64,000 bases of DNA, from positions 2,016,001 through 2,080,000 of the forward strand of contig CBDCRP010000003.1 of NCBI GenBank assembly GCA_965221165.1. The letters are read 5' to 3'. Shown here piece by piece: positions 1-64,000 of this stretch (its first letter is position 1; the number at the start of each line of letters is the position of its first letter). The notes under the pieces were generated by a model. That model saw nothing but the letters and a program-made list of their open reading frames with translations. It did no database searches and had not been told where the DNA came from. Origin of the DNA: a bacterium. GTDB taxonomy: Bacteria; UBA8248. Made by a program: the position numbers and the translations under genes.

Positions 1-575
1 GCAGTCTCTACCCGGTTCAGTCCGCGGCTATCGATGTTCAGTCCAATTACGGGACAATTTTGTCGAATCCGCGCACCATATCTTTTAGCGCCTTCCGCAA
101 ACCCAGATGTTACTCCATGTGGATCCGCATACCCACTCCTGGGTTCGTAGGCCCCACCGACAATATCATCCAACTTGGCCCATGGGGCGTAGCATCGAGA
201 AATTTCTTCTTTTCCTATCCAGCGAGTCTCCACCCCGAGGGATTGCGCAAGTTCCACGTTCTTTCTCACACCATCACGAAGAGAAGCATCCGACAGCACC
301 AAATATCCGGTTTGGATGAAACCTGCCTGCCCGCCCTCTGAATACTCCTCGAATTCCTCAAACGCCAATAGAGACCGCCAAGCCATCTGAATGGTGCTTT
401 TATTAGAATAGTGCATTCGGATCAGGGCCGAAGATCCTCCGGTGGAACCAGACGCAATGCCATCACGCTCACATAGGATAACTTTTCAAAATCCTCGCTT
501 CGCCAACTGATAGGCGATGGAGCATCCCATGACACCACCACCAATAACGACGGCATCAGCTGTTTCTTGTGTCAC
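1..575 (-). CDS. FAD-dependent oxidoreductase (sarcosine oxidase beta/DAO family), 5' part only, interrupted by an in-frame TGA at 486-488
   Basis: Manual translation from GTG at 575 (AAGGAG RBS): MTQETADAVVIGGGVMGCSIAYQLAKRGF*KVILCERDGIASGSTGGSSALIRMHY...YEPRSGYADP. GxGxxG FAD motif; the frame stays open to the window edge; absent from the ORF track. Confidence 0.8.
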
Positions 576-584
576 AACCACTCC

Positions 585-2480
585 TTAGACATCCACCCAA
601 ATAGGGCTCGACCAAGCAATTTCCCCATCATCCTGCATCAAGCGGAAATAATAATAATCCGACTCTCTCTCCATTCCATTCGAATCGACCCACTCAAAAT
701 AAACCGACTCTCCCTTCGGCGTATCTACATGAATTTCTTTCGCATTTTTGACGATTACAACCTTATTAACCGGGGAGCAGGTTTCTGCTCGAATCTTGAG
801 TTTTCTCTCTGCCGATACATCCAATTTCACCTCGGAGCCCATCGGCGCATCGTTCAAGAAAAATTCCAGTACAATTCGCGCTCCCGTCGTACCGTAGCAA
901 CGACGTTCCCAAAGGGCCCTGAATATACCTTCTCGATCAAAGGTTTCTGCCCATACACAGGCTAGTCCTCCTTTCCAAGCATTTTTGAGCCGTAAGCGAT
1001 TCGAAAACCCAGGTTGAGATGTATGCGTATCCGAGCCGGCGATAATGCCCAAGCGGTATCCTTTCTCAAGCGCATCTTGCACACTTTGTTCTTCATAACG
1101 CGCCGGATTTACCAAAGGTCTCTCACAACCCCTAGCTTCGGAGTTCCCCCAACAGGAATATATTTCGACAAGGCGTTGAAATCTCGGATCGTGCCAGCGC
1201 CAGCGCGTGCCAATTACAGCGCTCACCGAATGATGGGGAACCGTCATCGCGCGACCTTCAAATCTCTCGAGTTGTTTCCAAAGTTTTTCCGGATGATTGG
1301 AGTCTGAGCTGCGAGAATCTAGTTTTGGGATATCTTGATCATCCAAGAAATAGACGTTTTTGTTCCCATCTTGCTCCAGCATGCCAAACCATTCATACGC
1401 GGGAAGGGCCACGTATCTCCCCTCCTCTGAAAAACGATTCGCCGCCTCAGTAACCTCTTTCCACTGCTCCTCATCCATTCGCATGGCCAAAGAGGTGCAG
1501 GCGGCAAAATCCACGCCGGCAGAATCTCGTGCATATGTGTGGACGTATTCCACAATTTCACGAGCCGTGGATGGCCTCGGATACTCCCCTACACACAACC
1601 CGCTCATACAATGCGGGTCTCCAAAAAGAAGAGTCCGGGTAGGAGGTTCATCTAAAACCTCTACCGGGGGCGTATAGGCCGTCGGCAAGCCATCCGCTAA
1701 AACTCTTAGCCGATGAACTCCCCGCTCTCTTAACACCACATTTTCGTAAATAAAAATTCCGGGAGACTCCTGACGAAAAGGGACATTACTCTCATCGGAT
1801 AACTGAAGTTTGGGAATCGACGATCCTCTCGTCGCTACATTATGAAAACAATCCCGCACCACTGCCCGTACGGAAAACGCCTGTCCCGCGACCACCTGAG
1901 CCGGTGACGTCACCGAAAGAAAGGATGGATCCTCGGGAAGCACGTCAAACCTCGGGGGAGCCAAAAGAAGCTCCCAATCACCTTTACCACCGGAATCTAC
2001 GGATAAAGTAAACTCTATGGGCATGGCCAAGGTTTGCGCTTGCACACCCGGGATGCCGGATGGCGTCCAACCGTAATCGATTTCAATGAAATCACCTTCC
2101 ACCAGAGAAGAACCCAGAACCTTCAAATCCAGGCTGGCTGGCAGGAAAGTATAGCCGAGCACGGGTTCTATCAATGAGGAAACTAAAAGAACATTCTCGT
2201 TCGAACATCGAAACTTACAATATCCGGGGGTCGTCATTTCCTTAAATTGGGGCTTGCTGAATCCATTTGGCGGCGTGAAGCGAAGGCCTCCGCTACAATT
2301 GACTCCGCGAGGGCCAACTTGGTAGATAATGCGCCAACTACCCATTTTGCCCGCTGCAATCGGGCCTTCAGGCTTTATCGTCGCTTGGCCAATATCCTCA
2401 CCATAAAAATACTCTCGCAGCGCACCAATCCCCTGTTGAGGGGCATTCATAGCAATCTCCTGCTTCAAGTCCAATTGCAA
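585..2480 (-). CDS. DUF3604 / PHP-like metallohydrolase family protein
   Basis: 631 aa; GDPH, YEW, VPHH, VEIYSCWG, AGSDTH, RRCYGTTGARI and C-terminal YYFRLMQDDGEIAWSSPIWV motifs. Confidence 0.7.
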   Translation of the reverse strand: MQLDLKQEIAMNAPQQGIGALREYFYGEDIGQATIKPEGPIAAGKMGSWRIIYQVGPRGVNCSGGLRFTPPNGFSKPQFKEMTTPGYCKFRCSNENVLLVSSLIEPVLGYTFLPASLDLKVLGSSLVEGDFIEIDYGWTPSGIPGVQAQTLAMPIEFTLSVDSGGKGDWELLLAPPRFDVLPEDPSFLSVTSPAQVVAGQAFSVRAVVRDCFHNVATRGSSIPKLQLSDESNVPFRQESPGIFIYENVVLRERGVHRLRVLADGLPTAYTPPVEVLDEPPTRTLLFGDPHCMSGLCVGEYPRPSTAREIVEYVHTYARDSAGVDFAACTSLAMRMDEEQWKEVTEAANRFSEEGRYVALPAYEWFGMLEQDGNKNVYFLDDQDIPKLDSRSSDSNHPEKLWKQLERFEGRAMTVPHHSVSAVIGTRWRWHDPRFQRLVEIYSCWGNSEARGCERPLVNPARYEEQSVQDALEKGYRLGIIAGSDTHTSQPGFSNRLRLKNAWKGGLACVWAETFDREGIFRALWERRCYGTTGARIVLEFFLNDAPMGSEVKLDVSAERKLKIRAETCSPVNKVVIVKNAKEIHVDTPKGESVYFEWVDSNGMERESDYYYFRLMQDDGEIAWSSPIWVDV

Positions 2481-2532
2481 TTTGAAAATTCAGGACCACG
2501 AAAGCGATAATACTCTAAAGGAATGAACGCAT

Positions 2533-3204
2533 TTATTCCCACCTGAGCATCGCGGCATACCCATCTCTCGGCACAGTCGAGCGAATAGACAAACCTTTGA
2601 TTCGCTTAAACTCTTGAACGGTGATCAAGTGCACATACGCCTCCCACAATATATGGCGAAACGTACATTCAAGCGTTTGGTAATACAGAAAAGGATCTTT
2701 TCCGTCTTTACGAAAACCCCTTTCATGTGCGGGGAGAACAAGGTTTTGAAGATAATCCATCACTCGTTCACCGTTTGACCACGTTTTGTCTGGAGAATAT
2801 TTCCTGGGCAACTCCTTTTTTCTTAACGTGGCGAGCGTTTCTTTTGATAAAACCTCTCGACACAAAGCGCACGCATCACCAAGTGCAGCCAGGACATCGG
2901 AATTTTCGGGAAACCGGACCGGATCCAACATTCTGTCCGCACCACCTGTATCCACCAGAGAGTTATCTCGCGGCAAAGAGTCCGGATACAGAACAGGCGG
3001 CCAGAATTCCAGGAAAAAAAGATAAGGTATCCAAGCTGTATGGCTGATTTGCTCTTTGATAGACCAAGCTCCCCAGCTCTTCTCGGGCAATCTCCATTCC
3101 CATAATTCCTGCGGAAGTCCGTGCGTTTCTTCTCGAAACAAATCCGCCAAATTTCTATATTCCGGAAAAACGTCCTGCCCCGGGGTAGATAAATTTTCTG
3201 GCAT
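2533..3204 (-). CDS. DinB/YfiT-like four-helix protein
   Basis: WSIKEQISH and RHILWEAYVH His pattern; paralog of 4757-5440. Confidence 0.55.
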   Translation of the reverse strand: MPENLSTPGQDVFPEYRNLADLFREETHGLPQELWEWRLPEKSWGAWSIKEQISHTAWIPYLFFLEFWPPVLYPDSLPRDNSLVDTGGADRMLDPVRFPENSDVLAALGDACALCREVLSKETLATLRKKELPRKYSPDKTWSNGERVMDYLQNLVLPAHERGFRKDGKDPFLYYQTLECTFRHILWEAYVHLITVQEFKRIKGLSIRSTVPRDGYAAMLRWE

Positions 3205-3221
3205 GTAGTTTCCTCAAAGTA

Positions 3222-4121
3222 TCAAACATCGTCCACTTTCATCGGCAAGCGCTTCGCATACACCGCCGCCGCTTGTTTTGGTGACAAGTTCTTGTTCATG
3301 GTCTCTAAAGTTTGTTTCGCCAAAGGCGTCGTCGCGAGATGGGAATAGATGGCCGCTGCTCCTTGATGAAACTTCGGGGTGACACCGGCTGTCTCAAAGG
3401 TCTGCGTTATTTGTTTCATCTCATCGATATACCGCCATGCCACGACGGGAAGACGGGGAGCACTTGAGGTCATCTGTTCGTAAGAAGCCTCCTGGCTTGT
3501 TTGAAATTCATGACATACTTCCTCGGTGAGACCAAGTGCTTCGGCCAGAGTGATAACAGCAGTTTGAAGGGCATGGGTTCCCTTCGTGAGGGCCGCGTAA
3601 CACATTTTAATTCCAGACGCCCGGCCAATCTCTTCCCCAAGCAAACGAACCACGATCCCCTTTCCATCCAATTCCGATAGCAAAGCCGCCCGCTCTCCGC
3701 TGAAATAAAACCTGGTATTGCTCCGCACCCCACTCGGTGGAGGACCCAATATACCCCCATCGATGAAATCCGCCCCGGCATCTAAAATCCTTTCCGCGAT
3801 GGTTTTTGCCGTTTCCGGCGAGACGGCGTTGCAGTCTGCATATGGAGGACAAAAACCCGAGACTGACATGGATTCCGCCACTTTATGCGCCACCTGAGCG
3901 GCCAAACCCGGAGGCACGATGGATAAAACGAGATTCGCACGCTCTAACATTTCGGCCATTGTCGAGAAATCTCGAATGCCCCCTTCTGCGGCCAAACGCT
4001 TCGTCCGTTCACTTCTGTTCGAGAGACAAGAGATCACTTCAATTCCATGCGAACCCAGCATTCGACCCACCGCATGTCCCATATCTCCCGGACTGATAAT
4101 GGCAACGGTTTCAAGGGCCAT
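3222..4121 (-). CDS. NAD(P)-dependent oxidoreductase, 6PGD/3-hydroxyisobutyrate dehydrogenase-like with DUF1932
   Basis: ISPGDMGHAVG, DCNAVSP, DGGILGPPP, KMCYAALTKG, AWRYIDEM. Confidence 0.8.
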   Translation of the reverse strand: MALETVAIISPGDMGHAVGRMLGSHGIEVISCLSNRSERTKRLAAEGGIRDFSTMAEMLERANLVLSIVPPGLAAQVAHKVAESMSVSGFCPPYADCNAVSPETAKTIAERILDAGADFIDGGILGPPPSGVRSNTRFYFSGERAALLSELDGKGIVVRLLGEEIGRASGIKMCYAALTKGTHALQTAVITLAEALGLTEEVCHEFQTSQEASYEQMTSSAPRLPVVAWRYIDEMKQITQTFETAGVTPKFHQGAAAIYSHLATTPLAKQTLETMNKNLSPKQAAAVYAKRLPMKVDDV

Positions 4122-4253
4122 GTGAGCACCTCCTCTCGCTCGAAATTAGAAATAAACAATATGTATTCAGTCTAGCAGAAATGAAGCTCTTCAGAGAAAA
4201 GGAGTTGGCATTTGATGTATTTGGCTTCAGATATGACTAGCTTTCTGAAAAAA

Positions 4254-4760
4254 CTACTCTTTCCAAGTACATTTTTTAACTTTTGGAGAATACACCATCG
4301 CACCCACAGGCTCGCTGTTTGTTGAGTCTTTTGTCATGCGCAGTAGATTCACAAAGAGAATTACGTTCTTTGCTCCCGCACTCTCCAGCATCTCGCCCCC
4401 TAGACGACAAACTAACTCTCCTCTTTGTCTTCTTTTTTTTGCACTCACCTCCGCCCACGGCAACAGAATATCAATAGACAAATTGTCAGGAGTTGAGTCG
4501 GAAACACGAATGTCCGCACGACTGGTGTGCTTTGAGGCATCCAAATATTCCTTGAGAATACCACCTACGTTTTTTGTGATAACCCCTGGAGGTATTCCTC
4601 TCAATTTCTTTGCTTCTGCCATCAATGATACTTTTACGCCTGTTTTGTAAAGAAATAGTGGTTGAGAAAAGAACAAAAGAACGCCCGCCACGGATGCAAA
4701 TGAGATGAACGAAAACCAAAAAAGGAAATTCGCTCTAGATGGATTCGGGATTCTCATCAA
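4254..4760 (-). CDS. hypothetical membrane-anchored protein
   Basis: 168-aa ORF with an N-terminal hydrophobic segment; overlaps the upstream stop by 4 bp. Confidence 0.55.
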   Translation of the reverse strand: MMRIPNPSRANFLFWFSFISFASVAGVLLFFSQPLFLYKTGVKVSLMAEAKKLRGIPPGVITKNVGGILKEYLDASKHTSRADIRVSDSTPDNLSIDILLPWAEVSAKKRRQRGELVCRLGGEMLESAGAKNVILFVNLLRMTKDSTNSEPVGAMVYSPKVKKCTWKE

Positions 4761-5440
4761 GAAACTGGATAAGCGGAGACATAACCGCCCACGGGGGCAT
4801 CGGGATAAACAGGCGACAAACCCAAGGCTTCACGGTGAAGCCTAATGGAGCGCAAGTGAATCAGATCATCCCAAAGCACATGCCGCAGAGTCGCCAAAGG
4901 CGTCATTCGAAAGCCATGTGCGTGTTCTGGATCCATCGCAAACCCATCTGGATGGCATTTCATACAACGATTCCACAAATCAACCGAACGCTCCTCGCTC
5001 ACGCCTACGACTGATGATTCCGCAAAAACAAACAAGAGTGAGTTCTCAGCCGAATCCTCTTCCTGCCGCTTTTCAATTTGGGTTGCCATTGCTTCACATG
5101 CCTCGAAAAAGCGTAAATACAGCCATTCCGGATCCCCATACCGATCCGAGGAAAAGCGACGGTCATCATCGCGCGTATTGATAAACGTACCGAACTGGCT
5201 CATGTCCACCGTCCGCCACGGCAAGCGCGTAGCGCCGTAGAGAACCATGAACCACCTCGTGGTGATGTAGGCCATGTGGCTAAGCTGCCTTCTTGGAGAC
5301 CAGCGCGCCCATACTTCCGCGCCTGTTCTATCCAATTGTGCCTCGGACAAATCGGCGAGTTCACCCTTGGTCCATATGGGTATTTGGCGATATACCTGGG
5401 CGATTTCGCTCGGCGTAACCGGATATAAAGATTCATTCAT
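4757..5440 (-). CDS. DinB/YfiT-like four-helix protein
   Basis: WSPRRQLSH and RHVLWDDLIH; translationally coupled to both neighbours. Confidence 0.55.
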   Translation of the reverse strand: MNESLYPVTPSEIAQVYRQIPIWTKGELADLSEAQLDRTGAEVWARWSPRRQLSHMAYITTRWFMVLYGATRLPWRTVDMSQFGTFINTRDDDRRFSSDRYGDPEWLYLRFFEACEAMATQIEKRQEEDSAENSLLFVFAESSVVGVSEERSVDLWNRCMKCHPDGFAMDPEHAHGFRMTPLATLRHVLWDDLIHLRSIRLHREALGLSPVYPDAPVGGYVSAYPVS

Positions 5441-6207
5441 ACCCTAACGCCTGCATCCAAGATTTCACAAATCCTCTCCTTGTTCTCCAGGGTAGCGAAA
5501 AGAAAATCCGGAGAAGCGTTCGCTAACTCGTAAAGAGAATCACCGCCAGTAGCCACAGCCATCGTCTTCGCCCCACATGCGCGACCCGCCGATACATCGC
5601 GCCATGTATCGCCTATCACCCAACGAGCAATAGATTTACGTGGGAATTCCTTTTGAATGATTTTCTCACCTCGCTGAAATCCTGCTTCCAGCAACGCCGC
5701 CCTATCTCCGGAGTCGGACCCAAAACCGCCGAAAGAGAAAAATTGGTTCAGCCCACCACGCGAGAGTTTGATTCGCGCGCCTTTCTCGATATTTCCCGTC
5801 CCTAACCCCATGAATACATCTTTTCGATTCTCCAGATACGAAAGCAAATCGGGGATTCCCGGCATAAGATGAAAGTTTTTAGAATCCATAACAGTCACAG
5901 GCAGAATTTCCACATATTTCCTCAAAAGAATCTTTACCTCAGACTCTCTCCCGCAACGTCCAAGATGAGAATGAAACATCTCCTGTACGATGAGCTCATC
6001 CGTCTTTCCGTGCGGCTGAACATGGCGCATCGCGTTCGGTACTCCATGTATGCGCTCAAAAGCGACATTCAACGCTCTTGCCCCTGCTCCTCCGCTTAAA
6101 AGTAGCGTTCCATCGACATCGAAGAGGATCAAATGAATAGAATTCAATCGCTTTTTTCCCAATGCACATTCGTGAACATATTCAGAACGCGAGACGCTTT
6201 CCTCCAT
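5437..6207 (-). CDS. HAD-superfamily hydrolase (phosphoglycolate phosphatase-like)
   Basis: LFDVDGTL, GKTD, TGN, GGFGSD, VIGDTWRD. Start uncertain; the ORF-track start at 6483 overlaps the divergent SDR. Confidence 0.85.
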   Translation of the reverse strand: MEESVSRSEYVHECALGKKRLNSIHLILFDVDGTLLLSGGAGARALNVAFERIHGVPNAMRHVQPHGKTDELIVQEMFHSHLGRCGRESEVKILLRKYVEILPVTVMDSKNFHLMPGIPDLLSYLENRKDVFMGLGTGNIEKGARIKLSRGGLNQFFSFGGFGSDSGDRAALLEAGFQRGEKIIQKEFPRKSIARWVIGDTWRDVSAGRACGAKTMAVATGGDSLYELANASPDFLFATLENKERICEILDAGVRV

Positions 6208-6309
6208 GATATAACATGTGGATAAATTGATTCCATAATCATTTCCCGGGTGAATCACGTGAGATCGGGGAAAATTTTGCAGTGAACCATAAAACAAAGG
6301 AGATGAAAG

Positions 6310-7014
6310 GTGCTTGGTCAAAAAATTGCCGTTGTAACGGGCGGTAACAAAGGTATCGGTTTTGGAATTTGCCGAGCGCTTGCAAAACAGGGAGTCCAAA
6401 CCATCCTGACGGCGCGGGATATTTCCAGAGGTGAAATCGCTAAAGAGCAACTGCAAAAAGAGGCGCTGGAAATCATATCCCACCCCCTGGACGTTACCGA
6501 CCGACGCAGCATCGATTCTCTAGCCAGGTTTTTGACGAAAGAATTCGGCCAACTAGATATTTTAATCAACAACGCAGCCATCAGAAAAGACGCAGGAATG
6601 ATGGGGATGGACGTTCCCATCGAGATCGTCCGCGAAATGATGGAAACCAACCTCTACGGCCCCCTCATGATGTGCCAAGCCCTGGCTCCTCTTCTAAAGA
6701 AAAGTTCAGCCGGCAGAATCGTGAACGTCTCAAGTGGCATGGGCTCTCTCGCCAACATGGGAGGAGGCTCTCCCGCTTATCGAATCACCAAAACTGCGCT
6801 GAATGCGATGACGAAACTCCTCGCGAATGAATTCCGAGGAACCGGAGTGCTGGTGAATTGTTGCCATCCCGGATGGGTGAGAACCGACATGGGCGGCCGG
6901 GGTGCCTCAAAATCAATTGACGAAGGAGCAGACACGCCTGTATGGCTCGCTTTATTGCCGAAAGATGGGCCTACCGGAGGCTATTTCCAGGACAGAAAAC
7001 CCATGCCGTGGTAA
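6310..7014 (+). CDS. SDR family oxidoreductase (carbonyl reductase-like)
   Basis: TGGNKGIG, LINNA, YRITK, CHPGWVRTDMGG. Confidence 0.9.
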   Translation: MLGQKIAVVTGGNKGIGFGICRALAKQGVQTILTARDISRGEIAKEQLQKEALEIISHPLDVTDRRSIDSLARFLTKEFGQLDILINNAAIRKDAGMMGMDVPIEIVREMMETNLYGPLMMCQALAPLLKKSSAGRIVNVSSGMGSLANMGGGSPAYRITKTALNAMTKLLANEFRGTGVLVNCCHPGWVRTDMGGRGASKSIDEGADTPVWLALLPKDGPTGGYFQDRKPMPW

Positions 7015-7154
7015 CCAACGTGCCCATTTTCATATGGATGTGGATGTTCTTGTGGAGGGGGTAGTGAACGAGTCTATCGACAAAAATGAGTGTGGCGACT
7101 GCTTCCGTATAAAATTACTGATGGTAGGGTATGCGCATCGCCTGTTTCTGTAAA

Positions 7155-7730
7155 CTAATCAGATATTTTCGCATAATCCCATCCTGTAGTAAACGATTTC
7201 ACCTCACCAGTTGATTCCTCATACTTAAAACGGGGTATCTTGGCGAGATTACCACCATATACATGGATACCCACCACGGGCTCGGACGAAGCGCAACTAA
7301 CGCGGTGCACGTCATTATCCTGCGTGCAGCAGACAAAGACATCACCGGGCCCGGCCAAGCGTTTCCCTTGGGGGGTGAGCTTTGCGCAGGCGCCACTCTC
7401 ACGAGGGCCTTCACGCAAAAAACTCTCTTCGTTCTCCATTCCGCGGTAAATGCCTATCACCCCCCAGGTACCGTGATCGTGAATCGGAGTGGTCTGGCCC
7501 ACATCCCATATACCGACGCCCATGGAAAAACTCTCGTCCGGTTCGATGTGAATCTGATTGAGCGTAAAGCCTTCTTTTTTCACCAACAGTTGCTCGGCGC
7601 TCAACAAGTTCGGATCATCCAAAATCGGTTCAAGGCTCACCGCCACCCGGGCGGTTATTTCCTCTTCGGTGCCACCTGTTTTTACAATTTCGCGCACACG
7701 ATCGATAAAATCATTCATCCGTTTTGACAT
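7155..7730 (-). CDS. cysteine/thiol dioxygenase family cupin
   Basis: TPIHDHGTWG, DVHRV, IHVYG. Confidence 0.8.
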   Translation of the reverse strand: MSKRMNDFIDRVREIVKTGGTEEEITARVAVSLEPILDDPNLLSAEQLLVKKEGFTLNQIHIEPDESFSMGVGIWDVGQTTPIHDHGTWGVIGIYRGMENEESFLREGPRESGACAKLTPQGKRLAGPGDVFVCCTQDNDVHRVSCASSEPVVGIHVYGGNLAKIPRFKYEESTGEVKSFTTGWDYAKISD

Positions 7731-7780
7731 TTTTTCCTCCCGCGCTATTCCTTAGACGACGCTAGACGCCATCACATCAC

Positions 7781-8341
7781 CTAATTTTTATGATTCATCT
7801 CATGGGCTAAGAGCGCCGCCTTCAGCGACACGCTGCTGGCGAATCCGCCGAGCTCGCCCGAGCCCGCGATGACCCGATGTCAGGGTATTACAAGAGGAAC
7901 GGGATTTCTATGCAGCGCCTGGCCGACGGCGCGTGAGGCTTTCGAGTTTCCGATCTGCCTCGCCACCCAGCCGTAGGAGCGCGTCTCCCCATAAGGAATT
8001 TTTTCCGTCTGCCTGAGCACCTTTTCCATAAAAGGCGTAAGAGAAGAAAGGTCCGTTTTCAGCCTAAAACTTTTTCGGGCACCTTCCAGATATTCTTTTA
8101 TCTCCTTTGAAGTTTGCAGACTCAACGGCGTTGATTGCTCACTCGCATGATCAGCCACGAGGGGTTTTTCCACGCCATTCAACATTCTTATTTCCGCAAT
8201 CCCCTTATCGGAAACAAAAACAGAGAATTCCGCACGCACTTTCTTCAGCCAATATGCAACATGGGTTTCTAGCGATTCCCCAGCTTCATGGAACAATTCG
8301 TCTTGCCGCCACTCATTCAGCCAGCGCTTCATCTTGAACAC
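7781..8341 (-). CDS. ogt: methylated-DNA--protein-cysteine methyltransferase, selenocysteine form (TGA 7880-7882)
   Basis: IPYGETRSYG...ASRAVGQALHRNPVPLVIP-TGA-HRVIAGSGELGGFASSVSLKAALLAHE to TAG at 7781. TGA occupies the C of the PCHRV active site. Confidence 0.85.
7849..7866 (-). promoter_or_regulatory. putative bacterial SECIS hairpin of ogt
   Basis: CGGGCUC-GGGC-GAGCUCG, 7-bp stem starting 13 nt after UGA, loop begins with G. Confidence 0.6.
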
Positions 8342-8355
8342 CCCTTCTCATGACG

Positions 8356-9552
8356 CTAAAAAGCGGTGGCTAAGCCTTTCACGTAGGCTTGCGCCGTTCT
8401 TAACCGCAAAATCTGATTCGTGCCGTCGGAGTGCAAAAACGTGCTGGCATCGCGAAGATATTTCTCCATGGGAATGTCGTGCATAATGCCCGCGCCGCCA
8501 AATATCTCCATGCCCAGGCGTGCGCAGTCAAAGGCGACCTCCGATGCAAAAACCTTGCACTTCCACCCTTGCGTAAAATCATAGGGTTTTTGATGATCCA
8601 CAGCCCAGGCGGTGCGCCATATGTATGTGCGCGCAATGTCCAAATTCATCGCCATATCAGCCAACATGGTTTCTATCGCCTGATGCTGGGCGATGGGCTT
8701 GCCCCCTTGAACACGTTTTCGGCTGTAATCGAGCGCTTTCTCGAATGCGGCGCGCCCGACACCCAGAACTGTTGCGGCTGCTTCTGGTTTACCCATCGCC
8801 AGGAGGTTGCCCCTGATTTCAAACATGCTTCCTTCGCCCAGGATAACGTGGTTCTCGGGAATCTCGACATTTTCGTAAAAGATTTCCGAATTCATCGAAA
8901 GGCGTTGACCTATTTTTTCATGCACATGGCCAATCGATACGCCAGGAGTGTCTCTCGGAACCAGAAAACCGGTTAAACTCTCTCTTAAATTTTTACTGAG
9001 GTCGATCCTGGCCGCTAAAATGTACAACGACGCCACAGGGCCGTTGCTGATGTAGCGTTTTTGCCCATTGATGATCCACTTGCCGTTTTTTTTCTCCGCA
9101 CGCGCGTAAAGCGCGATGGAGGGATCGTCATAATATCCTTGGTGATCGGTTCCCGCTCCTTCTTCCGTCATGGAAATCGCAACCAGGAATCTTGGTTCCT
9201 CACACAAGCGTTTTATCCAGGGGTCTCTGAGTTCAGGCTCTACTTTTTCCAGTATATGGGACAGCTTCCAGGTCTGATCCAGATTTACCGCAAAACCCAT
9301 ATCGCCCACGGAAAGTTCTTCTCCCGCCAGACAACACGAAAGGACATCGGCGTCCATGCCGCCATATTCTTTGGGATAAGGCAGTTGCCTGAGGCCCAAA
9401 GCGCTTGCCTTTTCCGTCAAGTCCCACGGCATCCGTTCTTCCCAGTTCTGAATCCGATCACGCTCGGGAGCCACCGGGGCCAGTTCTTCATAGGAAAATT
9501 TTCTGGCTATTTGCTGAATTCGCAACTGCTCTGCATTTAACGTGAATTCCAT
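8356..9552 (-). CDS. acyl-CoA dehydrogenase
   Basis: MTEEGAGTD, INGQKRYISNG, RVQGGKPI, EIFGGAG, DGTNQI. Confidence 0.9.
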   Translation of the reverse strand: MEFTLNAEQLRIQQIARKFSYEELAPVAPERDRIQNWEERMPWDLTEKASALGLRQLPYPKEYGGMDADVLSCCLAGEELSVGDMGFAVNLDQTWKLSHILEKVEPELRDPWIKRLCEEPRFLVAISMTEEGAGTDHQGYYDDPSIALYARAEKKNGKWIINGQKRYISNGPVASLYILAARIDLSKNLRESLTGFLVPRDTPGVSIGHVHEKIGQRLSMNSEIFYENVEIPENHVILGEGSMFEIRGNLLAMGKPEAAATVLGVGRAAFEKALDYSRKRVQGGKPIAQHQAIETMLADMAMNLDIARTYIWRTAWAVDHQKPYDFTQGWKCKVFASEVAFDCARLGMEIFGGAGIMHDIPMEKYLRDASTFLHSDGTNQILRLRTAQAYVKGLATAF

Positions 9553-9628
9553 CTATACCCCTCCCGCTAATCATTCCCCGAAAGCGAGGCAACGATTCGG
9601 CTACCTTCAAGGAAAAACAAAAAGCGCA

Positions 9629-10012
9629 TCATGAAGAATAAAACAATACGCGATTGGCTGCATCCATCTCGATAACGCCAGGCGGTCTGCCAACACCTTC
9701 GACGAAAGCGGCATCCGTTCTCGCCATTTGGAGTTGAAGAACAGCCTCGTTCAAATCCGCGTTTGCAGATAAGGATATTCCTCGCCTTGCAGGCATTCCC
9801 CTCTCGGCAACCTCTCCCACTCTTTGAAAAACCTCGGGCACACGGATAAACTCATCAATGTCTTTTTTATTCAAGATGCCCACTAGGCGTTTATCATCAA
9901 AAATCGCAGCCCAGGGTGCGTTTATCCTGTTCATGGCCACCCACGCCTCTCTGGCGTCTTCCTCCACTCCAACAATCGCTACTGCCTGTAAAAAACACTC
10001 CCGAACTTTCAT
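9629..10012 (-). CDS. CBS-domain protein
   Basis: MKVRECF start, RLVGIL motif, CBS-pair size. Confidence 0.55.
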   Translation of the reverse strand: MKVRECFLQAVAIVGVEEDAREAWVAMNRINAPWAAIFDDKRLVGILNKKDIDEFIRVPEVFQRVGEVAERGMPARRGISLSANADLNEAVLQLQMARTDAAFVEGVGRPPGVIEMDAANRVLFYSS

Positions 10013-10722
10013 CGTTCGAGTCTCTCGGCTACCGATAAATGCCCAAAACGCGGCATCATCTCCACTTTCAAGAATCTTGATTTCATCGCTTTTAGTCTTT
10101 CCAGCGGATTTTGGGCAATTTCGCCGGCCAGAGCGCCAGCTTCCGCCATCAAGTCTTCCCTGGATGTGACACGATTCAACAATCCTAAGTGATATCCCTC
10201 TTGCGCATCAAACCTTCTGCCAGTGAGCACCAAGTCTTTTGCGGATGGAACAAAAATCTGCCGCGTCAGGCGAACGGTAGCATCTGCCCCCGGAAATACC
10301 CCCAATGCAGTCTCCGGATACCCCAAAACAGCATCATCCACGGCAATACGAATGTCACATGAGAGCATCAATACCATTCCCCATCCAAAAGCTGGGCCGT
10401 TTACCGCTGCAATCGTCGGGATAGGCAACTCACGAAGGATTACGCTCCACCTCTCGCCCAACATCATGAAACGCTTTGCTTGTTCTTTGGTATGAGTGGC
10501 GCTTTCCTTCAGATCGCGTCCTGCCGAAAAAGAACTTCCTGCGCCCGTCACAATAAGGACTTTAATGTCCCGTCTGCCCTTAATTCCAGCCATCTCCCTG
10601 CACATGGCCTCCATTAGCGGCGTGTTGAACGCATTACGCGTTTCCGGGCGATTCACTGTGATGCTCGCGACATTCGAGTCAGTATGTGTGATGAGGAGGT
10701 CTTTGTTCATTTTCCGCCTCAA
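10009..10722 (-). CDS. enoyl-CoA hydratase/isomerase family protein
   Basis: NRPETRNA, FSAGRDL, AVNGPAFGWG, PETALG. Confidence 0.9.
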   Translation of the reverse strand: MRRKMNKDLLITHTDSNVASITVNRPETRNAFNTPLMEAMCREMAGIKGRRDIKVLIVTGAGSSFSAGRDLKESATHTKEQAKRFMMLGERWSVILRELPIPTIAAVNGPAFGWGMVLMLSCDIRIAVDDAVLGYPETALGVFPGADATVRLTRQIFVPSAKDLVLTGRRFDAQEGYHLGLLNRVTSREDLMAEAGALAGEIAQNPLERLKAMKSRFLKVEMMPRFGHLSVAERLER

Positions 10723-10727
10723 TAAGC

Positions 10728-10755
10728 AAAAAGCCCATCCTCAGGGGGGCAGGCT
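10728..10755 (-). terminator. putative intrinsic terminator between the two enoyl-CoA hydratase genes
   Basis: Minus strand AGCCUGCCC...GGAUGGGCU imperfect stem followed by a U run. Confidence 0.45.
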
Positions 10756-10785
10756 CGGTATTTCAGGCAAAATTTTTGACGACTT

Positions 10786-11568
10786 TTATTCTCCTGTAAA
10801 ATTGGGCTTCCTCTTCTCTTTGAAAGCCGCCAGCGCTTCAGCGAAATCCTTGGTGTGATTCAACGGCAACCTGAGGGCGTTGGAAAACTCGACAGCCTGA
10901 GAGAGCGGCATATCGAGTGTTTGGTCGATTACTTTCTTCGCGCCACGGACCCCCAAGGGGCCATTATCCCTTATTTTTTCCGCCACGGACATCGCTTCAT
11001 TCATGAGCCCATTCAGGGGATGCGCTTTGTTCACCAAGCCGATGCGCTCGGCTTCTTTTCCATCGATTCTCTTGCTCGTGAAAACCAGCTCTTTCGCCTG
11101 ACCGGCCGGCATGATTCTTTGTAGCCTGACCACTCCACCGGCTCCCGGGAAAATACCCAGGCTGCATTCCGGCAAACAAAGAGTGGCTTCTTCCGCAGCC
11201 AACCTGATGTCGCACCCCAAGGTAATCTCCACGCCCCAGCCGAACGCGTGGCCATTGATGACGGCTATAGTAGGCATGGGCAAGAGTTCCCATAGTGTAG
11301 TCGTCGCCATCACATGGCGCTGGTATTGGTCAGCCATCTCCTTGGTATGCGTAGCGCTTTCTTTGAGGTCACGTCCCGTACTGAAAGCGCGCCCCTCTCC
11401 AGTGAGGATAACCACGCGCACATTCCGCGCGGCGGCTAAGGTTCGCGCCAACTCCACGAATTCTTCCGCCATCTTGAAGCTGACCGCATTCAAACTCTCC
11501 GGGCGGTTGAGCTTCACTACGGCCAATCCATCCTCTTCCGTATAGAATATCGTTTCGAATTCGCGCAC
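10786..11568 (-). CDS. enoyl-CoA hydratase/isomerase family protein
   Basis: LNRPESLNA, FSTGRDL, FGWGVE, PECSLG, AFKEKRKPNFTGE. Confidence 0.9.
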   Translation of the reverse strand: MREFETIFYTEEDGLAVVKLNRPESLNAVSFKMAEEFVELARTLAAARNVRVVILTGEGRAFSTGRDLKESATHTKEMADQYQRHVMATTTLWELLPMPTIAVINGHAFGWGVEITLGCDIRLAAEEATLCLPECSLGIFPGAGGVVRLQRIMPAGQAKELVFTSKRIDGKEAERIGLVNKAHPLNGLMNEAMSVAEKIRDNGPLGVRGAKKVIDQTLDMPLSQAVEFSNALRLPLNHTKDFAEALAAFKEKRKPNFTGE

Positions 11569-11607
11569 CTACCCCTCCTGAAAAATACCTTTTCGTTTCG
11601 GCTCGGA

Positions 11608-12150
11608 TCAGCTTTTCAGATGGCTGGCAACTTCTTCGACAAACTTCAGCGTCGTTTCTCGCATTTCCTCGGGCTGTAAATTGCTGACCGGATGGGGCAA
11701 TTGGATATACGGGTGCCCCTCCATGCCCTTGCCTCGAAATTGAAAGTCCGCCGCGTTCTTGAACGCCTCGGTGATGATGGTGGTCGAAGGAACGCCTCGT
11801 TTTTCAAATTCAACCGTGTCGTGCACACTGCACAACGTGCAAGAGCCTCAGCCCCCTAATGCGGCTATCGCCACATCCACCTCCTGGGCCATTTCTTCAA
11901 TCATTTCATCCGTGGCGGGTTTCGAGTAATGCTCCTTGCGCAGCGAGACGACTCTGGCCACGTCAAATTGCTCACGAAGAGCATTTCCCAGAGTGTCCAA
12001 AATAATATCCGCTTGCTCTTTCGTGTTGTCGAGGAGTCCTACCACCTTGCCAGAAAGATCGCCGGGTCGTTGCGCCAGCTCAATTTTCGCGGCTGAGCCA
12101 CCCGCCGTCGGGTCGATAAATCCCATTCCGTTCGCCATGGCTTTCTCCAT
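11608..12150 (-). CDS. UGSC-family selenoprotein (TGA 11848-11850), 180 aa
   Basis: Two ORF-track fragments are in frame across TGA: GLLDNTK...AIAALGG-U-GSCTLCSVHDTVEFEKRGVP; UGSC motif. Confidence 0.88.
11818..11836 (-). promoter_or_regulatory. putative bacterial SECIS hairpin of the UGSC gene
   Basis: GUUGUGCA-GUG-UGCACGAC, 8-bp stem 11 nt after UGA, loop starts with GU. Confidence 0.65.
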
Positions 12151-12345
12151 ATGATATGTGAATTCAACCGTATCTAAATCATATCTCGCTAATCTTTCCT
12201 TGTCTACGATATCCGACCATTCGATTTCTCTTGTCGATTCTCTCTTGAAAATACGAATGATATTTTATCCGCTTCTCAGATTCGCCGAATTTTGGCAAAA
12301 TCAAGTCCAATTCACGAAAATCCTCTTTTCTTAAGGAGTAAACAA

Positions 12346-14607
12346 ATGGCCGATTACGATATCATCGGCAAGTCAAATGTTCGATACGACGCTATTCCGA
12401 AAGCGGATGGCTCTATGCCCTATGGAGAAGACGCGATACCCGCAGGCGCATTGCAGTGCGGCGTATTGTTTACGCCCATCCCCGTAGGCCGCTTGAAAAA
12501 ACTTGACACTTCAAAAGCCGAAAAAATTCCGGGCGTAGCCGCTATTTTGACCGCAAAGGATATTCCGGGCATAAACGCGCGATTCGGCTCCGGCACGACG
12601 GGCCTGCCCCATCAGCCAGTGTTGGTGGAAGATAAAATTGAATTTACCGGAGACGCTCTCGCCATCGTAGGCGCTGAAACCAGAGAAGCGCTTGATGCTG
12701 CGATAGCAGCCATCGAAGTGGAAATCGAAGCGGAAGAGGGCGTGTGGACAACGCGTCACGATGAAACGAGCGCCGAGAAACGACAGGCGTGTGATTTCGA
12801 GGTAACCCGAGGAGATACAAAAACCGCGTTTGACGAAGCCGATGTGGTGATTGAGAAAACATACACCACGCAACTCGCCGAACACGCATTTCTGGAACCC
12901 GCCTCCGGCACTTCCTGGATGGAAGAAGACGGCGTCATCACAATCCGTGTCGGCACTCAGCTTATTGAATACTATCGCGCCATAGCGGCGATCTTGGGAA
13001 TCTCGCAGAGCCGTGTCCGACACCTCGGAACTTACGTCGGCGGCGGTTTCGGCGCCAAAGGCATGCTGACCGTAGAACCTTACCTGGCACTGCTCACTTG
13101 GCATACGCAAAGGCCCGCCGTAATGGTGCTGGGTCGCGAGCACGGCATCAGAAACACCTCGAAAAAACATCCTTTCTATATGAAATACAAAACAGGAGCG
13201 ACCAAGGACGGGAAAATTTTGGCCGTACAAGCGGATATCGTGGGCGACGCAGGCGCCTATCCGTATAAATCCAATTTGTTCCTCCTGGGCGCGATGTGCA
13301 TCGCCGCAGGCCCTTACGATGTGCCCAACGCAAAAATTCGTGCGCACGGCTATCTCACCAACAATCCTATCACCAACGCGATGCGTGGCGTTGGCTCGAA
13401 CCAGGTCTGCTTCGCATATGAGACCCAAATGAATCTGGTTGCAGACTCCATCGGGATGGACAAATACGAATTCAGGAGGAAAAATTTCATCCAGAAAGGC
13501 CAGGAACTGCCCACCGGGCAAAAAATTCCTTATGAACCGAACCTGGAAGGATGCCTCGACAGCGCGCTTCAGGCCTTGGGCGAACCCACAGAACCAGGCC
13601 CGGGAAAACGTATTGGCCGGGCGGCAGCAGCGAACATCACCGGCTACGGAAGGCCAAATGACGATGCGAATGCGGCGGTTCACCTTGAGCCGGATGGCAG
13701 CGCCGTGGTTCGCGTGAGCGCACCAGATATTGGAGCAGGGCAGGGCGCTACGCTTCAAAGCATCACGGCTGAAACCCTGGGACTCAGGCTCGATCAGGTT
13801 TCCACCCGTCTATCCGATTCCGCTACTACGCCGCTCTCGGGCATCACTGCCGGGTCCCGCCAAACTCTCATGGCTGGGCACGCCGTTCAACTTGCCGCAG
13901 ACGAGGTTAGGAAAACCGTGACTAAAGGCGCCGCTTCATTGCTCGAGGCTGCTGAAGAGGACATTCGCGTGGGTGGCGGCGAGGCGTGGGTGTCCTCCGC
14001 TCCCGAGAGGAGAGTTGGCATCGGTGCTGCGGCTGGCGAAGCCAAAAAAATGGGTGAAGCACTACATTGCACCCATGGCTACAACATGCCGGGACATGAA
14101 TATGAGAATCCTAAGCGATACATGAACGGCATGGGCGGATGGTCGGACTACACCTTTGGCGTTCACGCAAGCGAAGTGGAAGTCGACATCGAAACCGGTG
14201 AAGTGAATCTCTTGAAGCATGTCGCCAGCCATGATGTCGGGCGAGCGCTGAACCCTCAAAGCGTGGAAGGGCAATTTGAAGGGGGCGCGGTAATGGGGAT
14301 TGGCTACGCTCTACACGAGGAAATCACCATGGTGGAAGGAGACTGCCGATCGCAAAGCTTTCACGAATATCTAATCCCCACTTCCTCGGATATCGGCGAG
14401 TTTGAGTCTGTCGTTCTTGAGTGTGGGGAAGGCGCGGGTCCGTATGGCGCACGCGGCGTTGGGGAGCCACCATGCAATAACGCGCCAGCCGCAGTCGCCC
14501 TCGCCATAAACGATGCGATAGGCACGGAAGTCTACGACCTGCCCATTACACCCGAGCGCGTCTGCTGGGCTGTAATGAAGAAAAACGGCAAAAGCAACGG
14601 CCATTAA
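12346..14607 (+). CDS. xanthine dehydrogenase family molybdopterin-binding subunit
   Basis: EHAFLEP, GGGFGAK, AMRGVG, DIGAGQG, AGSR, EGQFEGG, GVGEPP; ATG at 12346 follows AAGGAG. Confidence 0.92.
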   Translation: MADYDIIGKSNVRYDAIPKADGSMPYGEDAIPAGALQCGVLFTPIPVGRLKKLDTSKAEKIPGVAAILTAKDIPGINARFGSGTTGLPHQPVLVEDKIEFTGDALAIVGAETREALDAAIAAIEVEIEAEEGVWTTRHDETSAEKRQACDFEVTRGDTKTAFDEADVVIEKTYTTQLAEHAFLEPASGTSWMEEDGVITIRVGTQLIEYYRAIAAILGISQSRVRHLGTYVGGGFGAKGMLTVEPYLALLTWHTQRPAVMVLGREHGIRNTSKKHPFYMKYKTGATKDGKILAVQADIVGDAGAYPYKSNLFLLGAMCIAAGPYDVPNAKIRAHGYLTNNPITNAMRGVGSNQVCFAYETQMNLVADSIGMDKYEFRRKNFIQKGQELPTGQKIPYEPNLEGCLDSALQALGEPTEPGPGKRIGRAAAANITGYGRPNDDANAAVHLEPDGSAVVRVSAPDIGAGQGATLQSITAETLGLRLDQVSTRLSDSATTPLSGITAGSRQTLMAGHAVQLAADEVRKTVTKGAASLLEAAEEDIRVGGGEAWVSSAPERRVGIGAAAGEAKKMGEALHCTHGYNMPGHEYENPKRYMNGMGGWSDYTFGVHASEVEVDIETGEVNLLKHVASHDVGRALNPQSVEGQFEGGAVMGIGYALHEEITMVEGDCRSQSFHEYLIPTSSDIGEFESVVLECGEGAGPYGARGVGEPPCNNAPAAVALAINDAIGTEVYDLPITPERVCWAVMKKNGKSNGH

Positions 14608-14622
14608 CTGGTAATCAACTAC

Positions 14623-14655
14623 AAAAAAGCCCCGGCAAGCTGCCGGGGCTTTTTT
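14623..14655. terminator. bidirectional intrinsic terminator
   Basis: AAAAAAGCCCCGGCA-AGC-TGCCGGGGCTTTTTT between convergent genes. Confidence 0.85.
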
Positions 14656-14743
14656 CTTCAGAAAAACACTAAACCATTCCTAGCTTCACAAAGGCTTATA
14701 CGAACAAGTGGAACATGAGATTTTGTCACGCCATCAAGCTATT

Positions 14744-15763
14744 TCACACACTAAATTTTTTTATCACGGCCCGGCACGCCACGGTAATTCCGTGCATGAC
14801 CATGCTGGAGGGCGACCCCCTGCTTCCTGCGACGATCAAATGAAGATCCTCGGGATCACCTACCGCAGGCACAAAAAAATCATCATCATTCACATCCACG
14901 GGAAACGGCCAACGATCCGCGCCTTTCTCGCCTCGCCATATGCCGCCACGTTTTATGTCCCCGATTTTGCGGCCTCCCATTTCCATCAATTTTTGATGAA
15001 CATCGGAGCGGCTGAGCCCGGCGTCAGAGCAAAGGTGCGCATGTTGCGCGCCCAGGACAACCGCCATGTCCGCTTGTCGATACATATTGGGGCCGCCTAA
15101 AGCGGACATCATGTCAGCAACTGTCGTAAGAAGCCGATCCGGAGTCAGGCTCGCATCGTCCCATACCTGCACGGGCCCTTCGAGGGGAATCATGGTTACC
15201 GCATTATCATTTTTTAAAAACCCTTTCGATTCCGCATATGACTCCCAGGGCGATTCCTCCTCGTTCTCCAAGATGCAAAAAGTGTTTCGCCAGGGACCTC
15301 CAAAACCGCCTAGACAGGTAACCCCGGGAATTCCGCCACCCACGTTCATCATGATGAGCCTCACGGCGCGGCCGATGGTCAGATTTGCGCGAAAGCCGGG
15401 ACCCATACAGCCTACCCCTCCGTGCAATCCGATTTCCTTGGCGTAGGGACCATTGACCAGCAAAAAAGGAGCGCCCGCGCTCGTCGTGGCCTGAATCAGG
15501 TTTACGTTAAACTGCTCATCGAGAAGCGCTTCCAGTCCTGCTATCAGTACCGGCATGTATTCAGGCTTACAGCCCGCCATCACGGCATGGGCCGCAACGC
15601 TTTGGATGCTGAGTTCGCCCCCTGCCGGAGCTACGTCGCCTATAACTTCACCCGGCTCTCTTTTGGTTCCTGAGAGCATCATATCGATTCTCTCTTCCGT
15701 CGGCGTCACTACAGGCAAGCCGTCCGACCATTCTTTTTCAAAGAAAAACTCGAATTCGTCCAT
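14744..15763 (-). CDS. uncharacterized UGSC-associated 'WSDGLP' family protein, paralog 4
   Basis: WSDGLPVVTPTEER, AVMAGCKPEY, VNGP, PGFRANLTIGRA, ENEEESPW. Confidence 0.8.
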   Translation of the reverse strand: MDEFEFFFEKEWSDGLPVVTPTEERIDMMLSGTKREPGEVIGDVAPAGGELSIQSVAAHAVMAGCKPEYMPVLIAGLEALLDEQFNVNLIQATTSAGAPFLLVNGPYAKEIGLHGGVGCMGPGFRANLTIGRAVRLIMMNVGGGIPGVTCLGGFGGPWRNTFCILENEEESPWESYAESKGFLKNDNAVTMIPLEGPVQVWDDASLTPDRLLTTVADMMSALGGPNMYRQADMAVVLGAQHAHLCSDAGLSRSDVHQKLMEMGGRKIGDIKRGGIWRGEKGADRWPFPVDVNDDDFFVPAVGDPEDLHLIVAGSRGSPSSMVMHGITVACRAVIKKFSV

Positions 15764-15797
15764 ACGCTCATCCTCAAAAGTAACCCGACTCAAATGC

Positions 15798-16814
15798 TTA
15801 TAGTTGATAATCAGTCGAGACCGCCTCACTGCCATCCACCCAACCTGGCATGACGGCCGTCACCGGTCCGGGCGTACCCCCTGCGACGACAACAATCAGA
15901 TCGTCTTTATCCTTAATCGCCGGAACCATAAACGAATCATCTTGCGGATCGATATCAAATGGCCACTTCTTTATCATCTCCTCGCGCCAATAGCCCGATT
16001 TTCTCAGCTCTCCAAGGGGTCTGCGCGCAAGTTCCATTAGTCGTCGATGGACATCTTCTTTACCAAGCCCCGCTTGCGCGCACATGCGTGCATGATCCGG
16101 ACCAAAAGCGACAACCACCTGAGTCTTTAGCCAGATGTTCAGCGAACCAAGGGTGGATATTTTATCCGCTAAACCCACGAAAAATGATTCCGGCTCTTTT
16201 GAATAATCATCGATATACCCTTGAGGCGCTTCTGTCATCACGGCGGTTACAACATCGTCATTTTGATGAAATCCTCTCGTGACGGAAAATGGCTCCCAAG
16301 GGCTTTCTGCTTCATTCTCGGCGATACAAAACGTATATCTGGCAGGTGAACCGAAGGTGCTCATAGAGGCGAAAACCGGTACACCGCCGCCCAGGTTCAT
16401 GAGAATGAGCCTGATGGCGCGACCAATCGTCGCGTTCGCCCGAAAACCCGGCCCAAAGCATCCTGTACCGCCATGAAGACCGATTTTATTCGCATAAGGT
16501 CCGTTCACAATAATCAAAGGGGCTGCGCTATGCATGGTGCCCTGCACGCCGTTCAAGTTTAGTTCTGGGGTTAAGAGCGCCCGGAGGCCAGCTATAACGA
16601 CGGGTAAATACGAGGATTCACAGCCCGCCATTACGGCGTGCGCGGCAACCGCTTCGACGCTGGCCTCCCCCATGAGGGGCGGCACCAAGCCAATGACTTC
16701 CGAAGCCTCAATTCTTGCGCCCGAGAACATAGCGGCCATTCGTTTTTCGGTAGGGGGGATTACCGGAAGACCATCCGACCAGGATTTTTGAAAGAAAAAC
16801 TCGAATTCATCCAT
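15798..16814 (-). CDS. uncharacterized UGSC-associated 'WSDGLP' family protein, paralog 3
   Basis: Same motif series (WSDGLP, AVMAGC, GPGFRANATIGRA, AENEAESPW). Confidence 0.8.
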   Translation of the reverse strand: MDEFEFFFQKSWSDGLPVIPPTEKRMAAMFSGARIEASEVIGLVPPLMGEASVEAVAAHAVMAGCESSYLPVVIAGLRALLTPELNLNGVQGTMHSAAPLIIVNGPYANKIGLHGGTGCFGPGFRANATIGRAIRLILMNLGGGVPVFASMSTFGSPARYTFCIAENEAESPWEPFSVTRGFHQNDDVVTAVMTEAPQGYIDDYSKEPESFFVGLADKISTLGSLNIWLKTQVVVAFGPDHARMCAQAGLGKEDVHRRLMELARRPLGELRKSGYWREEMIKKWPFDIDPQDDSFMVPAIKDKDDLIVVVAGGTPGPVTAVMPGWVDGSEAVSTDYQL

Positions 16815-16855
16815 TGGGATACGACACCGCTTTCTCTGTCATGGAGACTCCGGCG

Positions 16856-17890
16856 CTATACTTCATAGGCCCCATGAACGGCGCGGCTGCCGCCACTCCA
16901 GCCATGACAAACCGCGCTGCCGGAACCCCAGCCGCCCGCGACGATCAAATGGAGGTCGCGGGGGTCTTTGATGACGGGGACAAAAAACTCATCATCATCG
17001 GGATCCACATGAATATACATATCCAGCGCGCGCCTGCGTCGCCAGTTGCCGCCGCGCTTCAGATCTTTCACCTTATGTCCGGCCAACTCGCACAGGCGCT
17101 GGTGCACGTCCGCACGGGTAAGGCCGCCACCAGAGCAAATTTTCGCATGCTGGGGATTCATGGCGACGACCATGTCGGTCCTGGGCGCGTGCATGTTCCA
17201 GGAACCCAGGCCCGTCATCGCATCTGCGATTCCTCGGAGCAGGCGCTCGGGCTCCTCACTGACATCATCGAAAGTCAGGCGCGGGCTTTCCACCATGGCC
17301 ATGGTGATCACATTTTCATCCGCCCCGTATCCCCTGGATACAGCGAGCGTCTCCCAGGGGTGAAACTCCAGGTTCTCCGTGATGCACGCGGTATAGCGCA
17401 GCGGCGTGCCGAAAATCGTCATCGAAGAAACACCCGGGATGCCGCCACCCAGATTCATTAAAACCAGGCGAATGGCTCGGCCAATGGAAGCGTTGGCCCT
17501 AAAACCGGGACCAAAACAGCCATTTCCTCCGTGAATGCCGATATTCTCGGAATAAGGGCCATTCACGATCATGAGAGGCGCCACACCATGCATCGTGCCC
17601 TGCACGCCGTTCATGTTGAACTCATCGCGAAGCATGAGGGAGGTAGCGCCGAGAACGACCGGCAAGTACTCGGGTTTGCAGCCGGCCATCACCGCATGAA
17701 CTGCCACGCTATGGACCGTGGCCTCGCCCATGGCGGGAGGAACGTGGCCGATGAACTCATCCGGATTTCTCTTCGTGCCGGAAAGCATGCGCTCTATGCG
17801 CTCTTGCGACGGAGTGACGACGGGCAAACCGTCCGACCATGGTTTTTCCAGGAAAAACTCGAATTCATCTAGAGGATCGTTCAAAACCAC
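16856..17890 (-). CDS. uncharacterized UGSC-associated 'WSDGLP' family protein, paralog 2
   Basis: Same motif series. Confidence 0.8.
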   Translation of the reverse strand: MVLNDPLDEFEFFLEKPWSDGLPVVTPSQERIERMLSGTKRNPDEFIGHVPPAMGEATVHSVAVHAVMAGCKPEYLPVVLGATSLMLRDEFNMNGVQGTMHGVAPLMIVNGPYSENIGIHGGNGCFGPGFRANASIGRAIRLVLMNLGGGIPGVSSMTIFGTPLRYTACITENLEFHPWETLAVSRGYGADENVITMAMVESPRLTFDDVSEEPERLLRGIADAMTGLGSWNMHAPRTDMVVAMNPQHAKICSGGGLTRADVHQRLCELAGHKVKDLKRGGNWRRRRALDMYIHVDPDDDEFFVPVIKDPRDLHLIVAGGWGSGSAVCHGWSGGSRAVHGAYEV

Positions 17891-17916
17891 TCACCCCCTG
17901 AAATATACGAGTATCA

Positions 17917-18948
17917 TCAGGATTCAAATGAACGGGATACACAGCGGCTGCTTCCATTCCAGCCGTGCATCACGGCCGTCATCGGCCCCGGAATTCCTCC
18001 CGCCACGATCAAGACCAGTCGTTGGGCTTCCTTGATCGTCGGAACGAACGCATCGTCATCATCCAGGTCGACGGAAATTGGAAAATCATTAATCCGATTT
18101 TCCCTGTAATGGCCTCCCGTCTTGAGTTCACCCACCGTGCGGCCCGCGATTTCACAAAGTCGTCCATGGACATCCGCCTTGGAATACCCCCGCTTTGCGC
18201 AAACCGCCGCCTGTTGCGGGCTCATCGCCACCACCAAATCGGTGCTGGCCCAACAATTCCAGGCGCCCAAATGCGACATGGTGTCCGCAATGGAGGGGAA
18301 CATGCGCTCAGGGTCGTTACTCACGTCATCCCAGACCATGACGGGGCCTTCCACGTGCACGGCGGTAACGACGTCCTCGTCCGCGCCAAAACCCTTCGTC
18401 ACGGCAAAAGAATCCCAGGGGCTTTCTTCTTCGTTCTCGGCGATGCAGAACGTGAACCTCCCCGGTTGGGAGAAGGTGCTCATCGAGGTGATGCCCGGTA
18501 TTCCGCCGCCGATGTTGAGAAGCAAAAGTCTGATGGCGCGGCCAATCGTCGCGTTTGCTCTGTTTCCGGGGCCAAAACAACCAAGTCCGCCATGTAAGCC
18601 GATTTCCCTGGCGTAAGGGCCGTTCACGATTAAAAGAGGGGCCGCGCAGGAGAGCGTCGCCTGCACACCGCCCACATTGAATTTTTCCTCTAAAATAGCC
18701 TCCACGGCCCCGATGAGAACGGGCATATACTCCGGTTTGCATCCGGCCATGACGGCATGAACGGCGATGGTCCGAACATCCGCCTGGGCCAGCAGCGGGG
18801 GTACGTCCCCGATGACTTCTTCCGGAGTGCGGCTCGTGCCCGCCAGCATGAGCCCTAGGCGCTCTTCCGTCGGGGGGATGACCGGCAGGCCGTCCGACCA
18901 GGGTTTCTCAAAGAAATAATCGAACTCATCCACAGGAAGAGCGCTCAT
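17917..18948 (-). CDS. uncharacterized UGSC-associated 'WSDGLP' family protein, paralog 1
   Basis: Same motif series; ATG at 18948 follows a GGAGG RBS. Confidence 0.8.
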   Translation of the reverse strand: MSALPVDEFDYFFEKPWSDGLPVIPPTEERLGLMLAGTSRTPEEVIGDVPPLLAQADVRTIAVHAVMAGCKPEYMPVLIGAVEAILEEKFNVGGVQATLSCAAPLLIVNGPYAREIGLHGGLGCFGPGNRANATIGRAIRLLLLNIGGGIPGITSMSTFSQPGRFTFCIAENEEESPWDSFAVTKGFGADEDVVTAVHVEGPVMVWDDVSNDPERMFPSIADTMSHLGAWNCWASTDLVVAMSPQQAAVCAKRGYSKADVHGRLCEIAGRTVGELKTGGHYRENRINDFPISVDLDDDDAFVPTIKEAQRLVLIVAGGIPGPMTAVMHGWNGSSRCVSRSFES

Positions 18949-19119
18949 GAAATGCCTCCGGAGAAACGCTAAGATGCGCAGGATACGCTTGCCATCGAAA
19001 ATGTTGAACAAATATACATGGGCGCTGGACAGATTGCGAATCCATGCCGTTAGAATGGGCCTTACATCCAGTTTTCCGATCACGATGGAATCACCACGTC
19101 ACCCACAGGAGCCCATTTC

Positions 19120-19506
19120 ATGCCGATATACAGAAATCTCGCCGGACAGGACCAGGGAAAAGCCGCCGACTACGTTACCGCAAACGCCGCCTGGGTCGAT
19201 GGCGCCCACACCACCATCGGTTTTTTCCGGATGGAGGCGAACGGCCATTCCAACCCGCACTATCACCATGACGAGCAATTCCTCTATCTCTTAAGGGGCA
19301 GTCTCCGCATCGCCGTGGAAGGAGAAGTCCTGGAGGCCGCACCCGGTGATCTGGTGCAGTTCCCGCCCGGAGAAGTGCATGAGATCATGGCGCTCGATGA
19401 GCCCGTGGAGCTCCTGCTCACGAGAAGCCCGGCGCGCCCGAGTCTCGACGTGCTCGCCGTGACGCCAGAAGGCGACAAGGCGAGGAGCGTGCTGCGCGCG
19501 GGCTAG
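19120..19506 (+). CDS. cupin domain protein
   Basis: PHYHHDEQFLYLLRG...PGDLVQFPPGEVH; AGGAG RBS. Confidence 0.85.
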   Translation: MPIYRNLAGQDQGKAADYVTANAAWVDGAHTTIGFFRMEANGHSNPHYHHDEQFLYLLRGSLRIAVEGEVLEAAPGDLVQFPPGEVHEIMALDEPVELLLTRSPARPSLDVLAVTPEGDKARSVLRAG

Positions 19507-19749
19507 CCCCCCATAGCGCTCCCAAAGGGGAATTTGCGCATAACCTTATATATTTCAACAAGTTAAATTTTCACTTATTTTCAGATATTTTCGCCTTTTT
19601 TTACTATTTTTTCCCTTTCTTCAGATATTCCGGGTGGCCCCGACCGATAAGGGAGGGGCTGCCGACTGAGGAAGGAGGGTCGATTCCGCCCGAGGAGGAA
19701 GGAATTGACGACCGATGAGGGGCAAGTGGCGACCACCCTTTAAGGTCAC

Positions 19750-20075
19750 CCCACCCCGAGGAGGGGTTCCGTCCCCTACGGAACGCCTCCCGTATTGGTC
19801 GGGTTTGACGCCACCATGCCGGGGTTGCAGATCACTCCCGGCCGATGAAGGTCCTCGTAGGGACAACCCCCCGTGGTTGTCCTATGTCAGGGAAGGGATG
19901 GCCCCAGGACAGGCACGGGGGCCTGTGGGGCGGCCCCGAGGAGGGAAGCTGCATAGGGGCGGTTCGCGAAACTGTGGGGCAGTCCCGATGAGTGACTGCC
20001 CCTGCTACTGGGGAAACATCGACAGGGTGGACACACACGAGCTTCCCCTTTTCGGGAAAGCCCGACGCCCCTACG
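19750..20075. repeat. cluster of GTAG-type REP-like palindromes
   Basis: GTAGGGACAACCCCCCGTGGTTGTCC (19857-19882) plus several degenerate GTAGGG/CCCCTAC units. Confidence 0.65.
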
Positions 20076-20128
20076 GGTCAAAACGTGGTTTCGGGAATCA
20101 CAATCCCTTTCTTCCCGGTCGGGTTTGA

Positions 20129-20617
20129 TTATTCGTTCACGCGCCAGACGTCTTTCATCGCGCACCCGCTGGCCTTGTACAAATTGTACACCGGGCACCT
20201 GCGGAAATACTCGGCCTTGAGCGCCTCCACCTGCTCTTCGCTCGCCTCGATCTCAAGCCAGATTTCGCTATGCGCCTCGCTCGGGTTCGATTGGTAGCCC
20301 TCCTGGCCCGCAATGCCCCTCGGACTGTAGACGATGGTGGATTTCACCTTGAGTGAGCCTATCTCGAGTTTCGCGTCTTTCGCGCATCTCTCGAGAATCA
20401 CCGCGGTGCAGCCCGCCAGCGAGGTCACGAGATAGTCCATGGGCGAGGGCCCCTCGCCCGAGCCGCCCAGGTGCTTGGGCTCATCCATCACCAGGGTGTA
20501 TCCGCGCATGAGGGTCACGATGCTCTTCGCATGACCCTTGAAGTCCGCTTCCGCCCAGTTCTCCGTGGTTTCGGGTAATTCTTTCGGCCGAATCGCCATT
20601 TTTATGCTGCCTCCCAT
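20129..20617 (-). CDS. OsmC family protein
   Basis: MDEPKHLGG.GEGPSP, SLAGC, RRCPV; start may be ATG at 20599. Confidence 0.85.
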   Translation of the reverse strand: MGGSIKMAIRPKELPETTENWAEADFKGHAKSIVTLMRGYTLVMDEPKHLGGSGEGPSPMDYLVTSLAGCTAVILERCAKDAKLEIGSLKVKSTIVYSPRGIAGQEGYQSNPSEAHSEIWLEIEASEEQVEALKAEYFRRCPVYNLYKASGCAMKDVWRVNE

Positions 20618-20810
20618 GATTATAAACTAAAATTCCGTCCCGCCGGCGCATCCGTGAGGGTCGTCCGTGAAGACCCCCGATGCGTACGCGGGCCTTAATC
20701 GTCCTCGTTTTTTAGCAGGGAATTCATGAAAAGGGTAGGTGTGGGCGTAATCCGGTGTCGTTACCGGCAAAGGGGGGAGGAACAATCCCTCATTCTTCAA
20801 TCGGGATTGA

Positions 20811-21056
20811 TTATCTGGTTCGCTCGATGAGTTCGCGCAAGGCCATGCGGCTTTCCGCCTGCCCGCCGATGAGTTCGCGCAAGGCCACCATCGCCTCGTT
20901 GTGTCTGCGCTCGGAGTCGGTCATCGCCTCGTTGTGTCTGCGCTCGGAGTCGGCTGCCCGCATTTCCGCGCCTGTCGCCATGACGCGAATGCCGTAGTAG
21001 AGCAAGCTCAGGCCGCCGTAGGAGGCGAGGAGGTTCAAGTATTCATAGGTCGTCAT
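20811..21056 (-). CDS. small membrane-anchored coiled-coil protein with internal repeats
   Basis: GGAG RBS, N-terminal hydrophobic stretch, DSERRHNEAM x2 and ALRELI x2. Confidence 0.55.
   Translation of the reverse strand: MTTYEYLNLLASYGGLSLLYYGIRVMATGAEMRAADSERRHNEAMTDSERRHNEAMVALRELIGGQAESRMALRELIERTR
20825..20953. repeat. two exact direct repeats (21 bp at period 42; 32 bp at period 33)
   Basis: CGATGAGTTCGCGCAAGGCCA at 20825 and 20867; CATCGCCTCGTTGTGTCTGCGCTCGGAGTCGG at 20889 and 20922. Confidence 0.9.
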
Positions 21057-21288
21057 GCGCTTTCTCCCAGGAACCGGGTCCTCCGACGCATCTGAAATAA
21101 CTATAGAAAGATATTCCGGGTCTCGTCAAATCATCCCCGACCCGGCGGAGTGATAGCCCTCGTCTTGCCGCCGGGCTTCCCGAAGAGGGGTTCGTCTCTA
21201 CGACTGACACGCGTCCGTCACGCCGAACAAAAAAATCGCCTCGCTCCCCGGAGAGGGAAACGAGGCGACATGGTTATGCGGAAGCTCT

Positions 21289-21747
21289 CTAAAGCGCTTT
21301 CAGCACGGCTTTCGTATGTCCATTCACCTTGACGTCCTTGAAAACCTTCTCGATGACGCCTTTTTCGTCGATGATGTAGGTGGTGCGGAAAATTCCGATG
21401 AACTTCCTGCCGAACAGGGTCTTTTCGCCATAGGCCCCGTACTTCGACGAGATGAGGCCGTCGGGGTCCGCCAGCAGGGTGAAATCCAGCTCCAGTTTTT
21501 GTGAAAACTTCTTGTGGCTGACCTCGTTGTCGGGGCTTACGCCGATGACGGTCGCGTTTTTCTTCTGTATTTTCACCAGCTCTTTGTTGAAGTCCTCCGC
21601 TTCCACCGTGCACCCGGGCGTATTGTCCTTCGGGTAGAAGTAAAGCACGACCCTCTGGCCCTTGTATCTCGACAGCCGGTGGACCTTGCCGTTCTCGTCC
21701 CTCAAGGCGAATGCGGGGGCTCTAGCTCCTTCTTTCAGTGCCGCCAT
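21289..21747 (-). CDS. bcp: thioredoxin-dependent thiol peroxidase BCP
   Basis: LYFYPKDNTPGCTVEA, GVSPD, RTTYIID. Confidence 0.92.
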   Translation of the reverse strand: MAALKEGARAPAFALRDENGKVHRLSRYKGQRVVLYFYPKDNTPGCTVEAEDFNKELVKIQKKNATVIGVSPDNEVSHKKFSQKLELDFTLLADPDGLISSKYGAYGEKTLFGRKFIGIFRTTYIIDEKGVIEKVFKDVKVNGHTKAVLKAL

Positions 21748-21886
21748 TTCGCCCCCCTGTCGTTGCAGTCCTGGAGTTCAAAAAAAACCACGCGCCTTGA
21801 GCCGCATGTGTGGATAAAGCAGGAATAATCGACGTTCGCCTGATTATACTGGCATAGTTTCGGGATCGAATCAAGGGCGGGCGGAG

Positions 21887-22738
21887 TTAGAGTCCCCAAT
21901 CCCTGGCGTAGCGGAAATCGCGGTCGATCGTGCGCTGGCTGATCTTGGCTATCAACGGCAGGCGCCTCTTGTACTGGCTGCGCTGCACCAGTCTCTGGAT
22001 TCCGTCCACGAGTTCGGGCGTAAAACCCTCGGAGAGCAACTCCTCGCGCGTGTAGCGGCAATCTATCATCCGGTACAAGACGGCGTCGGCCACCTCATAG
22101 CTGTAGCCGAGTTCCTCCTCATCGGTCTGGCCCACCCACAGGTCCGCGCTCGGGGCCTTGTCCACCACCCGGGCCGGCACGCCGACGTGGCGCGACAGCT
22201 GGCGTACCTGCGTCTTGAACAGATCGCCGATGGGGTTCACCGCGCTGGCCATGTCCCCGAACAGGGTTCCGTAGCCGAGCAGGAGCTCGGTCTTGTTGCT
22301 CGTGCCCACGACCAGGGCGCCGAGGAGGGCTGAGTGATCATATAAAATCGTCATCCTCTCTCGGGCCATCTTGTTGCCCCGGCGGAGGTTGTCGGCATCG
22401 GGGAACTGCTCGAAATACGCATCCACCTGGGGGGAAATATCCACCACCTTGAAATGGATGCCGCTGGTCTCGGCCACCGCGCGCGCATCCGCTTCGCTCC
22501 GGGGGTTGGAAAGCCGGTAGGGCATGATGACGCCCGTCACGTTCTCGGGCCCCATGGCGGCGGCCGCCAGAAAGGCGGACAGCGCGCTGTCGATTCCGCC
22601 CGAGAGGCCCAGAACCAGCTTCTTCACGCCGACTTTGGAGACCTCGTCCCTGATGAAGCCCGAGAGCAGGCCGGTGGCGAGTTCGCCGTCCAGTTCCAGT
22701 TCCGCCATCGCGTCTTGGATGAGTTCTTCGTCCAGCAA
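21887..22738 (-). CDS. nadE: NAD+ synthetase (synthetase-only subunit)
   Basis: [41 protein letters not shown]. Confidence 0.93.
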
Positions 22739-22888
22739 ACCGAGTCTCCGCTATGAGAAATGCTTCCGCTCCCTTTCGTCTCTATCATGCCTCCCGTCCG
22801 CTCCCTCTGCAACGGCCAAGGGCCATTGACCACGCGGCACGCGGGGAATACCTTTCACTCATCCATTCATCGATTATATGGAGTCGAC

Positions 22889-23668
22889 ATGCCTTACGCG
22901 GGGAACATCGAAAATCTGAAATGGATTTACGACGAGGAAGAAGCGCTGAAAAAAGGCTCGCCCGTCTGCATCGATACGCCCAATCTCGAGGTGCGGGTCA
23001 TCGTTCTCCGGCCGGGCGTCTACCCGCCCTATCACGCGCATCACGAAGAGATGGACGAAGGCTACCTCATCTATGGCGGGCGCGGGCTGATTCACAACGG
23101 CGGCGAGACGTTTCCCGTCGGGAAGGGAAACGTTCTCTTGAACCCGCGCGGCGCGATGCACCACATGAAGAACACAGGCGAGGACGAGCTGATAGAGTTC
23201 AACTTCAGAGGGGGCCGAATGCCCTCGGGCTTCCTCATGCCGGCGGGCGACCCGCCCCCCAATCCGGATCCCGAATCCGTGAAAAACCCGCTCGCGCCGC
23301 CCGTCCCCTACATCAAGGGCGGCGTGGACGAGCTGACGGGCGCATTCGACCTCGAATCCGTGAAGGAAAAGGGCCTCACGCGCGCCATCTCCACGGAATA
23401 CCTCGAGTGCCAGATCGTCTCCTTTCCTCCCGGCGGGCGACCGCACGTCCACCGGCACCTGAACGCGATGGACGAGGCGACGCTGCTGCTCAAAGGGAAC
23501 ATGAATTTCATCATCGAAGACGAGACCATAGAAGCGTCCGCGGGCGATCTAGTACACACGCCGGGCGGGGCCTGGCACACGGTGCACAACGCGAGCGACG
23601 CCCCCGCCGTATTGTTCAACTTCCGGGGCGGCGCGCTGCCTTCAAAAACCGAATGGCGGGACGCGTAG
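22889..23668 (+). CDS. bicupin protein
   Basis: Two cupin motifs (YHAHHEEMDE...MH; VHRHLNAMDE...WH); GGAG RBS before ATG at 22889. Confidence 0.8.
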   Translation: MPYAGNIENLKWIYDEEEALKKGSPVCIDTPNLEVRVIVLRPGVYPPYHAHHEEMDEGYLIYGGRGLIHNGGETFPVGKGNVLLNPRGAMHHMKNTGEDELIEFNFRGGRMPSGFLMPAGDPPPNPDPESVKNPLAPPVPYIKGGVDELTGAFDLESVKEKGLTRAISTEYLECQIVSFPPGGRPHVHRHLNAMDEATLLLKGNMNFIIEDETIEASAGDLVHTPGGAWHTVHNASDAPAVLFNFRGGALPSKTEWRDA

Positions 23669-23720
23669 GCCAAACCCGACTGATGAGGGAGGGATCACGA
23701 GCGAAGAGAAGGGATCACGC

Positions 23721-24060
23721 GTAGGGGACGCATATATGCGTCCCGCGCCCTTTCTCGCCCCCAATCGTCATTCCGGCGAATATTGGCGGCAACCTACAGG
23801 TTGACCAGAGCAGGCGTGTTCCTCATCCGCCTGGTCAATCTATCGATTGCCACCGGCATTCAGGCGCTGCGGAATGACGAGCAGGCGTAGGGGTCGTTCC
23901 ACGTTCGTGAAGATGGGCGGACAACCACGGGGGGTTGTCCCTACTTTCTTTTGGGCCGGCAACCTCGAAGAAGGCTCGTGGCTCCGTAGGGGACGCATAT
24001 ATGCGTCCCGCGCCTTTCTCGCCCCCAAAACATGGGCCGCATGTATGCGTGGGACTCCCC
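23721..24060. repeat. REP cluster (GTAG and CGTC types) with a ~44-bp direct repeat
   Basis: GTAGGGGACGCATATATGCGTCCCGCGCC(C)TTTCTCGCCCCCAA at 23721 and 23986; GGACAACCACGGGGGGTTGTCCCTAC; CGTCATTCC...GGAATGACG. Confidence 0.8.
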
Positions 24061-24119
24061 CGTGGAGGGAAAGTCCGGCCGCAAGGCAAGGGCGCGCAAA
24101 CGCATCCCGACGGCCCGGG

Positions 24120-25193
24120 CTAGTGGGCAACCAAGCTCCCGTGCACCCAGCGGTCCTTGTACCGGCTCTCGACGTACAGCGTCCTGCTCGTCTCGCGCGT
24201 CTCCACGTTCATGTTCCCCGGCATCGGCCTGCCGGAGGGTTTTGCGGCGCGCGCCGTGTCGATGAACGCGGCCACCTCGGCGAGCGTCGGTTGCTTGCGC
24301 TTCGGCGCATCCAGCTGCGCGATGGCTTCCGTCGCCGCCGCCTTCAACTGCCGCGGCCACACTTTCCGGAACAGGCCGGCGCTTTCGAACTCATCACCAC
24401 TGCTGATCTCGCCGTTGATGGCCAAAATATAGCCCACAGCTTCTGAATGCTGTTGCGGCAGTCCGCCCAGGGCCTTTTCATAGTCCACAAGAGCCGACCC
24501 GAGGCCCTTGTTCTCGAGCGATAGCTGGAGGCTTGAGGGCGAGCGCTCATGGGCGACCCGCTCTTTCAAGCTTCGGCCCAAACTCTTCTGCATCAACTTA
24601 ATCCCGCCCCACACCTGGCTCTGGAGGCTCGCGGCTCCCCGCCGCCGACGCGCTCTCATTTGTTCCTCCCTGGGCGCGGTCGCGCGCCGCACCCGTTTGT
24701 GTATCGCTATCCTGCCTGCCTTCGAAGGCAAGCGGTGTTCGGATACCGAAAACTCACGCATCTTCTCCCCGCCGCGCCTGGACCATCGTCCTGCCTCGAC
24801 GCAAAAGACGCCGATGGGAAGGTAGCCCGATCTCGGGGGGATGATAATACTGAAGACCAGAACGCGGTCCTGCTTGCCGCCCTTGACGATGTCGCCCGCC
24901 TGGATGAAGACGTCGCGATCACCCAGATTGCGGACCATGAGCCGGCTGACGCTGCCGGTTTCGATGACCTTGACATGGCCCCGCCTCATCGCCTCGCCCA
25001 GGGTGAGCGGCACGGGGCCTTTGTTTCGGCCCTCGCGGTGAATCAGATAGATGGCGAGATTTTTCTTTTCGTAGGATCCGGTAAGACGATAGGCCTTCTT
25101 CGCCTCCGCGATAGGCGCAAGCCCGGAAGCCAGAAGGAAAAAGCTACAAGCGGCGAGTGAGAAGACGCACGATTTTTTGAACAATTTTTTCAT
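24120..25193 (-). CDS. exported DUF6569/ARPP-1-like domain protein
   Basis: Signal peptide ending AEA; VFIQAGDIVKGGKQDR, VFCVEAGRW, QSQVW. Confidence 0.6.
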   Translation of the reverse strand: MKKLFKKSCVFSLAACSFFLLASGLAPIAEAKKAYRLTGSYEKKNLAIYLIHREGRNKGPVPLTLGEAMRRGHVKVIETGSVSRLMVRNLGDRDVFIQAGDIVKGGKQDRVLVFSIIIPPRSGYLPIGVFCVEAGRWSRRGGEKMREFSVSEHRLPSKAGRIAIHKRVRRATAPREEQMRARRRRGAASLQSQVWGGIKLMQKSLGRSLKERVAHERSPSSLQLSLENKGLGSALVDYEKALGGLPQQHSEAVGYILAINGEISSGDEFESAGLFRKVWPRQLKAAATEAIAQLDAPKRKQPTLAEVAAFIDTARAAKPSGRPMPGNMNVETRETSRTLYVESRYKDRWVHGSLVAH

Positions 25194-25437
25194 GACTATC
25201 TCCTATGGGAGAGAACCTGTCGGCGTTTTCGTTTGAGTTTTAATCCCGGGCGCAGGGCGCTTTTCTCCAGTCGCCCGAGGCGCCCGGGGATGTACGCGTA
25301 TTTCAGAAAACTCATCCCTCTTGCAATTTTTGGACGCAGCGGAGTTCCGAAGGGTGAGGTGGAGGCGTTACCGGAAGGGTGGTTTTCGTACGGGCCCCTT
25401 CAACGAAGAGACCGGAAAATTCGAGGTGGCGCGGATT

Positions 25438-26340
25438 TTATTTTCTTCTGCCCAGGCTATTGAAGATCGTCTGGATCCAGCGTTTCGTCGAAATAAAGCC
25501 CGTGCCCCAGCCTGCGTATTTCTGAGGAAGTCCCGCCGCTTGAATCTGTGCGAGGGTTTTGCCCGCTTTCATCTGCCCGCGCACAATGCGGGTCGTCTCG
25601 ATGAGCATCGAATGGTACGCATTCAACTCCCTAACTCCCGAGAGCGGGCCATGGCCGGGGATGATTTTGGCGTTTTTGGGTATTTGCATGATGAGTTTGC
25701 CGATATTTTTAGCAAGCCCTTCCACGTCGCCTCCGTTCCCCAGGTCCACGAACGGAAACCGGCCCGAGAAGAACAAATCGCCCGTATGAACGACGTTCGA
25801 TTTCGGGAAGAAGAGGGCGCTGTCGCCGTCGGTATGGCTGTTCGGGTAGTGAACGACGCGAATCTCCTCGCCGTTGAAATGAACGGACATCGACCCCTCA
25901 TACGTGATGACGGGGAGGCCCGCCTTCGCCTTGGGCTTTACGGTCCGGCCCAGCACGTAGCTGGTGACGGCGAGACGTTTCCGGACGTTGGCGTGCGAAA
26001 TAATGTGCGCATCTTTGCCGAATATCTCGTTCGCCCCCGTATGATCGCCGTGCCAATGCGTGTTGACCACGAAAGCGAGGGGCTTTTTCGCGCCGAGGCC
26101 CTTGAGCGCCGCTTTTATCTTGGGAGCCAGGGGAGCGAACTTGTCGTCGATCATCAAGACGCCGTCTTCGCCCGCGGATACGCCGATGTTTCCCCCTCTG
26201 CCGGTGAGCATGTGCACCGCCCCGGCAACGTGGGTCGTCTTGATTTGGGCTTCTGCGATTTGCGCGAGTCCGGGAGCCAGGTGGATGAAGGCGCAAGCCG
26301 CAAGCGTGAGGACACACGATTTTCTGGATAGTCTTTTCAT
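25438..26340 (-). CDS. exported metallo-beta-lactamase-fold hydrolase (cyclase-like)
   Basis: NTHWHGDHTGAN, HTDGD, HTGD, IPGHG; ATG at 26340 with GGAG RBS and signal peptide. Confidence 0.9.
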   Translation of the reverse strand: MKRLSRKSCVLTLAACAFIHLAPGLAQIAEAQIKTTHVAGAVHMLTGRGGNIGVSAGEDGVLMIDDKFAPLAPKIKAALKGLGAKKPLAFVVNTHWHGDHTGANEIFGKDAHIISHANVRKRLAVTSYVLGRTVKPKAKAGLPVITYEGSMSVHFNGEEIRVVHYPNSHTDGDSALFFPKSNVVHTGDLFFSGRFPFVDLGNGGDVEGLAKNIGKLIMQIPKNAKIIPGHGPLSGVRELNAYHSMLIETTRIVRGQMKAGKTLAQIQAAGLPQKYAGWGTGFISTKRWIQTIFNSLGRRK

Positions 26341-26551
26341 GGCGGTCTCCGGTGGAAAAGAGAATCTATGGGAGTTGAAATTTCGTTTTATCTCCTGGCG
26401 GCAGAACGTTTTTCGCTGTATCAAATCCGGCATTCGCCGGAATGCGCTGATTTCAGAGGGCCGGGATGGTGGCGACCCCTCAAGGGGGGAGTGATTGAAG
26501 CCGACAGACATCTATGTCCGACCCTGCAAAAGCATGCGCATTTGCAAAAAC

Positions 26552-27412
26552 TCAACCCTCCCGCGAGCGTTGGATGCGGCGCAATTCCCGCAGGGTGAGG
26601 TGCAAGTCCTCATCCCGCAGCGTGGGGGATGCGATGCGCGCGCGCCGCACGTTCGCCGTGTCCACCTGGGAGACGAGCATCTCCTCCCTGGAACGCTCGG
26701 CCCGGGCGAGAGGCTCCCCGCTGGGCGCCAGGATTTCAGACCCCCCCCAGAAGTTGATGCCGTCCTCGTATCCCACTCTGTTGCTGAAGACGACGTGCTG
26801 GTTATAGGCCGAGGCGTAGGTTCTCGTGAGCGATTGCCAGACGCGCTGAATCGCAAGGCCTCCCTCGCCGTTCGCCTTGCTCACGCCGCGCGCGGGGCTC
26901 GCCGAGGGAACGATGAGCAAATCCGCGCCGTCGAGCGAGGCGATTCCGGCCAGGCTCGGGTGCCAGGCGTCCTCGCAAATGAGGATGGCCGCGCGACCGA
27001 AGCGGGTGTCGAAAGCGCGCACCTTGTCCCCTTTGCCGACGTAGCGGTTCTCGTCGAACAGCCCGTATGTCGGCAGATACACCTTGCGGTGCACGTGGAC
27101 CAATTCACCACCCTCGAAATAGGCGGCGGAATTGAAAAACCCGTGCCTGCCGGATTCCTCCACGAAACCGACCACCAGGGAGACCTTCTTGCTCAGGGCG
27201 GCGATTTCCTTCATGGGCCCGGTCTTGCGCCGGATGGCCACTTCGGGAACCATGTCTTTGAGGAAATAGCCCGTCAGCGAGAGTTCGGGAAAAACGAGGA
27301 GGTCGACGCCTTTTTCTTCGGCTTTTCTCACCTCATCCACCAACAATTCCCGGTTCGCGTCGAGATTCCCCAGTCTTGGGCCGATTTGGGCCGCCGCCGC
27401 CAAAAATTTCAT
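26552..27412 (-). CDS. carbon-nitrogen hydrolase, glutaminase-like partner of NadE
   Basis: FPELSLTGY, HRKVYLPTYGLFDENRY, ICEDAWH (E-K-C triad). Confidence 0.88.
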   Translation of the reverse strand: MKFLAAAAQIGPRLGNLDANRELLVDEVRKAEEKGVDLLVFPELSLTGYFLKDMVPEVAIRRKTGPMKEIAALSKKVSLVVGFVEESGRHGFFNSAAYFEGGELVHVHRKVYLPTYGLFDENRYVGKGDKVRAFDTRFGRAAILICEDAWHPSLAGIASLDGADLLIVPSASPARGVSKANGEGGLAIQRVWQSLTRTYASAYNQHVVFSNRVGYEDGINFWGGSEILAPSGEPLARAERSREEMLVSQVDTANVRRARIASPTLRDEDLHLTLRELRRIQRSREG

Positions 27413-27550
27413 GTCGTTTTCCTGTCGAGATCGAATAACGAATTCAGAATGCCGTGTCCTTCGCCGCGATAAAACGCCGCCCGCCCATCATGTCTAGCAT
27501 ATTATCGGCGACCGGAGAAAACAGGCGCGGGAAAATCGGGAGAAACCCGA

Positions 27551-27925
27551 TCAGATGAAGAGTTTGGTTTCCGCCCCTTTCGTTTTTCTCATGAATTCGG
27601 GCAGAGAGATTATTTCGTCCACGACGTCCGCCACGTCCTCGGGCGCGAGGCCCAGGAGCTTGGGCTGCGCGGCGCACGCATACACTTTCAGCTTGCCGAG
27701 CCTTCTGGCGGAATCGATGATTTCGCTCACCGGATGCGTCTTGCGCGCGTCCGCATGCGTCTCGGGCAGGCCGTCCAGGTCGTCGTCCACGAATCGCTTT
27801 AAGGCATGAAAGAACAGAATCACGTGCACCTCGTCCCCGTTCGCGGCGGCGCTCGCCGCCAGGGTGGCTACCTGGTATATGCGATCGGGCTCGCCGCTGT
27901 GGGCGTATATGACGAACTGGGACAT
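27551..27925 (-). CDS. DsrE/DsrF-like family protein
   Basis: AAANGDEVHVILFF, KVYAC, C-terminal LFI. Confidence 0.7.
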   Translation of the reverse strand: MSQFVIYAHSGEPDRIYQVATLAASAAANGDEVHVILFFHALKRFVDDDLDGLPETHADARKTHPVSEIIDSARRLGKLKVYACAAQPKLLGLAPEDVADVVDEIISLPEFMRKTKGAETKLFI

Positions 27926-28004
27926 GTCGGCCCTAAGTGTTGTTCCGGGAGGATGCGGCGAGACCCGGTTCGCCCGGGTAAGGAAATTTGACTCTCAAAC
28001 CGCA

Positions 28005-28274
28005 TCATTCAAAATCTTTCGGTTCTACGTTCTCGAAATCATAGTCGGGCAAATCCGAGCGGGACGGGGGATCGACGCCCTCATCCTGTAAATGAGGGGG
28101 CCTGGGGCGCGAGGCCCAAAGGTGGACGAACAAACGGTAGACGCCATACAGCAGGCAGCAGGCCACTACGAACCAGAAGGCTCCCGCAAAATCGCGTTGA
28201 TAAAAATAATACGCGATTCCAAGCCAGAAAAGAAAACCGGCCACTATGCCCGGAACCGAGCGGCCTCCTTCCAT
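28005..28274 (-). CDS. hypothetical small membrane protein
   Basis: GAGGTG RBS, two hydrophobic helices. Confidence 0.55.
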   Translation of the reverse strand: MEGGRSVPGIVAGFLFWLGIAYYFYQRDFAGAFWFVVACCLLYGVYRLFVHLWASRPRPPHLQDEGVDPPSRSDLPDYDFENVEPKDFE

Positions 28275-28312
28275 CGGCGTCCACCTCTCTTCATCGCTTC
28301 GAACCGCCGGGG

Positions 28313-28768
28313 TCAGTCCGTTTCAGGGGCGGTTACCGAAGATTCGCTCTCCTCGGGAGCCTCCTCCGTCGCCTCGGCGCTTGTTTCTTCCGTCTCTTCC
28401 GCCGCTTCGGCGCTTGCTTCGGCCGCTCCCCACTCTCCCGTCATGTGGCAGGCGCCCTCGAACACAGCCCCTTCTTCTATATATATGCTCGGCGTAAAAA
28501 TTTCGCCCTTCAAGTGAGAGCCGACCCTGATCTCGCACTTTTCCTTCGCCTCTATCTTCCCCTCCATCCGGCCCATCACGATGACGACACCGGCCTTGAC
28601 GTCGGCCTTCACATTCGCCGCGGCCCCGATGATGAAGGTATCCTCCGAGACGACCTCTCCCTCCAGGACGCCGTCCACGCGCACGGTGCCCTCGAAAGAT
28701 ATGACGCCCTTGAACTCGGTGCCTTCCCCGAGGAAGGCGCGAATGCTTTTCTCGTAGTTTTTCGCCAT
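28313..28768 (-). CDS. bactofilin (polymer-forming cytoskeletal protein)
   Basis: GEGTEFKG.I.FEG.VRVDG..EG, IEEGAVFEG.C.M; acidic tail. Confidence 0.9.
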   Translation of the reverse strand: MAKNYEKSIRAFLGEGTEFKGVISFEGTVRVDGVLEGEVVSEDTFIIGAAANVKADVKAGVVIVMGRMEGKIEAKEKCEIRVGSHLKGEIFTPSIYIEEGAVFEGACHMTGEWGAAEASAEAAEETEETSAEATEEAPEESESSVTAPETD

Positions 28769-28779
28769 CCATCAACCCC

Positions 28780-29733
28780 TTATGAGTCCCGAGAGGGAGA
28801 CCCGGCTCGACAAAGACGCTGAATCAACCCCTCGAGCGTTTCCCTCGTGTAATACTCGATTTCAATCTTCCCGTTGTTTTCATCGCCCTGAATCGCAACC
28901 TTCGTTCCCAGCGCGCTTCTCAGCCGCTCCGCCGCTTCGCGAAGATACAAAGCCTGCGGCCCCGACGGCCCGTCTTGAGGGGTTGCCCGCCGGAAGGCCG
29001 CCTTCTCTTCGCTCTTGCCCTCGAGCGCTTTTCGGACGCGCGTCTCTAGCTGGCGCACGGAGAGCCTCTTGTCGATGGCGGCCTGGCCGTGGCGGGCCAT
29101 CTCCTCATCCGTGCGCAAGGATAACAGCGCTCTGGCGTGCCCCATGGACAAGAGCCCCGCGGCCACGCTCTCCTGAACCGGGGGGGGCAGATTGAGCAGG
29201 CGGACGTAGTTCGCGACGGTCGAGCGATCCTTGCCGACGCGCGCCGCGACCTCTTCCTGCGTGAGGTTCAGGCGCTCCATCATGCCGGCGTATGCGGCCG
29301 CCTCCTCCATGGAGTTCAAGTCCGAGCGCTGCACGTTTTCGACGATCGCAAGCTCTAGAGCCTCATCTCCCCCTGCGTCGAGCAAAATGGCGGGAATATC
29401 ATCCACAGCCGCCAGGCGGGCGGCGCGCCAGCGCCGCTCTCCGGCCACAATCTCGTATCCCCCGCTCGCGGAACGCCTGACCAGAAGGGGCTGAATCACG
29501 CCGTGGCGCTTCACGGATTCCGCCAGTTCAGCCAGGTCTTCCTCGTCGAAATCAATGCGCGGCTGGTGCGCGCCGGGCGTGAGCCTATCCGGAGAAACCC
29601 AGATCAAAATCCCCGCATCCTCGGCGGTGGTGCGCGGAGAACCCAAATCCGCCGGTGCGGGTTCATCGGCCTCACGCGAGGCAAGGAGCGCGTCCAGACC
29701 CCGCCCGAGTACTTTTTTTCTCATCGTCGCCAT
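28780..29733 (-). CDS. parB: chromosome partitioning protein ParB
   Basis: LGRGLDAL, IVAGERRWRA, ENVQRSDL, HTH GKDRSTVAN. Confidence 0.95.
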   Translation of the reverse strand: MATMRKKVLGRGLDALLASREADEPAPADLGSPRTTAEDAGILIWVSPDRLTPGAHQPRIDFDEEDLAELAESVKRHGVIQPLLVRRSASGGYEIVAGERRWRAARLAAVDDIPAILLDAGGDEALELAIVENVQRSDLNSMEEAAAYAGMMERLNLTQEEVAARVGKDRSTVANYVRLLNLPPPVQESVAAGLLSMGHARALLSLRTDEEMARHGQAAIDKRLSVRQLETRVRKALEGKSEEKAAFRRATPQDGPSGPQALYLREAAERLRSALGTKVAIQGDENNGKIEIEYYTRETLEGLIQRLCRAGSPSRDS

Positions 29734-30575
29734 GTCTGGTTTTGCATCCTTTTCTTCGAGCGCGCCAGAAACTCGCTCGCCAGCGCGAGATACGCCTGGG
29801 CGCCCGGCGAGGAGATGTCGTATGTAATCACCGGCTTCCCGTGGCTCGGCGCCTCCGCCAGGCGCACGTTCCTGGGAATCACGGCCCGGAACATCAACTC
29901 CGGCAGGTGAGAGCGCAAATCCTCGCCCACCTGACGCGATAGATTCGTCCTCGAATCATACATCGTCAACAGGATTCCGCCTATCCTGAGCTCAGGATGA
30001 ACGCTCTGGCGTATCCTGTCCACCGTTTTCATCAACCGGGCCAATCCCTCGAGCGCGAAATACTCCGCCTGGATGGGGATGAGCACCTCATCCGCCGCTC
30101 GCAGGCCGTTTAAGGTGAGAAAACCAAGGGAGGGAGGGCAGTCGATTAAAATATAACGAAACCGGCTGCGAAACGGTTCGAGAGCGTTCAGCAAACGACT
30201 CTCCCTTTGCGGCAAATCCGCTATCTCCACCTCCGCGCCGGCCAGGTCGATGGAGGAGGGTAAAAGTTTTAGCCCTTTAATTTCAGTATGATGTAAGGAT
30301 TCATCGCCAAGGGAATCACCCAGCACCAGCGCCCTGTACAAAGAAGATTCAGGCGTAAATAAAGCGAAATTACTCGTTGCGTTCGATTGCGGGTCCATGT
30401 CGACCAGCAAGGTCGGCTCATCCGCCACGCCGAGACAGGCCGCCAGGTTCACGGCCGTCGTCGTCTTTCCGACGCCTCCTTTCTGGTTCACGACGGCCAC
30501 GACCGTACAAGGGCCTCCGTTCGCGCCGGCTTCGGTAACGCTCGATGAGATCGTTGCTCCGGGCCTCGTTTCCAT
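29721..30575 (-). CDS. parA: chromosome partitioning ATPase ParA/Soj
   Basis: NQKGGVGKTTT, DCPPSLG, IPRNVRLAEAPSHG. Confidence 0.95.
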   Translation of the reverse strand: METRPGATISSSVTEAGANGGPCTVVAVVNQKGGVGKTTTAVNLAACLGVADEPTLLVDMDPQSNATSNFALFTPESSLYRALVLGDSLGDESLHHTEIKGLKLLPSSIDLAGAEVEIADLPQRESRLLNALEPFRSRFRYILIDCPPSLGFLTLNGLRAADEVLIPIQAEYFALEGLARLMKTVDRIRQSVHPELRIGGILLTMYDSRTNLSRQVGEDLRSHLPELMFRAVIPRNVRLAEAPSHGKPVITYDISSPGAQAYLALASEFLARSKKRMQNQTWRR

Positions 30576-30650
30576 GTCTCGTTTTCAGAGCGGATGAAAA
30601 TAGATTCTGTAACCAAAGATTCTCACACCGCCTCGTAAAATTCAACCGAA

Positions 30651-30666
30651 AGTTTCACGTGGAACA
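30651..30666. promoter_or_regulatory. parS site
   Basis: AGTTTCACGTGGAACA, close to the consensus, upstream of parA. Confidence 0.8.
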
Positions 30667-30693
30667 ATTTTTGGGGGATTTTTCTTGTGCGAA

Positions 30694-30709
30694 TGTTCCA
30701 CGTGGAACA
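30694..30709. promoter_or_regulatory. parS site
   Basis: Perfect palindrome TGTTCCACGTGGAACA. Confidence 0.92.
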
Positions 30710-30811
30710 ATGGGGCTCGAACAGTGCAAATTGACTGGTAGAGACAGGTCGCGACCTGTCCCTGCGTGTTCCAGGAAAACACGTTAAAGGCGGACGGGGC
30801 GAGGATTCTCC

Positions 30812-31488
30812 GTAGGGGCCGTTCGAGAACGGCCCCTACAAAGGCGCATTCTTTTCCTTGCCGCACGAGAACGATCAAAACACCGTCATTCCGGCGCATG
30901 CCGGAATCCAGGCTTTCAAAAAATGAAATATACAACGCCGGGCATTTCTGGATCCCGCATTCAAGCCCTGCGGGATGACGAGTAAGGCGAAAATCAATCC
31001 TAACCCAAAAGGGAGGAAATACCGCAACATGGGTGTTTTTCATCGGTTCTGGTCAACCTTTCGGTTGCCACCAACATGCGGCGGAATGACGGTGTTCTAT
31101 AGGGGTTTTCGGACAAGGAGAGAGAGGTTGCGGCTTTTCCGATGATGTAGGCTTCAAAACCACTCCCCCTTGAGGGTCATTGCCGACTGGGAAGGGAGGG
31201 AATGTCGCAGAAGCCTTTGCCGTAGGGACTGGCCCTTGCGCCTGTCCTGGTCGTATCCACCTCATGGAAGGACAACTACGGGGGGTTGTCCGACTACAAA
31301 AGAATCTCCCCCATCCCCTACGCCGGTGGGGGGATGTAGGGGCGGACCCGTGTGTCCGCCCGCCTCTGCTCCTCCCTTGAGGTCAATCGCGACCGGGAAG
31401 GGAGAGATTGAATTACCCCGACAGATGAAAGCAGGGATTACTCAGGGGTGGATATAAATACCGGGCGGACACACGGGTCCGCCCCTAC
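30812..31488. repeat. REP cluster (GTAG and CGTC types) including an inverted REP pair
   Basis: GTAGGGGCCGTTCGAGAACGGCCCCTAC (30812); CGTCATTCCGGCGCATGCCGGAATCCAG (30884); GTAGGGGCGGACCCGTGTGTCCGCCC at 31336 and its exact inverse at 31463-31488. Confidence 0.85.
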
Positions 31489-31532
31489 GCCAACACAAAA
31501 TCCCCTCCCCACCGACCCGAGCGATGGAGCCA

Positions 31533-33449
31533 TCAGGCCGGCGAGGGGGCCTGCTCCTGTGAATTTCCGCTCTGTTTTCGGATATACACCTCCAGCACGG
31601 CGATGGCGGCGGGCGTCACGCCCGAAATGCGGCTCGCCTGCCCGAGGGTTTTGGGCCGTATCTCCTGAAGCCTCTGGCGCACCTCGGCGGTCAGGTGGCC
31701 CACCTCGGCATAGGAGAGGCTTTCGGGTATCTTCACCCTGTCCGCCATCCTCAAATGGGAGACCTGCTGGTATTCCCTCTCGAAATACTCCTTGTATTTC
31801 ACTTCCGCCAGCACGTATCGCCGCGATTCCCCCTCCAGCGCCTCCCAAATCTCGCAGAATCCGCCTTTGTTGATGGAATCGACCCGCATCGCCAGTTCGG
31901 GACCGGCTTCGGGGCGTCTCAGAATATCGCCCAGGGTCGATGGCTTTTTGAGCGCCTTGGAGCCCGCCGCCTCCATGGCGTTTCGCACGTCCGGCTTGGG
32001 CGTCACGGTCGTGGTCTCGATGTATCCGATGGCCTCCGCCGCGCGTTTCGCCTTCATCTCAAAGGCGCGATAGGTATTTTCATCCAGAGAGCCGACCTTG
32101 TGGCCCAACTCCATCAACCGGAAATCGGCATTGTCGTGGCGAAGCAGGAGCCTGTGCTCGGCCCGGCTGGTGAACATCCGGTAGGGCTCGGTCGTTCCCT
32201 TGGTGATGAGATCATCGACCAAAACGCCGATATAGGCCTCTTCCCGGCTCAAAACGACGGGTTCCTCACCACGTAAATGCCGTACGGCGTTGATTCCCGC
32301 CATGATTCCCTGGGCCGCGGCCTCCTCATAGCCGGTCGTCCCGTTAATCTGGCCGGCATGGAAGAGACCCGGCATCTTTTTCGTCATCAGGCCTGGGTCG
32401 AGCTCGGTCGGCTCCACGTAGTCATACTCCACGGCGTAGCCCGGACGCATCATCTCGGCTCTTTCTAAGCCTTTGATTGTTCTTAACATACGGATTTGAA
32501 CGTCCACCGGCAGGCTGGTGGAAAGACCGTTCACGTAGATTTCACAAGTCTCGCGTCCTTCGGGCTCCAGGAATATCTGGTGCTCCTGCTTGCCCTCGAA
32601 CCGCATGATTTTATCCTCGATGCTCGGGCAATAACGCACGCCGACCGCGTCGATCTGGCCGTTGTACATCGGCGCGCGCTCGATGTTCTCCCGAATGACC
32701 GCGTGCGTCTCGGGGTTCGTGTAGGTAATCCAGCAGGGTATCTGCTCCTGTTCGATGGCGGGGGTGCGGTAGGAGAACGGAAGCGGAGGGTCGTCCCCGG
32801 GCTGGACGTCAAGTATTTGAAAATCAATGGATTTCGCGTCCAGCCGGGGAGGCGTTCCCGTTTTCATGCGCCCTAAGGCGAAGCCGAACGAAACGAGTTG
32901 GTTCGTCAGTTCGTTCGCCGAACCCTCGCCCGCGCGCCCGCCTTCGACTTTTCTGTCGCCATAGTGCAGAAGGCCGCGCGTGAAGGTGCCCGGCGTCAGA
33001 ACGACGGCCCGGGCCTCATAGGTTTCACCGAAATGATCGCAAAGGCCGGCTATCGCGCCGTCGTTCACCAGCAGCCTTTGCACCATTCCCTGCTTGAGGT
33101 CGAGTCTCGCCTGGCTTTCCACCGCGTTTTTCATGTAGGCGCGGTATCGCTGCTTGTCCGCCTGGGCGCGCAAAGCCTGTACGGCCGGGCCTTTTTTCGT
33201 GTTCAGCATGCGAAACTGGATGCCCGTGGCGTCGATGGCGCGCGCCATCTCGCCTCCCAGCGCGTCCACCTCGCGCACCAGAACGCCCTTGGCCAGCCCG
33301 CCGATGGCCGGATTGCACGACATGAGGCCCACGGTGTCGAGGTTCATCGTGAGCATCATGGTTCGGGCACCCATGCGCGCAGCGGCCAGGGCCGCCTCGC
33401 AACCGGCGTGTCCGCCGCCCACGACGATGACGTCATACGAAAAATTCAA
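31533..33449 (-). CDS. mnmG: tRNA uridine-5-carboxymethylaminomethyl(34) synthesis enzyme MnmG (GidA)
   Basis: [45 protein letters not shown]. Confidence 0.97.
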
Positions 33450-33637
33450 GCGAAAACCTCCAAAAATTCACAAATTTATATCAAACAGCGCGTACTTATC
33501 TAAATTTATACAAATTCAACGTCGAAACATCGCTGTTCATTACAGAGAACTCAAGTTTTTGTCGATCACCTGTGTCAACCAACCAATATAGTGCAGCCCC
33601 CGAAGCGATCGGCACACATCGACGATTCGTAGGGTTT

Positions 33638-34300
33638 TCACTGTTTCCAAGCGTTCGTCATTCCTCGGTTAGGAACGTAGCGATAGATATGGTCAAGCCT
33701 ATGCCTGGTCCACCACTTGAACTTTATCTCATTCAAGTGGCCTTTATCATCCAAGCCAACGTGTATGATTTCCAATGAGGTATCTTCGCAATCCCTTCTT
33801 GAGCTAATTTTCCATCCCTTTCCAGCCGGGAATTTGCATCTGCCTGTATAGTAATACCTTGGCCCTCGGCTATCGTAGACCCTCCCGATGCCTTCACTAT
33901 GACATGTGAAATACTGGACTTTATGTCTATTCAACTTTTCCCGGACCCAGACCATTTCATTCTCGCCAGATTCGAGATTTGACCATTTCTTCGGGCCCCG
34001 TATCCTCGTCAGGCTCCTGCGATTGACACTGAAAGTGTTATCGGCCTTATGCATGCATGGCCCGTCCTTGCGGCCATCCCATTTTGCGCCGGTCCAGAGA
34101 TGATACGGCACGAACAACTCGCGAGTCCGGCAATCGTAGAGGTTTTTGACGTGCCATGGGGACGAACTTGGCGGGTAACTCGCGCATGCGAGCTTGTGGA
34201 AACTCTGGGCCGCCGTGTCTTCGGCCCATATTGGCGTAACGAAACAAAAAAACCATCCACCAGCAAGAAGGGCCAGCGCTGCCATGCGTAGGATCTTCAT
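33638..34300 (-). CDS. hypothetical exported Cys-containing protein
   Basis: GAGG RBS, signal-peptide-like N-terminus, 220 aa, AT-richer than neighbours. Confidence 0.6.
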   Translation of the reverse strand: MKILRMAALALLAGGWFFCFVTPIWAEDTAAQSFHKLACASYPPSSSPWHVKNLYDCRTRELFVPYHLWTGAKWDGRKDGPCMHKADNTFSVNRRSLTRIRGPKKWSNLESGENEMVWVREKLNRHKVQYFTCHSEGIGRVYDSRGPRYYYTGRCKFPAGKGWKISSRRDCEDTSLEIIHVGLDDKGHLNEIKFKWWTRHRLDHIYRYVPNRGMTNAWKQ

Positions 34301-34435
34301 TTCTATCTCCTCGTGATAGAGCCCTCATCCATAATAAAACGAGGTGATGGGATGAAATCGCCTTCACGATACCGACTGTGCGTCAAAGTTTTTCTCTTGC
34401 CGAGCTTGCAAAACTCAACTGTTCTTTCATTATTA

Positions 34436-35860
34436 TTATTTTCCGATGCAAAACGTGGAAAAAATCTTGTCCAGCAGCGCCTGCCCGTAATCTCTGCCCA
34501 GGAGTTCAGAGAGCGCGGTTTGCGCCTCGTTCAGGTGGACCGCCACCAGTTCGGGCGAAAGTTCTCCCTGCGCACCCGCCTTTGCGCTTCTCACGGCTTC
34601 CAGGCATTTCGCTATCTGGCCGTGGTGCCGCTCCCTCGTGAGCACCGATTCGCCGCCCGAAAGCCCTTCCTGGCCGATCAAAACACGCGCCACCTCTTCG
34701 CGCAACCGGGGGAGCCCCTCGCCAGTGAGGGCGGAAATAAAGAGCGCCTCCCCGGCCCCCGGCGCCGACTCGCCTAAAAAAGCGCGGGCGCGCGCTCTCT
34801 CCTCAGCAGACGCTTTGTCTATCTTGTTGAAAACAAACAAGTTTTGGAAATCCGCGCCCTGCGCCTCCTGTGCGGCCCACGCCACCTCTTCATCCCCCGC
34901 CGTGACGTCCACGACCATCAGGCTCAAATCAGCTTCTTCCGCTGCCTTGCGGGCGCGCCCGGTCCCTTCCAGTTCCACCGGATCTCCGGTATCGCGCAGC
35001 CCCGCCGTGTCGATGAGCCGCACCGGCGCGCCTCCCAAGTCGCAAACTTCTTCCACCGTATCCCGCGTGGTGCCCGGAATCTCGCTGGTGATGGCGCGAT
35101 CCGCCCCCAAAAGCGCGTTCAGGAGGGTGGATTTCCCCGCATTGGGCCTGCCGAGAATGGCCACCCGCGCGCCTTCTCTCAGGATTCTGCCGGAGCGATA
35201 GCTCTCGATGAGCCGCTCTAGCGCGGTCTCCATCTCCTCAAAAAGGCCCGCGAGTTCCGCGCTTCCCATGGGAGCGCCCGAAACAGAGGGGCCCGCGCCC
35301 GGCTCGAACTCGTCCGGGAAATCTATGACCGCTTCTATGTGCGCGCCCGCTTCCACCACCTTCTCCCATACTTTTTCCAGGGCCCTGGAAAGGCGTCCTT
35401 CCAGATGATGGAGTGCGGCTTTCGCCGCTTTTTCGGTTTGGGCGGTCACGAGGTCCGCCACGGCTTCGGCCTGGAGCAGGTCGATCTTTCCCTCCAAGAA
35501 GGCGCGCCGGGTGAATTCGCCCTCTACGGCCGGTCTGGCCCCCTGCTCCCGGGCGAGGCGCAGGATGCTCCCCACGATGGCCGGGCCGCCGTGGCAGTGC
35601 ATCTCGGCCACGTCCTCGCCGGTGACCGAACCGGGACCGGGATGAAAGAGCGCCACGCCCTCATCGAAGGCCTGGCCCCCGTCCATGAAACGCCCCAGCA
35701 CGGGCCTTCTCTCGGGAAAGGCGCTTCTTTCTTTCCTGGGCGTGAAGATCTCCGTGAGAATGGGGAGTGCTTTCGCTCCGCTCAGGCGGACGACCGCGAT
35801 GGCCCCGCGACCCGGAGCCGTCGACAGCGCGACGATGGTCTCCCTCTCAAAATCGCTCAT
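34436..35860 (-). CDS. mnmE: tRNA modification GTPase MnmE (TrmE)
   Basis: TIVALSTAPG, GRPNAGKS, GTTRD, DTAG, FSTFCIGK. Confidence 0.97.
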   Translation of the reverse strand: MSDFERETIVALSTAPGRGAIAVVRLSGAKALPILTEIFTPRKERSAFPERRPVLGRFMDGGQAFDEGVALFHPGPGSVTGEDVAEMHCHGGPAIVGSILRLAREQGARPAVEGEFTRRAFLEGKIDLLQAEAVADLVTAQTEKAAKAALHHLEGRLSRALEKVWEKVVEAGAHIEAVIDFPDEFEPGAGPSVSGAPMGSAELAGLFEEMETALERLIESYRSGRILREGARVAILGRPNAGKSTLLNALLGADRAITSEIPGTTRDTVEEVCDLGGAPVRLIDTAGLRDTGDPVELEGTGRARKAAEEADLSLMVVDVTAGDEEVAWAAQEAQGADFQNLFVFNKIDKASAEERARARAFLGESAPGAGEALFISALTGEGLPRLREEVARVLIGQEGLSGGESVLTRERHHGQIAKCLEAVRSAKAGAQGELSPELVAVHLNEAQTALSELLGRDYGQALLDKIFSTFCIGK

Positions 35861-36009
35861 CCGCTTCGCCACTTTCCATCGCTTGAGAATGTGCGCGCGC
35901 ACATCCGAGCCGCGCACAGCGTGTTCGTCCGTAATGAAGCCGATTTACGCTTCGATTGCAAGGGGTTGCTTCTCTTTTGGGGGTCAATTCCGGCAATCAT
36001 GGAGAGGCT

Positions 36010-36445
36010 GTAGGGGCGGACCCGTGTGTCCGCCCGTTCTTATAGTGCTCGCATCCGCACGGGAGAACGCACGGGTGGCAGACATATATGTCTGACCCTA
36101 CGAAACTACCGCGTCTCCCGTAGGGATAACCCTTTTGGGTTGTCCTGCCCCCTGTGGTTGTCCTCTTTCAGGACAGGCGCGGGAGTGCCGGACAGGCGCG
36201 GGGGCCTGTCCCTACGCTCGATTCCTCTCTCGTAGGGGCCGTTCGCGAACGGCCCTTGCCGATGCAAGCGGGCGCTTCACGAAGCGCCCCTACGGAACCG
36301 TCGCCGTTCACGGTTTTGGTGTAGGGGCCGCATACATGCGGCCCGCGAGGGAAGCCCGATTCTCAAGGGGGGAGTGATTTTGAAAACCACGCCGTCCGCT
36401 TGGTCGACCTATCGATCGCCGCTGTCATACGCAGGAATGACGAGA
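36010..36445. repeat. REP cluster (GTAG type, several head-to-head pairs)
   Basis: GTAGGGGCGGACCCGTGTGTCCGCCC (36010, identical to 31336), GTAGGGATAACC, GTAGGGGCCGTTCGCGAACGGCCC, GTAGGGGCCGCATACATGCGGCCC. Confidence 0.85.
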
Positions 36446-36516
36446 CAAAACCAATCAGGGAAAATGGGTGTCCAATATAGGGATCGTGTATGTGTGGCAA
36501 GCCTGCGACGCCGCTC

Positions 36517-37545
36517 CTACGCTTTCCTGGAATGATCCGCCAGGCCGCGCAGGAGGGTTTCGCGGGAGACGGCGCCGACCACGGAGCCCGCGGCGTCCAC
36601 CACCAGCAGGGGCGCCTCGCTCTCCAGGCACCTGGGCAGCATGTCCTGAAGCACGGTGTCGCGCGAGACGGTCGGCCCGGTCGTCTCCCCGCCGGGCGGC
36701 GTCATGATCGAACCCGCCGTCACCACGCGACCTCGCTTCACGTCGCGCACGAACTCGCGCACGTAGTCGGTGGCCGGGTTCAGCAGAATCTCCTCGGGTT
36801 CGCCTATCTGGTCGACCACGCCGTCTTTCAGGATGGCGACGTGGTCGCCGAGTTTGAGCGCCTCGTCCAGATCGTGGGTGATGAACACGATGGTCTTTTT
36901 GAGGTCGCGCTGGAGCGCGATGAGGTGTTCCTGCATCTGCTTGCGGATCAAGGGGTCCAGGGCGCTGAAGGGCTCGTCCATGAGCAGGATGTCGGGGTCC
37001 GTGCACAGGGCGCGCGCCAGACCCACCCGCTGCTGCATGCCGCCCGAGAGCTGGGCCGGATAGGCGTTCTCATAGCCGATGAGGCCCACGTCCTCTATCC
37101 ACCCCATCGCGCGCCGGCGGCGCGCGCCGAGCGCCATTCCCTGCACCTCGAGGCCGTAGCCCACGTTCTCTATGACCGTCATGTGCGGGAAGAGCGCGAA
37201 TCGCTGGAAGACCATGCTCGCGGCGCCCCGGCGAAACGCGAGCAACTCTTCCTGGGAGAGCTTGAGAACGTCCCTTCCGTCCACAAGCACCTGGCCGGTG
37301 GTCGGGTCGATCAGCCGGTTGATGTGGCGGATGAGGGTCGATTTTCCCGAACCCGAAAGACCCATGACCACGAATGTCTCGCCTCGCTCGACGGAGAGGC
37401 TCACGTCCTTGAGTCCCAGCGTGCAACCGGTCTCGGCCAGTACGTCGTTCTTCTCGACTCCCGCGCGGGCCAGGTCGAGCGCGGTTTCCCCCGCGCGTCC
37501 CGTTCCGAATATCTTGTAGACGTTTCGTATCTCGATCAGCGCCAT
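36517..37545 (-). CDS. proV: glycine betaine/proline ABC transporter ATP-binding protein
   Basis: VMGLSGSGKSTL, LSGGMQQRVGLARAL, MDEPFSALDPLIR. Confidence 0.92.
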   Translation of the reverse strand: MALIEIRNVYKIFGTGRAGETALDLARAGVEKNDVLAETGCTLGLKDVSLSVERGETFVVMGLSGSGKSTLIRHINRLIDPTTGQVLVDGRDVLKLSQEELLAFRRGAASMVFQRFALFPHMTVIENVGYGLEVQGMALGARRRRAMGWIEDVGLIGYENAYPAQLSGGMQQRVGLARALCTDPDILLMDEPFSALDPLIRKQMQEHLIALQRDLKKTIVFITHDLDEALKLGDHVAILKDGVVDQIGEPEEILLNPATDYVREFVRDVKRGRVVTAGSIMTPPGGETTGPTVSRDTVLQDMLPRCLESEAPLLVVDAAGSVVGAVSRETLLRGLADHSRKA

Positions 37546-37549
37546 CGGC

Positions 37550-38458
37550 TCACTCCCTCCCGCTCGCGCGTATGAAGCGCCCGCCGTAGGCCTGGGTGAC
37601 GCGGTCCATCACGATGGCGAGCAGCACGATAGCCACGCCGGCCTCGAGGGCGCGGCCGACGTTGAGCTGCTGGAGGCCGATGAGCACCTCGATGCCGAGT
37701 CCGCGGGTTCCGATCATCGAGGCGATCACCACCATCGAGAGCGCCATCATCGTGGTCTGGTTGACTCCCTGCATGATGTTGGGCAGCGCCATCGGCATCT
37801 GCACGCGGAGGAGTTTCTGCCTCCTGCTCGCGCCCATGGCGTCTGAAGCCTCGACGATGTCCTCATCCACAAGGCGGATGCCCAAGTCGGTCAGGCGAAT
37901 CACCGGCGGGATGGCGTAGATCACCGTGGCGAAGACGGCGGGCACCGCGCCCAGGCCGAAGAGCATGATCGCCGGAATCAGATAGACGAAGCTCGGCATG
38001 GTCTGCATGAGGTCGAGTGCGGGCAGCACCATATCGCGCATCCGGTCGTTTCTCGAGATCGCGATCCCGACTGGAACGCCCAGGCCGATGCAGATGATGG
38101 TGGAGACCAGCATCACCGAAAGCGTCATCATCGAATAATCCCAGAGCCTGGGATCGACGAGACCGATCAGGAACATGCAAGCGGCCACAAGGGCGGTCAG
38201 CCCCCGCTTGCGCCCGCTCGAGAAATAGGTGAGCACGATTACGGCCGCGAACACGACGAGCCAGGGAAGATCCCGCAGGAAACGCTCCAGACCCACCAGC
38301 ACCACGAGAATGGCGTCGGAGGCGGTCTCGAAGATGACCCCGTACTCGGTGACCAGCCATTCCACGAAATCGTTGGTCCATTTGTTGAGCGGCAAATTCA
38401 GGCCCTTGGGCCACTCGACCGCCCACTCGGGGAACAGTCCGCGGATAAGCTTCATCAT
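37550..38458 (-). CDS. proW: glycine betaine/proline ABC transporter permease
   Basis: LDLMQTMPSFVYLIP, IRLTDLGIR, GVNQTTMMALSMVV. Confidence 0.92.
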   Translation of the reverse strand: MMKLIRGLFPEWAVEWPKGLNLPLNKWTNDFVEWLVTEYGVIFETASDAILVVLVGLERFLRDLPWLVVFAAVIVLTYFSSGRKRGLTALVAACMFLIGLVDPRLWDYSMMTLSVMLVSTIICIGLGVPVGIAISRNDRMRDMVLPALDLMQTMPSFVYLIPAIMLFGLGAVPAVFATVIYAIPPVIRLTDLGIRLVDEDIVEASDAMGASRRQKLLRVQMPMALPNIMQGVNQTTMMALSMVVIASMIGTRGLGIEVLIGLQQLNVGRALEAGVAIVLLAIVMDRVTQAYGGRFIRASGRE

Positions 38459-38520
38459 GGGCGGGCCTCCCCGGAACTATGGCGCAACTTCACGAGAAAA
38501 AAGCGTCGCGCGTGCGCGGA

Positions 38521-39558
38521 TCAAGCCGATTTGAGCGCCTCCTCGACCTTTTTCGCGACGTCGGCCGGAACCCAACTCTTCCAGACCTTGTTGGTCTTGA
38601 GGAAATGGATTGCGGTGGCTTTAGCGTCGCCGCTGGCTTCTTTCTCGAGATAGGCCAGCATCTTCGAGACGTCTTTGGATGGAAGCGTGTATTTCTCGAT
38701 GAAGGCGACTATCTTCGGATGCTTGGCCGCGAACTTCGTGGTGACCGACTTCGGCAGCTCCGCCGTTCGGTAGGCGGTCGCCTTTTGGGGATTTCCCAAG
38801 GCCTCCATTCCGCCTTTCTTGAGCGCGTCCATGTGCTTCAGCACCTCGTCCCAGTCGGCCTTGTTCCATTTGGGTTCTTCGAGCTGGACGAGGTCGAGTT
38901 GTCCCAGGAGCGGCGTCGGCGCCCAGTAATAGGCGAGCACCGGCTTTTTCTTGAGATACGCGCCCTTGATGGCCGCCGCGAGCGCGCCGCCCGAACCCGG
39001 CCTGAAGTTGGTGAAGTGTTTTTCCAGCCCGTAGGCGCGCAGCTTCACCGTGTTGATGACTTCGCACGACCAGCCGGGAATGCAGTTCACGAACCGGCCC
39101 TTGGAGGGTTCTTCGGGGTCCTTGAAGAGGTGCTTGTACTTCGGCAGGTCGTAGACCGACTTGAGGCCCGGGTTCGCCTTCTGGACGAAACGCGGGATGA
39201 ACCAGCCCTGTATGCTGTCGGGCGTGTTGGCGCCCACCTGCTTGACCTTGCCGCTCTTCATGGCGGGGTCGTACTGCGCCTTCACGTTGTCGTACCAGAC
39301 CTCCATGACAATGTCGTTTTTCCCCTCGTAGTGGGCCGACATGATCGGCAGCGTGCCGCCGTAGATCAAAGTCACCCGGCAGCCGTAGCCGTGCTCCAGG
39401 ATGAAGGCCGTCACCTGATCGTGAAAATTGGCGCTGTCCCAGTTCAAATCGCCGATGCGGACCCTGCAGGCGGCTTCGGCCCTGGTGGGGATGGATACGA
39501 ACGCCGCCGCTCCGATAGCGATGGTCAAAATGAAGATAAGCAAAACTCTGGATTTCAT
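38521..39558 (-). CDS. proX: glycine betaine/proline ABC transporter substrate-binding protein
   Basis: Signal peptide, LNWDSA, ILEHGYGC, CIPGWSC, YYWAPT; start at ATG 39558. Confidence 0.85.
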   Translation of the reverse strand: MKSRVLLIFILTIAIGAAAFVSIPTRAEAACRVRIGDLNWDSANFHDQVTAFILEHGYGCRVTLIYGGTLPIMSAHYEGKNDIVMEVWYDNVKAQYDPAMKSGKVKQVGANTPDSIQGWFIPRFVQKANPGLKSVYDLPKYKHLFKDPEEPSKGRFVNCIPGWSCEVINTVKLRAYGLEKHFTNFRPGSGGALAAAIKGAYLKKKPVLAYYWAPTPLLGQLDLVQLEEPKWNKADWDEVLKHMDALKKGGMEALGNPQKATAYRTAELPKSVTTKFAAKHPKIVAFIEKYTLPSKDVSKMLAYLEKEASGDAKATAIHFLKTNKVWKSWVPADVAKKVEEALKSA

Positions 39559-39601
39559 GGTTGGCCCCCTGTTCTCGTTGTGTGAGTCGGTCGATTCGAA
39601 G

Positions 39602-39636
39602 AAAAAATTGGAGCCTTCTTGCAAGAGAGAGTCCAA
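39602..39636 (-). terminator. terminator-like hairpin in the proX leader
   Basis: Minus strand UUGGACUCUCUCU-UGCA-AGAAGGCUCCAA-UUUUUU, ~45 nt upstream of the start codon. Confidence 0.5.
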
Positions 39637-39852
39637 CCCCTCTCCCAAGGCCCCTGCGGATTCGCTTGCGGACTGACTTTGCGGCGCCCCTGAACCGCCT
39701 CTTTGACGAAAACAAGCGGCAAGCGGGATCAAAAACCACACCACACCGAACAAGTTTTCGCCTTTTTTGCGCTGACACTTCTTTTCTTTCAAAAATTACC
39801 AATCATGCTAACATTGTTTGAGTGTTCATATCCACTAAAAAGCGAGGCGCTC

Positions 39853-40929
39853 ATGCCCGAGTTGAGATACGACCCGCATCGCGGCGAATGGACGCTCATC
39901 GCACCCGGCAGGAGCGCGCGTCCGCATCCCGCACACTACGCAAGAGCCACGCCTGCGCAAGATGACCCGGCCTGTCCCTTCTGCCCGGGCAACGAGAGCG
40001 AAACGCCGCCCGAGGTCGCCGCCATCAGGGAAGAGAAAAGCGCGGAGAACGCGCTCGGCTGGCGCGCGCGCTGCGTGACGAACAAATACCCCGCAGTCGG
40101 GAGCGGAGAGCTCACCCGCACGGGAGAGGATGTTTTTTCATCTCTCAAGGGCGGGGGGCGTCACGAGGTGCTCATCGATTCGCCCCATCACACGAAGGGC
40201 CTGGCCGATTTGGGCGACGCGCATGCGGCCAGCGTCCTGCGCTTGCTGCAAGGCAGGGCGCGGGCGCTCATGGAGGACCCTTGCGTCCGCTACGTCTACG
40301 CCTTCAAGAATCATGGCGCGATGGCGGGCGCATCCATCCTCCACTCGCATTTCCAGATACTCGGCCTTCCGGTCCAGGCGGGCGGCGTCGAGAGAAAACG
40401 AGAACGTGAGGCCGCCTTCCACAACGAGCGAAAATCCGCGCTTTTGGATTACATGCTCGAGGCGGAGTTCGAGAACGAAGAAAGGATGGTGGAAACGGGG
40501 GAGGAGGGAGCCGCCGTCTTTTGTCCCTGGGGCTCGCGCTTTCCCTACCTTGCCTGCATCACCCCCTGGCCGACGGAGGCCGCCTTCACCGAGAGCGCGC
40601 CCGGGGCCATCGCCGCAGTGGGAGCCGCGCTGGCGCGGACCTTAAGACGCTATAAGGAGCTTCTACACGATCCCCCCGTCAACCTTTCTTTCCTGCTGGG
40701 GGCGAAAGAGCCGGACGAAAATACACGGGCGCATCGCTGGCACATCGAACTTTTTCCCCGTCTCACGCCCCTGGCGGGCCTCGAGACGGGCCTGGGCGCG
40801 CACATCAACGAGGTGACGCCGGAGCGCGCCGCCGATGAATTAAGAGGCGCCGGTTTCGGGAAGTGCGCCTTATCGTCTTCATCATCTTCTTCCTGTTTTC
40901 ACAGAGGACCCGCAAATGAACAAAAATAA
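39853..40929 (+). CDS. galT: galactose-1-phosphate uridylyltransferase-like (GalT/HIT family)
   Basis: ELRYDP..RSARP, CPFCPGNE, NKYP, FKNHG..AGASILHSHFQ. Confidence 0.8.
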   Translation: MPELRYDPHRGEWTLIAPGRSARPHPAHYARATPAQDDPACPFCPGNESETPPEVAAIREEKSAENALGWRARCVTNKYPAVGSGELTRTGEDVFSSLKGGGRHEVLIDSPHHTKGLADLGDAHAASVLRLLQGRARALMEDPCVRYVYAFKNHGAMAGASILHSHFQILGLPVQAGGVERKREREAAFHNERKSALLDYMLEAEFENEERMVETGEEGAAVFCPWGSRFPYLACITPWPTEAAFTESAPGAIAAVGAALARTLRRYKELLHDPPVNLSFLLGAKEPDENTRAHRWHIELFPRLTPLAGLETGLGAHINEVTPERAADELRGAGFGKCALSSSSSSSCFHRGPANEQK

Positions 40930-41971
40930 TCCGCAAAAATCCGCTTCTTTTCTGACGGGCGGCGACATCGCGCCCGACAGGGCTTCGGCCAAGGGCATGT
41001 TCGGCCGCCTGGGGAAACTGTTCCGGGACGCTGATTTTTCCTTCGCGAACCTGGAGAATGCGCTCTCCACGCGCGGCGAACTCATGAAGGGAAAGCCGAC
41101 CCGCCACCGGGGACACCCGGCGCTCGTGGCGGGTCTGGTGGATGCCGGTTTCGACGCGGTGGGAATCGCGAACAACCACATGCTCGACTTTGGCGTCCCT
41201 TCTCTCGAGCAGACGATGATGACGCTGCGCCGCGCCGCCATCCCCTTCACGGGCGCGGGCATGACTATCGAGGAGGCGGGAAAGCCTGCTATCCTGGAGC
41301 GCGGGGGACTGCGCGTCGGCCTGCTCGCCTACTCGTCCGTATTGCCGCAGGGCCATTCGGCGGGCCCGGAGGAGGCCGGCGTGAATCCGCTGCGCGTCAA
41401 AACCTCCTACACGCCGCTGAGAAACCTGGATGAATACCCGGCGTCCGAGCCCATCATCCACTCATGGGCGGTGACGGAAGACCTCGAGCGAATGAAGGAG
41501 GACATCGGGCGGCTCAAGAGCCGGGCCGACCTGGTTTTCGTCTACCAGCACTGGGGGGCGAGCATGCGCCACGAGGTGCACGAGCACCAGAGGGAGATCG
41601 GACACGCGGCGATCGACGCGGGCGCCGGCGCCGTTTTCGGCGGTCATCAGCACGTGCTCTCCGGCATCGAGTTCTATCATGGCCGCCCCATCGTCCACTG
41701 CACGGGGAATTTGATTTTCGACGAGATCGAGCCGTTCTTCACGGATGCGGCGAGCCAGACGTTTCTGCTGGGAGGACGGATGGATCAAGGAGGGGTGAGC
41801 GACCTCTACCTCATCCCCTGCCGCTGCGGCGTGGGCGGGGCGTCGCGGTTGCTCTCGCCGATGCGCGGAGAGGGCCGGAAGATCGTGAGCACGATGCAAA
41901 AACTCTCCACCCCCTACGGGACGGACGTCTCGATCAGGGACGGGGAGGTGGCCGTTTCGCCCCTCACCTAA
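40916..41971 (+). CDS. CapA/PgsA family metallophosphatase-fold protein
   Basis: GDI, ANLE, ANNHMLDFG, HWG, GGHQHV, GNLIF. Confidence 0.88.
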   Translation: MNKNNPQKSASFLTGGDIAPDRASAKGMFGRLGKLFRDADFSFANLENALSTRGELMKGKPTRHRGHPALVAGLVDAGFDAVGIANNHMLDFGVPSLEQTMMTLRRAAIPFTGAGMTIEEAGKPAILERGGLRVGLLAYSSVLPQGHSAGPEEAGVNPLRVKTSYTPLRNLDEYPASEPIIHSWAVTEDLERMKEDIGRLKSRADLVFVYQHWGASMRHEVHEHQREIGHAAIDAGAGAVFGGHQHVLSGIEFYHGRPIVHCTGNLIFDEIEPFFTDAASQTFLLGGRMDQGGVSDLYLIPCRCGVGGASRLLSPMRGEGRKIVSTMQKLSTPYGTDVSIRDGEVAVSPLT

Positions 41972-41978
41972 AACACGA

Positions 41979-42001
41979 AAGGCCCGCAAATAGCGGGCCT
42001 T
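41979..42001. terminator. hairpin terminator between convergent genes
   Basis: AAGGCCCGC-AAATA-GCGGGCCTT. Confidence 0.7.
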
Positions 42002-42022
42002 GGTGCGCTGGATTCGCTCGCT

Positions 42023-42421
42023 CTAAAGCGCGCGCTCCATGAGGCTTCGTATGCTCGCCTTGTCCACGTCACCCGTCGAGCGGCCCTTTTCCTGCGCACC
42101 CTTGAAGACGAGTATCGTCGACTGCCAGCGAACTTTGTGCGCCTTGAGAAAATCGCGCTGGGTGTCGAATTGCACTTCGAACGTGGCGGCGTTTGCGAAC
42201 TTCTTCTCTTCCATCAGGGACTGTAGCAGCGGCACCTGCTGCCTGCAGGTCCCTCACCAGTCGGTGTGGACGGCCACGAAAATCGTTTTTCCGTCCTTTT
42301 GGGCGCTGGCGAACGCTTTGCCGTCGTAGGGCTTCCACAGGCCTCCGGCGAAAGCGGCCCGCGGGAGAACCAGGGCGGCGGCGAGCAGGAACAGGGCGAT
42401 CACAAGCATGGGGCGTCGCAT
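42023..42421 (-). CDS. exported thioredoxin-like selenoprotein (UxxC; TGA 42254-42256)
   Basis: Signal peptide; VAVHTDW-U-GTCRQQVPLL...QSTILVFKG; two ORF-track fragments join in frame. Confidence 0.85.
42225..42243 (-). promoter_or_regulatory. putative bacterial SECIS hairpin of the thioredoxin gene
   Basis: GGCAGC-AGGUGCC-GCUGCU stem starting 10 nt after UGA. Confidence 0.55.
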
Positions 42422-42517
42422 TTGCTTGGCTCCTCTGATATTTAAGCGGCTTTTCATTCTCATTTCTTCGATATTGTAGCATGATTTTCGGGCGAGTCCC
42501 CGAAATTTCCCAAACCC

Positions 42518-43276
42518 CTAGTTCACGTACTGCCCGCCGTTCACGTCGATGGTGACGCCCGTGGCGTAGCCCGAACCCGGCGTGGAAAAATACCAGATCG
42601 CGTCGGCGATATCATCAGGCTCCCCGCCGAAGCCCACCGGCAGACTCGCCACCAGCGCGGGCACGCGCTCTCCGTGCACCAGGCGAAACCGCTTGGTGAG
42701 CGTGACGCCCGGGGCCACGGCGTTCACCGTGATGCCGTGGGGAGCGAGTTCCACCGAGAGTCTTCTCGTAAAGCCCTGCATCGCGGACTTCGCGGCGCTG
42801 TAGACCAGCGATATGCTCGGGAGGGCGTCGCGCGCGGAGATGGAGGATATGTTCACGATGCGGCCATAACCCCTCTCTTTCATCGGGGCCGCCGCCGCCC
42901 GGGAGGCGAGATAACAACTCGTCAGGTTCCAGTCCACGATCTTCGTCCACTCCGCCTCGTCGAGGTCCTCGATATTCGACACCTCCACGAAACCGCCCGC
43001 GCAGTTCACCAGAATGTCCAGGCGGCCCCAGGTGCCGAGCGTCCGGGCGAAAAGAAGGTCGATGTCTTCTTTCCGGGCGGCGTCACCCGAGACGTAGATG
43101 GCGTCGCCGTGCGCGCCGACGGTGGCGAGCGCTGCTGTTCCTCGCTCCGGGTCGCGCCCCATGATGGCCACCTTCGCGCCCTCGTCCGCGAAACGTATCG
43201 CCGTCGCGAGGCCGATGCCGTCCGTGGCGCCCGTGATGATGGCGACGTGATCTTTTATCGAGGATCGCTCGTGCAT
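42518..43276 (-). CDS. SDR family oxidoreductase (FabG-like)
   Basis: TGATDGIG, YSAAK, VAPG, DVNGG. Confidence 0.9.
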   Translation of the reverse strand: MHERSSIKDHVAIITGATDGIGLATAIRFADEGAKVAIMGRDPERGTAALATVGAHGDAIYVSGDAARKEDIDLLFARTLGTWGRLDILVNCAGGFVEVSNIEDLDEAEWTKIVDWNLTSCYLASRAAAAPMKERGYGRIVNISSISARDALPSISLVYSAAKSAMQGFTRRLSVELAPHGITVNAVAPGVTLTKRFRLVHGERVPALVASLPVGFGGEPDDIADAIWYFSTPGSGYATGVTIDVNGGQYVN

Positions 43277-43289
43277 GGGAAACCCCCTT

Positions 43290-44063
43290 CTAGTGGACGT
43301 ACCTTCCGCCGTTGACGTCGAGCGTCACGCCCGTCACGTAGCGCGCCTCGGGTCTGGCGAGATACCACACGGCGTCGGCGATGTCCGCGGCGTCCGCCAC
43401 GCGGCCCACCGGTATCTTGGAGAGTATCTCGGGCAGTCTGTCCTTGTGGAGGACGCCCGTCCTCGGAGTGAGCACGACGCCCGGAGCCACCGTGTTCACC
43501 GTGACGCCGTGGGGCGCCAACTCGACCGCCAGACGCCTGCAGAAACCGAACAAGCCCGCCTTGGCCGCGCTGTAGGCGAGGCCCGTCTCGATAACGGCGT
43601 CGCGGCCCGACTGGGAGGATATGTTCACGATGCGGCCATAGCCGGCTTTCTTCATGGCGGGCGCCGCCGCGCGCGCGCACAGGTAGGCGCTCTTCAGGTT
43701 CAGGTCCACGACCCGGCGCCAATGCGCCTCGTCCAGATCCTCGACCCCCGGGTTCTCCACGAAGCCGCCCGCGCAGTTCACCAGAATGTCGAGACGCCCC
43801 CAGTCGACGAGCGCCTCTTCCACGGCCGCCTTGACCTCGTTCGCCGAGGTGGCGTCCGTATTGATGAAGCGGACGTCGCCCCCTGCATCGCTTATCCGCC
43901 GCGCGGTCGCCTCGCCCACCGCCTCGTCGAGGTCCAGCAGCCCGACGCGCGCGCCCTCATGCGCCAGACGCTCGACTATCGCTTCGCCGATGCCCACCGC
44001 GCCCGCCGTCACGAGCGCCACATGCCCCTGAATCGAGGATTTGCCTTTCATCTCGTCCGTCAC
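43290..44063 (-). CDS. SDR family oxidoreductase (FabG-like), tandem paralog
   Basis: TAGAVGIG, WGRLDILVNCAGGFVE shared with the neighbour, YSAAK. Confidence 0.9.
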   Translation of the reverse strand: MTDEMKGKSSIQGHVALVTAGAVGIGEAIVERLAHEGARVGLLDLDEAVGEATARRISDAGGDVRFINTDATSANEVKAAVEEALVDWGRLDILVNCAGGFVENPGVEDLDEAHWRRVVDLNLKSAYLCARAAAPAMKKAGYGRIVNISSQSGRDAVIETGLAYSAAKAGLFGFCRRLAVELAPHGVTVNTVAPGVVLTPRTGVLHKDRLPEILSKIPVGRVADAADIADAVWYLARPEARYVTGVTLDVNGGRYVH

Positions 44064-44091
44064 CTCTCTTGCGCAAGCGGATTTCTTTGGG

Positions 44092-44343
44092 TTATGGCTC
44101 CCGCTCCGACGCGCGAATCAGCAAAAAGCCCTCATAGGCGAGCAGAGAAACCGCAAACGGCACCATAACCAGCCACAGGGTCCCGCTCTCCAGTCCGCTG
44201 CCCGCCATCTTGGCCAGATAGTTATATGCGTACAAATGAACCAGCGCCCCGACCAGGACCGCCGCCATGAGCCGGGACCATACGGTTCCGCCTTTCACCG
44301 CATCAAGAATTTTGTCAACGAAAACGAGCGCCCGGGCGCCCAT
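44092..44343 (-). CDS. hypothetical small membrane protein
   Basis: 83 aa, two hydrophobic segments, co-oriented with neighbours. Confidence 0.5.
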   Translation of the reverse strand: MGARALVFVDKILDAVKGGTVWSRLMAAVLVGALVHLYAYNYLAKMAGSGLESGTLWLVMVPFAVSLLAYEGFLLIRASEREP

Positions 44344-44395
44344 GGCCCGCCGGTAAAAGCCGGATTATAGCGTATCGCTCAGGCTTTGAAAGCGG

Positions 44396-44992
44396 CTACC
44401 CCGCTTGCGCGGAGGCGAAATAGGTGTTGCCGTCGAAATCCCACCACCGGGCTCTTAGAAAGCCCGCCTCGCTCAATTCCGCCACGAGCTCTCCGGGCTC
44501 GATGCGTGCCTCCAGGGGCGGCCCCATGTCCATGGGTTTCCTGTGCCAGTCGATCAATGTGATGACGGCGTTTTTCCCCATCGTGCGCCTTGACTCGGCG
44601 AGCAGGGGCTGGACGTCGGCCATCCCGTGAAGCACGAACGCGACGAGGGCGAAGTCCGCACTCGCGTCCGGGAAAGGAACCCGGGGATTCTCGCACCGCT
44701 TCGCCGTCAGGTGGGCGTAGCCGCGCTCTTTCGCCTGCGCGCGGAGTTCGTCGATCATCACGGGGGAGGTGTCGCACGCGAGCACGCGTCCGTATTTTCC
44801 CACGACGCCGCAGGCGGGTATCGAGAAATACCCGGGGCCGCAGCCGACGTCCAGGAAACTCATGCCGCGCTTGAGGCCTAAGGCGCGCAGCGTCTTGGCC
44901 GGCGGCATGGCCCGTCGTCTTCCCCTGGTGAGCAGGAGGTGGCGGTTGCGGACGGGAAGCGACCACCGTGTCCGTGAGGCCGCCTCGCTCAA
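44396..44992 (-). CDS. class I SAM-dependent methyltransferase
   Basis: FLDVGCGPGY, PFPDASADF, LIDW. Confidence 0.85.
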   Translation of the reverse strand: MSEAASRTRWSLPVRNRHLLLTRGRRRAMPPAKTLRALGLKRGMSFLDVGCGPGYFSIPACGVVGKYGRVLACDTSPVMIDELRAQAKERGYAHLTAKRCENPRVPFPDASADFALVAFVLHGMADVQPLLAESRRTMGKNAVITLIDWHRKPMDMGPPLEARIEPGELVAELSEAGFLRARWWDFDGNTYFASAQAG

Positions 44993-46080
44993 GCCTCATC
45001 CTCGAGATAGCCGCCGAGCGCCTCGCGGATGAAGCCGTCGGGGTGTCCCTCCCGGATGAGCATGAAGCCCTCCGCCAGGCATTCGAGCTTTCTGCGCTCC
45101 CTGTCGAGGCGCGTCTGGCCCCTTCGGCTCAGGAGCCTCTCGACGTCCTCTATCGAGGCGCCCTCGAGCGCCCACTTGAGCCCCGTCTTGAGAAGGGGCT
45201 CCTGAATCCATTCGAGACGCTCCGCAATCGCGCCGCCTTCATCGCGGCCGGCGAGACCGGCGAGTTCCACGCACAGGCTGATGATGTCGACCGTCGTCTG
45301 GGCCGAGGGAGAAAACCGGACGCCGGGCAGACGCTCGTAATCCGCCTCGCCCTCCGGGAGGAAGGCGACGAGCCTCGCCCGCACGCGATCCTCGCCCACG
45401 CCCTCGAGTATCGCGAGCGCGCCCTCGATGGCGATTTCCCTGTTCCTCTCCACCGCGGCGAGGGAGGACTCGATTTGCCGCGAGAGGATCATCTCGGCCT
45501 CGTCCCAGCGCATCTGGTCCACCAGCATCCGAAGACCGATGGAGAAAATCCCGTCCGGGCTTCTCTCCAGGATGGGCTCGAGAGAGAGCAGGCCGTGCTG
45601 CTCCGCCCGGGAGGCCAGGGCGACGACCAGCGAAACCGCTTGTTCGGCCCTGCTCTCGGAGGAGTGAAACGCGGCGAGCAGTTCCTCGAGCTTCCGATCC
45701 AGCGGGGGAATGGCGTCGTCGGCAGGGCCTTCGAAGGTAATTTCGCCACGCTTTTTCATGGAGTAGGCGGTTTGCCTCAGGATTTGGCGCGCTTCGGCGC
45801 GGCGCTCGATTTCCTCGACGCCGGATCGCTCGATGTCCTCGCGAATGCGGACCGCGTTCTTCGAAGAAACGTTTCTGAGAAACCGCTCCACCTCGCGCGC
45901 CTCGGCATCGCGAAGCGCCAGGGCGAGGATTTCGGGGTCCATCCGCTCGATGATGCGCCGCAGCGCGCGGCCCGACATCTCCGCAAAGGGCAGCGTGTCG
46001 GGAATCTCTTCCGGGGGGGTGAAATGATAGCCCGGGCCTTCCGCCTCACTGTCCATCCAGCTATCTCCGTCCAGACTCAT
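44989..46080 (-). CDS. FliG C-terminal domain protein with two MotA-cytoplasmic-like repeats
   Basis: LRRIIERMDPEILALALR...FLRNVSSKNAVRIREDIE (FliG_C-like); ASRAEQHGLLSLE...IFSIGLRMLVD and EPLLKTGLKWALEG (MotA loop-like); GGAGG RBS. Confidence 0.65.
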   Translation of the reverse strand: MSLDGDSWMDSEAEGPGYHFTPPEEIPDTLPFAEMSGRALRRIIERMDPEILALALRDAEAREVERFLRNVSSKNAVRIREDIERSGVEEIERRAEARQILRQTAYSMKKRGEITFEGPADDAIPPLDRKLEELLAAFHSSESRAEQAVSLVVALASRAEQHGLLSLEPILERSPDGIFSIGLRMLVDQMRWDEAEMILSRQIESSLAAVERNREIAIEGALAILEGVGEDRVRARLVAFLPEGEADYERLPGVRFSPSAQTTVDIISLCVELAGLAGRDEGGAIAERLEWIQEPLLKTGLKWALEGASIEDVERLLSRRGQTRLDRERRKLECLAEGFMLIREGHPDGFIREALGGYLEDEA

Positions 46081-46164
46081 TTTCTCACCTCCGCGGCTTT
46101 TGGGGAGCGGACGCCGGTGGAGCCGGCGGGGTCGTTTCAAAGCATCGCCAGAGCATCTTTCGCG

Positions 46165-47805
46165 TCAATTCTCCTCGGCCAGCTTGGGCGGCTGTATGGA
46201 GCGGTTCACGTAAAACTGCTGCGCGATGGAGAGCAGGTTGTTCACCAGCCAGTAGATCACCAGACCCACGGGCACGGGATAGAAGATGAACATGCCCGTG
46301 AAGACGATGGGCATGAACATCATCATCTTCGCCTGGGTGGGGTCGCCCGCCGTGGGCGTCATCCTCTGCTGCAGGAACATCGACGCGCCCATGAGTATCG
46401 TATACACGTGGTAGGGATCCTGCACCGAGAGGTCCTGCACCCAGCCGAAAAAGGGCGCGTTGCGCAACTCTATCGACACCAGAAGCGCCTCGTAAAGACC
46501 GAAGAAGACGGGGATCTGTATGATCATGGGCAGGCAGCCCATCATCGGGTTGACCTTGTGCTCCTTATACAAGGCCATGGTCTGCTCGTTCAGCCTGTTC
46601 TTGTCGTCCTTGTAAATCTCACGCAGTTGCGTGATGCGCGGCTGGAGCTTCTGCATTTCCTTCATGTTGCGCATGCTGACGTGGGTGAGGGGATAGAAAA
46701 TGATCTTTACCAGAATCGTCAACAAGATGATGGCCACGCCCCAGTTGCCCGCGATCCCGTGAAAAAAGCGCAGAACCGACATGAGCGGCTTGGCGATGAA
46801 GGAGAATATCCCGTAATCGAGAGAATCCTCCAGGTTGACCTTGAGCTTTTCAAGGCTCTCCACCGCCTTCGGCCCCACGTAGACGTCGAAGACCGCCTCG
46901 ATGTCCTTTCCCTGTGAGAGGGGAACGATGGCGGCGTATTCGCTGAGCTTGTCCGTCTGGCTGAGCAGGCGAATCTCCGCGCCGCCCGCACCGCTTCGGG
47001 GGATGAGCGCCGCGATGAAGTGCTTCGACTGGAGCGAAGTCCACTTGAGGCCCTCGCCGTGGGTGATGACTTTTCCCTCCTCGGGATAGTCGTATTCGAG
47101 TTCCTCGCCCACGAAGCTCATCGGTCCTTCGATGACGCCCCCATAGGTGTTGCCGTCGCTTCCGCCCACGCGCGGGCCCCAGACGATTCCCATGGCTTCG
47201 TTGCCGGAAGGTCGGGTGACGCGAATTTTCGTCTGGATGTTGTAGTCGTTGTGGCGGAAGGTGAGCGCCTTATCCGCAGAGAGGCCATCCGCCCCCCGGT
47301 AGACGAACCGGACCGTCCCCTCGGGATTCGTCCTGGAAAGCGAGAGATCGCCGCCTTCGACCTGGTAGGCCGCCTCGTTGAGTCTCTGCGCCGTCTGGCC
47401 GCCCCAGAAGAAAAGAGGCCGCACGTCCGCGCGGCCCGCGGGCACGAGTTCGACGAATTTCTTCTTGCCCTCTTTGTACTTGAGAAGACGCGCGGACAAA
47501 AAACCGGCGCCCCGGTTGGTCAGTTCATACACGGCGTCGCCCACGTCCACCCGAACGCGCCGCTGCGGAGCGGTATCCGTGGGCGCGGAAACGAGGGGCG
47601 CGATCGGTTGTCCGGCGGCGGAGGCCGGCGCCTCGAGCGGCGCGCTGGCAGCGCTCGTTCGCCCTTTGTTGCGGGCCGCCGTGCGCGCCTTGGTCACCTT
47701 TTGCTTCTGGACCTGCTCGTCTTCCATCGGCTTCACGACGAGATATTGCCAGCCAATCAGTATCGCCATCGATAAGACGGCGGCGAGAATCGCGTTTTTT
47801 TCCAT
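46165..47805 (-). CDS. yidC: membrane protein insertase YidC
   Basis: GNWGVAIILLT, KVNPMMGCLPMIIQIPVF, WVQDLS. Confidence 0.97.
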   Translation of the reverse strand: MEKNAILAAVLSMAILIGWQYLVVKPMEDEQVQKQKVTKARTAARNKGRTSAASAPLEAPASAAGQPIAPLVSAPTDTAPQRRVRVDVGDAVYELTNRGAGFLSARLLKYKEGKKKFVELVPAGRADVRPLFFWGGQTAQRLNEAAYQVEGGDLSLSRTNPEGTVRFVYRGADGLSADKALTFRHNDYNIQTKIRVTRPSGNEAMGIVWGPRVGGSDGNTYGGVIEGPMSFVGEELEYDYPEEGKVITHGEGLKWTSLQSKHFIAALIPRSGAGGAEIRLLSQTDKLSEYAAIVPLSQGKDIEAVFDVYVGPKAVESLEKLKVNLEDSLDYGIFSFIAKPLMSVLRFFHGIAGNWGVAIILLTILVKIIFYPLTHVSMRNMKEMQKLQPRITQLREIYKDDKNRLNEQTMALYKEHKVNPMMGCLPMIIQIPVFFGLYEALLVSIELRNAPFFGWVQDLSVQDPYHVYTILMGASMFLQQRMTPTAGDPTQAKMMMFMPIVFTGMFIFYPVPVGLVIYWLVNNLLSIAQQFYVNRSIQPPKLAEEN

Positions 47806-47830
47806 TATGAAAGCGCCTCGGCCGGTTTCC

Positions 47831-48115
47831 CTAGGGAACCGGATCGTCTCCCCCTGGATGAAATGGATGGCAGCGCCCTATCCGGCGAACGGTGAGCCAT
47901 AAGGCCCGCATGGGCGCGTGGCGGCGAAATGCTTCGAGCGCGTAACGAGAACAAGAGGGAGAAAAACGACAACTCCCCGGCATCACGGGAGACAAAACGA
48001 GCTGATACCCCCGAACCAAAGTGATCGCCACGGCGCTCGTGGCCCCCGAGATGGGTCCGATCTCTTTTTTACGACTCTGTTTTTCCCTGGAAAGCGTTGC
48101 GGAACGCCCTTTCAA
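47831..48115 (-). CDS. yidD: membrane protein insertion efficiency factor YidD
   Basis: YQLVLSP, CRFSPSCSRY, RCHPFHPGGDDPVP. Confidence 0.93.
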   Translation of the reverse strand: MKGRSATLSREKQSRKKEIGPISGATSAVAITLVRGYQLVLSPVMPGSCRFSPSCSRYALEAFRRHAPMRALWLTVRRIGRCHPFHPGGDDPVP

Positions 48116-48416
48116 TATCCTCTAGCCTCGCCTTCGCGATCGAGCTTCTCGCCACGGCTACAAGGTCCACCCCCACGGGAAGCTGAGAGCCGTGCCGACG
48201 AAACGCCTCGCGGAGAAGCCGCTTGGCGCGATTCCTGACGACGGCGCCGCCCACCCGGCGCGACGCGATGATGCCGAGGCGCGCGCGACCCCGCGATGGG
48301 GTGGACAAGATATGCAAAGAGAAATACGGGCAACTACGCCTGCGTCCTCGCTTAAGGACGGCGGCGAACTCGCCTCCCTTGCGGATTCTGCGCTCCGGCG
48401 GGAAGCCCTTGTTCAT
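48069..48416 (-). CDS. rnpA: ribonuclease P protein component
   Basis: RLGIIASRRVGGAVVRNRAKRLLRE. Confidence 0.93.
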   Translation of the reverse strand: MNKGFPPERRIRKGGEFAAVLKRGRRRSCPYFSLHILSTPSRGRARLGIIASRRVGGAVVRNRAKRLLREAFRRHGSQLPVGVDLVAVARSSIAKARLEDIERAFRNAFQGKTES

Positions 48417-48459
48417 CTCCGCGCCCTCCCGGCCGGGGACGATGGGACCGGCTCGCCGC

Positions 48460-48600
48460 TTAGGCGGAAACGCCGATGCGTTTGCGGCCCTTGGCCCGGC
48501 GGCGCTTGACGATCGCGCGTCCCCCGGTGGTTTTCATCCGGCGACGAAACCCGTGCGTCTTTACCCGTTTTCTTCTGTTCGGCTGGTAAGTCCGTTTCAC
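48460..48600 (-). CDS. rpmH: 50S ribosomal protein L34
   Basis: Manual translation from GTG: [46 protein letters not shown]; too short for the ORF track. Confidence 0.95.
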
Positions 48601-48850
48601 CAAACGCTCCATCTGTCGGCATCAAAGCCGATCCTTCAACCCGCCACATAATAATGAAGGGAACTTCTTCAAGAAGCCGAGCGTAAAGTAGCCACCAAAG
48701 CCTTGATTGTCAAGAACCTTTTGCCGGACTTCGCTCGAATGAACTCCTCCTGAACGAGGAGGGCGCCGCCTTCGGCTCCCTTCGCTTTTCCCCCAGAGAG
48801 GCCGTCCTTTTGGTTTGTGAACGCCGAACGCCGAAAATTTTGCCGTTTTT

Positions 48851-48931
48851 TGTGGAAAATGCTTGCTTTTGCTGCCCTGTTTGTGGAAAAATACCCTCCT
48901 GGCTCAATCCTTTCTCTGGCCCTGTGGAAAA
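48851..48931. promoter_or_regulatory. three DnaA boxes upstream of dnaA
   Basis: TGTGGAAAA (reverse complement TTTTCCACA) at 48851, 48882 and 48923. Confidence 0.75.
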
Positions 48932-48999
48932 ACATTGCTTTTGCGCGACCAAAGAGCCCAAGCCGCGCAATGGCCATTGCAAATCGGTTAAAGCCTATA

Positions 49000-50349
49000 A
49001 TGAACCTTTGGCTGCGCTGCACGGAAAAAATCAAGGAAGAAGTCTCCCCCCAGACGTTCGCTCGCTGGTTCGCCGGCGTCGAACAACTCGGCTCAAACGA
49101 ATCCTCCCTGGCGATCCAGGCGCCCGATTCGTTCACGGCGGACACCCTCCGCTCGCGGTATTGGGGAATCATCACGGACATACTACAACAAGAGGCCGGG
49201 CCGAACGTCGTGCTCACCCTCTCGGCGAACAACGGTTCGAGCAACAGCGCGGGCCCCGCGCAGACGCCCGTCGCGACGCACAAAGAGGCGGTGATTCAGG
49301 AGATGCCCCAGGCCCCCGCCGAGCGGCCGGAATTCCTGAATCCCAGGTACCATTTCGAGAACTTCGTGGTGGGCAGTTCGAACGAATTCGCCCACGCTTG
49401 CAGCCTTCGCCTGGCGGACGGCATGGGGGCCACGCTCAACCCGCTTTTCATCTACGGCGGGGTGGGCCTCGGGAAAACCCATCTGCTGCACGCCATCGCC
49501 CACCGCATCCTCGACCAGCGTCCGAGAGCGCGCATTGTCTACACCTCGTCCGAGAGCTTCATCAACGATCTCATCTCCTCGATTAGACAAAACCAGATGG
49601 CCGCGTTCAGAAGCAAATACAGAAAAGTGGACAGCCTGATGATAGACGACATCCAGTTCATCGCGGGCAAGGAGCGCACGCAGGAGGAGTTTTTCTTCAC
49701 CTTCAACGCCTTGCACGAGGGAAAAAAACAGATCGTCATCACGAGTGACAAGATGCCTAAGGACACCCCGGGACTGGAAGAGCGCCTCAGGTCGCGCTTC
49801 GTCTCCGGGATGATAGCGGATATCGGCGCGCCCGACTTCGAGACCAAGGTGGCTATCCTGCAAAAAAAGGCGAGCGAACAGAACCTCTTTCTCGACCGCG
49901 ATGTCGCCCACTACATCGCCGAGAGGGTTCGCTCCAACATCCGGGAACTCGAGGGTTGCCTCATCAAACTCAGCATTCACGCCTCTTTACACAACATCGA
50001 TGTAGACCTCCCCGTCGCGCAAGAAGTGTTGCAAGGCATCATCCGCGACCCGGGGCGCAACTCCTCGGTGGACAACATCCAGAAGATCGTCGCCGAACAT
50101 TTCCAGGTCCGCGTGACCGACCTCAAATCGAAAAACCGCTCGCGCTGTTTCGCCCTTCCCCGCCAGATCGCCATGTTCCTCGCGAGGAAACTCACCCGTG
50201 CCTCGACCACGGAAATCGGCCGTCGCTTCGGCGGCAAGGATCACTCCACGGTGATTCACTCCACCAACAAAATCGAAGGCCTGCTCAAGACGGATCAGTC
50301 CCTCTCCGCCACGATTCATACAATCCAGCAAAAAATAGACATCTCCTAA
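49000..50349 (+). CDS. dnaA: chromosomal replication initiator DnaA
   Basis: NPLFIYGGVGLGKTHL, IDDIQF, TQEEFF, RLRSRF, FGGKDHSTV; start at 48970 or 49000. Confidence 0.97.
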   Translation: MNLWLRCTEKIKEEVSPQTFARWFAGVEQLGSNESSLAIQAPDSFTADTLRSRYWGIITDILQQEAGPNVVLTLSANNGSSNSAGPAQTPVATHKEAVIQEMPQAPAERPEFLNPRYHFENFVVGSSNEFAHACSLRLADGMGATLNPLFIYGGVGLGKTHLLHAIAHRILDQRPRARIVYTSSESFINDLISSIRQNQMAAFRSKYRKVDSLMIDDIQFIAGKERTQEEFFFTFNALHEGKKQIVITSDKMPKDTPGLEERLRSRFVSGMIADIGAPDFETKVAILQKKASEQNLFLDRDVAHYIAERVRSNIRELEGCLIKLSIHASLHNIDVDLPVAQEVLQGIIRDPGRNSSVDNIQKIVAEHFQVRVTDLKSKNRSRCFALPRQIAMFLARKLTRASTTEIGRRFGGKDHSTVIHSTNKIEGLLKTDQSLSATIHTIQQKIDIS

Positions 50350-50580
50350 AAAAGTGGAAAGAGTTGTGGAAAATCCTGTTGATTTCTCTGTTTCCGGCGA
50401 TTCTCATGAAAAAACAACCATTCATTCGCCTTTGCCCACACGAAAATCCACACCCTTTCCGTGGAGCAAGAGATTTCTTTTCAACGCTTTAAGCTGTTTT
50501 TCACAATTTCAACGCCTCTACTACTACTACCTTTTAGATGTTATATTAGGTCTTAGAAGAACCAGTGCCTGAGAATAACT
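50350..50580. other. putative oriC unwinding region (DnaA boxes + DnaA-trios)
   Basis: TGTGGAAAA at 50365, degenerate boxes, tandem TTTTTCACA-ATTTCAACG at 50497-50514, CTACTACTACTAC at 50518-50530, AT-rich tail; gene orientation flips around dnaA. Confidence 0.8.
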
Positions 50581-50581
50581 C

Positions 50582-54203
<3,622 letters not shown>

Positions 54204-54238
54204 CTTGGGCGCAAAGGATCGCGCCGCCCGGAATTTCC

Positions 54239-54673
54239 CTAGAAGCGCGCTTCCTCGTGGCAGCGCACGCACACGCCGTGCAGTCCCAAAAGCCCCTTGG
54301 CGGTCGCGTCTATTTTTTGCGTCTTCGCCGCCTTGGCGAGACTTGTGGCGGCGCCTTCGAGTTGGCGCGAGAAGACGAGCATCGAATTATCCCCCCGGAA
54401 TTCCTCCGCGCGCGGCAGCATTTTCGCCGTCGCGGCGATGGACTTTGCGTGTTTTTCGATGATCCCGTACGGCGTCTCGTTCACCAGTTCCTGGACCGAG
54501 GCGATCAGGGCGGCCTGCACCAGCGCGACGAAGTCCGCATCCATCTTCTCCATCAAATCCCCCGCCTCGGGCGCCTGGGCGTCGCCTTTCATCGGGGAGA
54601 CGAGAAGCGCCGGAAGAATGGCGACGAGCGCGACGAGACGAACGAAGCGGCCGGACACAAGAGGGAATCGCAT
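54239..54673 (-). CDS. class II (cytochrome c'-like) periplasmic cytochrome c
   Basis: Signal peptide, helical body, C-terminal CVRCH heme motif. Confidence 0.7.
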   Translation of the reverse strand: MRFPLVSGRFVRLVALVAILPALLVSPMKGDAQAPEAGDLMEKMDADFVALVQAALIASVQELVNETPYGIIEKHAKSIAATAKMLPRAEEFRGDNSMLVFSRQLEGAATSLAKAAKTQKIDATAKGLLGLHGVCVRCHEEARF

Positions 54674-54982
54674 GGGGGACCTCGCTCGAAAGGAGATGAG
54701 GGCTTGAATTTCACACCGGTTTCGGACGCGCTTATTGTCCACGAAGGAAGCGCCCGGGGCAATCGGGCGAACGGAGGAAAACTCAAGCCCCCAACCCATT
54801 GAAACAAGGGCGCTTACAGTCTCTGAAAATCGCAGCGTTCGCGCGATTCCATTTTGCCATTACAACCTTTTTCATGGTATAAATGGAGGAGTTTATTTTT
54901 CCCGCCTGAGTCGCCCCTGTCCGGCATTTTGAGCGTCGTTGCGGCTTTTGTTTCATGCCGTCGCCAGGAGAGTTTCGAGAGC

Positions 54983-57412
<2,430 letters not shown>

Positions 57413-57427
57413 ACGAATGGGTGGGTA

Positions 57428-59002
57428 ATGCAAGCCAAAAATAAAGCGGCGGCGTGTCCGCCTCTCCTCTGTGTGTCGGCGCGTTTCCTCGCGCTGGCCT
57501 TCCTGGGTTTCGGATGCGTCCCCATAGGACTGACCGCCCGGGAACCGATATCGCCCGAGCGAAAAACGGTTCGGGCCGCCGCTCTCCCCTCCGGGACGCT
57601 CAAGCGAACGCCTCCACCGCAGCGCAAGCCGCCTTCTCCCGTGCGGCCTGCGCCCTCGCCGGAGTCTGCGCCTTCAGTGGAATTCGAGCCTCCCCCGTCG
57701 AGCCGCGCCGAGACTTTGAGCGCAACAGGAGAATCTGCTTATCGGCAGGAAGATTATAAATTCGCCGAGAAGAGTTTTCGTGAGGCGCTCATTCATGAGC
57801 CGGAGCTTCTCCATGCCCTCACTGGCCTTGGCTGGACCCTGTATGACGCGAATCGTCCTGATGAGGCCTTTTTCTTTTTCCGGCGGGCGAACGCACGCTA
57901 CCCCGAAAGCGGGAGCGCACGCCGCGGGTTCGCCTATTTGCTGTATCGATACGGGCGGCTGAAGGAGGCGGAGGCGCTCCTCGGAACGCTCGATAAGACG
58001 AGATGGCCCGAACTCACCAACATCGAGCATGAACTCAAGGCGCGGGCCATCAAGGGCCTGCCCGCTCCTCGGGTTCCCGGCGAAAAGAGCGAAGACAAGA
58101 GCGAGGGGCCGTCGCCCGGACCCGCCTCCCCTCTGCCGGAGCCAGGACCAGAACCAGAGCCACAACGGGAACAAGAACGAAAATCCGAAACCGCGAGGCT
58201 CACGCTCCCAAAGCTTGCGCCTTACGAGGCAAAACCACCTGCCCCGTCGGTCAAGGATGCCGCACCGCCGCCTCCCGTCCGAAAGCCCTCTCTCGAAGGG
58301 ATGGTGAAAATTCCCGGCGGGCGTTTCATGATGGGAGCCAGGTTCACCTACCCGAAAAGGTCGCGTCGCAGATGGCGCCGTAGAAGAAGGCCTCCAAGGG
58401 CGTCGGGTGGACGGCCGGTCGAGGTCGGGCCTTTTCGTCTGGACAAGCTGGAGGTGACGAATTCTCTTTACGCGGATTTCGTACGGGTGACGAATGGGCC
58501 CGAGCCTCCTTTTTGGCGCAAGGTCCACTTCACCGGCCCGCATCTGCCCGTGGTCGGGGTGACGTGGGAGGAGGCGCGCGCTTATTGCGCATGGGCCGGA
58601 AAGAGGCTGCCCACGGAGGCCGAATGGGAATACGCCGCCCAGGGCGCGGGGAAGGCGAGGCGTTATCCGTGGGGGAATACGCAGCGCGACAGGAACGCCG
58701 TTTTTGGCTTGAGTCCCGACGCCGGAGGCCCCAAGGCCGTGGGAAGACGCCCGGAGGGCGCCAGCATTCACGGGGTGGAGGATTTGGCCGGAAACGTCTG
58801 GGAATGGGTGGAGGATGTGTTCAGGGCAGATCCCGAAGACGCGCAGCCGATCGCCCGAAACGGCCGGGCGCTCCGAACGCTCAAGGGCGGCTCCTGGGTG
58901 AACGGTTGGTGGGCGCTGGCCTCATCACGAAGAACGGGCGACCTCCCCGAACGCCGATTGCCCGCATACGGGTTTCGCTGCGCTGCGGATGCGGCGAAAT
59001 GA
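57428..59002 (+). CDS. TPR + FGE-sulfatase (SUMF1) domain putative lipoprotein
   Basis: LGFGC lipobox-like motif, TPR helices, Pro-rich linkers, PVVGVTW, KRLPTEAEWEYAA, GNVWEW, GFRC. Confidence 0.85.
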   Translation: MQAKNKAAACPPLLCVSARFLALAFLGFGCVPIGLTAREPISPERKTVRAAALPSGTLKRTPPPQRKPPSPVRPAPSPESAPSVEFEPPPSSRAETLSATGESAYRQEDYKFAEKSFREALIHEPELLHALTGLGWTLYDANRPDEAFFFFRRANARYPESGSARRGFAYLLYRYGRLKEAEALLGTLDKTRWPELTNIEHELKARAIKGLPAPRVPGEKSEDKSEGPSPGPASPLPEPGPEPEPQREQERKSETARLTLPKLAPYEAKPPAPSVKDAAPPPPVRKPSLEGMVKIPGGRFMMGARFTYPKRSRRRWRRRRRPPRASGGRPVEVGPFRLDKLEVTNSLYADFVRVTNGPEPPFWRKVHFTGPHLPVVGVTWEEARAYCAWAGKRLPTEAEWEYAAQGAGKARRYPWGNTQRDRNAVFGLSPDAGGPKAVGRRPEGASIHGVEDLAGNVWEWVEDVFRADPEDAQPIARNGRALRTLKGGSWVNGWWALASSRRTGDLPERRLPAYGFRCAADAAK

Positions 59003-59065
59003 GGTATAATGCGCGGACATCTTGCGAACACATACAGAACTCGACTCCCTGAAAAAGGAGAGAAC

Positions 59066-59611
59066 ATGTTTTTGATAAGAAAATTATTTCTACGATTGCT
59101 GCTCGCAACGCTTGGGGTCGTCCTTTTGGCGGCGAGCGCCGAGGCGCAGAGCTTGACGCCGCCGCCGCTGACCCCGCCCGAAACGCAGCCCGCTCTGCCC
59201 GGAACCGTTCCGGGCCAGCCGCCTTCGGCGGCCCCGGCTCTGGCGCCGCCCGCGCCCGCGATGCCGCTGCAAGCTCCCCTGACGCCGGCGGAGCCGCAGC
59301 GCCCCCTGGACCTCATCGTCACCATCACGCTGGCGACGGGAAAAGCCGAAACCTTCGCCCGCGAGATCGATCGGCTGGAGATCATCACCCGCTCCGGCGG
59401 GGACGTCGCGATGATCCATCTGCTTCTGGTCACCGGCGGGGAGCGGAACACGCACGTCTGGTACAACTATGCCCGGGTCGCCAAGCTGAGCTATCGCTTC
59501 GTCTCTCCCGAGGGGAAGGCGAAAGTATATGTGCGCCCGATGCTGGCATCGCCCACGACGAGGGAGCTCACGGACAGGCTGGAGCCGCTCAGCCCCCGCG
59601 AGTTCCGGTAA
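59066..59611 (+). CDS. hypothetical exported Pro-rich protein
   Basis: AAGGAG RBS, signal peptide ending AEA. Confidence 0.65.
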   Translation: MFLIRKLFLRLLLATLGVVLLAASAEAQSLTPPPLTPPETQPALPGTVPGQPPSAAPALAPPAPAMPLQAPLTPAEPQRPLDLIVTITLATGKAETFAREIDRLEIITRSGGDVAMIHLLLVTGGERNTHVWYNYARVAKLSYRFVSPEGKAKVYVRPMLASPTTRELTDRLEPLSPREFR

Positions 59612-59623
59612 GGCGCTCGGCCG

Positions 59624-60523
59624 ATGGGCGATAAGGGCTACGCGAATCCAGGTATCGCCCTTACGCCGGCGCAACTCGCAAAGCGCATCGGCGAGCGCAA
59701 GGGAGATGACCTCGTCATCATCGACACCCGCCAGGCGCCGGAGTTTTGCGCGGGCCACATCGAGGGCGCCGCGCACCTTGATTTGTACGGAATCTCGCTC
59801 AACGACACCCGGCCCCAGGCCTTGGCCGCCTTCACCTGGATGCTCGCCTATCTCATGGAGATACGGGGCGTCGATTACGACACGACGGTGGTCTTCTACC
59901 AGGAGAACTCAGGGTTTCGCGCAGCGCGCGGGTTCTGGTTCCTGGAATATCTGGGCCACGAGGACGCGCACGTTTTGGACGGCGGGGTCGACGCTTGGAA
60001 GGCCGGGGGCCTGCCCGTCACGCGCGAGGCCTGGCCGATGGCGGGCGGACCATACGAAGCGGGGGTCGAGGGCCACAGGCGCATCTTGAGAACCTCGTTC
60101 GCGAGCCGGCTGAAGTCGTATGAGGAAGGCCGCATCGCCACGGCGGACTACATCTTGAACCATCTGGGCGATCCGGGCGTCGAGATTCACGACACGCGCT
60201 CCGAGGGCGAATATTTCGCCGAGAACGTTCGGGCCGCGCGCGGCGGCGCCGTTCCGGGTTCGGTCCACCTGGAATGGACGGAGGCCATCGCGGAGGACGG
60301 CTCGCTCAGGCCCGCCTCCGAACTGGTGGAACTGCTCGAACCGAGGGGACTGACGCCCGACAAGGAAATGGTGCCGCTCTGCCAGGGCGGCTACCGCTCG
60401 GCGCACGCCTATCTCGTCTACCGGCTGCTCGGCTATCCGAGGATCAGGAACTATCTCGGCTCCTGGAAAGAGTGGGGCGACAGGGAAGATCTGCCCATCG
60501 AAGTCCCCAAGCGAAGCGCGTAG
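59624..60523 (+). CDS. tandem-rhodanese sulfurtransferase
   Basis: GHIEGA, VLDGG, CQGGYRS active loop, YLGSWKEWG. Confidence 0.92.
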   Translation: MGDKGYANPGIALTPAQLAKRIGERKGDDLVIIDTRQAPEFCAGHIEGAAHLDLYGISLNDTRPQALAAFTWMLAYLMEIRGVDYDTTVVFYQENSGFRAARGFWFLEYLGHEDAHVLDGGVDAWKAGGLPVTREAWPMAGGPYEAGVEGHRRILRTSFASRLKSYEEGRIATADYILNHLGDPGVEIHDTRSEGEYFAENVRAARGGAVPGSVHLEWTEAIAEDGSLRPASELVELLEPRGLTPDKEMVPLCQGGYRSAHAYLVYRLLGYPRIRNYLGSWKEWGDREDLPIEVPKRSA

Positions 60524-60600
60524 AACCAGGCGAGAGCGATTCACGCGCGCCTGGGGCCGGTTTCCCCACCCCCGGATTGCGCTTTTAGACGGTGCGCGGC

Positions 60601-61119
60601 TCAGCCGCCTCTCAGCACCCGCACGACAATCTGCGAGAGCATTCCCGCCACGGGCGGAATCCAGAAGATGGAAATGACGCGGAACATGAAAAATTCCGTT
60701 CCGAGGACGGGAATTTCAAACACGAAAGTGCGCACCGGACCGATGAGGGCCGATGCGGTGAGCAAGGTGATCATCGGCCCGAAGCCCGCGCCCCCCTTCA
60801 GCAGCCCGGCCACTATCGGGTACAGGACGAAGGGCGCGCCCATGGGAAACATGAACCCCGCCACCCAGCCGATGAGAATGCCGCGCCAGCCCGAGCGATC
60901 GGAGAGCCAGTTTTGCAGGATTTCCTTCGGCAGTACTTCGGCCATGAGCGCGCCGATGAACATGCCGATCATGAGTTTGGGAAAAATATCCAGGATGAGG
61001 CTTCCCGCGCGGCCCACGGAACCCCAGGGGAGTTCTCCGGTTTTCTGATAGGCCAAAAACGCCAGGACCACCGCTATGGTCGAAAGAAAAAGAGAGGTCT
61101 TGTCGAAAATGCCGGACAT
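60601..61119 (-). CDS. permease-like membrane protein (DUF318-like half unit)
   Basis: Multiple TM helices, GWRGILIG, PMGAPFVLYPIVAGLLKGGAG. Confidence 0.65.
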   Translation of the reverse strand: MSGIFDKTSLFLSTIAVVLAFLAYQKTGELPWGSVGRAGSLILDIFPKLMIGMFIGALMAEVLPKEILQNWLSDRSGWRGILIGWVAGFMFPMGAPFVLYPIVAGLLKGGAGFGPMITLLTASALIGPVRTFVFEIPVLGTEFFMFRVISIFWIPPVAGMLSQIVVRVLRGG

Positions 61120-61290
61120 GTTTTTTCCTCATAAGAAAGAGAGCCGCAAAACGACATGAGGTGGAGCTGCTCAGCAGGAACCGCGAGTATAGCCCCAATC
61201 GGGTGAATGGATGTAGCGCACTCGGCCCATGAGGACTTAAGTTAGGTGGAGAGAAGAGGGGTCGTTGCGCCGCGTTCGATGGGAGAGAAA

Positions 61291-62562
61291 ATGGCGGGAG
61301 CGTATTTCACCGATTCCGTACTTGGCACGGGCGGGCGTCTGCGGGCCAAGCCTGAGGATTTCTGTGTGGAGGAAATTCCGCTCGCGCGCCCGAGCGGCGA
61401 CGGGGAATATCTGCACCTATGGGTGGAGAAGCGGGGAATCTCGACCATCGAGGCGCTGCGCGCCTTGTGCCGCGCGCTGAACGTGGCCGAGGAGGATGGG
61501 GGGTATGCGGGCTTAAAAGACGCAAGCGCGGTGACGAGGCAGTGGTTTTCCTTCCGGACGAGAGCGCAAAAAACTCCGGACGACGTTTCGAGGCTGGAGG
61601 AGAAAAGGGGCATCCGGGTTCTGGAGGCGGCGCGGTCTCGGACCAGGATCAGGCGGGGCGCGCTTTCGGGCAATCGCTTCGATATATTGGTCCGGGACGT
61701 CGGCCCCGACGCGGAGAAAAGAGCGCGCGAGGTTTTGGACCGCCTCGGCGCGCGGGGGTTGCCCAATGCGTTCGGCGATCAGAGGTTCGGCGTTCATGGC
61801 CATACGGCGCGAGTCGGCTTTGCGCTCGCCAAGGGAGACTGGCGGGGCGTTCTGGATGCGCTCGTGGGCGCCGCGAGATTCACATTTAAGCGAAACGATG
61901 CGGATGAGCGCCTCTTGGAAGCCGCCCGAAGGTATGAGGCGGGGGAATTCAAGCGGGCGAGGGAGTTGTATCCGATCTCCTGGAAAGCGGAGAGGCGCGT
62001 GCTCTCCCGTCTGGAGAAAGGCGCCTCGGTCCGGCGGGCGGCGACTTCGGTTCCCGCCAGAGAGCGGGCTTTGTATGGCGGCGCGTTTCAGGCGGCCGTT
62101 TTCAACCTGTGCCTGAGAGCGAGGCTCGAGGCGCGCGCCCATGACCGCGTTTGGCCGGGCGACGTGCTTTTTCACCATCAAACGGGCAAGACCAGAAGGG
62201 TGGGCGCGCCCGGGAAAGAAGAGCGCGCGCTGGCGTGCTTCGAGGCGAGCCCGGCGGGACCTTTGATTGGCCGGAAACTCATTGAAGCCCGAGGGGAGGC
62301 GGGAAAACTCGAGCAGAGCGTGCTAGAATCCCTCGGCGCCGAGGGCCCGGGAATTCTCGATGGGCTGGAGGGGCTGAAACTTTATGGCTCCAGGCGTCCA
62401 TATCGTGTACAAATAAAAGGGGTGAGCTTGAGGCCGGAAAACACGAGCCTGCGCCTCGGGTTCACCCTGCCGCCGGGGGCGTATGCGAGTGAGGTGTTGC
62501 GGGAATTGACGAAAAACGAACCTCCGGTGGGCGGCGTCGCGCGCATCGGGGGCGAGCGCTAA
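61291..62562 (+). CDS. truD: tRNA pseudouridine(13) synthase TruD
   Basis: PEDFCVEE, YAGLKD, TRQW, GNRF, PNAFGDQRFG, FTLPPGAYA. Confidence 0.92.
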   Translation: MAGAYFTDSVLGTGGRLRAKPEDFCVEEIPLARPSGDGEYLHLWVEKRGISTIEALRALCRALNVAEEDGGYAGLKDASAVTRQWFSFRTRAQKTPDDVSRLEEKRGIRVLEAARSRTRIRRGALSGNRFDILVRDVGPDAEKRAREVLDRLGARGLPNAFGDQRFGVHGHTARVGFALAKGDWRGVLDALVGAARFTFKRNDADERLLEAARRYEAGEFKRARELYPISWKAERRVLSRLEKGASVRRAATSVPARERALYGGAFQAAVFNLCLRARLEARAHDRVWPGDVLFHHQTGKTRRVGAPGKEERALACFEASPAGPLIGRKLIEARGEAGKLEQSVLESLGAEGPGILDGLEGLKLYGSRRPYRVQIKGVSLRPENTSLRLGFTLPPGAYASEVLRELTKNEPPVGGVARIGGER

Positions 62563-62596
62563 ACAGATTCATCCCGCTTCGCGGGGGAGGTGGAAC

Positions 62597-63505
62597 ATGA
62601 AAGTTTTTCTGACGGGCGGAACAGGATATGTCGGCGGCACCCTTCTTTCCCTTCTATCGTTGGCGGGCCACGAGATAAGGACGCTCTCGCGCGACCCCGA
62701 ACCCGCGAGGCAGCGGCTCACCGCGATGAGCGGCGTCTATCCCGTGCGGGGCGACGTCACGACGTATTCGGTCGACCAGCTCGCCGAACTGATGAAGAAA
62801 CAAGACGCCGTCGTCCATCTGGTGGGCATCATCATCGAGAAGGGAACGTCCGGCTTCGAGGCGGTTCATACCGAGGGTACGCGCCGCATGGTCGCCGCCG
62901 CCGAGCAGGCGGGGGTGAAGCGCTTCGTGCACATGAGCGCTCTGGGCACGAGGGAGAACGCCGTCGCCCGGTACCACAAAACGAAATTCGCCGCCGAGCA
63001 GTTCGTTCGCGAGAGCGATTTGGACTGGACGATATTCAGGCCCTCCATCATCTTCGGCGAGAACGATGAGTTCCTGAACACGTTCGCCGGCATTGCGCGC
63101 ATGGCGCCCGCACTTCCCGTCATCGGCTCGGGAAAGGGGAAGCTCCAGCCCATCTGGGTGGAGGACGTGTGCCGCTGTTTCGCGCAATGCCTCGCCATGC
63201 CCGAGACCATCGGACAAACCTACGACATGGGCGGAGACGCCGCATATTCGATTAGAGAGGTTCTCTCCATGCTGGTGAAGGCGATGGGCAAGAAAAGACT
63301 GCTCGTAAGCCTGCCGACGCCCATCGCGCGCTTACAGGCCAAGCTGTTCAATCTGCTTCCGGTGAAGCCGCCCTTCACCGAGGATCAGGTAACGATGCTG
63401 GGCGAGGACAACGTATGCGATCCCTCGCCCATGAAAGAGACCTTCGGCCTTAATCCCAGAACGCTCGAGGATTATCTGAAGGATCGGTTCGGCAGGCAGG
63501 CCTGA
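62597..63505 (+). CDS. NDUFA9-like NAD(P)-dependent epimerase/dehydratase family protein
   Basis: TGGTGYVG, HMSALG, YHKTK, RPSIIFG, QPIWVEDV. Confidence 0.88.
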   Translation: MKVFLTGGTGYVGGTLLSLLSLAGHEIRTLSRDPEPARQRLTAMSGVYPVRGDVTTYSVDQLAELMKKQDAVVHLVGIIIEKGTSGFEAVHTEGTRRMVAAAEQAGVKRFVHMSALGTRENAVARYHKTKFAAEQFVRESDLDWTIFRPSIIFGENDEFLNTFAGIARMAPALPVIGSGKGKLQPIWVEDVCRCFAQCLAMPETIGQTYDMGGDAAYSIREVLSMLVKAMGKKRLLVSLPTPIARLQAKLFNLLPVKPPFTEDQVTMLGEDNVCDPSPMKETFGLNPRTLEDYLKDRFGRQA

Positions 63506-63526
63506 GGGGAAGGCGCGAAGGGGGCC

Positions 63527-64000
63527 TCATTTTCTCTCCGGGCTTTCCTCGGCAGCGTCTAATGCGCCTTTGGCCGCGCGCCATGCGGCCCGCTGGGCGC
63601 TGGAGACGGCCAGGGTTTCGACCTCCCCCTCCGTTGCCCAGAGGAGGCCGTCCTGGTTTGCTTGCAGTGGTTTCCTCTCCGGGTTTTCCGCCAGATACAC
63701 CACGAACAAAATTTTTCTGTGGGTGAGCGTTCTTATGGTTCTGGCGAGTTCGCGTCCCGGACGCCAGCCCCGGCCGAGAAGTTTTGCGCACTGCGCCTGC
63801 AAGCGATGCGGGTCTGATTTCTCGTGGTGGCCATCTTCCGTGAAGCCGGGCAACTCCCACATGCCGCCGAAAAGGCCGGTTTTTTCTCTTTGCATCAAGG
63901 CAACCAATCCGTTTCGCTCCGCCCGGAACTGAAAGATGGTGACCGGAGCGGGCGGTTTTTTCGCGGTTTTCACCGGCAGGGCGTTCTGCGTTCCGGCCTC
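63527..64000 (-). CDS. mutY: A/G-specific adenine glycosylase MutY, C-terminal NUDIX-like part (partial)
   Basis: ALPVK, GLFGGMWELPG, TLTHR; the frame is open to the window edge. Confidence 0.7.
   Translation of the reverse strand, partial: EAGTQNALPVKTAKKPPAPVTIFQFRAERNGLVALMQREKTGLFGGMWELPGFTEDGHHEKSDPHRLQAQCAKLLGRGWRPGRELARTIRTLTHRKILFVVYLAENPERKPLQANQDGLLWATEGEVETLAVSSAQRAAWRAAKGALDAAEESPERK

Follow-up and report, generated by a model that had tools for sequence, protein, structure and literature searches.

The window, by which we mean the whole 64-kb stretch of DNA analysed here, encodes one selenoprotein of the UGSC family and, on the same strand beyond an inverted gene, four tandem paralogs of a ~340-aa family that we call WSD, a name coined here from its WSDGLP motif. 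The genes and features are as follows.

8356 to 9552, minus strand: acyl-CoA dehydrogenase (ACAD).
9629 to 10012, minus strand: CBS-domain protein.
10009 to 10722, minus strand: second enoyl-CoA hydratase.
10786 to 11568, minus strand: enoyl-CoA hydratase (ECH), directly downstream of UGSC.
11608 to 12150 (stop codon included), minus strand: UGSC family selenoprotein, 180 aa, with Sec101-Gly-Ser-Cys104; E-values 5.4e-51 (PF24696) and 4.3e-44 (NF041046).
11818 to 11836, minus strand: SECIS-like hairpin of 8 bp with a GUG loop, 12 nt past the UGA; pairing examined across 68 distinct UGSC genes.
11848 to 11850, minus strand: in-frame TGA decoded as selenocysteine; the natural Cys forms have Cys at the equivalent column.
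12292 to 14607, plus strand: xanthine-dehydrogenase-family molybdopterin-binding large subunit, 771 aa; below every NCBIfam equivalog cut-off.
14744 to 15763, minus strand: WSD paralog 1, 339 aa; ATG at MDEFEFFF, with the reading frame open up to 15835.
15798 to 16814, minus strand: WSD paralog 2, 338 aa.
16856 to 17890, minus strand: WSD paralog 3, 344 aa, the one whose structure was predicted here; Cys71, Asn133, Arg138, Cys169 and Glu172 are conserved family-wide.
17917 to 18948, minus strand: WSD paralog 4, 343 aa; ATG at MSALPV, with the reading frame open up to 19083.

Translation of the UGSC gene through its single TGA yields 180 aa containing ...ALGG-U-GSCTLCSVHDTVEFEKRGVPS. The product is a full-length family member by Pfam PF24696 (173.6 bits, cut-off 25) and scores 150.1 bits against NCBIfam NF041046 (cut-off 125). 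We read the TGA as selenocysteine because homologues carry Cys at the same column (CGSC in loci L005 and L074 and in fusions) and because a conserved hairpin follows the UGA. Across the 68 genes, 89% of the hairpin cells are paired, compared to 14–56% when the pairing partner is slid; at least seven of the eight pairs are retained in 45 of them, and pair 21:27 covaries (CG in 39 sequences, GC in 28). The folding energy of the hairpin by itself is not distinctive. Every one of the 47 stand-alone UGSC proteins in the alignment has Sec/Cys-x-x-Cys, the rows having been picked for the motif, and the Sec position of UGSC hits at WSD loci is TGA in 69 cases and Cys in 2. Exactly one UGSC hit lies within the window, beside the WSD array. 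The family models, the Cys-aligned TGA and the conserved hairpin thus confirm the single UGSC selenoprotein that an earlier note on this DNA had proposed. Since 2007–2008, UGSC has figured among the major selenoprotein families of microbes from marine and fresh waters (PMC1976440, PMC2398784), and the passages cited here present it as abundant in ocean metagenomes and without an assigned function (PMC1976440, PMC2398784, PMC9312934, PMC13188914). The protein in the window is no different from what Zhang and Gladyshev termed the 'UGSC-containing protein', with the same U-G-S-C motif and a SECIS-like hairpin.

The four WSD paralogs are co-oriented, separated by gaps of 26–41 nt, and 50–56% identical overall (50–54% to paralog 1, 53–56% to paralog 3). 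WSDGLP, P..(T/S), AVMAGC, NGP, GPG.RAN, IGRA and EN....PW are invariant in all four, and the variable strings quoted in the earlier note are correct. That note held that the paralogs differ in two short segments. Two variable islands do exist, at alignment columns 100–108 and 154–162 (pairwise identity 0.43 and 0.35, compared to 0.6–0.87 in the flanking conserved core), but variation is not restricted to them: the whole C-terminal half is similarly variable, with a pairwise identity of 0.33–0.63.

What kind of protein is WSD? The four paralogs have no Pfam or NCBIfam match at E ≤ 0.01, any one Pfam family matches at most one of 72 WSD members at E ≤ 1, and no characterised relative was found in Pfam, NCBIfam or the PDB. 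The family itself is large, with 5754 clusters at 50% identity (E ≤ 0.001), and the 120 matches listed are all named 'hypothetical protein' at source. A core of WxDGLP..PT, AVMAGC, NGP, GPG.RAN, IGRA and C.AENE..PW, present in all four paralogs, is kept across the 72 diverse members, its columns being invariant or conserved to 90% or more. In the alignment of 73 rows, Asn133, Arg138 and Glu172 are each found in 73, Cys71 (of AVMAGC) in 72 and Cys169 in 69. A confident AlphaFold2 (AF2) model of WSD has no convincing fold match in the PDB and none at E ≤ 0.001. The best match, 7xky_A (E 2.6e-3, TM 0.27/0.31, rmsd 16 Å), is too poor to assign the fold of class I (Fe-S) fumarate hydratase or of the Toblerone-fold cyclic amide hydrolases.

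UGSC and WSD are encoded together, and often in a single chain. Of the 150 best WSD representatives, the 47 with extra length were scanned, and 29 proved to be UGSC fusions. Fourteen of these have a full N-terminal UGSC domain and 12 begin just past the Sec position, where the ORF call starts after the UGA; the remaining three show the opposite order, with UGSC profile positions 2/3–92 at the C-terminal end, cut at the UGA. At 80 WSD loci from species genomes, a UGSC gene is present in 68 (76 hits). All but one of these hits share the strand of the nearest WSD gene, 70 are no farther than 250 bp from it, and either gene order occurs. Among 72,556 plasmid records, 16 contain a UGSC hit, and in each of them a WSD hit lies no more than about 330 bp away. 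The usual arrangement is a 1:1 adjacent pair or one fused chain, in hosts that span bacteria and archaea and include cultured haloarchaea, Variovorax, Roseovarius and Paracoccus. The 12 loci that lack UGSC include three short or edge contigs and four from Poribacteria (L024, L041, L048, L059), whose WSD is shortened and which have no UGSC hit within the locus. In five of the 14 full fusions the C/U-G-S-C motif is partly or wholly lost while the WSD cysteines are kept, so that UGSC cannot everywhere be an obligate redox partner.

The two proteins are also predicted to dock. A natural Cys-form fusion from another organism served as proxy for the proteins of the window. Modelled whole, it reaches a pLDDT of 93.9 and a pTM of 0.92. 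In the model, the UGSC domain is built of three alpha/beta layers, and the Sec-Gly-Ser-Cys position falls at a helix N-terminus; the domain is flavodoxin/Rossmann-like, the best Foldseek matches being azoreductases and lumazine synthase. The thioredoxin fold suggested for UGSC in PMC2398784 does not agree with the parallel beta-alpha units of this model, and no thioredoxin is among the Foldseek matches listed at E ≤ 0.001 (azoreductases, lumazine synthase, GTPases and other alpha/beta proteins; TMt 0.13–0.57). Split into its two domains, the fusion docks with a score of 0.62, compared to 0.02 for the best control. Of 80 solved complexes, 58 score this high, as do 2 of 110 mismatched pairs; as calibration these counts are only approximate, since the docking used a custom alignment. 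The runs share at least 92% of contacts, with a partner pLDDT of at least 85. The predicted interface comprises UGSC residues 11–24 and 107–108, the latter being the two residues after the Cys/Sec, and on the WSD side W18, T26–Q29, M68, V96/T99/M100 and S155/M157 (paralog 3 equivalents). Residues of both variable segments picked out in the earlier note, together with the two after Sec/Cys in the CGSC motif region, thus lie in the predicted interface of the split fusion. Taken together, fusions in two orders, near-universal adjacency, a confident predicted interface and the absence of a characterised stand-alone match strongly support the pairing of UGSC and WSDGLP proteins.

How is the module laid out in this lineage? 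A single gene, the inverted Mo-enzyme gene on the other strand, separates UGSC from the paralogs, as had been noted. UGSC lies 2.6 kb from the WSD paralogs, beyond that gene, and is for this reason not co-transcribed with them. It heads the ECH-ECH-CBS-ACAD string (8356..11568, minus strand). A related metagenome-assembled genome, L001, has three tandem WSD paralogs beside a single UGSC gene. The whole block is syntenic there, with the same split layout at protein identities of 55–79%, the same UGSC-ECH-CBS order and a 79% identical xanthine-dehydrogenase-family copy at the same location. The four window and three L001 paralogs form one clade (SH-aLRT 99), neighboured by a Nitrospinaceae sequence. 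The link to CoA-dependent genes drawn in the earlier note holds in this lineage, where UGSC and ECH are adjacent in both genomes; elsewhere it is a mere tendency. Among 81 clustered sources (the 80 WSD loci plus the window, which is included in the ACAD and ECH counts), a CoA-transferase cluster occurs in 9, ACAD in 9 and ECH in 8. There is no conserved third gene, the commonest neighbour clusters being present in at most 9 of the 81. The neighbouring genes suggest substrates among small organic acids or in acyl-CoA catabolism.

Other fusions join WSD to redox modules: AhpC/TSA-Redoxin in 2 of the 47 longer relatives (and in L015), FeThRed_B in one and the thioredoxin-reductase-like Pyr_redox_2 in one. 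In Variovorax sp. SRS16 and Roseovarius sp. THAF8, trxB is part of the same operon; a TrxB-like ORF within 7 kb is found in just one of the 81 sources. The peroxiredoxin (Prx)-, ferredoxin:thioredoxin reductase (FTR)- and thioredoxin reductase (TrxR)-like fusions suggest thiol/selenol redox chemistry, as does the presence of trxB in the two operons, which make it the likely electron donor.

In our preferred reading, to which we assign a probability of about 0.6, the region is a lineage-specific expanded form of a widespread, unnamed two-protein module, and the four paralogs would be alternative, substrate-specific catalytic subunits that are all served by one Sec subunit. We infer a mechanism along the following lines. 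The N-terminal strand of UGSC would dock onto the WxDGLP/PPT surface of WSD and thereby bring Sec-x-x-Cys up to a pocket in WSD that the two paralog-variable loops line. WSD would bind the substrate and supply Cys71 (and Cys169), while Sec would act as nucleophile or reductant and end in a Se-S bond with Cys104, to be re-reduced by a thioredoxin-reductase-type system. More tentatively, and at less than even odds, UGSC and WSD may represent an undefined class of two-subunit Sec-dependent oxidoreductase with a catalytic subunit of new fold, modular in this Nitrospinota-like lineage, where one Sec subunit would serve three or four paralogs.

Could UGSC instead be a dedicated, thioredoxin-like electron carrier that re-reduces a Cys71/Cys169 disulfide, with all chemistry done by WSD and Sec kept outside the active site? 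The near-invariance of both WSD cysteines fits such a role, as do the fusions to Prx-, FTR-beta- and TrxR-like modules, which suggest that any reductant suffices, and the 5 of 14 fusions in which an intact redox motif is missing. However, the predicted interface sets residues adjacent to Sec/Cys against the WSD loops, a permanent, extensive interface and frequent fusion would be unusual for a diffusible carrier, and the use of Sec rather than Cys in 69 of 71 motifs suggests demanding chemistry; we consider this account unlikely. The partly or wholly lost motifs, along with the four Poribacteria loci of shortened WSD and no UGSC hit, would also suit a non-redox function, with WSD acting as an isomerase, lyase or hydrolase that depends on Cys, and with UGSC in a structural or regulatory role. 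Weak fold echoes of class I fumarate hydratase and cyanuric acid hydrolase (TM ≤ 0.31) go in the same direction. We judge it improbable in view of the recurrent fusion or operon linkage with TrxR-, Prx- and FTR-type modules and of a Sec/Cys-x-x-Cys kept by every stand-alone UGSC protein aligned, bearing in mind that these rows were picked for the motif.

The split layout raises another issue, namely that the paralogs of the window may work without UGSC, which would then serve the co-transcribed ECH/ACAD genes. The two are separate transcription units, promoter-like sites lie upstream of both, although no more numerous than in shuffled sequence, and the UGSC-ECH adjacency is kept in L001. Yet the sole UGSC hit in 64 kb adjoins the WSD array, L001 keeps the split layout at 55–79% protein identity, and the families are paired at 68 of 80 loci elsewhere, so that independence appears slightly less probable still. 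The least probable account, to which we give very little credence, is a Grd/Prd-type enzyme: WSD would cleave itself between Gly70 and Cys71 to yield a pyruvoyl group, UGSC would act as PrdB, and the pair would carry out reductive C-N cleavage of an amino acid or betaine. Gly70 is invariant, Cys71 is near-invariant and the site is a helix junction; Prd likewise pairs a pyruvoyl subunit with a Sec subunit, as described in the passages of PMC11229817 cited here. UGSC, moreover, gives a weak but recurrent match to one C-terminal region of the GrdB model, always at about positions 325–415 of 431. Against this, WSD shows no sequence likeness to the PrdA/GrdE models in the Pfam and NCBIfam searches, AF2 models its chain unbroken, and no PrdH-like or GrdA-like gene is seen nearby. 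The likeness to GrdB had been proposed before. Its recurrent alignment stands, but the score is far below cut-off: 18.2 bits for the window protein compared to 602.2 (TIGR01917 and TIGR01918 tested), and 11–13 bits in 3 of 14 fusions. A GrdB/PrdB structure is absent among the listed Foldseek matches of UGSC, and we regard a UGSC-GrdB kinship as weakly supported.

The preferred two-subunit module has known parallels. In GrdB+GrdE and PrdB+PrdA, as the cited part of PMC11229817 has it, a small Sec-x-x-Cys subunit sits tightly on a larger one that binds the substrate, and a reductant system regenerates the oxidised Sec. UGSC and WSD resemble them as a small Sec-x-x-Cys protein with a larger subunit, and would share their binding and Sec regeneration. 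PrdA/GrdE, however, are unrelated to WSD, no pyruvoyl maturation gene, GrdA or GrdCD is seen near UGSC-WSD, and some of its cultured hosts do not belong to the amino-acid-fermenting clostridia. Thioredoxin-dependent reductases, such as methionine sulfoxide reductase and peroxiredoxin, combine a catalytic Cys/Sec with a resolving Cys, and a CxxC protein and an NADPH flavoenzyme recycle them. WSD touches on these systems through its TrxR-, Prx- and FTR-like fusions and through trxB in two operons, but neither WSD nor UGSC has detectable sequence or fold kinship with such reductases. A domain fused to UGSC was depicted as 'Unknown_1' by Zhang and Gladyshev in 2008 (PMC2398784, Fig. S1A). It is probably the WSD family, because a read in supplementary file 1 of that paper runs from ...GCGSCT... 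into ...GWTDGLPVVPPT..., the start of the WSD domain. The paper devotes one sentence and the figure to it; the passages cited here give no family name, neighbourhood analysis, structure or partner role, and do not speak of tandem arrays.

With WSD, a common selenoprotein gains a testable and near-universal genomic partner, a very large family outside Pfam and NCBIfam. Natural Cys forms and fusions that can be expressed without Sec machinery are available from cultured organisms, among them Natrinema, Halalkalicoccus jeotgali, Haloterrigena turkmenica, Variovorax sp. SRS16, Roseovarius sp. THAF8 and Paracoccus versutus. The tandem array in the window is a natural setting in which to ask whether a single Sec subunit can serve several catalytic subunits.

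The earlier note had described one UGSC selenoprotein gene accompanied by four co-oriented paralogs, and coordinates, strand and family scores bear this out. The UGSC protein of the window is a full-length member of its family (PF24696, 173.6 bits; NF041046, 150.1 bits; both over the curated cut-offs), and an HMM search finds exactly one UGSC match in the 64 kb. The paralogs, here called WSD after their WSDGLP motif, share 50–56% pairwise identity, and their genes are separated by gaps of 26–41 nt.

Genes of the UGSC/WSD locus in the window (coordinates, strand, feature)
7781-8341, (-), homologue of methylated-DNA-protein-cysteine methyltransferase; a TGA in frame takes the place of the active-site Cys, PLVIP-U-HRV
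immediately 3' of UGSC, two enoyl-CoA hydratases, a CBS-domain protein and an acyl-CoA dehydrogenase
11608-12150, (-), UGSC, 180 aa via one in-frame TGA, ...ALGG-U-GSCTLCSVHDTVEFEKRGVPS
12292-14607, (+), xanthine-dehydrogenase-family molybdopterin large subunit, 771 aa, inverted, the sole gene between UGSC and the WSD array
14744-15763, (-), WSD paralog 1, upstream of UGSC on the same strand, as are the next three
15798-16814, (-), WSD paralog 2
16856-17890, (-), WSD paralog 3
17917-18948, (-), WSD paralog 4
20129-20617, (-), OsmC-like protein; 71.8 bits with the 'OsmC-related (seleno)protein' model, short of the 95 required
21289-21747, (-), AhpC/TSA peroxiredoxin, just past the WSD array

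Every motif that the note had listed is common to all four WSD paralogs, and the variable strings it quoted are exact. The two variable segments do form islands in a conserved core (identity 0.43 and 0.35, versus 0.6–0.87 in the flanks); the paralogs do not differ there alone, however, as the C-terminal half is equally variable. The methyltransferase homologue is probably a second selenoprotein gene in the same gene string; its family is among the known selenoprotein families in the available text of PMC13188914. The inverted xanthine-dehydrogenase-family protein falls below every NCBIfam equivalog cut-off, and the ORFs scanned include neither an Fe-S nor a FAD subunit for it. Promoter and terminator scans of the window gave site numbers no higher than in shuffles.

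What kind of protein is WSD? The four paralogs have no match in Pfam or NCBIfam, no Pfam family at E ≤ 1 is common to more than 1 of 72 diverse members, and a PDB sequence search returned no match for WSD (best E = 1) and none for UGSC. The family is nonetheless very large: 6128 of 8000 candidates scored from a 90%-clustered collection are relatives at E ≤ 0.001, and clustering at 50% identity leaves 5754 clusters at this threshold and 1616 at 1e-30. Among the 120 WSD matches listed, every source-given name is 'hypothetical protein', and the ESM Atlas yielded the family's own unnamed clusters, one further cluster with UGSC in 16% of its members, and nothing beyond these. The AlphaFold2 (AF2) model of paralog 3 is confident (pLDDT 94.6, pTM 0.93), and Foldseek found 0 matches for it in the PDB at E ≤ 0.001. 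Its best matches, class I fumarate hydratase and cyanuric acid hydrolases, were rejected as too poor (TM ≤ 0.31, rmsd 12–18 Å). Conserved in at least 90% of diverse members are Cys71, Pro73, Asn133, Cys169, Glu172, WxDGLP..PT and Pro178-Trp179, while Arg138 does not vary at all. Of the 73 rows of an alignment, 72 have Cys71 and 69 have Cys169, and Asn133, Arg138 and Glu172 are present in all 73.

UGSC and WSD belong together, as four independent lines of evidence attest: neighbourhood, reverse search, fusions and predicted structure. From 584 WSD relatives in a one-genome-per-species scan we retained the best 80 loci and queried them with an HMM whose training sequences were the window's UGSC and 13 fusion N-termini. 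UGSC matches, 76 in total, occur in 68 of the 80 loci; 75 share the strand of the WSD gene closest to them and 70 lie within 250 bp of WSD, in both gene orders. The 12 loci in which this HMM finds no UGSC comprise three short or edge contigs, four loci of Poribacteria whose WSD is shortened, L004, L027, L045, L046, and L015 (Vicinamibacterales), where WSD is fused to an AhpC/TSA-like domain. A betaproteobacterial MAG (L008, 3627-13242) has three UGSC genes and four WSD stretches in 10 kb, alternating W-U-W-U; one of these UGSC proteins is 60% identical to that of the window, and the WSD stretches at 9974-10327 and 10311-10997 resemble parts of a single frameshifted gene. A UGA-form UGSC with WSD also occurs on a contig that binning assigned to the archaeon Candidatus Nitrosocosmicus (L036, 9417-10990). 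Its nearest relative is a Dormiibacterota MAG sequence (SH-aLRT 99), and a binning error or gene transfer may account for it.

The reverse search used an independent collection, plasmids and chromids of cultured isolates, with a Cys-form UGSC from Natrinema as query. It matched 16 records, and all 16 hold a WSD match within about 330 bp; WSD itself matches 24 records, 16 of which also hold UGSC. RefSeq names these pairs 'UGSC family (seleno)protein' and, for WSD, 'hypothetical protein'. In Natrinema zhouii the two genes overlap by 4 nt.

Fusions were sought by Pfam scan in the 47 proteins with extra length among the best 150 WSD representatives, and 29 of them contain UGSC. A complete N-terminal UGSC domain is present in 14 of the 18 proteins of 510–570 aa. 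Twelve of the 15 proteins of 410–470 aa start at UGSC profile positions of about 98–125, implying that the gene caller began after the UGA. Of the next six scanned (454–542 aa), the three of 460–461 aa end in UGSC profile positions 2/3–92; here the domain order is reversed, and the C-terminal UGSC stretch stops at the UGA. No Pfam domain was found in 14 of the 47, six of which (P0124, P0130, P0135, P0138, P0144, P0157) are chains of ~710–740 aa with two or three WSD stretches each; such chains are a fused counterpart of the window's tandem gene array. A word-index query with one fusion's UGSC portion returned 4 proteins, all of ~550 aa, and is not a census of fusions. The association proposed in the earlier note thus holds, by adjacency as well as by fusion.

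Is the TGA read as selenocysteine? It occupies the Sec position in 69 of the 76 UGSC matches of the related loci, and in natural homologues precisely this column is filled by Cys (CGSC in L005 (Natrialba), L074 and numerous fusions). An 8-bp hairpin starts 12 nt 3' of the UGA. Its pairing is kept in 89% of cells across 68 distinct genes, compared to 14–56% when the 3' partner is slid by 1–3 nt, and one pair is C-G in 39 genes but G-C in 28, so that a switch between Cys and Trp codons goes with a silent change in a Val codon. Folding energy is no better than in shuffles (z = 0.28 for the window; median z = -0.59, 23 of 70 below -1); it is conservation and covariation that speak for the hairpin. 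The window gave no match in scans for Rfam families and tRNAs, and hence it holds no tRNA-Sec or annotated SECIS.

As a proxy for the window's proteins we modelled P0260, a natural Cys-form fusion of 549 aa, which AF2 predicts as a single body (pLDDT 93.9, pTM 0.92). With the two domains separated, docking of one onto the other scores 0.62 (runs 0.60, 0.62, 0.62), and the highest value among three controls is 0.02. A score of 0.62 is attained by 58 of 80 solved complexes and by 2 of 110 mismatched pairs, a rough calibration since our own alignment was used. Contacts agree by at least 92% between runs, and partner pLDDT is at least 85. The interface, known as lists of residues per partner rather than as residue pairs, comprises on the UGSC side residues 11–24, the N-terminal strand bearing the family's invariant Pro. 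This strand is predicted to sit on Trp18 of WxDGLP, the 'PPT' turn (26–29) and the helix ending in AVMAGC (53–68), which would make the N-terminal signature of WSD at least partly a docking site. UGSC further contributes residues 138 and 141 and the Gly-Ser directly after its Cys/Sec; the WSD side includes the equivalents of V96, T99 and M100 in the first variable segment, L142, N146 and L147, and S155 and M157 in the second, 12–14 residues before Cys169. This agrees with the earlier idea of Sec facing a pocket of variable loops: both variable segments and the Gly-Ser are in the interface. Neither the Sec/Cys of UGSC nor Cys71 of WSD is among the contacts named in the P0260 model.

The split, multi-paralog layout with a single UGSC is inherited rather than an assembly accident, since a related MAG (L001) keeps it whole: OsmC-like, cupin, three WSD genes, the inverted xanthine-dehydrogenase-family gene, UGSC, enoyl-CoA hydratase, CBS, methyltransferase and cupin. 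Identity to the window is 79% for the xanthine-dehydrogenase-family protein, 77% for OsmC-like, 74% for UGSC and 52% for the TGA-containing methyltransferase homologue. The window's four WSD paralogs group with the L001 trio in a single clade (SH-aLRT 99), whose neighbour in the tree is a Nitrospinaceae sequence. The natural reading is that one Sec subunit serves all WSD paralogs, a candidate role. The chromosomal origin region (parB, parA, mnmG, mnmE, yidC, dnaA, recF, gyrB, gyrA) lies at 28780-57412 of the window, which places the UGSC/WSD block on a bacterial chromosome near oriC. G+C is 0.48–0.59 over positions 1-20000, which hold this block, and mostly 0.56–0.65 over 22000-64000, with a dip to 0.54 at 50–52 kb; the step may mark an acquired island.

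Clustering of 963 neighbouring ORFs from 81 sources (the 80 loci and the window) revealed no universal or conserved third gene. The commonest clusters, by number of sources, are family III CoA-transferase (9), acyl-CoA dehydrogenase (9), enoyl-CoA hydratase (8), SDR (8), Zn-ADH (7), TctC (7), luciferase-like oxygenase (7) and PrpD (5), and that of the inverted xanthine-dehydrogenase-family gene occurs in 4, the counts for acyl-CoA dehydrogenase and enoyl-CoA hydratase taking in the window itself. The surroundings are thus catabolic, an organic-acid / acyl-CoA setting. On plasmids of Vibrio europaeus (pVEu, L083 3037-7044) and Sporomusa termitida (pSPTER, L086 1878-7032) a WSD ORF of 561–574 aa with an N-terminal extension lies beside aconitase X and DUF126; in Vibrio this extension is a weak match to UGSC (24.9 bits).

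Which chemistry might the pair perform? A thiol/selenol redox cycle is the best-supported reading, because of the company it keeps. Other thiol-redox modules are fused to WSD in 4 of the 47 longer proteins (AhpC/TSA-Redoxin in two, FeThRed_B in one, Pyr_redox_2 of thioredoxin-reductase type in one), and in 2 of 7 annotated plasmid regions, Variovorax sp. SRS16 plasmid 3 (L081 3089-7569) and Roseovarius sp. THAF8 pTHAF8_b (L084 5947-8758), trxB lies inside the operon, co-oriented with WSD and UGSC and beside a LysR regulator. Against this reading, C/U-G-S-C is partly or wholly lost in 5 of the 14 full fusions (P0133, P0149, P0154, P0185, P0226; e.g. CGAS, SGVY, IGGS) while the equivalents of Cys71 and Cys169 are kept, and a TrxB-like ORF lies within 7 kb of UGSC/WSD in 1 of the 81 sources. 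The earlier note had also likened the Sec region to that of GrdB. The GrdB model matches the window's UGSC over positions 325–415 of 431 (18.2 bits, E = 9e-4, far under threshold), and the same C-terminal region recurs in 3 of the 14 fusions at E = 0.04–0.12; this is compatible with a remote relationship to the GrdB/PrdB Sec domain, and does not establish it. WSD is not PrdA/GrdE-like in Pfam and NCBIfam searches; the comparison with Prd draws on the available text of PMC11229817. In the AF2 fusion model the UGSC domain has a three-layer alpha/beta fold with C/U-G-S-C at a helix N-terminus. The Trx-like fold assumed for UGSC in 2008 is not supported by this model, since Foldseek returns generic alpha/beta folds alone (azoreductases, a lumazine synthase, GTPases) and no thioredoxin.

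In the available texts of PMC1976440, PMC2398784, PMC9312934 and PMC13188914, UGSC figures in lists of selenoproteins of unknown function, and we found nothing further on it in the open-access literature searched. Supplementary file 1 of PMC2398784, in its available part, includes a read in which GCGSCT... precedes GWTDGLPVVPPT, so that a UGSC-WSD fusion appears to have been seen already in 2008. The pairing of UGSC with WSD is real, general and largely undescribed. Its mechanism, we infer, is that of a Sec/Cys-dependent two-subunit oxidoreductase with an unrelated catalytic subunit of new fold, which in the window would be multi-paralog.
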